A DNA stretch of 64,000 nucleotides from Phyllobates terribilis. Its lineage: Eukaryota. Position 1 is the stretch's first letter. The number at the start of each line of letters is the position of its first letter. The DNA is taken from positions 410,502,001-410,566,000 of the forward strand of contig NW_027362767.1 of NCBI RefSeq assembly GCF_046119375.1, written 5' to 3'. The notes beneath the pieces are model-generated. The model was not told the DNA's origin. It was given only the letters and a program-made list of their open reading frames with translations, and did not search any database. Positions 1 through 64,000 of the stretch are shown piece after piece. Made by a program: the position numbers and the translations under genes.

Positions 1-1060
1 CCATTGCATACTTGGTCATTTTTTCAATAAGGATGGTGTGAGATACTTTGTCAAATGCTTTGCTGAAGTCAAGATATACTATATCTACAGCATTTCCCTG
101 ATCCACCCAGTCAGTGATTCTGTCATAGAAGGAAATTAAGTTAGTCTGACATGACTTGTTAGTTACAAACCCATGCTGACTCTGGTTAATCACTTCATTC
201 TTATCCATGTACTTACATACATGTTGTTTAATAATTTGTTCAAAGATCTTTCCTGGTATAGAAGTCAGACTCACCGGCCTATAGTTCCCTGGGTCCACCT
301 TCTTCCCCTTTTTGAAGATAGGAACAACATTTGCTCTTCTCCAGTCTTCTGGGACTTCTCCTGTTCTCCAAGAATTTTCAAAGATTATGGAGAGTGGTTC
401 TAAAATTTCTTCTACGATCTCCTTCAGTACTCTGGGGTGTAATTCATCTGGACCTGGAGACTTGAACTCATTTATGTTAGCTAAATATTCCCTCACAATC
501 TTTCTGTTTACAGATAACTTGGATTCCTCTATTCCTTTAAAAGGACAGTGAAGATCAGTTGATGTTACATTTTCTTTCTGAGAGAAAACAGATGCAAAAT
601 AGGAATTAAAAAGTTCGGCCTTCTCAACATCCTCTCTTACTATTTCTCCATTTTCATCCTGTAAAAATCCTATAGCATCTTTGACTTTTCTTTTACTTTT
701 GACATACCCCCAAAATCCTTTTTTATTGCTTTTGACATCTCTTGCAAGCCTTAATTCATTGTCAGCTTTAGCTAACCTGATACGTGCCCTACAGGATCTG
801 CAGACTGCATTATAATCTTCTTTAGATATGCCTCCCTCTTTCCATTTAATAAACATTTCTTTCTTTCTTTTTAGCATGTGTTTAAGTTCTGTGTTCATCC
901 ATCCTGGTTTCCTTAAATGCTTCCCATTCTTCCTACTTTTCGGGATTGTTAACGATTGTGCTTTGAGAATCTCATTTTTAAAAATTTCCCATCCTTCCTG
1001 GACATTTTTGTCCTTAAGGACATCCAGCCATTGGATCCCTCCTATTCTATTTCTGAGTAC
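1..1060 (-). mobile_element. 5'-truncated CR1-clade LINE, ORF2 fragment (pre-RT linker and N-terminal RT); continues beyond the left window edge
   Basis: Minus-strand translation by eye gives CR1 ORF2 motifs: IQWLDVLKDKNVQEGW, KSPGPDELHPRVLKE, ANVVPIFKKGK, NYRPVSLTSIPGKIFE, QHGFVTNKSCQTNL, YLDFSKAFDKVSH. The 5' end abuts hAT transposase sequence at about 1060. Confidence 0.9.
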
Positions 1061-4000
1061 TCCTGTACCATCGTCTCTAGGTGTTGACTATGTGTCAGAC
1101 TTCTTGTCTCCTGTGGCCTTGCAAAGGATGGGCTAAAAAAGTGGTGAAATGATTGCGCAAAATTGATGTTACCAGCAGATACTGTGGTTCTGTTATGGTT
1201 TGAGTGCTGAACACTTGACGGTCCCACGGTTGGCAAGTTGGAACTGTGAGATTCACTACGTGCACCACTGGTGTTTTGTGGAAAAGCACATTTAAGATTC
1301 TGCAACAGTCTCTGCTGATACTCCTGCATGCGTGCATCCCTTTCTATGGCAGGAATAATTTCTGCAAATTTACTTTTGTACCGGGGATCTAGCAGTGTGG
1401 CAACCCAGTAGTCAGGATTATTTCTAATTCTCACAATTCGAGGATCATGTTGCAGGTAGTGCAGCAAGAAGGCACTCATGTGTGTTGCGCATCCAGGAGC
1501 ACCAAGTCCCTGTTGTGTTGGTGGCGAGGTAACAATCATGCTTCCTTCCTCTGTCCTCTCCCCCCAACCTCGCACAACAGAAATGTGATCAAGGTCTCCC
1601 TCATCTGATGAGTCTTCCATCAGTTCATCCTCCACTTCTTCCTGGGCTCCTGCACCTTCCTCACTAGTTTGGCTGCTACCATGCGCCCTGGTAAAACCAT
1701 CTCCCCCACCCACACATGCCTGCCGCCTTGGTGCTGCCGACCGTCTGGACCTTGCAGATGTTAGCCCTTCCGCATAAAACTCCTCCTCCTCTACTTTCTC
1801 CACCTCCTCTTGTGCCACCACCTGACTCCGAATTCTGTTTAACATGTGCTCCAGCATGTAAATCACCGGAATAGTCATGCTGATAATGGAATCGTCAGCA
1901 CTAAACAACTTCGTCGCCATTTCAAAACTGTGCAGAAGGGTGCATAGGTCCCTGATCTGAGAACAGTCCTCCAGCGTGATTTGCCCCACGTCTGGATCTC
2001 GTTGGCCCAGGCTATACGTCAGAACGTATTGCACCAGGGCTTGTCGGTGCTGCCACAGTCGCTGCAACATGTGCAGAGTTGAATTCCACCGGGTAGGCAC
2101 ATCGCATTTTAGCCAGTGAAGTGGCAGGCCCAACGACTTCTGTAGAGATGTAAGTCGCTGAGCTGCGGGATGCGAACGGCGGAAGTGAGCACACAGCGAC
2201 AGTGCCCTCTGCAGAAGGCCATCTAGTCTGGGATAGTGGGCTAAAAATTGCTGGACAACCAGGTTCAACACGTGAGCCATACAAGGCACGTGTGTGACAT
2301 TGCCCCGGCGAAGGGCCGCACCCAGGTTTGCAGCATTGTCGCACACGGCCTTTCCTGGTTTCAGGTCCAGTGGAGACAACCATTCATGAAATTGGTTCTC
2401 CAGAGCTGACCACAACTCCTCAGCTGTGTGACTCACATTTCCCAGACATTTCAAAGTAAAAACCGCCTGATGACGTTGAGACCTACTGACAGCATAGTAA
2501 GGAGGTGTGCAGGATCCCTTCTGCACAGTTAGAAAGCTTGTGGCATGACCAGACAGGCTTTGGGTGCAGGTGGAAGACCGAGAGGAGGTTGAGGAGGCAG
2601 AAGCAGTGGAGGAACTTTGACATAAAGAGGATTGACGCACAACTGGTGGGGACGGCAAGACTTGGACAGCAGCCCCTTGTCCTGCTGTCACCATAGTTAC
2701 CCAGTGCCCAGTCAGCGACATGTAACGCCCCTGTCCATGCCTACTCATCCAAGTGTCTGTGGTGAAATGCACCCTGTCACACACAGAGTTTCTCAAAGAA
2801 GCGGTGATGTTGTGTGCGACATGCTGGTGGAGCGCAGGCACACCTTTCTTTGAGAAGTAGTGCCGACTGGGCATATGGTACTGGGGCACTGCGACGGACA
2901 TAAGGTCTCGAAAATCCTCTGTGTCCACCAGGCGGAAAGGCAGCATTTCTGTAGCCAAGAGCTTGCAGATGGTGAAATTCAACCTCTTAGCTTTCTCATG
3001 GCTAGGAGGAAATGGTCTTTTACTTGTCCACATCTGAGGGACCGAGGGCTGGCTATTGTGCTTAGACGGGGTTGATAAGGGTGTCCTCGGCAAACTGCCG
3101 GTCTGTGAGGAAGATGCAGGCAGACATGTTAGGTTGCCTTGATCCAAAGGTGGTGCTATCGATGTCGGACAGCGCTCAACACCAGCTGGTGTTACCACCT
3201 CCAAAGAAAATGATGACCTGCCAATCACGCTGGCTGTTGCGGGTAAAGAGGTGGCAGGTCTGTGCCCCAAAACAGGTGTGACTGCTGTCCCCCCAGTCAC
3301 AGAGGATGAAGAGGCTGCGGATGCACAAGATATGGCAGACGGCGGTTGGCCCGGCCGGCTAGGCCGCATTGTAGCACACTGAGCTTCCCACTGCAACTTA
3401 TGCTTCATGTCCATGTGCCGGTTCATGCATGAAGTACTCAAACTATGTATTTTTTGGCCTCTACTTAGCTTTTGCTGACAAATGTTACAGATAACACGAG
3501 TTGGGTCATCTTTATGGATCTGAAAAAATGCCCAGGCTATGCAAGGCTTAGCACCCATGTGACCTGAAGAGCCACCACGACTTGTGGTGAGAGGCAGAGT
3601 TGTGTTTGAGGATGCAGTTGTTGACGTGCTTCCAGTACTACGTCTCTGTCCAGGAAGGCGCAACCTGACCTCGTCGTCACTAGCATCTTCCTCCACCTCC
3701 TCTGCTGACCTCATCTCTTGGCTGACTGTGGGTTGACAGTAAGTGGGATCTTCAACCTCATCATCATCACCCTGTGCGTTATCACACCCGTCGTCCTCAG
3801 AGCCAACCTGTTCCTGCCCTGACAAAAAACTAAAGTTGTCGCTCCAATCAGGTATTTGAGTCTCATCATCGTCTTCCTCATTGTCTCCACCAACAGGAGT
3901 TACAGTTTGGGAATGAGGGTCTACATTATGGTCAGAACCTTCTGCGTCTGGTCCTGGATCCGACTCATAAAGATTCTGGGCATCAGTGCAGATCATTTCC

Positions 4001-4473
4001 TCGTCTGGATTCACAGAAGCGCTGGAGTCGACCTCTGATTCCCAGGCTATAGTATGAGTAAACAGCTCTGCAGACTCAACCATCTGTTCTACCTCATACT
4101 CAGACGGGCAGCTGGAGATTTGGGAGCTGTGAGGAAGCAAGTGTGATTGGGGTGACACCTTTGAGGACTGGAGTATTTGTGATGTTGAAGTTGATGTGGA
4201 GGAGAGCCCACTTAAAGGAGCACTTGATATCCGTTGAAGCACCTGCTGTTTTTGTGCCTCATCTGGAATTTGTAGTGATTGGCGTGGCCGTAAGAAAGGG
4301 ATCTTATCACATTGTCCGCTAAAAGAAGTAGACATTTTAGTTTGGCTGGAAGATGGTCTTTCTTCTGCAGATGTTACTGTTGCTTTAACACCTACCCCAC
4401 GGACACAACCTTTTTTCCCCTTCCCAACACGCCTATTCCCCTTTCCACCAGCAGCAGGCCTTTTTCCACTCAT
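1042..4473 (-). CDS. hAT (Ac-like, BED-finger) transposase, 1143 aa, C-terminally truncated by CR1
   Basis: BED finger (AWAFF..VICNIC..MNRHMDMKH), EMLPFRLVD, VHFTTDTW, VCDNAANL, CMAHVLNLVVQ, DVPTRWNST, ATLLDPRYK. The hATC dimerisation domain (YW..W.EL...LACPAASVLSER), present in the family-B copies, is absent. The last codons (about SEIE*) are CR1-derived. Confidence 0.9.
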   Translation of the reverse strand: MSGKRPAAGGKGNRRVGKGKKGCVRGVGVKATVTSAEERPSSSQTKMSTSFSGQCDKIPFLRPRQSLQIPDEAQKQQVLQRISSAPLSGLSSTSTSTSQILQSSKVSPQSHLLPHSSQISSCPSEYEVEQMVESAELFTHTIAWESEVDSSASVNPDEEMICTDAQNLYESDPGPDAEGSDHNVDPHSQTVTPVGGDNEEDDDETQIPDWSDNFSFLSGQEQVGSEDDGCDNAQGDDDEVEDPTYCQPTVSQEMRSAEEVEEDASDDEVRLRLPGQRRSTGSTSTTASSNTTLPLTTSRGGSSGHMGAKPCIAWAFFQIHKDDPTRVICNICQQKLSRGQKIHSLSTSCMNRHMDMKHKLQWEAQCATMRPSRPGQPPSAISCASAASSSSVTGGTAVTPVLGHRPATSLPATASVIGRSSFSLEVVTPAGVERCPTSIAPPLDQGNLTCLPASSSQTGSLPRTPLSTPSKHNSQPSVPQMWTSKRPFPPSHEKAKRLNFTICKLLATEMLPFRLVDTEDFRDLMSVAVPQYHMPSRHYFSKKGVPALHQHVAHNITASLRNSVCDRVHFTTDTWMSRHGQGRYMSLTGHWVTMVTAGQGAAVQVLPSPPVVRQSSLCQSSSTASASSTSSRSSTCTQSLSGHATSFLTVQKGSCTPPYYAVSRSQRHQAVFTLKCLGNVSHTAEELWSALENQFHEWLSPLDLKPGKAVCDNAANLGAALRRGNVTHVPCMAHVLNLVVQQFLAHYPRLDGLLQRALSLCAHFRRSHPAAQRLTSLQKSLGLPLHWLKCDVPTRWNSTLHMLQRLWQHRQALVQYVLTYSLGQRDPDVGQITLEDCSQIRDLCTLLHSFEMATKLFSADDSIISMTIPVIYMLEHMLNRIRSQVVAQEEVEKVEEEEFYAEGLTSARSRRSAAPRRQACVGGGDGFTRAHGSSQTSEEGAGAQEEVEDELMEDSSDEGDLDHISVVRGWGERTEEGSMIVTSPPTQQGLGAPGCATHMSAFLLHYLQHDPRIVRIRNNPDYWVATLLDPRYKSKFAEIIPAIERDARMQEYQQRLLQNLKCAFPQNTSGARSESHSSNLPTVGPSSVQHSNHNRTTVSAGNINFAQSFHHFFSPSFARPQETRSLTHSQHLETMVQEYSEIE

Positions 4474-7318
4474 TTTGGCGGTTAACTAATTCACAACTCT
4501 GGAGTTGTTTGCACAAAAAAACAATGGATGGGAACCGAGCAGAGCTGAGTGGCCAAACTGTGGTATTAGGCCAAAACTATTGGCTGGGTTAGATGCAGAA
4601 AAAAATTATATTGAATTTACAACCTGATGGAGGTCAGTATAGATGGACTAATAGAACAAGTCCCACACACAGCTAGAAGCCCAAATATTTTTTCAGAGGT
4701 AGATGCAGAAAAAAATATATTCAGTTTGCAACCTGATGGAGGTCAGTATAGATGGACTAATAGAGAAAGTCCCACACACTGCTAGAAGGCCAAATATTTT
4801 TTCAGAGCTAGATGCAGAAAAAAATTATATTCAGTTTGCAACCTGATGGAGGTCTGTATAGATGGATTAATAGAACAAGTCCCACACACAGCTAGAAGCC
4901 CAATATTTTTTCAGAGGTAGATGCAGAAAAAAATATATTCAGTTTGCAACCTGATGGAGGTCAGTATAGATGGACTAATACAACAAGTCCCACACACAGC
5001 TAGAAGCCCAATATTTTTTCAGAACTAGATGCAGAAAAAAATTATATTCAATTTGCAACCTGATGGAGGTCAGTATAGATGGAGTAATAGAACAAGTCCC
5101 ACACACAGCTAGAAGCCCAAATATTTTTTCAGAGCTAGATGCAGATAAAAATTATTTTTAATTTGCAACCTGATGGAGGTCAGTATAGATGGACTAATAG
5201 AGAAAGTCCCACACACTGCTAGAAGGCCAAAAATTTTTCAGAGCTAGATGCAGACAAAAAATTATTTTGAATTTGCAGCGTGATGGAGGTCAGTATAGAT
5301 GTACTAATAGAGAAAGTCCCACACACTGCTAGAAGGCCAAATATTTTTTCAGAGCTAGATGCAGAAAAAAATTATATTCAGTTTGCAACCTGATGGAGGT
5401 CTGTATAGATGGATTAATAGAACAAGTCCCACACACAGCTAGAAGCCCAATATTTTTTCAGAGGTAGATGCAGAAAAAAATATATTCAGTTTGCAACCTA
5501 ATGGAGGTCAGTATAGTTGGACTAATACAACAAGTCCCACACACAGCTAGAAGCCCAATATTTTTTCAGAGCTAGATGCAGAAAAAAATTATATTCAATT
5601 TGCAACCTGATGGAGGTCAGTATAGATGGAGTAATAGAACAAGTCCCACACACAGCTAGAAGCCCAAATATTTTTTCAGAGCTAGATGCAGATAAAAATT
5701 ATTTTTAATTTGCAACCTGATGGAGGTCAGTATAGATGGACTAATAGAGAAAGTCCCACACACTGCTAGAAGGTCAAATATTTTTTCAGAGGTAGATGCA
5801 GAAAAAAATTATATTCAGTTTGCAACCTGATGGAGGTCTGTATAGATGGATTAATAGAACAAGTCCCACACACAGCTAGAAGCCCAATGTTTTTTCAGAG
5901 GTAGATGCAGAAAAAATATATTCAGTTTGCAACCTGATGGAGGTCAGTATAGATGGACTAATACAACAAGTCCCACACACAGCTAGAAGCCCAATATTTT
6001 TTCAGAGCTAGATGTAGAAAAAAATTATTTTCAATTTGCAACCTGATGGAGGTCAGTATAGATGGAGTAATAGAACAAGTCCCACACACAGCTAGAAGCC
6101 CAAATATTTTTTCAGAGGTAGATGGAGAAAAAAATTATATTCAGTTTGCAACCTGATGGAGGTCTGTATAGATGGATTAATAAAACAAGTCCCACACACA
6201 GCTACAAGCCCAATATTTTTTCAGAGGTAGATGCAGAAAAAAATATATTCAGTTTGCAACCTGATGGAGGTCAGTATAGATGGACTAATAGAGAAAGTCC
6301 CACACACTGCTAGAAGGCCAAATATTTTTTCAGAGCTAGATGCAGAAAAAAATGATATTCAATTGCAACCTGATGGAGGTCAGTATAGATGGACTAATAG
6401 AATGATGCTATGCCCAAAAGATTTTACTTCACTAGGTGCAGTAAAAAAATTGGTATTCTATACACAGGTGGTATATCTTGCAACACAGATAGGCTACTCC
6501 ACTGACTAACACACTCTGCAATAGGCCAAAAAGGATTAGCTTTGCTAGATTCAGCCAAATGCTGTGAAAAAAACTTGCACAGCACTGGCACAGACCTGCC
6601 TGGCAAAAACTGATAGGAACTGATGTAACCTAGTCCTGAAAAGGACTCCAATTACAATTAGTCTTTACTCCCACAACCTATCTATTTAAGAGCACAGACC
6701 TGCCTGATAAAAGTCGTAGGAAATGCTGTAACCTAGTCCTTAAAAGGACTACAATCACAACTATTCCCTACTCCCAAGCTATCTGTAGATTTGTGCGAAA
6801 ATTGGCTTGAAATTAACAAGGTATAGCGCACACAGCAACAGCGGTGCCGTCTAACACGCAGCTGCAGCAGTGAGAAAATGGTGGTGACGGGGAAAATGGC
6901 TTGGTCTTATAGGGCAAGGACATGTGCCATACACTGCCAATGACACATGCCCTTGCTTGTGTGAAAAAAAGCACTTCGCTCCGTGTGTGCGCTGCTGATA
7001 GGCTGACAGATTGCACCTCCCCACTGTAAATGCGGGAAAGAGAAAAAAAAAAGGAGATCTTCATTATTCCTGCAGAGATCAATCCCCTGCCCCTCCCCCC
7101 ACCCCGCTGTACACTCAAACTGCGTATTAACATTAATTTTCATCATTACTGAGAAAAAATCCAGTTATGATTTTGGTGCACGAACAGTTATCGAACATAA
7201 CCTCGAACAGCCGAATTTTTCTCAAATCGTTCGTGTTCGCCGAACGGCTCGAACACCGCCCAAAACAGCTCGAATTTGAGATTGGCGAACAGTTCGAGTA
7301 GAACAACGCTCATCTCTA
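1061..7318 (-). mobile_element. hAT DNA transposon, family A (autonomous type); the 3' part is cut by the CR1 insertion
   Basis: The terminus GCTCATCTCTA ends at 7318 (reverse complement TAGAGATGAGCG). It is followed inward by subterminal sequence, a 110-bp tandem array and the transposase ORF. Tc1 coding sequence starts immediately at 7319. Confidence 0.85.
4591..6400. repeat. Tandem array of about 110-bp units (about 16.5 copies) in the hAT subterminal region
   Basis: The unit AGATGCAGAAAAAAA..GCAACCTGATGGAGGTCAGTATAGATGGA..AAGTCCCACACAC..GCTAGAAG recurs at 4591, 4701, about 4810 and onward to about 6340. Confidence 0.95.
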
Positions 7319-7770
7319 ATGAGGGCCCGACGTCCACAGATGGGGGTTATGCTCACAGCCCAACACCATGCAGGATGCTTGACATTTGCCACAGAACACC
7401 AGAATAGGCAAAGTCGCCACTGGCGCCCTGTGCTCTTCACAGATGAGAGCAGGTTCACACTGAGCACATGTGACAGATATGACAGAGTCTGGAGACACCG
7501 TGGAGAGCGATCTGCTGCATGCAACATCCTTCAGCATGACTGGTTTGGCAGTGGGTCAGTAATGGTGTGGGGTGGCATTTCTTTGGAGGGCCGCAAAGCC
7601 CTCCATGTGCTCGCCAGAGGTAGCCTGACTGCCATTAGGTACCGAGATGAGATCCTCAGACCTCTTGTGAGACCATGTGCTGGTGCGGTTGGCCCTGGGT
7701 TCCTCCTAATGCAGGACAATGCCAGACCTCATGTGGCTGGAGTGTGTCAGCAGTTCCTGCAAGATGAATG

Positions 7771-8768
7771 TGTGGCACCCCAGGGGTCTGGTTTCCACAG
7801 TAACAGTAATGTTATGTCTGAGAGCAGGTGGGAGGTCTCTTGGTCAGGAATCCTATGCATGCCACACCTCCTGCCCAGTCCTGGGAGGGGAAGGACTTCC
7901 CCTATATAAACCTAGGGCTGAGGCAGGGTGAGTAAGTAGAGAAGAAGTAGAGACAGAGAAGAGAAGCAGATATAGGAAAAGAACATCAGGAGCTCTGTGG
8001 GAGCAGTGCTATAAGGAGTCAGGGGCTGGCAGCTGCAGAGCTCGCCCTGACTGAGAAGCTATCACCGGACCCGGAGTCCGAGGCTGTGGGGACTAATCCT
8101 TACCCAGCAGCAGAAACCGCCCGGCAGGGGATTTCAGGTCCTCTGGCCAAGGAACCCGAAGGCACGGTCACACGCGTGGGACCAGCACCGCCGTCGTGGA
8201 GCGGACGCCACTAGAAGGCCCCGAGTCACCGGCCATACGGGTGAGCACCACACGGTACACTCAGGGACGTGGGCTACTTATACCCGCCTCTAGCAAGGTA
8301 GCCAGAAGAGTACAGTCAGTTTGGGAGGCCTACAACTCCGCCTGGCCAGGGGAGATCCCATCTGCTCAAGGACTGACCAGGCCCCGATCGCTAGCCAGTA
8401 CTCCGGGAGGGTCTATCTTTATCACCAGTAAAGACCCTGAATTACACCGCATCGTCTCTGAGTGATTCCTGCTACCCCATCATCCACGTCGGCTGCCCTG
8501 AGGCCATACCCCTCCCATTGGGGGTGATACTATCACGCTGCACAATCCTACCACCGGCCTCAGCGGTCTGCCCTGCAGTGGCAGCTCCTTCGCTGCATTC
8601 AACGGATGGCGTAGTCGTCCAACATCTACCGCTAATACAGCGCCACTTAGTCTGACTCCCTGGGCACGGACCGGGTCACCGCCACGAGACTACAACCCTC
8701 AACAGATCCGGCTCCGGGTAAGCTCCCGCGTGCGCAACGCTGCGTGACACAGGCCCAGGGGTGCGTCA
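7771..8768 (+). repeat. 5' LTR of the Gypsy element
   Basis: Direct repeat of 13270-14267 with about 10 substitutions counted by eye. TG...CA ends; TATA-like CCTATATAAA near 7903. Confidence 0.95.
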
Positions 8769-8773
8769 ACTTT

Positions 8774-8791
8774 TGGCGTAGTCGGCAGGAT
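8774..8791 (+). promoter_or_regulatory. Primer-binding site complementary to the tRNA-Ser 3' end
   Basis: TGGCGTAGTCGGCAGGAT is the reverse complement of ATCCTGCCGACTACGCCA, the 3' end of vertebrate tRNA-Ser(AGA/TGA). It lies 5 nt after the LTR. Confidence 0.9.
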
Positions 8792-9209
8792 CTCGTGCCC
8801 GCAACCACCGGGTACTGCGTGCCTGAAAAAGACTGTTCAAACTTACCAGTGGTGAAGATTCCCGCCATCCGGCGCCATCTTCTGTCTTCTTCCCGCCATC
8901 CGCGAAGTTTTCCCGCCATCCGGCGCCATCTTCTGCCTTCTTCCCGCCATCCGTGGAGTTTTCCCGCCGTTGGACGCCATCTTGAAGACACCGCGCGGGA
9001 AGAAGAGGGGCGTGAACTCCGAAAGCGCGCGAGAACTGAAGCCCCGCCTCACGTCCGGACGTTGCGTAAGGTCCTGGAAGGAGCCCAGCAGACGCCGACG
9101 TCACAGGAGCGCGACGGAAGGTCTTCAACCCTGACGATCCACTGCGGAGCCGCGGCCTACGGAAGAGGATCATCGCAAGGTAGGCCACGGTCCACTAGGG
9201 GGGAGAAGG

Positions 9210-10190
9210 ATGTCGGATATGGAGGAGAGCTTCACCGCTTCAACCCCCGCCAGCGCCACCGCTGTTGCGGTCATGCCTTTCACCATGCCCTATATCCCGG
9301 GGGCAGCCTGGCTACCCCAGTACTCAGGGGAGTCACATACCCTGCATGACTTTAGAGAAAAGCTGGATAGCCTCTTCCAGGTGTATCCCCTCACAGAGGA
9401 GCAAAAAGTGAGCATCCTGGTGGCCCAATTAACCGGGGCAGCCCAAAGGGAGGTAAAGTCCTGGCCACCTGGGAGGAGGACTGTCGCAGAGATACTAACC
9501 CGGCTGAGGGACACCTTTGATACCCGCACCTCAGTCGAGATCAAGCTTAGATTCTACGGGTGCAAACAGCGGGCACATGAGAGTATAAGGGACTATGCCC
9601 TGAACCTACAAGAGGCCCTGAGAGCCATTAAGCAGACCGACCCTGACGGCGTGGGAGACGAGGACAGGCTGTTGACTGAACAATTTATAGAGGGTTTATA
9701 TTGCAATGCCCACCGAACCCAGTTGCGGGCAATGGCCTTACAGGACCCTCATCTGGGATTTGCACAGTTTAAGGACAGAGCCATCCGGGTGCTCCGAGAA
9801 CCGGCACCAGGTGGCGTTGTGACCCACAGACGCCCCACTACCACTTACCACCAGGAGGCGGCACCCTTGTCGGCAGGGCCTGTGGGAGCTGATGCGCAGG
9901 CTTTGAACAATGACCCGGCTCCAGACCTGCACCATCAGGTCCAAGAGCTAGCTAAAAGCGTTGCCGCGCTAACCCGAACTGTGCAGTCTTTACAGGTTTC
10001 CACTCCAGGGAAGATCCAGCTGGCATCCGGACCGGAGGACATCCCGTGGCCTCGACCAAGGAGGACCCCACCGGCCAGAGGAAGACCCAGCGACCGATAC
10101 AACGAGGACGGACAACCCATCTGCCGCCGCTGCAATCAACCCGGACATATGGCAAGGTACTGTCCTTTAAACTGGCACAACCTGGGGTAG
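9210..10190 (+). CDS. Gypsy Gag (capsid-like domain plus CCHC zinc knuckle), 326 aa
   Basis: Intact ORF downstream of the PBS. It has a capsid-type region (EEQKVSIL..LTGAAQ..LRDTFD..KQRAHESIRDY) and the knuckle CRRCNQPGHMARYC. Confidence 0.9.
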   Translation: MSDMEESFTASTPASATAVAVMPFTMPYIPGAAWLPQYSGESHTLHDFREKLDSLFQVYPLTEEQKVSILVAQLTGAAQREVKSWPPGRRTVAEILTRLRDTFDTRTSVEIKLRFYGCKQRAHESIRDYALNLQEALRAIKQTDPDGVGDEDRLLTEQFIEGLYCNAHRTQLRAMALQDPHLGFAQFKDRAIRVLREPAPGGVVTHRRPTTTYHQEAAPLSAGPVGADAQALNNDPAPDLHHQVQELAKSVAALTRTVQSLQVSTPGKIQLASGPEDIPWPRPRRTPPARGRPSDRYNEDGQPICRRCNQPGHMARYCPLNWHNLG

Positions 10191-10206
10191 AGGGCCAAAC
10201 CCCAGG
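10166..10206 (+). promoter_or_regulatory. -1 ribosomal frameshift signal (gag-pol)
   Basis: Slippery heptamer T TTA AAC (10166-10172) in the Gag frame, an 8-nt spacer, then an 8-bp stem CCTGGGGT/ACCCCAGG (10181-10188 and 10199-10206). The -1 frame is the protease ORF. Confidence 0.8.
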
Positions 10207-10822
10207 AAAAAGATCATCAGGCCCATCGAACTGGCGCGACAAATATGTGGGAGGACGTCCAGTCTTGCCCGTGGTACTGGATGGCATCCCCATGAGTGCC
10301 CTACTGGACACCGGGTCACAGGTTACCACTATCCCGTACGTGCTCTTCAAGCAGTACTGGAATGACTCGGATATCACCCGCTACCCTGACGACGACTTGA
10401 GTATCATCGCCAGCAATGGTCAGCCCGTGCCACAGATTGGATTTAAAGAGGTGATTTTCCTTTTACAACAGGTTGCCAAGAACGCCAGCTCCGGCCAGCA
10501 GCGACTGCTCCAGAAAGAGATCCGGGCACTGATGCGACGGCAACAGATAGAACTCTACGGTGGTGAGATTGGTAGCGTAAGAATGTGTGACCCTTTCCCT
10601 ATTGCCATGCCCCCAAAAAGTGAAATGATGATTTGGTGCCGGGCAGCTATTGGTCTGAGAGGTAGAGATTACCAGGCAATGGTAGAACCAGTTTACTCAG
10701 ACAGTAGGCCCACCATTTTGACAGCACGGGGGGTGGTCAATGTACGCCATGGCAGGGTGCCCGTTCGCATAATAAATATCGGGAAGAGGGAAGTGTACCT
10801 GCCCCGGTATGCCACGCTAGCC
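10166..10822 (+). pseudogene. pol 5' part: truncated aspartic protease and post-protease region
   Basis: Active-site motif LLDTGSQVT is present. The C-terminal hydrophobic-hydrophobic-Gly motif of retropepsins is not seen. No RT motifs follow. Confidence 0.8.
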
Positions 10823-12909
10823 GAAAACTGCGATCCACCGAAAGAAACCCTGAGAATTACAGCTCATTTAAGCTAGAGTTCCTGGCAGTGGTGTGGGCAG
10901 TCACCGAACGCTTTAAGCACTACCTCGCTTCTTCCCGGTTCACCGTGTACACGGATAACAACCCGTTGACACACCTGGACACGGCAAGACTCGGTGCCCT
11001 AGAGCAGAGATGGATGGCCCGTCTGTCCAACTATGAGTTCACAATCAAATACCGGGCAGGACGCTCCAATACCAACGCGGACGCCCTGTCCAGGATGCCA
11101 AACCTACCGGACGTAGGAGAAGATCCAGAGGGACTGGAAGAAGTCGAACTCCCCGCGTTCCACCGTCATGGGACTATTCAGTATTCCCATCGGGTAAGGA
11201 GTAAGCAAGCCGCTACGTTTAACCCCTTGCCTCACTACAACTGGGAGGAAACGCAAGACAGTGACCCTGCCGTCCGGCTGGTGAAGGAGATGCTGACTCG
11301 GCCAGAGGCTCGCCTTGACCCAGACGCTCCGGAGGAAGCCAAGCAACTGTGGGCTGAGAAGAGTCGACTGTTCCTTTACAAGGGGAAGTTGTGCCGCAGA
11401 ATGGTTAACTCCCGGACGCAGGAACAAATCTGGCAAGTAGTGGTGCCACGGAGAGACGCAGCCATGGTGATGGAAGCATACCACGACGGGGCTGGACACT
11501 TCGGATGGAAGAAGCTGGAGTTCCTGCTGCGTGGGCGGTTCCACTGGGTAGGCATGAGGGGAACCATCGAGAGGTGGTGCAGAGACTGTGGCCCGTGCAA
11601 CCTAAGAAGGAAGGACCGTGTCAGCCAGAAGACTCCCCTGCAGTCCATCGTCACCCGGCAGCCGTTGGAACTGGTAGCCTTGGATCATGTAAAACTGACC
11701 CCAAGCAGAAGTGGCTACGTCTACGCGTTAACCATTGTGGATCATTACTCCCGGTTCTTGGTTGTCGTCCCCGTTAAGGACTTAACGGCTCAAACAGCAG
11801 CTAGAGCCTTCCAGCAGCACTTCTGCCGCCCACACGGGTACCCGGACCAAGTGCTGACGGACCAGGGACCTGCCTTTGAAGCGGAGGTCTTCCAGGAATT
11901 CTGCAATCTGTATGGCTGCCGGAAGATAAGGACGACACCCTATCATCTGCAAACTAATGGACTTTGTGAGAAAATGAACCAGGTGGTAATGGATCTCCTG
12001 AAAACGTTGCCCCTGGAAGAACGCAGTCTGTGGCCTGAGAAGCTGCCCGATCTGGTGGACCTATACAACCACATCCCGGTAGGTTCCACCAACTGTACCC
12101 CGGCTTACCTAATGAGGGCGAGACCTGGTAAGTTACCTGTTGACCTGGAAATGGGAGTCCTGACACCCGAGGACACTTCACCAGAGGCAGACTGGGACAC
12201 AGAGAGGCAGCAGCAGTACCGGAAAGTACAGGAGAGCGTGGAGCGAAGTCTCTGTCAGGCTAGGGAAAGACAAGAGAAAACTTACAACCAGTATGCTCCC
12301 GCTGTTCCCCTCATACCCGGAGAGCAGGTCTTGAAGAGGAAAAGACGGCTCCACAAGTTGGACGACCAGTGGGAGAAGGACCCGTACACCGTACTGCCCT
12401 CAAGCCATGAGAACCCAAAAGTCTGTACCATCAGTAAAGACGGAGGGGAGACCATAGCCATTGTATCCCGGGATCACCTGAAGAAGTGTCCTGAACAGCT
12501 ACGGAACCCTGAAGAGGAACAAGAAGACCATCGACCCGTAGAGGAAAGGGAAGATATGGTTAGTACTGTGCTCGGAGACTTCCCTCGGTCCTGGACTCAA
12601 GTCAATGGTGCAGTTGTGGTACCCGTCCTCACGTTCCTCCAACCAGCATCCCAAGTGCCTACGGAGCAACAGGTAGAGCTGGAAGAGCAGCCGGTCCAGG
12701 AGGCAGAAGACTCCACACAAGCAGAACAGGAGGATCAACCCTCTGCTTATAGTGAGCCTGCCGTACCCCTAGTGAGCCAAAGAGCCGGTAGACAGCTGCC
12801 CAGTTTACCCTTGACAGCTCCTACACCCTGTAGTTCAGGGCTAGACAGTCAGCTCCGTAGGTCCACTAGGGCCACTAGAGGCCAGTTACCCGCACGTTGG
12901 AGGATTTGA
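10823..12909 (+). CDS. pol 3' part: RNase H C-terminal half plus integrase (673-aa ORF 10888-12909)
   Basis: RNase H tail: ASRKLRSTERNPENYSSFKLEFLAVVWAV..TDNNPL. HHCC zinc domain: HDGAGHFG..CRDCGPC. DDE core: ALDHV / TDQG / CEKMN. Confidence 0.9.
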
Positions 12910-13260
12910 AGTGTATAAATTGTTTTATTTGTGGTTACCTGTTTTTCTTGTTGCTTGTGTATAATTATGTGTTTCTAGTTATTTATAGGAGTCCTTGGTG
13001 GATTTACCGGGAATCCTTGTACATGGTTGGAGCGTAACCTAGGAATGGACTAAAGACTGTTAAGGACTCGGGGCAGGACAGACCCCTACCTGGTTACGTC
13101 TCCCTGTTTTGGTGAAATGGACACCTTGCTTTTCTTCAAAAACTGCACCCGGTTGCGGACACGCCGTGACCATCTTTATATGTTTTTCTTATTGTACTAT
13201 TATTGTTTATACCTTGTTATGTTTAAAAATATGTTTAGTCCCGGAGTACTAAATTTCACT

Positions 13261-13269
13261 AGGGGGGAA
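13261..13269 (+). promoter_or_regulatory. Polypurine tract
   Basis: AGGGGGGAA lies immediately before the 3' LTR start TG at 13270. Confidence 0.85.
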
Positions 13270-14267
13270 TGTGGCACCCCAGGGGTCTGGTTTCCACAGT
13301 AACAGCAATGTTATGTCTGAGAGCAGGTGGGAGGTCTCTTGGTCAGGAATCCTATGCATGCCACACATCTTGCCCAGTCCTGGGAGGGGAAGGACTTCCC
13401 CTATATAAACCTAGGGCTGAGGCAGGGTGAGTGAGTAGAGAAGAAGTAGAGACAGAGAAGAGAAGCAGATATAGGAAAAGAACATCAGGAGCTCTGTGGG
13501 AGCAGTGCTATAAGGAGTCAGGGGCTGGCAGCTGCAGAGCTCGCCCTGACTGAGAAGCTATCACCGGACCCGGAGTCCGAGGCTGTGGGGACTAATCCTT
13601 ACCCAGCAGCAGAAACCGCCCGGCAGGGGATTTCAGGTCCTCTGGCCAAGGAACCCGAAGGCACGGTCACACGCGTGGGACCAGCACCGCCGTCATGGAG
13701 CGGACGCCACTAGAAGGCCCCGAGTCACCGGCCATACGGGTGAGCACCACACGGTACACTCAGGGACGTGGGCTACTTATTCCCGCCTCTAGCAAGGTAG
13801 CCAGAAGAGTACAGTCAGTTTGGGAGGCCTACAACTCCGCCTGGCCAGGGGAGATCCCATCTGCTCAAGGACTGACCAGGCCCCGATCGCTAGCCAGTAC
13901 TCCGGGAGGGTCTATCTTTATCACCAGTAAAGACCCTGAATTACACCGCATCGTCTCTGAGTGATTCCTGCTACCCCATCATCCACGTCGGCTGCCCTGA
14001 GGCCATACCCCTCCCGTTGGGGGTGATACTATCACGCTGCACAATCCTACCACCGGCCTCAGCGGTCTGCCCTGCAGCGGCAGCTCCTTCGCTGCATTCA
14101 ACGGGTGGCGTAGTCGTCCAACATCTACCGCTAATACAGCGCCACTTAGTCTGACTCCCTGGGCACGGACCGGGTCACCGCCACGAGACTACAACCCTCA
14201 ACAGATCCGGCTCCGGGTAAGCTCCCGCGTGCGCAACGCTGCGCGACACAGGCCCAGGGGTGCGTCA
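13270..14267 (+). repeat. 3' LTR of the Gypsy element
   Basis: Near-identical to 7771-8768. Confidence 0.95.
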
Positions 14268-14748
14268 AATGCATTGAAGCTATGGACTGGCCCGCCCGTT
14301 CCCCAGACCTGAATCCAATTGAGCATATCTGGGACATCATGTCTCGCTCCATCCACCAACGTCACGTTGCACCACAGACTGTCCAGGAGTTGGCGGATGC
14401 TTTTGTCCAGGTCTGAGAGGAGATCCCACAGGAGACCATCTGCAACCTCATCAGGAGCATGCCCTGGCGTTGTAGGGAGGTCATACAGGCACTTGGAGGC
14501 CCCATACAATACTGAGCCTCATTTTGACTTGTTTTAAGGACATTACATCAAAGTTGGATCAGCCTGTAGTGTGTTTTTCCACATTCATTTTGGGGGTGCC
14601 TCCAAATCCAAGCCTCCATTGGTTAATAAATTTGATTTCCATTGATGATTTTTGTGTGATTTTGTCAGCACATTCAACTTTGTACAGAACAAACTATTCA
14701 ATGAGAATATTTCATTCATTCAGATCTAGGATGTGTTATTTGAGTGTT

Positions 14749-14887
14749 NNNNNNNNNNNNNNNNNNNNNNNNNNNNNNNNNNNNNNNNNNNNNNNNNNNN
14801 NNNNNNNNNNNNNNNNNNNNNNNNNNNNNNNNNNNNNNNNNNNNNNNNNNNNNNNNNNNNNNNNNNNNNNNNNNNNNNNNNNNNNNN
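14749..14887. other. Assembly gap (139 N)
   Basis: Run of N characters. Confidence 1.
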
Positions 14888-15312
14888 GACTAACAGGACG
14901 TTCAATGGACCCTCTTGCTATATGCACTGCAGTCTGCCACATACCCTGCCTACCTGCCTAATGTTTGCTGTCACCACTGAATATATGCTGCTGGATTAGT
15001 TCTCAGAAGGACTGTTATTTCAGATGAATATTATAGATATATGTTGTGGAATACCTATACTAACTCTAAACAAGCAAATCTCTCCCTGAAGCAGCAGCAG
15101 CTTTCCCTACTCTGCCTGGTTCCGGAGTAGACTGTGACGAGCATGGTGGCGCCAGGTCTTATATACACCTGATGACGCTGTGCGGCCAGCCAATCACTGT
15201 AATGCCCACAACCAACATGGCTACGGCATTACAGTGCATGGCAGGAAATCCCTGCATGTTCATTGGCTCTCTAAAGAGTGCCAAACATGCAGGGAGGGTA
15301 CCCGAGCTCCCG
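14888..15312 (-). mobile_element. Fragment of the hAT family-B 5' subterminal region
   Basis: Reverse complement of sequence in 28340-28790 and 34575-34710 (e.g. GGCTACGGCATTACAGTGCATGGCAGG, CTAATCCAGC.GCATATATT). No terminus visible. Confidence 0.7.
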
Positions 15313-15721
15313 TCCTATCCTTAACCATTTCATGCCCTAATAAACTCTTTCAAAGACAAGTTAAGAAATACATTTACATGGCCAGTCTGTTCCTCCTTTA
15401 CTGAGAAATCAGAGTTTGATAATATGTGCAGATGAGGCTGAAGAGCTATTTGGAGATCTAAAATCTCTGTCACAACATCTCTATTGCCCGTCCAGCGCTG
15501 CCTCCTCCTGCTTCACTGATAATTCTTTTGCCACACAGTCACACAGCACAGAGGCTGTCAGTCAAATCGGGTGGGGAATAGAGCTGGAGTGTCAGAGGCT
15601 TCAGATCTACAGTACCTCTTCAGCCTTATTTGTATTTAATTTCAAAGGTAGAATTCACAGTACAGAAGGAATGGACTGGCCATGTAAAAATTTGGCTGGA
15701 CTTGTCCTTGAAAGAGATACA

Positions 15722-17660
15722 TCTATAATATAACAGGAGATGCACGTCTCTGTCTGAAGCCTTTATAGACTGCGCGCGACATGCAGTCTGGCTCCAGACA
15801 GAAGCAGGCATCCAGCTGTTACATGTAAGAGGAGTGTATGGCGCCGGAGATCGCAGTATGCGTAGACACTGAATGCATACCGCGATCTCCGGCGCAATAC
15901 TTACATACTTACCTGACCGGGAGGAGCGTTGCCGCGGCGCCTCTCTTCGCCGGAGACAAGGGCAGGAGTGAGGCGTTGGATCAGCGCATGTGCATAGCGA
16001 TATCCGGCACCATTTAACTGAAGACACATTTGCAGTGTGTCTTCAGCAAAATGGCGCCGGACAGCGCGGTACGTGCGTACTCCGACGCCACACTCCTCCC
16101 CCGGCCTCCGGCAGAACAGGTGCACAGGGAAGAAAGGTGAGTATAAGTGTTTATTTTTTTGTATGTGTGTACAGCGTCAAAGGGATGAGGGGGCCACACA
16201 TACCAGGATTGGGGGGTGAGGGGGCCACACATACCAGGTTTGGGGGGTGAGGGGGCCACATATACCAGGATTGGGGGGATGAGGGGTACCACACATACCA
16301 GGATTGGGGGGATGAGGGGTACCACACATACCAGGATTGTGGGGATGAGGGGTACCACACATACCAGGATTGTGGGGTGAGGGGACCATGCATATCAGGA
16401 TTGTGGGGTGAGGGGACCATGCATACTTGGATGAGGGGTACCACACATACCAGAATTGGGGGGTGAGGGGACCATGCATACCAGGATTGCGGGGTGAGGG
16501 GACCATGCATACCAGGATTGAGGGGTGAGGGGACCATGCATACCAAAATTGGGGGGTGAGGGGACCATGCATACCAGGATTAGGGGGTGAGGGGTGCCAT
16601 GCATACCAGAATAGGGATGAGGGGTACCATACATACCAGGATAGGAATGCGGTTTACCATGCATACCAGGATGAGGGATGGGGTGCCATGCATACAGGAT
16701 GAGGGGTACCATGAATACCAGAATAGGAATGCGGGGTACCATGCATACCAAGATGAGGGATGGGGTGCCATGCATACCAGGATGAGGGTACCATGCATTC
16801 CAGAATAGGGATAAGGGGTACCATGTATATCAGGATTTAGAATGGGGGGGCATGCATACCAGGATTGGGGATGAGGAGTGCCATGCATACCAGGATAGGG
16901 ATTAGGAGTGCCATGCATACCAGGATGGGAGTGAGGGAGCCATGCATACCAGGATTGGGGATGAGGGGTGCCATGCATACCAGGATTGGGGATGAGGGGT
17001 GCCATGCCTACCAGGATTGGGGATGAGGAGTACCATGTATACCAGGATTGGGGATGAGGGGTGCGATGCATACCAGGATTGGGGATGAGGAGTACCATGT
17101 ATACCGGGAATGGGGATGAGGGAGCCATGCATAGCAGGATTGGGGATGAGGGAGCCATGCATACTAGGATTGGGGATAAGGGGTGCCATGCATACCAGGA
17201 TTGGGGATGAGGGGTGCCATTCATACCAGGATTGGGGATGAGGGGTGCCATGCATACCAGGATTGGGGATGAGGGGTGCCATGCATACCAGGATTGGGGA
17301 TGAGGGAGCCATGCATACCAGGATTGGGGATGAGGGAGCCATGCATACCAGGATCGGGGATGAGGGAGCCATGAATACCAGGATTGGGGGTGAGGGGTGC
17401 CATGCATACCAAGATTGGGGGTGAGGGGTGCCATGCATACCAGGATTGGGGATGAGGGGTGCCATGCATACCAGGATTGGGGATGACGGGTGCCATGCAT
17501 ACCGGGATTGGAGATGAGGGGTGCCATGCATACCAGGATTCGGATGGTGGGGACAGGATGGGGGCAGCACAAATACCAGGAGGGGGCAGCACATACCAGC
17601 AAGGGAAACCATATACCAATAAAAATGCTCGCCACCCGGGCGTAGAACGGGTTCAATAGT
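15722..17660 (+). mobile_element. Non-autonomous Helitron-like element with internal minisatellite (copy 1)
   Basis: 5' TC start (A|TCTATAATATAA) and 3' hairpin CCCGGGCGTAGAACGGG followed by a degenerate TAGT end. No TSD. Reverse-complement homolog at 31890-34570. Confidence 0.7.
16180..17545. repeat. About 31-bp G-rich minisatellite (ATGCATACCAGGATTGGGGATGAGGGGTGCC and variants)
   Basis: Tandem units are visible directly. They explain the repetitive MAPLIPNPGMHGTPHPQSWYAWHPSSPILVC ORFs. Confidence 0.95.
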
Positions 17661-17819
17661 GCACATATAAATACTTTGGGAGGTAAAATGCTGCAGACAG
17701 ATTTTCTTTAAATGAGACAAGCAAAGAGGCAAGAGCAAGCAAGCAAGCACGGCAGCCCCTTCCTCATTTTGATTGGTGAGAGCTTTGTAGTTCGGACCCT
17801 CACAGATGACTACCCAGAA

Positions 17820-17930
17820 CATAAAAAGGAATGTTCAATTCGCATTGAATAATTTCAATGTAAATCGAATTTCCCTGCCAAATTCAAGTGATCTACTGAA
17901 TTTGAATTGCGGCAGATTTGCTCATCTCTA
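17820..17930. mobile_element. hAT-type MITE remnant (one terminus)
   Basis: Ends in TTTGCTCATCTCTA, the hAT terminal motif seen at 7318, preceded by GAAT/ATTC subterminal motifs. Confidence 0.5.
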
Positions 17931-19574
17931 CTAAAGACCAACCTATCCCAGACTACCTATAATATTTCACATAGAATAATTTTACATTTCTGAAAGTTTT
18001 TCTATTTTGAGTTCTTTCAGCTGCCTCTCCATGCTGACTAGGGAACGCAGTCTTCATCTTACTTCTGTAGAGAGCCAATCTTCCATGATTTAATATTCCT
18101 ATCATGGAGATTTACTTTATTTGAGGTCACATAGGCCCTCTTTATCTCCATATTGGCTGTCTCTGTTGGCAACCAAACATATCTCTGATAGGATGTTCTC
18201 CTTATCTACTACCTTGTAGCATGGGTTATTTTCAATCTTTGAATGGGATGGTATTTGTGGTCTAACAGTATCTCTTATAAAGGTTACCATAATTTCTTTG
18301 GCACTTATTTATTGTCATGTATGAATCCATTGTATGTATTAATCTATATTGCTGTATTTTGCACTTTATTGCATAAATTGCTTATAATTATTGTGCATAC
18401 TTGCTCAGGTGCCTCTTACATATGGAACTGTGGGGACTCCATGAATCATATACAGTATTGTTATATTGTCTGGATACTATTGATCGGGCCCATATTACTG
18501 ACTATTGTCTTGAGGTCCGCCTTGTGGGGAGCAGCTTGTACCCTTTTTAAATGTTTTTAAACTATTTTGTGGCCCAATAAACTTTTTTCTTACATTTCTC
18601 TATACGAGGTGTGCTTGCTCATTATGTAGTGCTTTCTTCTCTTTTTGAATTTTACCAAACTTCCAAGCCCAACGAACTGACTAAATGATACAATGAACTT
18701 TAGATTTAGAATTTACAAATTTAAATATCAAATCGGGGGAACTTTTGGTAGGTATTTTTGCATTTACAATTAAGAAATTGTATTTTATCTAGAAACACTC
18801 TGGAGATGACTATAGATATATTATGTGTGTTCTGGGATAAATGTCTCTGGGTGATTGTCAACACTATACATTGCTCTGTTCTTACCACAATTAAACAGAT
18901 GACTCCCATCACTAACAGGTTGTTGGTAAATCTCATTAATGCCATTCCCATTCAAACGAATTACCCACCCAGCTAATGACTATACAATAGGTCCTTACAT
19001 CTATGAGATGGTTCCTCAGATCTTTGGGACTGGTCATTTCTTATCATTTAAGTAGGAGTTTTTGTCTGTAACATTTTTCCTTCCTGTGTCTATCGATTGT
19101 GTATAGTATCACTAGACATTGTATTGTATTCTTTAACAGAGAGCTTTTTATATATTCTAACATTGCTTCTGGACAGGGGTTGTCTTGACATTTGTGGTTT
19201 TAATATTTTAGGAAATTGTTTAATACACATGAGATGATCTGACCTCAATGAAGAAATATTTAGGATTTTTTTTTGTTACATTTTTTAATGAAGGATATTC
19301 AAAGAGGTTAAATAAGTAAAGATGTGTAGCCTCAACTCAGCAGCTAATCAAGACAGAAAAAGGTAGCTAAAGCTACTTGAAATCACCTCCTTGCATACCT
19401 TATTTTTCCCTTTTGAGGTGAGATTTGTCACAGCTATTTTATTACTTACAGCAATACAAAAAAGTAACCTATTACTTTAATTACACTGGTAATGCACTAG
19501 GTACATACTTCAAGCTGCAATCTGTCTTACTCATGTGTCAGGATGGGTTGTAATGTGAACAAACACTGCAGGAG

Positions 19575-19930
19575 ACATGTCTCAACTGTCAGAGGAGCAG
19601 CATTGTTAACATACATCACCTGCTCACTCAGCTGTGAGGCAAGGCTATAGTAGGAAAAAACCTTCTTCTTGGGTGAGCACAACTGGCATTTTTTTCTCCA
19701 GCTTCATCCTGCTCAGTGCTCACTTGTAAACCCATTCTGCTGATTCAGTCTGGCAGTTTTACAGCAGACCAAGAGACTGACTAAGGACATAAGCAAGACT
19801 AAAGCTGGAAAAAAATAACCCAGCTGTGCTCAGCCAGTTGAGAAGCTTTTTTTTTCTCCATGACTGAGTGGGCAGATCAGGTATCTTTGTTCACAATACT
19901 GCTCCTCTGACAGTTGATCCACATGTATCG
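19575..19930. mobile_element. Degenerate foldback MITE upstream of the first OR
   Basis: Imperfect inverted arms: TGTCAGAGGAGCAG..CTGCTCACTCAG versus CTGAGTGGGCAG..CTGCTCCTCTGACA. Confidence 0.55.
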
Positions 19931-20441
19931 AGCAGTGCTTCTTTAGGCTACAACTCTTTCTGACATGGGACTAAGATGGGTCGCATGCTTGAAATATGTG
20001 ACTATTGTATAAACGCATAATAGTACATGATACGATTCTGAGTCTTTGTATGTCAAAATGCCACCAAAAACTGCTTTCTGGTATGTGATGACAGCCATTT
20101 CTATCCCATTCTCAGATAATCCCTTTATTTAATGTATTTTTTTTACAATTTTTACTATACTTTTGTTTTACAAACATATACTGTATAGTAAAAAATGCAA
20201 TAGATACAATATCAGAAACATTATAGAAAAGGCATATATTAAATTATAATGTACAGTATATACACCAAACATAGTTCTGTACAGTAGCTACTGTTCCTCA
20301 TCTGTTTCTATGAAGTTTAGCAATTACCTTTCCATTTACAAATATTAGTTTCCAGTTTAATATTTTAGTTTATGTTATGTTATGTTACATTATGCGTTAT
20401 TCTTTTTAGGAACATTTTTGATGTTACCAACAGGTAGCAGC

Positions 20442-21398
20442 ATGGAAATGATAGAAAAAAATCAAAGCCTTGTCGTGTTCTTCATTATTAAAGGCATTTG
20501 CGATGCACCAGAGCTGCAGATGATAATCTTCATTTTAGTTCTTCTTGTATATCTCATAACCATTGGTGGCAACATGATCATTCTGTTCTTGATCTGCCTG
20601 GATCCTAAACTTCACACTCCTATGTACTTCTTCTTGGCCAACTTGTCTGTATTAGACATGTTCTCCACCACCGTGACTCTTCATAATATCCTTATCATAT
20701 TTATAACGGGTGATAACAGGATCTCCTTTGAGAGTTGTATTTGCCAGATGTACTTTTTTGGGTTTCTCATATGTGATGAGCTCCTATTTCTAACTGCTAT
20801 GAGCTATGATCGCTATGTTGCCATTTGTGATCCTTTGAGATACCACATGGTCATGAGTCACAGACTCTGCATTGTTCTTGCAATTTGCTGTTGGCTGTTG
20901 GGCATGATAGAGGTGATACCCTACATGATTTTGCTTTTGGGCATTACATGCTACAAATCAAATGTAATAAATCACTTCTTCTGTGATCTTGTACCTCTCA
21001 TGATATTGTCCTGCAGCAACACGTCAATACTGGAGATCTTAAGCTTGACAGAAGGTCTTCTCCTCATTACTTTTACCCCATTCATTTTGAAGTTCATATC
21101 TTACATCTTCATCATTTCAACAATACTGAAGATCCATTCCAGCACTGGTAGACAGAAGGCTTTCTACACTTGCTCCTCACACCTCACGGTGGTTATACTA
21201 CTTTACTCTACCCTCTTCTTCCAGTACTTGATGCCTACATCATTAGATACTTCGAAGTCAAACAAGTTCTTCTCCCTTTTTAACACAGCTGCTATTCCTG
21301 TCTTAAATCCCCTTATTTACAGCTTAAAAAATAAAGATGTTAAGTCGGCAATGATACGAACATTAAGATATATTAAAAGTTATAGGAGGTCTACGTGA
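20442..21398 (+). CDS. Olfactory receptor, intact, single coding exon, 318 aa
   Basis: N-glycosylation site NQS; LHTPMYFFLANLS, MSYDRYVAICDPLRY, HFFCD, KAFYTCSSHL, PVLNPLIYSLKNKDVK. The probable start is ATG 20442. The track's upstream 20 codons use a non-ATG or less likely start and overlap a possible splice acceptor (CAACAG, about 20433). Confidence 0.95.
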   Translation: MEMIEKNQSLVVFFIIKGICDAPELQMIIFILVLLVYLITIGGNMIILFLICLDPKLHTPMYFFLANLSVLDMFSTTVTLHNILIIFITGDNRISFESCICQMYFFGFLICDELLFLTAMSYDRYVAICDPLRYHMVMSHRLCIVLAICCWLLGMIEVIPYMILLLGITCYKSNVINHFFCDLVPLMILSCSNTSILEILSLTEGLLLITFTPFILKFISYIFIISTILKIHSSTGRQKAFYTCSSHLTVVILLYSTLFFQYLMPTSLDTSKSNKFFSLFNTAAIPVLNPLIYSLKNKDVKSAMIRTLRYIKSYRRST

Positions 21399-21781
21399 GA
21401 ACAGATTGCATATGTTCAAATCTCACTCTAAGAATTACAAAGCGCAACTTGGAAATTATACTGGACATTTTTGAGCAGGGGAATTAGTGTCATTTTTGTG
21501 TCATATATTATCCCAATGTCTTTGCTGCAACGCTATTCAGAACATTTTTAAAAAGTGACCAGTATCCATGTGACTTCTCATATTGGCACCAGTACAGAGA
21601 CAATATTTATTGCTCCCTTGCTCCCGTGCAGGAGTCTTTATGAAAGATAAAGATCAAAAAGGAGAACCCTACATGGGTTAATCTGTGATATGTATGTACT
21701 AGTGGCCATAAAAAAATCACATGAATGCTAATTTTATTTTTTCTTTTCAAAAAAGTCTAGAAGTAGAAATGGACTTGTTTT

Positions 21782-23032
21782 GGCTGTGTACCCATGATGC
21801 GTTTTTTAAGAGTTTCCGCAGCGGCAATTCCGCTGCAGAAACGCTTAAAAAACGCTTGGTAGAAGGTCTGCCATGTTCCCCAATGATAATCTGCATGTAC
21901 TGTGCACATGCTGCGGAAATTTCCGCTGCGGATTATCATTACGGAAAAATACGCAGCACTACCAATTATTTTGCCGAAGCGCCATTGACTTGCATTGGAA
22001 CGCATGTAATCCGCATCACTGGATCTGTACATGTGGATTACATGCGTTTCAATGTGCAGATGGTACCTGGGTCTGGAGAAGAGGAGACTCTCCTCCGGAC
22101 CCGGGTACCATAGTACCTGTAAAAAAACCAATAAAATAAAAAATAAACATTATACTTACCTTCTGATGGCCCCCGGTGTCTTTGTCCTGGCTTGCCGGCA
22201 GATCGCGGTGGACTCAAGGACCTGCCATAACGTCATTTAGTCATGTGACGTCGGCAGGTCCTTTCAGTGTACCGCAAGCTGCTAGCAAGTCAGGACGCAT
22301 CGAATAAAGACTCCGGGGGCCATCAGAAGGTAAGTATATATTTATTTTTTATTTTTTACCATTCTTTCGGTCACACTATATAAATTCATGCCAGCTGCAT
22401 GGATTTATATAGTGTGACCAAGTTGTCAAGCACTTTTCAAGTGATGCTAAGGCTGTGTGCCCACGTAGCATTTTTCAAGCGTATATGCTGCGGAATTTCC
22501 GCAGCGTAAACGCTTGAAAAACGCATGTATATCCGCACCCCATGGTCCCCAATGGGATTCCGCAAGTTCTATGCACATGCTGCGGATTTTTCCGCAGCGT
22601 TTATGCCGCGTTCAAAAATCCGCAGCATGTCATTTAATTTTGCGTTTCCGCAAGCGGAATTGCCTTTGTCCAATGCATAAAAAACGCAAGGCAATTCCGC
22701 ATGTGGAAAACGCGTGATAAACGCGCGAAAAATGCGCGATAAACGCGTGCGGAATTCCGCATGCGTTTTTCCGGGAGAGGACTTGCATTTATGCAGCAAA
22801 AATTTTCTGCTTCATAAATGCAACGTGGGCACATAGCCTAAAATCGCTTGGAAAGCGCTTGTCAACCAGCATGCGGAAATGCATGTGAAGAACGTGTCAC
22901 ATCCGCTTGTCCCTGGCAGGAAAAATGCATGTACAATCCGCATGTACAATCCGCATGCGTTTTTTCTGCCAGGGAGATGCAGAAACGCTCAGGAAAAAAT
23001 CCGGAGCATTTCTGCATCGTGGGCTCATAGCC
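21782..23032. mobile_element. PIF/Harbinger-type MITE (outer element)
   Basis: Termini GGCTGTGTACCCATGATGC and GCATCGTGGGCTCATAGCC; internal GCGGAA/TTCCGC repeats; flanking TTA on the right. Confidence 0.6.
22451..22838. mobile_element. PIF/Harbinger-type MITE nested in the outer MITE
   Basis: TIR GGCTRTGTGCCCACG / CGTGGGCACATAGCC with 3-bp TSD TAA (22448-22450 and 22839-22841). Confidence 0.75.
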
Positions 23033-24530
23033 TTATAGACATTCTGAACAAAGCCCTAAAGTGTTCTTTTTGTGTGTGGTTGCAATATAGTCAATGTGCT
23101 GGGCTTCAAACCCATTTTCTTTTATTTTGTCTTCTGTTACATCTGTTTGAGCTACATCTTCTGATTATTATGGAGAATAATTCACTAATTTGTAAAATCT
23201 AATTTTGATTTACCTTGAAACAGTTTGTCTATTCCCAAGGCCTTGACATTATTCTTCTGTTAACAAATCTAAAAATAAAATCTTATTGAGTTAACTTTGA
23301 AGGTTATGCCTAAGTGTTTGGGGCTATCATTTATTGTGTTATCAGTTTCTGTCAAAATTTATGAAGTTTGCAGGTCTCAGCGAATTAGAACAATTTGTGT
23401 GAATTGCTAAACAAATGGAGATCACCATTTTACACATTGCAGAGGATTGCAATAGCCACAGAAATCTCACATAACTTCAGGCGCAACCGAATGTGCTTCC
23501 CCATAATGCCTTTCAAAATTTCTTATAATGTTATTTTTGGTTAGAGCTAAATAATTGGGGTTGAAAAGATTTCAAAACTTAATTATAGTGTTATACAAAG
23601 TGTATGATAAAACTAAAAGGGATAATGCAAATGGACGCGGGTGTGCAAAAGAAACCCCATGCCATGGGTAAGAATTTGCAATCTGTTAGCAACATCAGAA
23701 ACACCACCACCACTGGCACCAGCTGTTCTGGTACTACCAACAACAGGTTACAATTGACCTTCTTTGTCTCCTTTATTTTGGAGGAAGCGGATGATGTTAT
23801 GGAATATATGTCACATCACTCATCTCAGTCACAGAAGGAAGATGTTACCACTGACAGTGACACCATCAGATTGAGTCACTGTTCTGCACAGAGGTTTCTG
23901 CCTGATCACAAAAGACTAGGTATAATTTATGGAACCTTTTAATATTTTTTTTAAATGAGAAGTTGTCAGTGGATTGTTATTAAATGGGTTGTTGGTTACT
24001 ACCAGGTTACTATTGGTTTCTATGGTGAGGTCACTTTGACAATACTTAGGCTGTATTTGTGCTTATGACCTAGAAAGGGGTTTGGCATAGTTTAACGTGA
24101 AAAAGTAATACATCCACCTTATCAGGGTAACTGGGGCTTTGCAGTATTGTGATTAGCTGCAAATCAAATTTTTGTGAAAAATTTATGAAACCTAATGAAT
24201 TCAAATTCCAAAAGACTCAATCATCTCTAGTATGTGGTGATTACATTGCTCTTGTGTTGTCATGTAGCACATTATAGCAGAACAGAAGACATGCATGCTT
24301 ATGACTAGATATTTTGGATTTCCCCTGAGTCATAACCAAAAACTAAGCTAGAGAGGATTTATCTCCTTTATTCTTTGGGCACATTATAAGAACTTTGCTA
24401 CTAAAAAAACTTGTTATATAAAAAGATACAAAGGGCAAGCCTTTATATTTCTGCATGTAGTAAATGTCTTTCAAACCAAAAGACAAGGACATAACCCCAC
24501 TAACATTAGGCTTTAATTAGATTTTAACTA

Positions 24531-26112
24531 CACTGCTCAAAAAAATAAAGGGAACACTCAAATAACATATCCTAGATCTGAATGAATTAAATATTCTCAT
24601 TGAATACTTTGTTCTGTACAAAGTTGAATGTGCTGACAACAAAATCACACAAAAATCATCAATGGAAATCAAGTTTATTAACCAATGGAGGCCTGGATTT
24701 GGAGTCACCCCCAAAATTAAAGTGGAAAAACACACTACAGGCTGATCCAACTTTGATGTAATGTCCTTAAAACAAGTCAAAATGAGGCTCAGTATTGTGT
24801 GTGGCCTCCACGTGCCTGTATGACCTCGATACAACGCCTGGGCATGCTCCTGATGAGGCTGCGGATGGTCTCCTGTGGGATCTCCTCCCAGGCCTGGACT
24901 AAAGCATCCGCCAACTCCTGGACAGTCTGTGGTGCAACGTGACGTTGGTGGATGGAGCGAGACATGATGTCCCAGATGTGCTCAATCGGATTCAGGTCGT
25001 CTGGGGAACGGGCGGGCGAGTCCATAGCTTCAATGCCTTCATCTTGCAGGAACTGCTGACACACTCCAGCCACCTGAGGTCTGGCATTGTCCTGCATTAG
25101 GAGGAACCCAGGGCCAACCGCACCAGCATATGGTCTCACAAGGGGTCTGAGGATCTCATCTCGGTACCTATTGGCAGTCAGGCTACCTCTGGCGAGCACA
25201 TGGAGGGCTGTGTGGCCCTCCAAGAAATGCCACCCAACACCATTACTGACCCACTGCCAAACCGGTCACGCTGAAGTATGTTGAAGGCAGCAGATCGCTC
25301 TCCTGGCGTCTCCAGACTCTGTCACGTCTGTCACATGTGCTCAGTGTGAACCTGCTTTCATCTGTGAAGAGCACAGGGCGCCAGTGGCAACTTTGTCAAT
25401 CCTGGTGTTCTATGGCAAATGCCAAGCGTACTGCATGGTGTTGGGCTGTGAGCACAACCCCTATCTTTGGAAGTCGGGCCCTCATACCACCCTCATGGAG
25501 TCGGTTTCTAACGGTTTGTGCACACACATGCACATTTGTGACCTGCTGGGGGTCATTTTGCAGGGCTCTGGCAGTGCTCCTCCTGTTCCTCCTTGCACAA
25601 AGGCGGAGGTAACGGTCCTGCTGCTGGGTTGTTGCCTACTACGGCCCCCTCCACATCTCCTGGTGTACTGGCTTGTCTTCTGGTAGCGCCTCCAGCTTCT
25701 GGATATTACGCTGACAGACACAGCAAACCTTCTTGCCACAGCTCGCATTGATGTGCCATCCTGGATGAGCTGCACTACCAGAGCAACTTCTGTGGGTTGT
25801 AGAGTCCGTCTCATGCTACCACGAGTGTGAAAGCACAACCAACATTCAAAAGTGACCAAAACATCAGCCAGAAAACATTGGTACTGAGATGTGGTCTGTG
25901 GTCCCCACCTGCAGAACCACTCCTTTATTGAGGGTGTCTTGATAATCGCCAAAAATTTCCATCTATTGTCTATTCCATTTGTACAAGAGCATGTGAAATT
26001 GATTGTCAATCAGTGTTGCTTCCTAAGTAAACAGTTTGATTTTGCAGAAGTCTGATTTACTTGGAGTTAAATTCTGTTGTTTAAATGTTCCCTTTATTTT
26101 TTTTTAGCAGTG
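24531..26112 (-). mobile_element. Full-length Tc1 element (1582 bp, short TIRs) with disrupted transposase
   Basis: TIRs CACTGCTCAAAAAAATAAAGGGAAC at both ends and TA TSD. Minus-strand transposase fragments include [27 protein letters not shown] and NPIEHIW, with frameshifts and stops. Same family as the split Tc1 at 7319. Confidence 0.92.
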
Positions 26113-26210
26113 TATTTTACATTGTTGCCTGCCTATATTTGCTGGAAAGGCATTAGAGATGAAATTTGACCACCATATAACATTGCATATCCATATTAGT
26201 AGCTAAAATA

Positions 26211-26760
26211 CAGTGGTGTGAAAAAGTGTGTGCCCCCTTCCTGATGTCTTATTCTTTTGCCTGTTTGTCACAGTTAAAGATTTCAGATCACAAAACAAAT
26301 TTAAATATTAGGCAAAGATAACACAATTAACCACAAAATGCAGTTGTTAAAGGGAATCTGTTACCCCCTGGAACCTATCAGACCTCTAATATGGGCATAC
26401 AGGTGATAGAAATGTAAATCTCTTCATACCTGTATGGCCATATTAGAGGTCTGCTTTCTTTGAAATATCTTTTTATAAAATCTGTTTTCCTATGCCTAGC
26501 AACCGGAGGATGCCAAGAAATCCCTGCCTACCTGCTTCAGTTATATATTCCCCCTCTCCCCTGCACGTCATAGGGCCCTGTGATGTGCAGTCAGAACCCG
26601 GGCTTGCGCAATGCGCCTATAACGCAAGGCGCGTGTTTTTTTTCTCGGCCCTATTTTACACAGCTGGGCTCTAATACGCAGGCGCCGAGGAGTCACTGCG
26701 ACTTCAGCTCCAGTGACCTCCGGCATGTGCAACAATGAAGTTTGGTCCCACTTTCTCCCG
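26211..26760 (+). mobile_element. Tc1-type 5' terminus (26211-26346) followed by a Kolobok/T2-type MITE fragment (from 26351)
   Basis: TA|CAGTGGTGTGAAAAAGTG start, then TTAA|AGGGAATCTGTTACC, the T2-MITE terminal pattern. Partner ends were not found. Confidence 0.55.
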
Positions 26761-26803
26761 GCATCCAGATAGTTAGGAACTATATTGTATTCACGTGTAC
26801 ATA

Positions 26804-27412
26804 CAGGTGCATCTCACAAAATTAGAATATCATCAGAAAGTTAATTTATTTCAGTTCTTCAAAACAAAAAGTGAAACTCATATATTATATAGAGTCATTA
26901 CGAACAGAGTGATCTATTTCAAGTGTTTATTTCTGTTAATGTTGATGATTATGGCTTACAGCCAATGAAAACACAATAGTCATTATCTCAGTAACTTTGA
27001 ATAATTAACAAAAAAGACCTGCAAAGGCTTCTTAAGCATTTAAAAAGGTCCCTTAGTCTGTTTCAGTAGACTCTACTACAATCATGGGGAAGACTGCTGA
27101 CTTGACAGATGTCCAGAAGGCAGTCATTGACACACTCCACAAGGTCCCAGAGTTACAATTTTCATTTAGAAATCAAGGTCACAGAGTCTAGAAGAAGAGT
27201 GGAGAGGCCACAATCCAAGCTGCTTGAGGTCTAGTGTGAAATTTCCACAATCAGTGATGGTTTGGGGAGCCATGTCATCTGCTGGTGTAGGTTCACTCTG
27301 TTTTATCAAAGATCAAAGTCAGAGCAGCCGTCTACCAAGAAATTTTAGAGCGCCTCATGCTTCCCTCTGCCGACAAGCTTTTTGGAGAAGGAAATTTCAT
27401 TCTCCAGCAGGA
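26804..27412 (+). mobile_element. Internally deleted Tc1 fragment
   Basis: TA|CAGGTGCATCTCACAAAATTAGAATATC terminus; coding remnants SSVKFPQSVMVWGAMSSAGVG and FILQQD. Confidence 0.75.
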
Positions 27413-27750
27413 CACAAGTGATACTTCGAAATGCGTCAACCAACACCTTGAATGCATCTCCCTTGGGACTATTTCCTCAGATGATATATTTTCCATATGT
27501 TTCTGTGGATTTTTTATGGAACTATATACTTTTTATGGATGAAATTTTCTAAATAAAAATATACTTTTTATTGGAAGTGCTGGATCAACTGCCTTTGTTA
27601 TATGGACTATTTCCTTTTGTAACTTGTATCCGTGCACACGTGTTCACATCTGTGAATAGGTGAGCTGATCGTCTATATCCTTTCTTTGCTATTTCACTCT
27701 TTGAGTTCTGGAGCACACAAGGGTAACAAATTCTAAAATACTAATTTTAC

Positions 27751-27934
27751 TATTCTTATTTAAAAACGGGACATACATCACCCCAATTGAAAATATATTA
27801 GTACAATCCTAAATATAGTACAGTGATTTAATGTAAATAATGTGGTATTTACATTAAATCACTATGCTTTATTTAGGATTGTACTAATGTGTTTTCACTT
27901 GGGGTGATGTATGTGCTGCTTTTAAATAAGAATA
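27751..27934. repeat. Imperfect palindrome of about 184 bp
   Basis: TATTCTTATTTAAAA..ACATACATCACCCCAA..GTGATTTAATGTAAATA is mirrored by TATTTACATTAAATCAC..TTGGGGTGATGTATGT..TTTTAAATAAGAATA. Confidence 0.85.
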
Positions 27935-28792
27935 ATAACATTTGTATTTTAGGGTTTATGTTAAATTAGTTTGATTCCCTAGATCTGTTTAGCATTTTAT
28001 TTTGTATAATTATGTTCTGAAGCACACACCAAATATTTAAAAAAAAAAGAAAAAACAGACCACGGACAAACTCTCTTTATACAGACCCCAATACTATATA
28101 CAGAGTTCGTGCCAGAACTCTCGTGTATACAAACCCACTTGCATACCAAGATAGCCCAGAACTCGAATATACTGTAACAAACAGACTGCACCTAAATGTA
28201 CTGACCCCAGACACCTACTTTATATTCAGGCCCCCATACCGTTGTGTCAGTACATGGCAGTAGTGATGAGCGAATGTGCTTGCCACTGCTCGGTACTCGC
28301 CCAAGCATTACTGTGCTCGACGAGCTCGGCGGGTATTTCCGGGTTGCTCGGGCACAAACTTGGGTCCCACTCTGCATGTTTGGCGCTCTTTAAAGAGCAA
28401 ATGAACATGCAGGGATTGCCTGCCATGCACTGTAATGCCGTAGCCATGTAGGTTGTGGGCATTACAGTGATTGGCTGGCCGCACAGCATCATCAGGTCTA
28501 TATAAGACCTGGCGACACCATGCTCGTCACAGTCTACTCCGGAACCAGGCAGAGTAGGGAGAGCTGCTGCTGAGTCAGGGAGAGATTTGCTTCTTCATAG
28601 TGAGTATAGGTATTCCACAACATATATATATATATATATATCCAACTTAACTAAAAGTCCTTCTGAGGACTAATCCAGCTGCATATATTTTGTGGTGATA
28701 GCAGGAGTTAGGCAGACTGTGTATGTGGCTGACTGCAGTGCATGGTACAGCACAAGAGGGTCCATTGAAAGTCCTGTTAGTCTAGGAATTCC

Positions 28793-28797
<5 letters not shown>

Positions 28798-28852
<55 letters not shown>
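28798..28852. repeat. (TA)n microsatellite; others at about 28621-28640, 30483-30524, 31874-31887 and 52430-52466
   Basis: Directly visible dinucleotide runs; several flank Tc1 insertions. Confidence 0.95.
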
Positions 28853-30479
28853 CAGTACAGACCAAAAGTTTGGACACACATTCTCATTTAAAGATTTTTC
28901 TGTATTTTCATGACTATGAAAACTGTACATTCACACTGAAGGCATCAAAACTATGAATTAACACATGTGGAATTATATACTTAACAAAAAAGTGTGAAAC
29001 AACTGAAAATATATCTTATATTCTAGGTTCTTCAAAGTAGCCACCTTTTGCTTTGACGACTGCTTTGCACACTCTTGGCATTCTCTTGATGAGCTTCAAG
29101 AAGTAGTCACCGGAAATGGTCTTCCAACAATCTTGAAGGAGTTCCCAGAGATGCTTAGCACTAGTTGGCCCTTTTGCCTTCACTCTGCGGTCCAGCTCAC
29201 CCCAAACCATCTTGATTGGGTTCAGGTCTGGTGACTGTGGAGGCCAGGTCATCTGGCGTAGCACCCCATCACTCTCCTTCTTGGTCAAATAGCCCCTACA
29301 CAGCCTGGAGGTGTGTTTGGGGTCATTGTCCTGTTGAAAAAGAAATTATGGTCCAACTAAACGCAAACCGGAAGGAATAGCATGCCGCTGCAAGATGCTG
29401 TGGTAGCCATGCTGGTTCAGTATGCCTTCAATTTTGAATAAATCCCCAACAGTGTCACCAGAAAAGCACTCCCACACCATCACACCTCCTCCTCCATGCT
29501 TCACGGTGGGAACCAGGCATGTAAAGTCCATCCGTTCACCTTTTCTGCGTCGCACAAAGACACGGTGGTTGGAACCAAAGATCTCAAATTTGTACTCATC
29601 AGACGAAAGCACAGATTTCCACTGGTCTAATGTCCATTCCTTGTGTTCTTTAGCCCAAACAAGTCTGTTCTGCTTGTTGCCTGCCCTTAGCAGTGGTTTC
29701 CTAGCAGCTATTTTACCATGAAGGCCCGTTGCACAAAGTCTCCTCTTAACAGTTGTTGTAGAGATGTGTCTGTTGCTAGAACAATGTGTGGCATTGACCT
29801 GGTCTCTAATCTGAGCTGCTGTTAACCTGAGATATCTGAGGCTGGTGACTCGGATAAACTTATCCTCAGAAGCAGAGGTGACTCTTGGTCTTCCTTTTCT
29901 GGGGCGGTCCTCATGTGAGCCAATTTCTTTGTAGCGCTTCATGGTTTTTGCAACTGCACTTGGGGACATTTTCAAAGTTTTCCCAATTTTTCGCACTAAC
30001 TAACCTTCATTTCTTAAAGTAATGATGGCCACTCAATTTTCTTTACTTAGCTGCGTGTTTCTTGCCATAATACAAATTCTAACAGTCTATTCAGTAGGAC
30101 TATCAGCTGTGTATCTACCTGACTTCTGCACAACACAACTGATTGTCCCAACCCCATTTATAAGGCAAGAAATCCCACTTATTAAACCTGACAGGGCACA
30201 CCTGTGAAGTGAAAACCATTTCCGGTGACTACCTCTTGAAGCTCATCAAGAGAATGCCAAGAGTGTGCAAAGCAGTCATCAAAGCAAAAGGTGGCTACTT
30301 TGAAGAACCTAGAATCTAAGATATATTTTCAGTTGTTTCACACTTTTTTGTTAAGTATATAATTCCACATGTGTTAATTCATAGTTTTGATGCCTTCAGT
30401 GTGAATGTACAATTTTCAAAGTCATGAAAATACAGAAAAATCTTTAAATGAGAAGGTGTGTCCAAACTTTTGGTCTGTA

Positions 30480-30482
<3 letters not shown>
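28853..30482 (-). mobile_element. Full-length long-TIR Tc1 element (1630 bp), transposase disrupted
   Basis: CAGTACAGACCAAAAGTTTGGACAC termini within (TA)n. Start ATG at 30068 is followed by in-frame stops. ORFs 29346-29996 and 29016-29288 give KPLL..WSDE-type, VMVWECF and SPDLNPI motifs. Confidence 0.92.
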
Positions 30483-30524
<42 letters not shown>

Positions 30525-30528
<4 letters not shown>

Positions 30529-31873
30529 CTTGAAGGAGTTCCCAGAGATGCTCAGCACTTGTTGGCCCTTTTGCCTTCACTCTGCGGTCCAGCTCACCCC
30601 AAACCATCTCGATTGGTTCAAGTCTGGTGACTGTGAAGGCCAGGTCATCTGGCGTAGCACCCCATCACTCTCCTTCTTGGTCAAATAGCCCTTACACAGC
30701 CTGGAGGTGTGTTTGGGGTCATTGTCCTGTTGAAAAATAAATGATGGTCTAACTAAACGCAAACAGAAATGAATAGCATACCGCTGCAAGATGCTGTGGT
30801 AGCCATGCTGGTTCAGTATGCCTTCAATTTTGAATAAATCCCCAACAGTGTCACCAGAAAAGCACCCCCACACCATCACACCTCCTCCTCCATGTATCAC
30901 GGTGGGAACCAGGCATGTAGAGTCCATCCGTTCACCTTTTCTGCGTTGCACAAAGACACAGTGGTTGGAACCAAAGATCTCAAATTTGGACTTATCAGAC
31001 CAAAGCACAGATTTCCACTGGTCTAATGTCCATTCCTTGTGTTCTTTAGCCCAAACAAGTCTCTTCTGCTTGTTGCCTGTCCTTAGCAGTGGTTTCTTAG
31101 CAGCTATTTTTACCATGAAGGCCTGCTGCACAAAGTCTCCTCTTAACAGTTGTTGTACAGATGTGTCTGCTGCTAGAACTCTGTGTGGCATTGACGTGGT
31201 CTCTAATCTGAGCTGCTGTTAATCTGCAATTTCTGAGGCTGGTGACTCGGATAAACTTATCCTCAGAAGCAGAGGTGACTCTTGGTCTTCCTTTCCGGGG
31301 GCGGTCCTCATGTGAGCCAGTTTCTTTGTAGCACTTGATGGTTTTTGCAACTGCACTTGGAGACACTTTCAAAGTTTGCCCAATTTTTCAGATTGACTGA
31401 CCTTCATTTCTTAAAGTAATGATGGCCACTCATTTTTCTTTACTTAGCTGCTTTTTTCTTGCCATAATACAAATTCTAACAGTCTATTCAGTAGGACTAT
31501 CAGCTGTGTATCCACCTGACTTCTGCACAACACAACTGATGGTCCCAACCCCATTTATAAGGCAAGAAATCCCACTTATTAAACCTGACAGGGCACACCT
31601 GTGAAGTGAAAACCATTTCTGGTGAATACCTTTTGCAGCTCATCAAGAGAATGCCAAGAGTGTGCAAAGCAGTCATCAAAGCAAAAGGTGGCTACTTTGA
31701 AGAACCTAGAATATAATACATATTTTCAGTTGTTTCACACTTTTTTGTTATAATTCCACATGTGTTAATTCATAGTTTTGATACCTTCAGTGTGAATGTA
31801 CAATTTTCATAGTCATGAAAATACAGAAAAATCTTTAAATGAGAAGGTGTGTTCACACTTTTGGTCTGTACTG
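30525..31873 (-). mobile_element. Second tandem copy of the long-TIR Tc1, lacking its left TIR
   Basis: Homologous to 29127-30482 and in the same orientation; it begins abruptly after (TA)n. ORF 30577-31191 contains WSDKSKF, VMVWGCF and FQQDNDPKH. Confidence 0.9.
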
Positions 31874-31889
31874 TATATATATATATACA

Positions 31890-34570
31890 CTAGCTATTGA
31901 ACCCATTTTACGCCCGGGAGGCGAACAATTTTATTGGTATATGGTCTCCCATGCTGATATATGCTGCCCCCATCCTGGCATTTGTGCTGTCTCCATCCTG
32001 TCCCTACCATCCTATCCTGGTATGCATGGCACCCCTCACCTCCATCCGGCTATGCAAGACACCCCTCACCGCCAATCCTGGTATACCTGGCAGCCCTCAC
32101 CCCCAATCCTGGTATGCATGGCACCCCTCAACCCCAATCCTGGAAGTCATGGCACCCCTCACCCCCAATTCTGGTACGCGTGGCACCCCTCATCCCTAAT
32201 CCTGGTTTGTGTGGTACTCTTCATCCCTATCCTGGTACGCATGGTACACCATCCTTCATCCCTATCCTGGTATGTATCGTATCCCTCATCCTGGTATGAA
32301 TGGGCCCCTCACCCACATCCTGGTATGCATGGCAACCCTCACCCCCATCCTGGTATGCATGGCACTCCTCATCCCCATCCTGGCATGCATGGCACCCCTC
32401 ATCCCCATCATGGTATGCATGGCACTCCTCATCCATATCCTAGTATGAATGGCACCCCTCACCCTCATCCCGATATGTATGGCACCGCTCATCCCTATCC
32501 CGGTATGCATGGCACCCCTCATCCCCAATTTTGGTATGCATGGCACCCCTCATCCCCAATCCCGGTATGCATGGCACCCCTCATCCCCAATCCTGGTATG
32601 CATGGCACCCCTCATCCCCAATCCTGGTATGCATGGCACCCCTCATCCCCAATCCCGGTATGCGTGGCTCCCTCATCCCCAATCCCGGTATGCATGGCAC
32701 CCCTCATCCCCAATCCCGGTATGCATGGCACCCCTCATCCTCAATCCTGGTGTGCATAGCACCCCTCATCTCCAATCCTGTTATGCATGGCACCCCTCAT
32801 CCCCAATCTTGGTATGCATGGCACCCCTCATCCCCAATCATGGTATGCATGGCACCCTTCATCCCCAATCCTGGTATGCATGGCACCCCTCTTCCCCAAT
32901 CCTGTTATGCATGGCTCCCTCATCCCGTTTCCTGGTATGCATGGCTCCCTCATCCCCAATCCTGGTAAGCATGGTACCCCTCATCCCCAACCCTGGTATG
33001 CATGGCACCCCTCATCCTCAATCCTGGTATGCATGGCACCCCTCATCCCCAATCCTGGTATGCATGGCTCCCTTATCCCCAATCCTGGTATACATGGCAC
33101 CCCTCACCCCCAATCCTGGTATGCATGGCTCCCTCACCCCCATCCTTTTATGCATGGCACTCCTCATCCCCAATCCTGGTATGCATGGTACCCCTCATCC
33201 CTATCCTGGTATGTATGGCACCCCTCATCCCGGTATGCATGGCACCCCTCATCCCTATCCCGGTATGCATGGCACCCCTCATCCCCAATTTTGGTATGCA
33301 TGGCACTCCTCATCCCCAATCCTGGTATGCATGGTACCCCTCATCCCTATCCTGGTATGTATGGTACCCCTCATCCTGGTATGCATGGCAACTGTCATCC
33401 CTATTCTGGTATGTATGGTACCCCTCATCCTGGTATGCATGGCACCCCTCATCCCCATTCTGGTATGTATGGCCTCCTCATCCCAGAAACCTGGTATGCA
33501 TGGCACCAAATCCCTCATCCTAGTATGCATGGCACTCCTCATCCTTATCCTGGTATGCATGGTACCCCTCATCCTGGTATGCATGGCACCCCATCCCTCA
33601 TCCTGGTATGCATGGTGCTCCACATTCCTATCCTGGTATGTATGGTACCCCTCATCCCTATTCTGGTATGCATGGCACCCCTCACCCCCCAATCTCCAAT
33701 CCTGAAATGCATGGTCCCCTCACCCCCCAATCCTGGTATGCATGGCCCCATCACCCCCCAATCCTGTTATGCATGGTCCCCTCACCCCCCAATCCTGGTA
33801 TGCATGGTACCCCTCATCCTGGTATGCATGGTCCCCTCACCCCCCAATCCTGGTATGCATGGTCCCCTCACCCCCCAATCCTGGTATGCATGGCACCCCT
33901 CATCATGGTATGCATGGTCCCCTCACCCCCCCAATCCTGGTATGCATGGTCCCCTCACCCCGCAATCTTGGTATGAGTGGTACCCCTCATCCCACAATCC
34001 TGGTATGTGTGGCCCCCTCACCCCCCAATCCTGGTATGTGAGGCCCCCTCACCCCCCCAATCCTGGTATGTGTGACCCCCTCATCCTTTCACGCTGTACA
34101 CACATACAAAAAAATAAACACTTATACTCACCTTTCTTCCCTGTGCTCCAGCCTGCCGTGTCCTGTTCTGCTGGAGGCCGGGGGAGGAGTGTGGCGTCGG
34201 AGTACGCGCGTGCCCATACCGCGCTGTCCGGCGTCTTTTTGCTGAAGACACACTGCAAATGTGTCTTCAGTAAAATGGTGCCGGATAGCGCTATGCGCAT
34301 GCGCCGATCCAAGGCCTCACTCCTGCCCCGGTCTCCGACAAAGAGAGGTGCCGCGGCAACGCTCCTCCCGGTCAGGTAAGTGTGTAAGTATGGCGCTTGA
34401 GATCGCGGTATGCGTTCAGTGTCTACGCATACCGCAATCTCCGGTGCCATACACTCCTCTTACCTGTAACGGTGGCATGCGTGCTTCTGTCTGGAGCCAG
34501 ACTGTGCATCGCGCATGAGCAGTTTATAAAGGCTACAGACAGAGACACACATCCCCGGTTATATTATAGA
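31890..34570 (-). mobile_element. Non-autonomous Helitron-like element with about 31-bp minisatellite (copy 2; array about 32005-34080)
   Basis: On the minus strand it starts A|TCTATAATATAA (34570) and ends with a hairpin plus GGGTTCAATAGCTAG|T (31890), i.e. canonical TC...CTAG in an AT target with no TSD. Confidence 0.8.
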
Positions 34571-35269
34571 TCCATTGGAACTAAAAATTCTTCTGAAGAC
34601 TAATCCAGCTGCATATATTCGGTGGTGATAGCAGGAATTAGGCAGGCAGGAAGTGTATGTGGCACACTGCAGAGCAATATAGTGCAAGAGGGTCCATTAA
34701 ACGTTCCTGCTGCTGCTGTTCTTATAGATATTTGTAGACATAGCCCCAGACATCAAGGGCCAGGGAAAAATTTATTTTGATCTTAATCCTGGTTATTTGC
34801 TTAAAAAGCAATCCAGAGTACACAATTTTTCTGCTCCATTTGCTTGTTCTCACTGCAGAATAAAGTCAGATCTGTTCCATATTTCTGCGATAAAAATCCA
34901 GATATTTAAACTGAACGTGGAAAATATTGGCCTCCTTTTCCATTCCGTTGCAGTGTGTGGGTCCAGCTATTCACACTAGGTATCTTTGAAGGACAGTATT
35001 AGCAAATTACAGGCCTGCTATTTAAAACCGTGGTTCTCCGTAAGACATAACACCTATAAGAGTGTTCCAATATCAGACATTTCTTCCATTTTCATTCCGT
35101 TGCAGTATGTCGGTCAAGCTACTCACACTAGTTGTCTGTGAAGGATAGTATTAGCAAATTACAGGCCTGCTATTTAAAATTGTGGTTCTCTGTCAGACGT
35201 ATCAAATATAACTGCATTCCAAAATCAACCATTTCTCGTGAATGTGGAAAATATTGTCCTCCATTAAAA

Positions 35270-38200
35270 ATGGGCAAGGTGTAAGGCAAGGGATTGGGAA
35301 GTGGACGTGATGGTGATTGTGCATGCAGAGGCCGAGGCCGAGAATGTGGCTGTGGGCAAGCTGAAATTGAGCCACAATAAACATCCATATCTTCTCGCTC
35401 GACCTTCCTGTCCCAATTAATAGGGGACTGCAGAACACAACTATTGAACACAGAGCAGTGTCAAAAGGTTGTTGGTTGGATAGCAGTAGCAGATAATGCT
35501 TCCAGTCACTTTTCCACAACCACCTCCACCCTGTATTCCACACGGTCAAGTCTCAGTAACCATGAGTCTGGACTGCATATTCCTCATCCTGATCCTCCTT
35601 CCTCCCACCATGCTGAGTGCCCGGAGGCAACTGATCCCACACGAAGGCGTCGGTGGGAAAGTGCAATTACTGTCACAAAAGGTGGATGATGATGATGATG
35701 AGACACAATTGCCAGAAAAGCAGGAGGAGGACCAGTGTGCGGAAGTGGAAGACAGGTGGTGGATGATATAGTAACTGACCCAACCTGGCAGGGGGACATA
35801 CAGAGCAAGGTCAGCAGCACACAGGGAGAGAGAGGTGTAGCACCACAACAGGCAGGAAGAAGCAGTGTGGTGGCCGCAGACAAAAGATGGGAAAGCGTTC
35901 CTCGTAATGCCAACACGACAAAATTTGCCAGTACAACTGTTAGGTCTTCCCGAGTCTGGTTATTTTTTAAAGACTCTGCAGATAACCCCAAAAAGGAAAT
36001 TTGCACCACCTGCTAGCACCAGCAGGGGTAGCAAAACTAGCAGCCACGAGTATGATCAGGCACATGGCAGCAAAGCACTCGACTAAGTGGGGCGAACCCC
36101 AGGGTCCAGCAACAGTGTCTGTGGGTCACACTACTGTTTGTTCCGCTATTGTGCACGCACGCTAATCCCATGTCCATGGCGCAAGCGAAGATGCCTCCCG
36201 CCCTGCACCTGTTGTTGCACACTCTCAACTAGCACCATCAGCAAGCAGGTCCACGTCCTTGTCCCAGCGTAGCGTTCAGTTGTCTCTACCCCAGTCCTTG
36301 AAATGCAAGCACAAATAGGCAGCCAACGCCGCACAGGCCACACTACTAAATTCACACATTTCGCGAATGCTTGCGCTCTAAATGTTGCCTTTTAGGCTCA
36401 TGGAGATGGAAGCTTACCGGAACCTGATTGCGGCGGCCATCCCTCGGTACTCAGTTCCAGCCACCACTATTTCTCCCGATGTGCCGTCCCCGCATAACAC
36501 GAGCACGTGTCCCAAAACATTAGACGTGCCCTCAACAACGCAGTTACTGGGAAAGTCCACCTAACCACGGACACGTGGACAAGTGCTTGTGGGCAGAGAT
36601 GGTACATCTCGCTGATGGCACACTGGGTTAATATACTGGAAGCCAGGACCCAGTCGGACCTTGGGACAGAACACGTCCTCCCGATGATTACCAAGGCTTG
36701 CGGGCCCTGGGTCAATCAGGATTGATCCCACATTATACAGCTCCTGCACCTCCTCCTCTTCGGCCTCCATCTTCGAAATGATCACATCAGTCGCAAGCTG
36801 GAAGCACTGCAGCACTGCCTCGACCAAGCGGCAACAGACTGTGCTGAAGCTAATATGCTTAGGTGACAAACCACACAACGCTGAAGAGTTGTGGACAGCT
36901 CTGAAAGAGCAGACAGATCTGTGGCTGACACCACTGAACCTACAGCTAGGCCTAGTCGTGTGTGACAATGGCCAGAACCTGGTGGTGACTCTGAGGCGAG
37001 GCGAGCTCACACACGTTCCATGTCTGGCCCATGTGCTTAACCTCGTGGTTCAGCGGTTTCTCAAATCCTACCTGGATCTGTCGGATCTGTTGTCAAAGTG
37101 CGGCACCTGTGTGACCATTTTAGAAAGTCAACTACAGCTTCCCTGCCCTTGCCTTGTTTCAGCAGCGTTTTCAGCTTCCAGCTCACCGAATGATCTGCGA
37201 TGTCCCCATGCATTGGAACTCTACATTACAGATTTTGGGAAGGATTTGAGAGCAGAAGAGGGCAGTTGTTGACTACCAGCATCAAAAAGGCCGTCGGTAT
37301 TCATATCAGACTCCACACATAAGACCTCAGGAGTGGACATGGATGTCAGACATATGTACCATCCTCCAAAACTTTGACGACTCCGCCAAGATGGTGAGCA
37401 GCGATGACGCCATAATTAGCGTCATCATCCCGCTTCTCTGTCTTCTGAAACGCTCTCTGCTCACAATTAAAGAGAATGCATTGCAGGCTGAGCATGATGA
37501 GATGGAACATGGAACCATACAGGGTGATTACACACAGCTCAGCCTCATCTCATCCCAACGTGGATTGGGTGACAATGAGGTAGAGGAGGAGGAGGAGGAA
37601 GAATAGGAGCTAGTTTCCTGCGCTATAGACGGTACTACCTGCACAACTGTCATACCGTCTGTTCAGCATGGATGGCCTGAGGACTGGGAGGAGGAGGAGG
37701 AGGATGAGAGCATGCTGAGTTGTCCTCTTGGTGAGGACACAGAAGTCTTGCCTCTTTGCAGTCTGCCACACATAGCTGAGTTTATGTTATGCTGCCTTTC
37801 CCGTGACCCTCGCGTTGTCCAAATTTTGGGTGACAGTCATTATTGGTTGATGACACTTCTAGACCCATGCTACAAGGAGAAATTTCTGTCTCCTATTCCC
37901 TTGCAGGACAGGCCCTTGTTGTGGAATTATTAAAAGATTCCCATCTGAAAATGCTGGCAGCAGAGGTCATCGTTCGTTGGACAACCAAGGAGTACAGGCG
38001 AAAGAGACACAAATGCAATCAAGCAGAGGCAGAGAAACACTGTCAAAGTTCTGGGACAGTTTTCTCAGACCCTCTCATTGCACAAGCCTTGATGCGCTGG
38101 GTACTCTCTCAAGGAGGGAAAAGTTGCGGAAGATGCTGAGTGAGTAGCTTGCCGACTGTACCAACGTCCTCCGTGATTCCTCTGTGCCTTATAATTATTG

Positions 38201-38435
38201 GGTATCCAAGCTGGACTCGTGGCATGAACTGGCTCTCTACGGCTTGGTGGTCCTGGCCTGCCCTGCCGCTAGCATTTTGTCAGAGTGGGATTTTAGTGCC
38301 TCCGGTGGAATTATAACCAATAGGCGCATCAGCCTGTCAACTGAAAATGCTGACAGGTTGACTCTTATAAAAATTAACAAGGGCTGGACTGGGCCAGACT
38401 TCTCAACACCACTGAATGATAGCAGCATAACATAA
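35270..38435 (+). pseudogene. hAT family-B transposase pseudogene
   Basis: Fragments occur in order across several frames: BED (VWLFFKDSADNPKKEICTTC), MLPFRLME, VHLTTDTWTS, VCDNG, CLAHVLNLVVQ, TLLDPCYK, and hATC (YWVSKLDSWHELALY..LACPAASILSE). Many stops and frameshifts. Confidence 0.9.
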
Positions 38436-39317
38436 ACTCAAATACAGTGTCTCTTTTTTGGGAGGTCTAACTCCATTCCCATGCACCTCTGTCTTCACAC
38501 CCAGACATGGGTATACGCTTCCTAATTTTGTCTATTTGCTCTTGTCCTCCTCCTTCTCCGCATCCTCATCCTCCACCATCATATCACCACTATATGTACC
38601 ATATCAACATATCTACGTCTCTTGCAAGGGACATTGGAGTTCCTCCAAATTTTTGGCAGCAGTTTCTTCACTGCATAGACAAACAGTATGGGAGACACAC
38701 TTCCTTATAATGTGAACATTGTTTTCAGGAGGCCCTCTGACCTCTACATCTCTTGCAAGGGGCATTGGAGTTCCTCCAAATTTTTGGAAGCCATTGCTTC
38801 ACTGCATAGGAAAACAGTATCAGAGACCCACTTCCTAATAATGGTAACATTTTTTGCAGGACACCCTCCGAACTCTACATCTCTTCCAAGGGTCATTGGA
38901 GTTCCTCCAAATTTTTGGCAGCTGTTTCAGTCACTGCATATGCAAGAACAGTATGGGAGACCCACTCGTTAATAATGGGAACAACAAAGCATAGCCAACA
39001 ACTGGCCCTTTAAGAATAGTAAGGGCCGCCTGATGGCCCTATAAAAATAGTCTTTGTGACTTTCAGAGTCCCTCCATCATAAATGAAACAGGATGTGTCT
39101 GATGATGTATCACACACCACATGGCCAGATAAGGTTGTAAAATGATAAAATGAGATTTCCCGGTGAATGCATTTGTCTTGGTTGAAAGCAATGCAAAAGT
39201 TTAAAAGCGCACTTGTGGAGGAGTATTTTTGTTTTTGGTTATTTATTTTGCCTTATATACAAGTCATTAACCTGGAAAGGATGCTCCTTAACATATTTCC
39301 CAGGAAAATCCATTTTG

Positions 39318-40502
39318 ACACTTCACAGTATTATATAATATAGATGTGCTCCAAATTAATTAGCAAAATCTTCACAGTCAGTTCCAATGGAAGTAATAAA
39401 TTTAAAAAGTAACTTTTATTCAATATGTCTTAAAAAATTTTTACAAAGCACATAACATATTCTAAAATCATTGTCCATATGTTGGGACTATTAAATAGAA
39501 TTTATTCAGGTCTCTCTTTTGTTTGTATTAAAGTCTAAGATTACTTTAAATACATTTTTTCCACAAAGTCTCTTTTTATATACAGTATGTGACTCCATCA
39601 CTTTTTCAAGGGAGTATCATATCAAACATATATTTATATAGAAGTAAAATCTCCTATTTAGTGTGAAATATATTTCTGGTTTCTACATTGGTATGTCTCT
39701 CCAGACTGTTTCGTTAGAATTCTATGGTCTGATTATTGTATTCACACTTAGTTTGCTATATCTAATTCCTTTAGCACTGCCCTCATTCACAGGTGCAGTG
39801 CCAATAGCTATATTCTTAGACCTTTGTGTTGAGATAGCCTGATAGGTCAATTCTGATAGATCAATTGTAACGGTCCTATATGCTATCTGTGCTCTTGCTC
39901 AGCCCTACGCGTTTCATCATTTTTAGATGGGACAGCTATGATCATCAGGGGCTCACAGTCTATATTCTTATTGTTTAAGATACAATGATGCTTATATGAT
40001 GAACCTATCGGCAGGGTTGATCTATCAGAATTGATCTATCAGGCTATCTCAACACAAAGGTCTAAGAATATAGCTATTGGCACTGCACCTGTGAATGAGG
40101 GCAGTGCTAAAGGAATTAGATATAGCAAACTAAGTGTGAATACAATAATTAGACCATAGAATTCTAAGGAAACAGTCTGGAGAGACATACCAATGTAGAA
40201 ACCAGAAATATATTTCACACTAAATAGGAGATTTTACTTCTATATAAATATGTGTTTGATACGATACTCCCTTGAAAAAGTGACGGAGTCGCATATATAA
40301 AAAGAGACTCTGTGGAAAAAACATATTTAAAGTAATCTTAGACTTTAATACAAACAAAAGAGACACCTGAATAAATTCTATTTAATAGTCCCAACATATG
40401 GACAATGATTTTAGAATATGTTATTTGCTTTGTAAAAAGAATTTAAGACATATTGAATAAAAGTTACTTTTTAAATGTATTACTCCAATTGGAACTGTCT
40501 GT
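39318..40502. mobile_element. Penelope-like inverted (foldback) remnant
   Basis: Inverted arms of about 490 bp (39371-39864 and 40017-40505) surround a 150-bp spacer with a hammerhead motif. A 14-bp direct repeat GAAAATCCATTTTG flanks it (39304-39317 and 40503-40516). No coding sequence; the Penelope assignment rests on this architecture. Confidence 0.6.
39901..39953 (-). ncRNA. Minimal type-I hammerhead ribozyme motif (degenerate stem II)
   Basis: Minus strand reads AGCCC-CUGAUGA-UCAU(17 nt)AUGAU-GAAA-CGCG-UA|GGGCU: 5-bp stem I, full core, and palindromic ACGCGU stem III. Confidence 0.65.
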
Positions 40503-40766
40503 GAAAATCCATTTTGGTTTTGTTTTTGTATGTTTTATTGTGAGTCCGTAAAAGTGGCGTAATACCTCTGACAACGTTGTTGACAGCAGTGACCTGGGAG
40601 TCAGAAATGCTTCCAGGGGTCTTCCACATGCTGTTCCCCTGTCATTTGAGCACTTTTTTCATTGATTTGGGCAATTTTTAGGCCCTCTGCAGACCGCCGG
40701 GGGGAGCCGCCGGAAAAATGCTCAAGTTTCCCATAGACTTACATTGGGCTCGTTACTCGGTCCGAG

Positions 40767-41709
40767 TGTAACGGGGGGCAGGGTGGTAGTCATGGGCGAG
40801 TGGTACGTCTGTTTCAGTGACTTTCTCTTCACTCTTGCCCGCTACAAAAATATGGGGACGTGCTTGTCCCTGGGTGTGTGCTGTTGTGCTTCCGTGGAGG
40901 AGACCTCCATACTCACTTCTGACCCGCCGTCCTGGGTGTTGAGTCTTTTAGCCTTCAGAAGGAGAAAATCAGACCAGCTTAAAAACGTAAAAACTTCTCT
41001 ACTTGCAGCCACAGTCACATACAGGGAGTAACAAATGATACAGTCTCTTTGTGATCTCTTCACATACAGCGGCAGTTTACCAGTGATGAAAGACACAGAT
41101 TTGGATATGAAGATTAAAGTCGAATGCGCCAGCTCTATGAGTAACTTCATTCTCTGTCCCACTGCCTGACCTGCTTGGATCCACCTTCCTGATGTGGTTG
41201 TCCTGTCTCGGCACGTAAGGTGAAGTTCCCAAATTGACCTCTTCATGTACACCTGTTCTTATTGTCCCTGCTGTCTAGATTGCTTGGATTCATCTTCCAG
41301 ATAAGGTTGTCCAAAAACTCCCAGATGTGACACACACACACCCTTCTCCGGTACTTTCTCCTGTGTCCTCCTGACATGTTCTCACTAATCACTGTCCCTC
41401 ACTCAACTAGAACTGCCTGCAATCAGGAAATGTCTCAGTTCTTCACTGAACCTGCTCCTCCCACACTGGAGCAGCTCCTAAACCCCTTAACTCTTTCCTT
41501 ACTTATAACTACATACTCTGTATGCTATAGTGCCCACCTCTGCACTGCTCTCCTACCAATCCAATAGTCTACCTGCACTAACCTATACTGACCCTGTAAG
41601 TAACCCATCACACATTAGGTCACATAAAAGCTCATATATAAACACAGAATACAACACTATGTGCACCAAGAGGGAAGAGGCTCATGACCGTCCCGGTCAC
41701 CCTCTTACA
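40767..41709 (-). repeat. 3' LTR of the CSD-bearing element
   Basis: Homologous to 49766-50737 with multiple substitutions and indels (943 versus 972 bp); adjacent to the PPT. Confidence 0.9.
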
Positions 41710-42846
41710 TTCCTCCCTCTTAAAACATGGTCATCCCGACCATGACAACACCTGTAAAAAGAAACACCAATGCACATTTAAAACATTCAACACATATGTT
41801 TATATAAAAATGCACGATAGATTAAAAACACTTTAATCACTTCTTCTCGCTGGGCAAACTTGACCTCGGTCCCACTCGGTTGGGACCCTGGAACACAGTT
41901 CAAGTTCCTTTAAACATGGGTCCATCTGACCCCGGCCCTCTTGCTCCTGGGACCCACAAAAAAAATTAAATGTCCATCACAGGCCCATTGGCCAACAAAT
42001 CCTGCTCTGGTTTACCAAACACAGGAAGTCCCTGTTAATAACACAATGGCCCACTGGCCATCTTACATCAGCTCTGACAGTCCTGGAGCAGTGATCCGGC
42101 ACGATCCTCAGGTCATCCTGACAGTTTTCTCCCTCCTTTTTGCTGAGTACAGTCCCTTTAAGAATCATGTGTTGCTCAATAGCTTCTATAGAAGAGCACA
42201 GTCCATGGAGCAGTTACACACAGTCCTTTAGTGTGGGAGATTTAACCCTATCAGGGTTCAGTCCCGTAATCCAGCAGGGGAATGTGCAAACATACGCAAC
42301 AGAACGTGGAGAGGGGAAAAACACAAAATAAAATCACCTCCGGCCATCTGGCCAGCACCAACTCCGCTTGGTGCCATTAGGGCTCCTTGCCCTTTAGGAG
42401 AAGCAGAACAGTCTTTTTATCAGTGGCCACGTCCTTGGCCACCTCCGGTTGCCACCGGGTTGAACAGGAGCTCCTGCCCCTAGGAACGCGGAACATTTCC
42501 CTTTGCATGTTTCACGGTGAAACTAGCACAACTTGGGTGGCGGTTTCACACCGCCGGGTTAGTCTGCAGCTTCTGTATAGTGGTTGTAGTTTACCACCCC
42601 ATTGTCCTTGAATATTAGGACCATCTGTCCCGCCGATACTGTAGAAGACAAGGAGCCTCCACTCTCTCTCCTGGTCCTCTCGTGTATGGCTGGGCTAGGT
42701 GCTGGGCCAGCCACCTCTATAGGGATACTTGCTGCGGGGGTGGTAGCCGCCGCTCCCACTGGTTCCTTCCGCGCTGGGGCCATTTACAGGGTCTGCAGCA
42801 GCTGAGTGATAGACTCGGCTATTTATGAGGACATCTCAATGGGGTC

Positions 42847-43866
42847 TCATTCACGATCTGCAGGCGTCACAATTAACTGCTGCACGATGGCCGTAGTTTC
42901 CGACTGCACAGGACGGTTTGTGGCCTGCTGCTGATCTGCCTCAGGCAATATGGCGACGGCCACTTCATACGGGCCTCGGGGCCCATACGCCTTAATAAAT
43001 GTGACTGCTGCCAACTAGCAAGGGGAAGCTGCCGTTGATAGACCCGGCATTCACATATACCTTCTCTCCGGTCCCTGATTCTTGTAGGAAACCGTAGCCG
43101 CAAGACAAGTTGAAATGTCGAACTAGGCCGCGAGTCATCTGGCTCCCCCCCCCGGGCGCTGTAGTTCCTCCCGTACTTGGCGCTCTCGCCGCTTCTTTCT
43201 CTCTATCACCCCCACGATCCACTGTTCCTCCTCCTCTCTGGGGGTTCTCACCGCTTCCTGGTAAGTAGGGGCGATGGGCTAGGGGCAGGAACCAGATAAA
43301 GACTCACTGCCGCCATGGTCACCCGAGCCACCTCCCTGGTATCTGAAGACACCGCCGCTGCAGTTATTCCACCGATCGCCCAGATTTGTTCCATAGCTTC
43401 TTCTGCCTCCTGGCGCGTCATCACGGGAGCCTTCACAGTTTCTGCCAGCGGCACGATATTCCTCCGCGGATGTTTATACAGGGACCAGCCTGGTACGAGT
43501 AACATGTCATCCTCAATCGGGTAGTCGTGTAGGTCGCAGACTCCCCAGCGGCCAACTGGTCTCTTCTCTTCCTCCTGGCTCTGCCTGCGCCACTCCCAGT
43601 CAATGCGTCAAAGGCCACGCGATGTGACATGGTCTCAGGCTGTTGCAGCTTCACCGTCTCCTTCATTAATGGCACAAAACTGCTTGACATTAGGGATCCT
43701 ACCTCCAGGCTCCACCCATCCCTGAATGGAGCCGCTACCGGCAGCTCCTCCCACTCAGCCTCTGTCTCCGGGATCTTCAATGGTGGGCAGGGTTTCTTCT
43801 TTCTTTGCCACGCCCACCACAGGCAGGCACTGCTCACAGAGGCCGCAGTCTCAGTCCGGCGTCCAT
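42847..43866 (-). pseudogene. Frameshifted ORF of about 340 codons with a C-terminal cold-shock domain (CSD about 42955-43138)
   Basis: MTRGLVRHFNLSCGYGFLQESGTGEKVYVNAGSINGSFPLLVG, a frameshift at about 43009, then AVTFIKAYGPRGPYEVAV. This is collinear with CspA/Y-box CSD (KWFN, RNP1 GFGFI, RNP2 VFVH, VSF, GPKGP.A.NV). Upstream coding pieces lie in ORFs 43433-43837, 43248-43505 and 42992-43222. Confidence 0.7.
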
Positions 43867-43897
43867 ACAGTTTTTCGTGCCGTTTTGCGCTCAGGAT

Positions 43898-46800
43898 TAG
43901 AGATGAGCGGTGTTCGACTAGAACTGTTCGCCAATCTCAAATTCTAGCTGTTTTGGGCGGTGTTTGAGTCGTTCGACGAACGCAAGCGATTTGTAAAAAA
44001 TTTGGCTGTTCTAGGTTATGTTTGATAAATGTTCGTGCACCAAAAGCGTGCCCTGAATATCTGGTGCTATTTAGAGCACCAATCATGCAGGGATTGTCTG
44101 CCACTCACTGTAATGCCACAGCCTTGATGGTTGTGGAATTACAGTGGTTGCCCAAATCGATGGGAACAGTGCTCACAGTGAAATATGAAAAGCCGGCAAT
44201 TCAGCAGCGGCATACACCGGTACCAGACAATTTAGAACAGAAAGAATAGAGCATCACACATAGATTAGATAGATAGAAACGTGTCAGTCACATATATAAG
44301 AAGTACAGTGACAGTGTTGGTTACTGTACTTGTCATTTAGTGTTAAAGGATTTATTAAAAAAAAAATAGTGTTTTCTTGCACCTGTCTCTTTAAAAAAGC
44401 CGGCCGGCAATTCAGCCTCGGTACCCGACAATTAAGAACAGAAAGAATAGAGCATCACACATAGATTAGATAGATAGAAACATGTCAGTCACATATATAA
44501 TAAGTACAATGATAGTATTGATTACTGTACTTGTCATTTAGTGTTAAAATAAAGGATTTATTTTAAAAAAAATTGGCGTGGGGTTCCTCATAATTTTAGT
44601 CTCTAGCGGAGGTTAAGCAGACGGCTGGGGCAGATGTTTGAAGCCTGGGAAGGGGGTAATACCCACGGAGCTTCCCAGACTACTAATATCAGCCTCCAGC
44701 TGAATACCTAGCCTTTACTAGCTATTAAAATGGGGGACCCCAAAAAAAATGACATGGGGTCCCCCCTAATTTAATAGCTAGCAAAGGCTAGGCAGACAGC
44801 TGGGGGCAGATATTAATAGTCCAGGAAGGGTGCCATGAATATTGGCCCCCTCCCAGGCTAGAAACACCAGCCGTCAGCCGCCCCAGAAAATGGCGCATCC
44901 ATAGGATGCGCCAATTCTGGCACTTAGCCTTGCTCTTCCCACTGCCCTGTAGTGGTGGCAGTGGGGTAATAGGGTTGGGGTTGATGTCAGCTTATAATGC
45001 CAGCTGACATCAAGCCCAGGTTAGTAATGGAGAGGCGTCTATAAGACACCCCCATTACTAACCTCATAGTGAAATTTAAAAATAAACACAAACACCCAGA
45101 ATAAAGTCCTTTAATTGAAATAAACACACAATTCTTAAATGTTCTAAATTAAACTCTACTTACCGTAACGCCCATTCCAGCTGAAGCCAATGATCTCCTG
45201 CAATAAAAATAAAATAATAAAGCAACCTCATCCTTACCTTTCCATGGTTCCCAGGACAGCTTCCGCTCTGCTACATCGAGATGACAGTCTGGACCGCAGC
45301 AGAACGCTGCCATCCAGCTTGCCATGCAGCAGACACTGAGAATCTCCTCAGTGAAGCTCCTCAGTGTCTGGCTGTGACGGCATCCAAATGAGCCAAGTTC
45401 ATGTCCAATGAACTCAGCTCACCTCATGCATGTCACTGACAGCGTGGGAGAATTCTCCTGCGCATGTGGTGAGCGCAGGAGAATTCTCCCACGCTGGGAT
45501 GGCATTGAGATGACAGGCTGGATCGCAGCTGAGCGCTGCCATCCAGCATGCCATCCTTCTGAGACACTGCAGAGCACAGGCATGCTTGCGCTCTGCAGTG
45601 TCTCTGAAGAATGACAAGCTGGATGGCAGTGCTCAGCTGCGATCCAGCCTGTCATCAGAATGCCATCCCAGCGTGGGAGAATACTCTTGCTCAAGCGCTG
45701 AGCACAGGAGAATTCTCCCACGCTGGTATGGTATTGAGATGACAGGCTGGACCGCAGCTGAGAGCTGCCATCCAGCATGCCATCCTTCATAGACACTGCA
45801 GAGCACAGGCATGCTTGCGCTCTGCAGTGTCTCTGAAGAATGACAAGCTGGATGGCAGCGCTCAGCTGCGATCCAGCCTGTCATCTCAATGCCATCCCAG
45901 CGTGGGAGAATTCTCCTTCGTTCACCACATGAGCAGGAGAATTCTCCCACGCTGTCAGTGACGTGCATGAGGTAAGCAGATTTCATTGGACAAGAACTCG
46001 GCTCATCTGGATGCCGTCACAGAGAGACACTGAGGAGCTTCACTGAGAAGCTTCTCAGTGTCTGCGGCATGGCAAGCTGAATAGCAGCGGTCTGCTGCGG
46101 TCCAGCCTGTCATCTCGATGTAGCAGAGCTGAAGTTGTCCTGGGAACCAAGGAAAAGTAAGGATGAGGTTGGTTTATTATTTTACTTTTATTGCTGGCTT
46201 CAGCTGGAATGGGCGTGACGGTAAGTAGAGTTTAACTTAGAATATTAAAGGAATGTGTATTTATTTCAATTAAAGGACTTTATTCTGGGTGTTGTGTTTT
46301 TTTTAAATACTTTACTAGAAATTCATGGCGGTCATGTCTAATATTGGCGTGACCCCATGAATTTCGGGCCTAGGGCCAGCTGATAATACCAAGCTGGCGC
46401 TTCTATGAACGCGCCATTTTCTGGAGTGGCTGAGACTGCAATTTGCAGCGGGAGGGAGGGCCCAAAAAGCTTGGGCCTCCCTGCGCTGCAGATTTCTGCC
46501 CCCAGCTGACTAGTTGTACCTGGCTGGACACAAAAATTAGGCGAAGCCCCAAATATTTATTTTTTTTATTATTTCATGAAATTTATGAAATAATAAAAAA
46601 AAAAGGCTTCCCTATATTGTTGTGTCCGGCCATGTACAAATAGGCAGCTGGTGGTTGGGGGCAGCCCATTCCTGCCTGCTGTACCTGGCTGGCATACAAA
46701 AATATGGCGAAGCCCACGTCACCTCATGCACGTCACCTCATGCACGTCACTCACAGCGTGGGAGAATTCTCCTGCGTTAAGCGCTTGAGCAAGAGAATTC

Positions 46801-49478
46801 TCCAATGCTAGGATGGCATTCTGATGACAGGCTGGATCGCAGCTGAGCGCTGCCATCCAGCTTGTCATCATTCAGAGACACTGAAGAGCGCAAGCATGCC
46901 TACACTCTGCAGTGTCTATGAAGGATGGCATGCTGGATGGCAGCACTCAGCTGCGATCCAGCCTGTCATCTCAATGCCATCTCAGCGTGGGAGAATTCTC
47001 CTGCGCTCACCGCAAGCGCAGCAGAATTCTCCCACGCTGTCAGTGACGTGGATGGCAGCGTTCTGCTGTGGTCCAGCCTGTCATCTCGATGTAGCAGAGC
47101 TGAACCTGTCCTGGGAACCATGGAAAGGTAAGGATGAGGTTGGTTTATTATTTTATTTTTATTGCAGGAGATTGTTGGCTTCAGCTGGAATGGGCGTGAT
47201 GGTAAGTAGAGTTTAATTTAGAACATTAAAGAATTGTGTGTTTATTTCAATTAAAGGACTTTATTCTTGGTGTTTGTGTTTTTTTTTAACTTTCACTATG
47301 AGGTTAGTAATGGGGGTGTCTTATAGACGCCTCTCCATTACTAACCTGGGCTTGATGCCAGCTGGCATTATAAGCTGACATCAACCCCAACCCTATTACC
47401 CCACTGCCACCACTACAGGGCAGTGGGAAGAGTGAGGCTAAGTGCCAGAATTGGCACATCCTATGGATGCGCCATTTCTGGGGCGGCTGACGGCTGGTGT
47501 TTCTAGCCTGGGAGGGGCCCAATATTCATGGCACCCTTCCTGGGCTATTAATATCAGCCCCCAGCTGTCTGCCTAGCCTTTGCTAGCTATTAAAATAGGG
47601 GGGACCCCACGTCATTTTTTTGGGGGTCCCCCATTTTAATAGCTAGTAAAGGCTAGGTATTCAGCTGGGGGCTGATATTAGTGACGCGCCCCCAGGGCCG
47701 TGGGAGTACTCGGCAGCCGGGCCTCTGCGTATGCCGGTGGGGGATATCACGGTGGCCGGCCCGGTCCGTGACCCAGGGCGGTCAGTAAAAAGGGGAATTT
47801 ATAGGGGATTTGGAAAGTTTGTGACGCCGCCAGTGGAATGCGGCAAAAGGGGTGCTGCCGCTGCGGAGCAGTCCTCTGGAGCGGGTGTTACGGCAGCAGG
47901 GATGGTGTGGCTCTCCACAGGTAGAGCTAGCTCCAGGGCAGTGTGGGGTGTTATGGAGGATGCTGGGGAGAGACGGCAGGACGGTCCCGGAGAAAAGACG
48001 GACACTCACACCGGGGTAAGCTTCAGTACCTTTACTGGTGATGGTGCAGGCACGGTACAGGGTACTCCGGGCGAAGGATGCACTTTTGGACTCTCCCCAG
48101 TGAGCGGGTATAGGGCCTCCTGATCCGTGGCTTTTCTTGCTAAGCTTCTGGCCTGCCTGGAACTAGGTCTAGCTTGGTTACTGTCTCTCTCTCCCTTGCA
48201 CCTGCTGACCTGGTGGTAGGGCCTTCTCTTTTGAGATCACACTCCCTGGGCGCTGGGGCCTCCATGACTCCTAGCCCTGGTACTGTTGTCAGCGTTTGGC
48301 AAACCTGGGACCTGTAGTCCTCCAGGGGTTCCGGTGGTCCCTACTGGCTGTAAAGAGTCCCTGTAGGCGCGGACCCGGTGTTCGGTATATATCTCGGGGT
48401 GAGCCTGGTATGCTCCTCTGCCCCCTTGCTACTTCTTCCTTCTCCTCTCTTCCTCTCGCCTTCGGCCACACTCAGGGACCTCACTAGGCCTTCACACGTG
48501 CTGTAGGCCTTGGCTCGCCTAAGCACAGCAGCCAACGTGCTGCCTCTTTGCTGCTCTCTGAGCGTCAGCACGCTCTCAGCTAACTCTGAGCTCTGTTCCT
48601 CTCTGTGTCTGAGCAGGAACTGAACTAACAAGTCACTGAGCTGCCTGGCTCCACCCTCCCTATATATGTCCCTAACGGGCTCCCTCTGCTGGTCTGAGGT
48701 GGTAGGGTGGAGGTGTGTGAATGTGTGAGGGCCTCTTGTGGAGAAGTCCATCCATGCACCCTTCTGGGTTCTGTGGCACCAATGCGCAGCAGGGCGCCAC
48801 ATTAGTAGCCTGGGAAGCTCCGTGGGTATTACACCCTTCCCAGGCTTCAAACATCTGCCCCAGCCATCTGCTTAACCTCCGCTAGAGACTAAAATTACGG
48901 GGAACCCCACGGCAATTTTTTTTTAATAAATCCTTTATTTTAACACTAAATGACAAGTACAGTAATCAACACTATCACTGTACTTCTTATATATGTGACT
49001 GACATGTTTCTATCTATATAATCTATGTGTGATGCTCTATTCTTTCTGTTCTAAATTGTCGGGTACCGATGCTGAATTGCCGGCTGGCTTTTTTAAAGAG
49101 ACAGGTGCATGAAAATATTATTATTTTTTTTTTATAAATCCTTTAACACTAAATGACAAGTACAGTAACCAACACTGTCACTGCACTTCTTATATATGTG
49201 ACTGACATGTTTCTGTATATCTAATCTATGTGTGATGCTCTATTCTTTCTGTTCTAAATTGTCGGGTACCGGTGTATGCCGCTGTTGAATTGCCGTCCGG
49301 CTTTTTTAAAGAGAGTGTCTTCTGAGCAGTTTGTCAGCTTTTGGACACCTTTGAAGGTGTTTTCTATGTGTTTTCTATGTGTTTCTATGTGTTTTTGTTT
49401 GCCTGCCATTGGTTTTAACGGTGTTCGACGGTGTTCTAAGGTGTTCGACGAACAGTTCCACGGGGTGGCTCAACACTA
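43898..49478. mobile_element. Non-autonomous hAT foldback element (5581 bp including the solo LTR)
   Basis: Termini TAGAGATGAGCG and GCTCAACACTA; perfect 8-bp TSD CTCAGGAT (43890-43897 and 49479-49486). Long internal inverted arms. The first about 150 bp match the reverse complement of 7170-7318. Confidence 0.9.
47682..48801 (-). mobile_element. Solo LTR (1120 bp), Gypsy-type
   Basis: On the minus strand it starts TGTGGCGCCC and ends CCCTGGGGCGCGTCA, similar to the ends of the LTR at 7771. 4-bp TSD TTAG (47678-47681 and 48802-48805). It interrupts the right foldback arm, which is continuous in the left arm. Confidence 0.85.
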
Positions 49479-49765
49479 CTCAGGATGCCCACGATGGGCG
49501 GAACTATCGCCAACCTCTGCGCCATCATCCGCCATCTTGGGACTCACATTGCTGGCAGCCATCCTAGGATCGCCATCTTGGTCGGTCATTTTGTTTCGTA
49601 CATTTTTCACCAACTTCAGTTATCTTTGTTTATATTCAGGCGCTTCATCTGCGCCAAGGGCCTTTTTCTTGCGGTCTTTATCCAGCATCTTCTCTCTCTT
49701 GTCACAGGACCTGTTCACCCCGCTGTTTGGATGAGAGGACTTCGCATCCTGCCGACTATGCCAAA

Positions 49766-50737
49766 TGTAACAGGGGGCAGGGTGGTAGACGTGGGCGAGT
49801 GGTACATCTGTTTCAGTGACTTTCTCTTCACCCTGACCTGCTACAGAAATATGGGGACGTGCTTGTCCCTGGGTGTGTGTGTACTGTGGTGCTTCCGTGG
49901 AGGAGACCTAAATACTCACTTCTGACCAGCCGTCCCAGGTGCTGAGTCTTCTAGCCTTCAGAAGGAGAAAACCAGACAAGCTTAAAAATGTAAAAACTTC
50001 TTTACTTGCAGCCATAGTCACATACAGGGAGTAACAAGTGATACAGTCTCTTTGTGATCTCTTCACATACAACAGCACTTTACCAGTGATGAAAGACATG
50101 GACACCGATTTGGATATGAAGATTAACGCCGAATGCGCCAGCTCTATGGGTAACTTCATTCTCTGTCCCACTGCCTGACCTGCTTGGATCCACCTTCCTG
50201 ATGTGGTTGTCCTGTCTCATCACATAAGGTGAAGTTCCTAAATTGACCTCTTCATGTACACCTGTTCTTGTTGTCCCCACTGTCTAGACTGTTCAGACTC
50301 ACCTTCCAGATAAGTTTGTCCAAAAACTCCCAGAATGTGACACATACACACCCTTCTCCTGTACTTTCTCCTGTGTCCTCCTAACAAGTCCTCACTAATC
50401 ACTGTCCCTCACTCAACTAGAACTGCCTGCAATCAGGAAGTGTCTAAGTTCTTCACTGAACCTGCTCCTCCCACACTGGAGCAGCTCCTAAACCACTTAA
50501 CTCTTTCCTTACTTATAACTGCATACTCTGTATGCTATAGTGCCCACCTCTGCACTACTCTTCTACTAATCCAATAGTCTACCTGCACTAACCTACACTG
50601 ACCCTGTAAGTAACCCATCAGACATTAGGTCACATAAACACTCATATATAAACACAGAATAACAGTTCAAATAACAGAACAACACTATGTCCACCAAGAG
50701 GGAAGAGGCGCATGACCATCCCAATCACCCTCTTACA
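49766..50737 (-). repeat. 5' LTR of the CSD-bearing element
   Basis: On the minus strand it is followed by TT and the tRNA-Ser PBS. Confidence 0.9.
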
Positions 50738-52426
50738 CGAGCACTTGAGCATTCAAATTTGCTTGACAACGAGTACCCGAGCATTTTAATGCTCGCTCAT
50801 CACTACATGGCAATGTTACCTATCCACTCTACTCTTGGTTCTGTTCTTCACTATCTACAGTACCTCTACTGTTTCAGAGCCTCTGTACAGTCTTTTTTTT
50901 ACCAGTAAAAATCAAATTGGGAAAGGGGAGAGAGGGAAAGGAGTTGTGAATAAAAATTAACCTTAATTAATTTGATTTAAAATATCATAAATATCATAAG
51001 TGTGGAAAAAAAACCACATACACCCTGTGTGGATGTATATAAGGTCACAGCGGTGGATAAGGTGGCTGTAACCCTGTAAATCCTGGAAATTATAGGACAG
51101 CACAAATTTATATTGCCACAACCAGGGTCCCTTAAATTAGATGGTTGGGTAATAAATCAACCTAGGATTCTGAATTAAACCTATCCCAAGTATGTATATA
51201 TTCTCTATTTAGTGACAACTGCCCTTATTCACAGTGCTATACATTTTGAGCACCTGACACAATCTTGTAAGTACCCATAGATCGCTAGCATCCACTTTAC
51301 TATTAGATGTGCCGATATATTAAAGGTTATTACAATTAAATATCGCCCCTGTGTTGTGTGCGATCATATATCAAGGGTGCGGAGATTGTATCTACATCAC
51401 CACCATTATCATACAGGTCAGGTAGTCAGCCTGACCGTTTAGGTGGATGATAATCCATCCACACCATACCCTCTGACGGGAGCAGTGCGGTCTCCAAAAC
51501 TGATCGCGTGCACGTGGTGCACACGCGGTCTGTGTAAGCAGGAGACGGTAAGGCTCCAGGGAGACGCTATCGCGTTCCACTTAACATATCAGTCATGTCA
51601 GTCAGTCTCTCTGCCCTTATCAATATGTACGTCACTTGACAAATGGTAAGGTTTTAATATTAGAGTTAGGACTGTCCCATAAGGGTTGCCGTGACGAGGC
51701 GGAATAGCTTTTACATTATTTTGATCAAAATTATGTTAACTAAATACCCTTCATTATTTATTATTATTTTTGCACTGTGCGATTTACCCATTTACTTCCA
51801 GTTACTTGGGTATTTTGCTTGTCTTTGGTTTTTTTTATGCAAAAAACAAGCACTTGTACGTTTAGGTTTATGGAAATTTAAAAAAAAAATTGAGCTCTTG
51901 AAACGCATTTAAAAGGATTAAAGTTGCTTTAAACTTAATAGGTTAAAGCTTAGGTTAAAATCTCATCACATTATATCTTAGTTAGGTGTCAGGTGTGATT
52001 AATTAATTTTAATTAGTGATATCCCTCAGAGACCTTCTATACTCGCAATGAAGACTTTTCTGGCTATATATAATGCAGGAGCTACTTTTATGAACAGGTG
52101 ACAGATGATGGGTGGAAACTCAACTGAACTGAATGACTAAGCAAATTCTAGCAGATTATAGACAGTGTGCACCATGGATTGGCTTTGAAAGATGAAAAGT
52201 TAAAAATATCTAGGTAGGACTAGATGTAAAAAGTTCCCGCATCATCGAGAACAAATTAATACTTTTTTTAACATCAGAATAGGAAAATTGCTCATTTTTT
52301 GATGAGTTATATATTTTTCAAAATCTCAAAGATGTGTTATGACTTTAGGTACATAAATGTTAATTAATATGGATTTTCTAATATTATTTGTTTATTATTT
52401 TTTTAAAGGGACTGTCCAGGACTATC

Positions 52427-52469
<43 letters not shown>

Positions 52470-53888
52470 AAATCAGTTGGTATCCTACAGTCTGTGCCCT
52501 CAAATATCAGAAGTTATCTGCTCTGGCGTCAGGTTTACTTTAAAATTATTAAGTTCATTGCTCAACATTAGTGAACAATGGTAAAATGAGCTGTTAGTAA
52601 ACATTTTGGAAAGATTTATAATTGGCTTTTAACCAAAAGTATGTGACTTTTTTTTTGGTTTCTGGTCTGGCAATTTTTCAAAGATGACTATCAAAGTGAG
52701 CAGGGCTGTGCATAATTTTTTGAGACTTACATCTAAAATTGTAGACCACGCTGACGAATGTGAACAGAAGAATTAGATAAAAATTAATACTGCTAAATAA
52801 ATCGAAATATGCTATATTTAATAGATGGCATGGTCATCTTAATACATTTTTTGCACCTTATTATGATGTATATGAGCATAAGATTGGCGTATGAAGCACC
52901 CCCTTTATAACCTAGGAGGCTTCTACAGACCATTTTTAATAGAGAAGGAAGATATACTGTTGAACGGGCTATGCTTCGGTAAATGAAAAGCCTTTTGTGT
53001 TCCAAAACAGTCTATTATTGCTTCAAGGCATTTCGATGCTGGACCAGCGCCTTTCTCAAGGTAAAAAAAACATATTGTCCAGGGTGGAAACGCGTTGGTA
53101 CAATAAAAAATAATTTTGGAATACATAAGACTTCTCGTTTACCACAGCGCAGCTCGTTCAACATTATAACATCCTCCTGTACTATTATTCATGGGGAAGA
53201 AGTATTTCTTCTCCAGCCACGGGGCCGAGCACACAGTTACACGTGTCAACAGGTGTTGTGCATTCACACAACAGCGCATACTCCCACCTTTCACAAACGC
53301 TACCAGGCGATATTGCTCTCTGTGTGTGTGAGCTTTTGGCCCCCAAACAGTTTCACAGGCCATTATTGGCAAAGCACATGTATAAAAATAAATACTGTGA
53401 AATCTCTTTCTGATGAAAACCCTAAATCGCATTGAAAAGTTGTGTTCCAGAGATGGTGCCACCCCAAGAAAAATTTCCACCATATATGAGTACGATATTC
53501 TAAAACTCAAAATTTATTACAAATTAGTTTAGATAAATGGGTGGTCTTCTCAAAGATATGGTCTCTTTGAAAGGGTCCAACAAAACCAAAATGGTGGTCT
53601 ATCCTTACATTCCTGGTAATCCCCACAATTGGCCGATTGAAGGTCGCTGTGGCATTCCATATTCATTTGTATGAGATAAAGTATTGATCTATGCCTCGTA
53701 AATTATGAGGGCCTGTCGTGAGTCAGATACTCGTCAATCTATATTGATGGCCTTTCCTATGGATCAGTCAGTTTAGTAGACCAGGGAACCTTCTTTAATG
53801 GCAATGTAATATCTAATATACTGTATATATTAATGTTTGCTTTATTTTTGAAAAACAGGGTTTTCAATATAAAAAACAAACTTAGAGT

Positions 53889-54844
53889 ATGGAGCAAGGA
53901 AATTGGACCATGGTGACGTATTTCATTATTAAAGGGATATCTGATGTCCCAGAGTTGCAGCTTCCAATATTTCTTCTTGTTCTTCTGATATATCTCATTA
54001 CACTAGGTGGTAACATGACTATTCTAATGGTGGTCTGTCTGGATCGTGTACTCCACACTCCCATGTACTTCTTTTTGGGAAATCTGTCCATAGTGGACAT
54101 GTCTTCTACAACTGCTGCTCTCCATAAGGGACTTCTAATTTTTATCACTGGGGACAGAGTAATTTCATACGTGAGCTGTATATCACAAGTTTATTTTCTG
54201 GGATGGCTCACTAGTGATGAACTTCTGATACTGACAGCCATGAGTTGTGATCGATATGTGGCCATCTGCAACCCCTTGAGATATTCTGTGATCATGAACT
54301 GGAGACTTTGCTGTTGGTTGGCTGTCGCATGTTGGGTGGTGAGCTTTGTAGAAATCACACCTTATGTTATTCTAGTGACAAGCTTTTCCTGCTATAAATC
54401 AAATGTGGTCAATCACTTCTTTTGCGATCTTGTACCCCTCAAGAAACTTGCATGCAAGGTGAACTTTTCATTTGAAATGTTTACAATAATTGAAGGAGTT
54501 TTCATCTTGACCATTCTTCCCCTCTTTCTGACCATTATATCTTACATATTTATTATCAACTCGATATTGAAGATCCAAACCAGTAGAGGAAGACGTAAAG
54601 CCTTCTACACTTGTTCTTCACACCTCACTGTTGTCATTCTTCTCTACACCACTCTGATCAGTCAATACCTAAGTCCAACTTCAAATGATATAGAACACAA
54701 AAAACTTCTCTCTCTCTTCAACATGGTGGCAGTGCCAATGTTAAACCATTGCTTTACAGCCTGAAGAACCGAGATGTAAAGTTGGCCTTACAACGACAGT
54801 TACATCTTTTCAGTAAGAAATGTAATGCTTTTGCATCACGGTAA
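53889..54844 (+). pseudogene. Olfactory receptor with a single 1-bp frameshift in TM7 (or a sequencing error)
   Basis: Open for 291 aa with LHTPMYFFLGNLS, MSCDRYVAICNPLRY, HFFCD and KAFYTCSSHL. Adding one C at 54746-54747 restores PMLNPLLYSLKNRDVKLAL...SR* (stop at 54842-54844). Confidence 0.9.
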
Positions 54845-55884
54845 CACAGTCATTCATTAGCACTGCTGCCTCACTGACTTGGGACTAGATTTTAAATTCA
54901 ATCAAGGGCAACCACATGGATTTTTTATGATCTCACTGTGTTTTGCTGTTCTCCATCTTCTTCCTATATTCTAAAAACATGCCTAAAAGTTACCTGGCTA
55001 TTAAGTAGGCCCTCGTATATGTTCAAAACAATGTAAAATTTGTGCGCAAATAGAGTTGAGAAGTAAAGATTTGCATTGCCCGGGAGACGCGTCCAGTCCA
55101 ATCCTCCATGACATCCAGACCAGGGAAGACTTCACAACAGTGGCCATCATATTCGGCACCTGTAGTGTTTACTAGGCTCTAAGATATCATGAAATTGTGG
55201 TGTCTTATAAACAGAGATACCCATGATGCTAGATGAACCATAATGGAGGCACCCATGATGCTGGCCAGTGAAATGAAGACAACCCTGGTCTGGTGGAAAT
55301 GGAAGACCAGACTGAATGCCAGACCAGAACTGCACAAATATATTTTAGTTAGATAGATACTTCCATGATAACATAACCATGGAATAAGCTGTAATCGGTC
55401 AAAGAACCGCCTCAATGACCCCCCACAGAATGATTAAAACAAAGCACCATCTTCTTTGAATTAGCTGGGCTGCCAATGTAATCATTGAGCTTGTTAGATT
55501 CTCCAGAGACGTTCTCTTCAGCTGCTATAGCTAATAGGTGAGTGCCCTTAAAATTGAGCTCCATCAACTATAGCCCCAATAATGAATAATACTTTTTCAC
55601 AGCCTAACATTTTCAAATACCGTACTTTGAAATGACTCATAATTAGCTAATGCACCAAAGTGTTAAAATTATATAATTTATTTTTTTAATTTAATTTTGT
55701 CTTCTTTTGTTTTCATCATTTAATAATCTTTTAAATATATCAAATCAGGAAATAAGGATTTTTTATTTATTTCAATTATTAGATGCCCTTTGAATGACGT
55801 GTTACTGCAAGTTCCTACTTTGCTCTTCATTTATGAAGCACAGGGGTTTAAGTAAAAAAAATATGAAAAAAACAACCATACAGT

Positions 55885-56510
55885 ATGGAGTAAGGACCAT
55901 GGTGACATATTTCATAATTAAAGGAATATCTGATGTTCCACAGTTGAACCTTCCAATATTTCTTCTTGTTTTTTTTCTGATATGTCTCATTTCTCTTGGT
56001 TCATTATCTGATCAATATGATCATGCTCAATAAAAATCTTATAATTGGTTTGCTTGAATTATAATCTACACATTCGAATCTACCTATTTATCATTGACAT
56101 GGACTGCTCTTTAATTACCCTAATTAACGTTCTTTCAGTAGGATCACTGTAATTAAAGCCATTTCACTTGCAAGTTGTATAGCTCTCATAGCTATTTTTC
56201 TTGCAAAGACTCCTAAGTTTTTAATGTATTGTTCAAATTTTAGGTGTGATCCTTTAGATCCTTGACCCTTTTGCATTGACGCATATTTCAGATACCTTCA
56301 TATTTAACATACAGACTCTAATCAGTAAAGCATAAAGCCTCCAACACATTCCTCATATCTCACAGTTGTTGTTCACCTTCACACCACATCGTTCTACAAT
56401 CCATTCGAGATGTCACAGAAGATAGTTTACAGTATAACAAGTTCTCTATATTTAATACAGCAGTTCCGATGAATAAAATAAAGCAGTAAGATCGACTTTA
56501 AGGAATTGAG
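55885..56510 (+). pseudogene. Heavily decayed olfactory receptor pseudogene
   Basis: The N-terminus MVTYFIIKGISDVPQLNLPIFLLVF is near-identical to the OR at 53889. Later remnants (TGTGATCCTTTAG; AAAGCC..ACACATTCCTCATATCTCACAGTTGTT, resembling KAF.TCSSHLTVV) carry stops and deletions. Confidence 0.8.
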
Positions 56511-57169
56511 CGCTTCAGGTAACTTATTCTTATTTTCTATGTAAATGTATTGATTAACATTAATGAATAGAACAGAATATAAGATATTCATAGACTTTGC
56601 ATTGATTTTTTTATCTGTGACAATCTGAAATGTTTTATCTTTTTGTGTATCTTTCTGGTTATTTTGTTTGGCATCTCAAAATAACCTTATGGTGATAAGA
56701 CCAGTTTTCAACAACCTCATTACAAATGCATGAATAATAATAAGTCGCCTAATTGGTTGAATTCTTGGTATGGGAGGTACATATCCCAGTTAGGCATGGT
56801 AAAGATTAAAGGGTATCAGAGGGTATCAGAAATAAAGATAAGAGTTTGGATTTAGTGTCCTTCGAAGGCAAAAAAAAGTGATTTATTGGAGTCTTAAGCA
56901 CTTGACAGTGATTTACTTTCAATGGAGGTTGAACATGTGTGACTGTTCATGGGATCATAGTGGAATAACGGACTGTCAATAGCCTATGTCTCATGTTTCC
57001 CAACACAGACTCAAGTTTTCAAGAAAAGTTCACTACATACTGCATAATTTTACAGCTCCCAATAAGAACTACAGTAGCTGTAAACATCTAAATGCACCAA
57101 GCTTCTACTAATGGTTATACCAAAAAGGCACTTAACCATCATTGGCTGGATTCTCCAAGACTTCTGAAG

Positions 57170-57325
57170 GTGTCTGGGGTTCAAATCCCACCACAGACAA
57201 TATCTTCAAGGAGTTTGCATGTTCTCCCTGTGCTTGTGTGAGTTTCCTCGGGGTACTTTGGCTTTCTCCCATAGTCCAAAGACATACTGATAGGTAACTT
57301 AGATTCTGAGCCCCAATGGGTATTT
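57170..57325 (+). mobile_element. V-SINE-like tRNA-derived SINE fragment
   Basis: B-box-like GGTTCAAATCCC followed by the V-domain consensus GGAGTTTGCATGTTCTCCC.GTG..TG.GTG.GTTTCCTC.GGGT..TT.GG.TTTCTCCCA.AGTCCAAAGACAT. Confidence 0.7.
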
Positions 57326-58036
57326 TCTAACCGAGGCTCTTGTGAGCAGCTGGCAATAGATGAGGCTTCATGTGGTTATGAGTCATATTCCCATCAATAG
57401 CTGTTGAATGGCAAATATATTATTACATGGCAACACAATATGATAAATGGTCGGGATGAATCTAACATTGTTGGAGCCACTCTTTGTAATGACTGTTTAC
57501 TAAAATTTAAGTACGGAATACCACTTCAAGGGATTATTCAGACGTCCATTGTTGACGTTCGAGTCCTATCTATGGTTTTCACGGACTGTATTCGTACCTA
57601 TGATAGTCTATGGGGCCATTCAAATGTCTGTGATTTTTTTGCGGACTGAGTGGTCCATGTAAAATTGCATGCTCATGTTAGATTTTGATCTTAGTGTCGG
57701 ATAAAAATCAAAAATACAAGTCTATAGGACCTTGAAAAAATCGGATGGCATCCCAGTGCGGTCTGATTTTCATGAACTGTAAAAAAGGAAAAGGTAGAGA
57801 AACTTTCCACATACAAGAAAAACTAATGACACTTGGACTAAACTATGAAAAAAAAATCAGTACATTTTTCTCGCACGTGGAAAATACTGAAGTCTGAATG
57901 AACCCAAACATCCCAGTTTTTACAGTGTGATGTGAGAGATGAATGCATTGGGTTTTGGCTTGTCTGATACCCATACCAATGAGCAAAAGGGGAGGTTTCC
58001 GATCCAAAAAGCTACCTCTCTGACAGAGGTAAAGTA

Positions 58037-61000
58037 TAGTGATAGCGTGCGTGCTCGCCACTGCACGGTACTTGTCCAATCATCTCACTGCTCGAGATGC
58101 TCAGCATTCCTCGAGTATTTCCGGGGTTGCTCGGCGGGAGCTCCGGTCCCCTCCCCGCATATTTGGCGCTCTTTAGAGAGCCAATTAACATGCAGGGATT
58201 GGCTGACACTCACTGTAATGCCGTAGCCATGTTGGTTGTGGCATTACAGTGATTGGCTGGCCGCATAGCGTCATCTGGTCTATATCAGACCGGGTGGCCT
58301 TAAGCTTGTCACAGTGTACTGCAAAAACAGGCAAAGTAGGGAGAGGTGCTGCTGAGTGAGGGATAGAATTGGTGGTTGTTTTACTGAGGTATTAGGTATT
58401 CCACAGAAATATATACTGTACATCTAAACTAACAGTCCTTCTGATGACTAATCAAGCTGCATATATTACTGGTAATAGCAGAAGTTACGCAGAGTTTGTG
58501 GACAGTGTATACAGCACAATAGGGTCCATTGCACATTCTGTGCATGTTCTGTCTGCTGCTGCAGTTACAGATATCCATAGTCCTACATATTAGGGCTATT
58601 TTTCTTTTCTTAATCCTGATTATTTGCTTAAAAAGCAATACAGTACTCCATTTTCTGCTCCATTTGCCTGTTAGCAGAATACAGCCAGCTAATTTGATTT
58701 TATTCACATTGCTGGATTGTGCAAGCAGAGAAACTTTTCCATCATCACACGTGATCCCATATTACTGCAGTAATAATACAGACATCTTTTGGAGCGTCAG
58801 CCATCTGTGTTTTGTTGAACCTATTCACACTTGATCGCTGACCAATACTGTACTGCAAGGCCAAAGCATAAAGCCTAGATCATCACACGTTATTGCATAT
58901 TACTGCGGTAATAATACAGACATTTTGTGGAGGGTGCCAAATATTCCACTCCATTTAATGTCAGCCATCTGTGTTTTGATGAACCTATTCACACTTGGTC
59001 GCTGACCAATACTGTACTACAAGGCCACAGAAAAAAACGTGGTCATCACACGTGATCGCATATTACTGCGGTAATAATGCAGACATTTTGTGGAGCGTGC
59101 CAAATATTACACTCCATTTAAAATAGTAAAGGAGTGTAACAAGGGACGGGGAAGTGGACGTGATGGTGATGGTGCACGCAGAGGCCGAGGCCATGGGCAA
59201 GATGAAACTGTGCCTGCTGAGGGAGCACAACAAACACCCATATCATGTCAAACTACCTTCCTGTTCCAATTTCTTGGGGGCTGTGGAACACCACTCTTGA
59301 ATCCAGAGCAGTGTTAAAAGGTTGTTGGTTGGATAGCAGATAATGCTTCCAGTCACTTTGCCACCACCACCACGCTGTCTTCCACACGGTCAAGTCTCAG
59401 TAGCCGTGAGTCTGAAGCACATATTCCTCACCATGATCCTCCTTCCTCCCACCATGCCATGTGCCTGGAGACAAGTGATCCCACACTTGGACACTCCAAA
59501 GAGCTGTTCACTTTTCCATATATAGATTCGGGCCTCTCGCCCGGCCAGCTTCAAGCATAGCAAGAGGAGATTGCATGTAGCGATGCCCAAACATTTGAGT
59601 AGCCAGGGTCACATGAAGGTGATGGTGGGAAACTGCAATTTCTGTTGCAAGAGGTGGATGATGATGAGACACAATTACCAGAAAGTCAGGAGGAGGACAA
59701 GGGTGCGGAAGTAGAAGACTAGGTGGTGGACGATGAAGTCACTGACCCAACCAGGCATGGTGACATGCAGAGCGAGGACAGCAGCACACAAGGAGATAGA
59801 GGCATAGCACCACAACAGCCAGGAACAAGTAGTGTGGTGGCCACAAACACTAGGCGAGTCTGGTTCTTTATTAAAGACTGTCCAGATAACCCCAAAAAGG
59901 CCATTTGCAACATCTTCCAGGCCAGCATCAGCAGGGGCAGCAAAACTACCAGCCTGAACACCACCAGTATACTCAGGCACATGACAGCAAAGCACCCGAC
60001 TAGGCAGGCCGAATGCCAGGGTCCAGAAACAGTGTCTGTGGGTGACACCGTTTGTTTCGCTGTTTTGCGTGCACACCAATCTCCTGTCCATGGCGCAGGC
60101 AAAGATGCCTTCTGCCCTGCACCTATTGTGGCACACTTGCAACCATCACTGTCACCATCCTCGTTCTTGTCCCAGCACAGCTTTCAGTTGTCCCTACTCC
60201 AGTCTTTGGAACACAAGCGCAAATACAAAGCCAAAGCCCCACAGGCCACACTACTAAACTCACACATTTCTTAAATGCTTGCGCTTGAAATGTTGCATTT
60301 TAAGTTTGTGGAGACGGAGTCTTTCCGCAACCTAATGGCGGTGGCCACCCCTCACTACTCGCTCGCCAGCCGCCACTATTTGTCCTCATGTGTCGTCCCC
60401 ACATTACACATTTACATGTCCCAGAACATTAGTCATGCCCTCAGCAACACAGTTACTGGGAAGGTTCACCTAACCACAGATACGTGGACAAGTGCTTGTG
60501 GCCAGGGACGGTACATCTCGCTGACGGCACACTGGGTTAATATTGTGGAAGCCGGGACCCAGTCAGACCTTGGGACGGAATACATCCTCCCGACGCCAAG
60601 GATTGCAGGCCCTGGGTCAGTCAGGGCTGCCTTCACATTCTACAGCTCCTGCACCACCTCCTACTTCTCAGCCTCCATGTCTGAAATCACCACATCAGTC
60701 ACAAGCTGGATGCACTGCAGTACTGCCTCGGTCAAGCGGCAACAGGCACTGCTGAAGCTAATATGCTTAGGGGAAAAACCAAACACCTCTGAAAAGTTGG
60801 TGACAGCTGTAATAGAGGAGGCAGATGTGTGGCTGTCACCGCTGAATCTACAGCCAGGTATGGTCATTTGTAACAATGGCCAGAACCTGATGGCGGCTCT
60901 GAAACTAGGCAACCTCATATAAGTATCATGCCTGACCCATGTGTTCAACCTAGTGGTTCAGCGGTTTCTCAAAACCTACCCAGATCTGCCTGATCTGCTT

Positions 61001-62998
61001 GTCAATGTATGCCGCATGTGTGCCAATTTCAGAAAGTCATCTACAGCTTCCGCAGCGCTCTCCGCGTTTCAGCAGCATTGGCAGCTTCCAACTCACCAAC
61101 TGGTGTGCGATGTCATCACGTATTGGAACTCAACCTTGCAGATGTTGGGAAGGATTTGTGAGCAGCAGAGAGCACTTGTTGAGTACCAGCATCAACACAC
61201 CCATCGGCATTCAAGTCAGCCTCCACACATAAGAACTGAGGAGTGGGCATGGTTGTCAGAGGACTCTACTCAGTTTTGAGTACTCTACCAAGATGGTGAG
61301 CAGCGATGATGCCATAATCAGAGTCACCATCCCGCTTCTCTGTCTTCTGAAACGCTTGCTGCTCACAATTAAAGAGGAGGAATTGCAGGCGCAGCATGAT
61401 GAGATGGAGCAAGGAACCATACATGGTGATGCCACACATCCCAGCCTCATCTCATCCCAACGCGGATTGGGTGCTAATGAGGAGGGGGAGGATGAGGAGG
61501 AACAGGAGTTGGTTTCCTGTGCTACATACAGTACTACCCACACAACATTCATACCGTCTGTTCAGCTTGGATGGCCTGAGGAAAGGGAGAATGAGGAGGA
61601 GGATGAGGAGGACAGGACAGGGAAGACTTGGCTGGTGGCAGTCTGGCACACATGGCTGACTTTATGTTCCGCTGTCCCACGCATTGTATGCATTTTGGCT
61701 GACAGTAATTACTAGTTGGTCATACAACTAGACCCACGCTACAAGGAGAACTTTCTATCTCTCCTTCCCGTAGCGGATAGGTCTACTAAAATGTTGCAGT
61801 ACCAGAAGGCCCTTGTTGCAAAATCATTAAAAAAATTCCCATATGAAAAAGCTGGCGGCCACAGTTTGTTGGACAACCAAAAAGTACAGGCAAGGGAGAC
61901 ACAAATACAATGCTGCAGAGGCAGAGGAAGACTGTCAAAGGTGTGGGACAGTTTTCTCAGACCCTCTCTGCGCCCAGGCCCTTATGTGCGGTGTATTCTG
62001 ACAAGAAAGGAAAAGTTTTGGAAGATGCTGAAGAAGTACCTTGCTGACTGTACCAAGGTCCTCCGTGATTCTTTAGTGCCTTATAATTATTGGGTATCCA
62101 AGCTGAACAAATGGCAAAAACTGGCTCTCTATGCCTTGGAGGTCCTGGCCTGCCCAGCTGCTAGCGTTTTGTCAGAGCGGGTTTTTAGTGCCGCCAGGGG
62201 GTGTTATAACTGATAGGCGCATCCACCTGTCAACTGAAAATGCTGACAGGCTGACTCTTATAAAAATGAACAAGGGCTGGATTGGGCCAGACTTCTCAAC
62301 ACCACCAGATGATAGCAGCAAAACATAAAGTCAAATCCAGTGGCTTTTTTGGGAGGTGTCTATTCCCATGCACCTCTTCACACTCAGTAAAAACTTCCTG
62401 ATTTTTTCTATTTTCTGTTGTCTTTCTCCGTGTCCTCATCCTCCAGCACCATATCACCAAGGTGATGCAACACCTACCTAATTTTTTTGCAAGGGTATTT
62501 ATGATGCCCATAGGAATTTTTTTTAGAGGCCTACCTCTAACATTCTGTATGTTATACAGTATGTTCATGTATACCCCCAGGGGTAAATTTTTTTCAGCCC
62601 ATGCTCTTAGAGCATGGGCATTACCAGTAAAGGAGACCCATTCCTTAACAATGGTAACAATTTTTTTAATGAGAATCTCCTCTTTGTCTCTTCAAAGGGG
62701 TATTGGAGCGCATCCTAATTTTTGGCAGCCCTTGCAGTCACAGCTTATGCAATAATAGTATAGGTGACCCATTCCTTTATAATGGGAACATTTTTTTTTA
62801 TTGAGGCCCTCCTCTATGTCTCTTCAAAGGGGTATTGGAGTGTGCCCTAACATTTGGCGGCCCTTGCAGTCACTGCATACGCTATAACAGTATAGAAGAC
62901 CCGCTCCTTAATAATGGGAAATATTTTTTTTAAATCAGGCCCTCTTTGTCTTCAAAGGTGTATTGGGGTTTTTCCAAATTTTGGGCAGGCCTTACAGT
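58037..62998 (+). mobile_element. Second hAT family-B element; its right end was not found before the next insertion
   Basis: Degenerate terminus TAGTGATAGCG at 58037. The 5' subterminal sequence is homologous to 28261-28790 and 34575-35260; 3' subterminal about 130-bp repeats resemble 38590-38980. Confidence 0.75.
59122..62328 (+). pseudogene. hAT family-B transposase pseudogene
   Basis: BED (VWFFIKDCPDNPKKAICNI..ILRHMTAKH), VHLTTDTWTS, NLVVQRFL, WNSTLQML, QLDPRYK and hATC (YWVSKLNKWQKLALYALEVLACPAASVLSERVFS), split by stops and frameshifts. Confidence 0.9.
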
Positions 62999-64000
62999 TA
63001 GTGATGAGCGAGTACTATAATATTCGTAATTGCTATACTCGTAGCAAGTACTTTGTAATAATCGCGTATTTGTTCCGAATAGCGAATACAATGTAAGTCA
63101 ATGGGTAATGTGAGTAATTTTCTGCTGGACCCTACAAAAGGGTCTGGGGACCTAAGGAAAAGTCTGAAATGGTTGGAAAAGTGATGAAACAGAATGGAAA
63201 GAGCCAGGAGAATATGCCTGCATGCATTTCTGACTCACATATGGTTTCTGGGAATAAGTTTGCCGCAGTATTGCACCACTTTTACAGACACACAAGAACA
63301 ACCACCAAACCAAACCTAAATTGCACCTAACCTAACAGGCCAAAAAGGTTAAGAAACAGTTTTTCCTGCATAATCACTTATATATAAGGCTAAATAAACC
63401 AGAGAAACCCAAAATATCCCTTTTAGCATTTGTTCACACATACTGTGGTGGCTTTTTTTCACCTTTTACAATTGGGAGGGCCCTGACTTGTACATTTTGT
63501 AGGTCCCTCTGTCATACATCATTTTTAGTTTGCTATTCTCCAGCACTTTACAATCACCGCTAGAACGCACCAGTAGGTATGTTGATCTTTGACCTGAGAG
63601 GCCTCAGGTGGCTCTGTAACATGAGTTTTGGAGGGACAGATGTTACTTAGACATTTGGGCGGTCCCTCCATCATTGACACTCAGATAGTGGAATACATAT
63701 TCCATAGCAGTTTACAATGTGCTCATTGTAGTGTTGGGCTTGACCCTCCTCCTCCTCCTCTTCCACCACCATGTGATACTGCAGCTCTAAATTCAAATGT
63801 TCAGAGGGCCTTCAGTAGGCAGGAAAGCTGAGTTTTTTGAGAACCCTCATGTGGCCCTGTAACATACATTTAGAAGTGCCCTCTTCTAGAAATTTTGGAG
63901 GTCTCTCTTGTGTACATTTGAGAGTGCCCTCACTTATTCATATAGTAGGGCCCTCACTATATTATTTAACTCATTTAAGGATAGAGACTACAGAGAAAAA
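62999..64000 (+). mobile_element. Further hAT-type element starting at 62999 and running off the window
   Basis: TAGTGATGAGCGAGT terminus with a different subterminal sequence (AAGTCAATGGG motif). No coding evidence; the right extent is assumed. Confidence 0.55.

Follow-up and report, generated by a model that had tools for sequence, protein, structure and literature searches.

A 64-kb window (the whole stretch of DNA analysed, 64,000 nucleotides) of the Phyllobates terribilis genome contains a dead copy of an LTR retrotransposon family that has neither gag nor pol. The copy carries a cargo reading frame with a cold-shock domain (CSD) and is interrupted by a hAT-type element. Its features are listed below with their basis.

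40763..40766, no strand: left 4-bp target site duplication (TSD), CGAG (sequence)
40767..50737, reverse strand: the element (two LTRs, TSD, primer site, purine tract)
40767..41709, reverse strand: 3' LTR, 943 bp, TGTAAG...TTACA (sequence)
41710..41721, reverse strand: polypurine tract (sequence)
41722..42558, reverse strand: 3' untranslated region (74-90% shared with sister copies)
42559..42945, reverse strand: C-terminal tail of the cargo, predicted disordered, with stops in the window copy (family profile, sequence)
42946..43138, reverse strand: CSD in two frames, split near 43010 (Pfam, family profile)
43145..43270, reverse strand: remnant of a P-x-Y motif and charged helix directly before the CSD (sequence, models, alignment)
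43271..43889, reverse strand: middle of the cargo, basic at first and acidic/proline-rich further on (the frame changes near 43610 and 43285)
43890..43897 and 49479..49486: 8-bp TSD of the hAT, CTCAGGAT (sequence)
43898..49478, no strand: nested hAT-type element with long inverted arms (breaks the cargo frame)
47682..48801, reverse strand: solo LTR, TGTGGCGCCC...GGGGGCGCGTCA, TSD TTAG, in a hAT arm (sequence)
49487..49745, reverse strand: start of the internal region (in open copies, same frame as the cargo protein)
49746..49763, reverse strand: primer-binding site, 18 bases, TGGCATAGTCGGCAGGAT (common to gag-pol Gypsy elements of the genome)
49766..50737, reverse strand: 5' LTR, 972 bp, TG...CA (sequence)
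50738..50741, no strand: right 4-bp TSD, CGAG (sequence)

The two LTRs, the CGAG duplication, the primer site, and the polypurine tract of the original prediction were all located in the sequence. The LTR pair was 93.2% identical (K2P 0.072, over spans whose ends are off by one base). The primer site is one base away from the form in the sister copies and is presumably of the tRNA-Ser type; no tRNA was detected within the 64-kb window. The 33-base 3' end motif of the family had 96 exact occurrences in G000. The internal region, predicted to be about 2.4 kb after removal of the hAT, measured about 2.45 kb with the hAT and the solo LTR removed. The solo LTR was missing from the features first listed for this locus.

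The main frame had been placed at about 43866-42847, ending at the CSD. In the family profile, the cargo frame starts within the 5' LTR, before the hAT, and runs on for about 125 more codons to 42559; in younger copies, the last 150-200 codons of the 5' LTR are stop-poor in this frame. The frame was indeed broken by several frameshifts: it changes four times or more and contains several stops, and correcting one of these changes, as had been proposed, does not suffice. The CSD fragment of the window copy matched the Pfam CSD at E=0.0025 and 0.00039, under the curated cut-off because it represents only half the domain; with the family profile, both halves were recovered, in two frames.

Sister copies and their cold-shock domain

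Sister copies are 3.7-4.1 kb in length, with LTR identity of up to 99.6% and a single open frame of about 670 codons. Young copies (LTR identity 98.5-99.6%) have 4-bp TSDs that differ from copy to copy, and the family has spread recently. Neither gag nor pol was found between the element ends at any of 55 family loci, and pol was absent upstream of all 30 position-ordered 3' ends, in agreement with the predicted lack of both genes. Pfam scans of the open copies detected neither a capsid nor a knuckle family, profile-profile comparison of the cargo frame with local Gag gave a probability under 1% for both lineages, and Rfam searches of two copies returned nothing credible. The family consists of non-autonomous LTR elements whose one frame holds a true CSD, as predicted, with many copies, open frames, and a Pfam match; an ordinary degenerate gag, or a CSD in one copy only, is at odds with the many copies and the lack of similarity to gag.

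The Pfam CSD profile (PF00313; curated cut-off 27 bits, domain of about 66 residues) matched 11 of 11 open frames, four of them above the cut-off, and L061 and L076 were above it too. Six family-A open copies scored 28.6-32.5 bits, and the remainder 14-27 bits. Matches in open copies covered the domain from end to end, and the predicted fold, similar to CspA and YBX1, likewise supports the CSD assignment. The model of the helix and CSD was a five-stranded beta barrel (pLDDT 85.6), for which the top Foldseek matches were Csp, YBX, CARHSP1, Lin28, and Unr domains (rmsd mostly 1.1-2.6; 1.1-1.5 to 3i2z, 1mjc, and 6ktc). The full-length model was of low confidence (pLDDT 34) and contained no helical domain. 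Disorder is predicted for most of the cargo protein, which also contains a charged helix and the CSD. Directly ahead of the helix, 24 of the 27 copies with letters there have a PPxY-type motif, as in viral late domains.

The prediction that all of the canonical CSD elements line up held for RNP1, in which Y (35/35), G (33/35), and F (35/35, required by our selection filter) are followed by I, L, or V. It did not hold for the beta-1 Trp, which is His in 29 sequences, Tyr in five, and Asn in one, or for the RNP2 His, which is Asn in 35/35. The copies conserve the Tyr of RNP1, one additional Tyr, and a basic residue where Csp has Lys. CSDs contact single strands through aromatic stacking, according to the available part of PMC7825780. 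Since the beta-1 Trp and the RNP2 His are replaced, nucleic-acid binding by the family CSD may be weaker than, or different from, that of canonical domains.

YBX1/2 and CspA have the same fold and RNP1 as the family CSD, and Y-box and CspA proteins shared the best scores when solved structures were searched by profile (E 3e-12 to 2e-11). Y-box proteins, like the cargo protein, hold their CSD within disordered charged regions. The family CSD differs from these proteins in the two replaced residues, in its low identity (about 30% to host and bacterial CSDs), in the long charged helix in front, and in being encoded by a mobile element. The LIN28 class was rejected; no CCHC knuckle appeared in the Pfam scans, and LIN28 was the weakest CSD class in the structure-profile search.

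Selection on the domain, its loss and its origin

Purifying selection is concentrated on the helix and the CSD. Across 35 frames of the family, picked for an open CSD, dN/dS was 0.22-0.37 for the CSD, 0.28-0.38 in four of five bins for the charged helix, and 0.63-0.94 for the LTR-coded part. Within the CSD, third codon positions are the most variable, and the LTR part has no such pattern. In lineage B, dN/dS of the CSD was 0.20. Values well below 1 and many open frames agree with the predicted functional cargo.

The CSD was absent from 11 of 30 position-ordered copies, in six of them through one shared in-frame 660-bp deletion that has spread with both LTR types. The remaining frame of CSD-deleted copies had a dN/dS of 0.39-0.49 (four copies). 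As copies with the in-frame deletion transposed too, movement does not strictly require a CSD in the copy itself.

At least four lineages of CSD elements exist in the P. terribilis genome, and relatives occur in three other dendrobatoid genera. The element CSDs from the four genera formed one clade (96/90), and within the tested rows the CSD had a single origin. They did not group with the host sequence in the tree, which was one degenerate YBX-like copy and no intact YBX row; a host YBX search seeded with this copy returned only itself. A CSD picked up recently from the host and carried neutrally, by chance, would suit a broken window copy and the loss of the domain from many others. This explanation is largely refuted by the purifying selection in two lineages, the single deep clade across four genera, and the low identity to host and bacterial CSDs.

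A word search of the protein collection with full-length P0001 found nothing, and a whole-library profile search found no full-length relative; ten of its matches that were looked up comprised two frog proteins and otherwise unnamed or bacterial-type CSD proteins. ESM Atlas gave only Csp clusters (0.79-0.85), useful as leads only. No relative was found in the viral contigs searched, and the viral structure library yielded phage and giant-virus Csp only. Contigs from runs guessed to be of RNA or unknown kind covered elements of families A and B and not the low-copy flank, which a DNA run covered; this coverage was not counted as evidence, because trace DNA of a high-copy repeat could give the same result.

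Helper elements and the role of the protein

The genome contains Gypsy elements that have gag and pol as well as the primer site of the family, and that also have in common with it the 4-bp TSD and the TGTAA/TTACA ends. The leader and some 300 bp of LTR end (about 90%) are common to lineage B and one gag-pol Gypsy. At the sequence level, these similarities show a specific putative helper for lineage B and not for the window family: the gag-pol elements examined have at most the primer site and the end letters of the LTR in common with the latter, and no family-A helper was found by primer-site and 3'-end patterns among the matches examined (10/31, 15/46, 30/362, and 30/96). The candidate helper L103 has the order PNMA-type Gag, protease, RT, RNase H, and integrase, with a zinc knuckle in Gag. 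The 3' end letters of the solo LTR in the hAT arm are those of lineage B and of the gag-pol Gypsy elements L102/L103; since its comparison with their LTRs gave no blastn match at E<1e-8, the resemblance is limited to the ends.

We consider it an evenly balanced proposition that the dead copy in the window belongs to a helper-moved family without gag or pol, whose largely disordered protein with helix and CSD binds its own RNA and aids its survival and entry into the particle. The CSD elements would rely for their movement on enzymes from the gag-pol Gypsy elements that have their primer site. The cargo protein would be translated from a start probably inside the 5' LTR, and its CSD would likely bind single-stranded RNA, with a preference for the RNA that encoded it. 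Bound element RNA may thereby have survived and reached the helper particle. CSD-deleted copies would be free riders. In favour of such a role, YB-1 aids HIV RNA metabolism and early steps (PMC6040738, available portion).

The preference for its own RNA is proposed because free riders could exploit a product acting only in trans, and one would not expect such a product to stay near a dN/dS of 0.2 across lineages with dS above 1. A trans action, in which the protein dampens germ-cell silencing or translation control of the host or diverts helper RNA to the profit of all members, seems to us rather unlikely. It would account for the CSD-deleted copies, which moved without the domain; it is also in line with the little sequence selectivity of CSDs (PMC7825780) and their several captures by bird retroviruses (PMC12287698), as given in the accessible parts of these papers. 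The difficulty of maintaining a pure shared good under such selection in several lineages speaks against it, as a matter of argument.

An origin of the protein from a remodelled gag, with the capsid decayed, the CSD in place of the zinc knuckle as nucleocapsid, and co-assembly with helper Gag, appears improbable. Elements that have gag and TTACA ends start it in the primer-site frame that the cargo also uses, but this match is weak, as just two of the three frames across the site are open. The PPxY-type motif would also fit. The profile-profile result in both lineages, the lack of capsid and knuckle families in Pfam, and the low-confidence full-length model without a helical domain argue against this origin. 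Quite improbable is an action of the CSD on single-stranded or promoter DNA, that is, on the reverse transcript or on transcription; the helper particle would bring its own nucleocapsid in the Gag zinc knuckle.

RNA binding in support of the element's own copies can also be set in a broader picture, which we advance tentatively as possible: an old and still active radiation of satellite elements in poison frogs that has abandoned Gag, in which a Y-box-like adaptor of their own, translated from within the LTR, would mark the RNA for a helper Gypsy particle or shield it from germline silencing, and CSD-deleted free riders would form a third tier of parasitism. The three tiers (helper, CSD passenger, and CSD-deleted copies) offer a testable case of gene retention in a parasite's parasite. 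As some lineages have near-identical LTRs in a genome of 10.6 Gb, they are part of its recent growth.

Comparison with known elements

To our knowledge, the usual content of a non-autonomous LTR element is a gag remnant or nothing at all. In several frog lineages, selection keeps an unrelated domain of RNA-binding type, which is the only part predicted to fold. In a search of the mostly open-access literature on CSDs in frog or fish LTR elements, no such frog element was found, and no CSD LTR element was described in the D. tinctorius genome preprint or in PMC4131045.

The capture of CSDs by LTR retroelements is already published for bird retroviruses. In the available text of He et al. 2025 (PMC12287698), endogenous retroviruses of birds carry pfam00313, as the LTR retroelements of our frogs do, and the repeated capture is read as possibly adaptive; the figure legend counts 46 elements, S1-like domains included. 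The bird elements are retroviruses classed by RT, with several captures at varying places. The frog elements, in contrast, have the CSD as the sole predicted folded domain, lack gag, pol, and env, consist of one frame in 3.7-4.1 kb, and lie in a Gypsy-like context with one CSD clade and measured selection. Together, the two groups suggest that a CSD has repeatedly been useful to retroelements.

Xenopus 1A11 and Xretpos are also frog LTR elements with one frame, no pol, and tens to hundreds of copies; the portion of PMC4585706 available describes 1A11 as Gag-like and mentions no CSD, which by description sets it apart. A Gag-only (1A11-like) class was rejected for the CSD family, as its frame is not homologous to Gag in Pfam and profile-profile comparisons.

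Soybean SARE and SNRE are reportedly autonomous and non-autonomous LTR pairs with LTR swapping, in which a CSD cargo presumably has no part. Similarly, LTRs of different types flank one and the same internal region in the frog, and a gag-pol element has the LTR end and the leader of a passenger lineage.

Anatomy and family of the window element

The LTR element in the window carries a cargo gene with a cold-shock domain (CSD). Its predicted anatomy (two LTRs, a CGAG duplication flanking the element at both ends, a primer site, a purine tract, and a nested hAT) was borne out on the sequence.

Features of the window element
49766-50737, minus strand: 5' LTR
3' of the 5' LTR, minus strand: two-base spacer, then 18-base primer site
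260 bp, minus strand: internal sequence before the hAT
43898-49478: nested hAT-type element with an 8-bp duplication
47682-48801: solo LTR inside the nested hAT-type element
2.18 kb, minus strand: internal sequence after the hAT, then the purine tract
40767-41709, minus strand: 3' LTR

The LTRs are only 93.2% identical; thus, the insertion is old. The cargo frame (LTR-coded part, N-terminal part, charged helix, CSD, and tail) is interrupted by the hAT insertion, contains stops, and shifts frame near 43610, 43285, 43141, and 43010. Domain and frame analyses relied on naturally open copies elsewhere in this genome, not on a repaired window frame.

The element is nested within a short hAT-type repeat (50742-50805 and left of 40763), whose terminal repeat stops at 50805; no matching left end was found within 38-52 kb. 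The window is part of a receptor cluster, with two olfactory-receptor frames (20361-21395 and 53886-54761, both plus strand) and a duplicated block (35.2-38.6 kb and 59.1-62.5 kb). It also contains a hAT-transposase-like frame of 1147 codons with a BED zinc finger (1045-4485, minus strand), a frame that turns up again next to several retrieved loci, and a Gypsy element of the L103 type (7771-14268, plus strand) with 99% identical LTRs and the same primer site as the window element; its gag, RNase H, and integrase are open, and most of its RT is missing.

Copy counts for this family (family A) are lower bounds: at least 46 DNA-level matches to the CSD region (40 of 149 candidates scored), at least 151 in a protein search (150 of 24,407 scored), and 96 exact occurrences of the 33-base 3' end motif in the genome. 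Complete sister copies measure 3.7-4.1 kb, with 4-bp duplications that vary between copies, and their LTR pairs are about 92% to 99.6% identical. Several have a single open frame of 650-700 codons, which starts within the 5' LTR, continues across the primer site, and stops about 100-125 codons past the CSD. Gag or pol was found between the element ends in none of 55 ten-kb loci, and pol upstream of none of the first 30 of the 96 3' ends.

The internal region is flanked by either of two LTR types, similar only over the first 300 bp. In the LTRs of family A and of lineage D, another CSD-carrying group (e.g., L061:7742-8238, L073:7446-8085, and L222), the final 150 codons hold few stops when read in the cargo frame: 0.8-3.0 on average across 39 copies, against 7-9 when read in the other frames. 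No such stop-poor frame was found in 21 gag-bearing elements (8.1, 8.3, 11.3) or 13 elements of the lineage B or helper type. The peptide encoded by the stop-poor end is barely constrained. L068, L074, and L106 comprise tandem copies with a common middle LTR and, on contig C26, several near-identical versions of a single insertion.

The cold-shock domain and selection on the cargo frame

All 11 open family A frames first tested matched the Pfam CSD along the profile, four of them above the cut-off, and a Pfam scan of full frames gave no other domain. A full-length protein model was of low confidence except in the helix and CSD strands. A helix and CSD model from 26 copies reached a pLDDT of 85.6, and the structures closest to it were those of bacterial Csp, YBX1/2, CARHSP1, Unr, and Lin28 domains. 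In a profile search of solved structures, CspA and YBX1/2 tied first, and LIN28 and CARHSP1 were lowest.

The full set of CSD motifs claimed earlier stands only in part: RNP1 is kept, but Asn replaces the RNP2 His in all 35 family A CSDs, and His or Tyr stands in place of the beta-1 Trp. The last strand has an invariant Tyr. As binding by CSDs depends on stacking against exposed aromatic side chains (PMC7825780), and this face is altered, nucleic-acid binding is plausible, not assured.

Of the 219 frames hit by the profile, 38 distinct ones kept the CSD open throughout, and removal of three rearranged or fragmentary frames left 35. Pairwise NG86 dN/dS, from non-independent pairs chosen for an open CSD, was 0.22-0.37 in the CSD, well below 1 in this previously proposed comparison, and 0.28-0.38 in the helix (closest bin 0.77). 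The N-terminal part gave 0.45-0.67 and the LTR-coded part 0.63-0.94; in the latter, the most distant bin aligns non-homologous LTRs. Differences by codon position were 0.19/0.13/0.33 in the CSD versus 0.13/0.14/0.14 in the LTR part. Between subfamilies dS reaches 1-2 while dN is still near 0.2-0.35; thus, the open-CSD filter cannot explain the low ratio.

Probable mobilisation and proposed role of the encoded protein

The genome contains gag-pol Gypsy elements (L102 and L103) with family A's primer site and 4-bp duplications, coding for a PNMA-type Gag, knuckle, protease, RT, RNase H, and integrase; other gag-pol elements have TGTAA...TTACA ends as in family A. Trans-mobilisation is therefore the only reasonable route for family A, with gag-pol Gypsy elements as a class the candidate helpers. 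A copy of lineage B, a further CSD-carrying group, is about 90% alike to L103 over about 300 bp of LTR end and 86% in the leader; family A's likeness to L103 is limited to the primer site region.

Among 30 position-ordered family A copies, the CSD was in one frame in 15 (stops allowed), split or partial in 4, and absent in 11, six of which share one in-frame 660-bp deletion that removes the P-x-Y motif, helix, and CSD. Carriers of this deletion (L081, L083-L087, L106, L107, L109, L111, L112, and L114-L117) include copies whose LTRs are 99% identical, and both LTR types are represented. The latter points to recombination between subfamilies. A moving copy thus needs no CSD of its own, at least while CSD-plus copies are present.

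Most likely, the element RNA is translated, probably from within the 5' LTR, given the stop-poor frame there, into a disordered protein whose CSD would bind RNA, preferably the RNA encoding it, and would improve that RNA's stability or entry into helper particles; CSD-deleted copies would ride on the protein of CSD-plus copies. The main rival is trans action of the protein on RNA of the host or the helper. Host YB-1 aids HIV RNA metabolism and early replication (PMC6040738); a CSD protein can thus serve a retroelement, which has no direct bearing on the frog family. Next after trans action comes a substitute for Gag: after the primer site, the gag of TTACA-type elements begins in the cargo frame's reading frame, yet a profile comparison of the cargo frame with Gag gave no similarity.

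Other CSD-carrying lineages

In a genome-wide Pfam CSD search, all 150 matches that were scored exceeded the cut-off, with most of 33,380 first-look candidates unscored. Most fetched matches belong to lineage B: pol-less LTR elements of about 4.9 kb whose 1.2-kb LTRs reach 100% identity, with the primer site of family A and one frame (710-816 codons) that has helix and CSD at its end. Only the helix and CSD part is common to A and B; the lineage B CSD has a dN/dS of 0.20 (9 frames). Besides B and D (1.04-kb LTRs), we found B-like and other CSD variants (all further lineages: L151-L167, L171-L175, L210, L215, L222, and L223), including a divergent CSD in L175 that retains the RNP2 His.

CSD capture by LTR retroelements is published for bird retroviruses (PMC12287698), as are pol-less single-frame LTR elements for Xenopus (PMC4585706). 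The family is real; a literature search that did not extend to repeat libraries, supplements, or most subscription papers turned up no account of a family carrying a CSD alone, with neither gag nor pol.

At the protein level, relatives that bear the label uncharacterised came to light in Dendrobates tinctorius (A-like), Anomaloglossus baeobatrachus, Ranitomeya variabilis, and R. imitator; Phyllobates terribilis matches are not independent of the genome studied. We infer that the relatives lie within LTR elements; the A. baeobatrachus protein includes a translated primer site. In a CSD tree (51 rows, 68 columns), the 15 element rows all group together as a single clade (support 96/90; 88 in a quick tree of 107 rows). 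Host CSDE1-like domains and a degenerate YBX-like copy fall outside it; with outgroups chosen by query similarity and YBX and LIN28 not represented by any intact row, the tree names no donor. By motif, we take L121-L128, L168, and L178 (C1:734.44 Mb and C2:702.8 Mb) to be host CSDE1-like pieces and L174 to be a degenerate YBX-like copy; the former apparently include duplicated, intron-poor copies. Four frog gene models (P0003, P0155, P0158, and P0159) join an element CSD to adjacent genes, among them those for a DDE transposase, an R3H protein, a MIF4G-type protein, and an astacin, probably as annotation joins, possibly as real exonisation.
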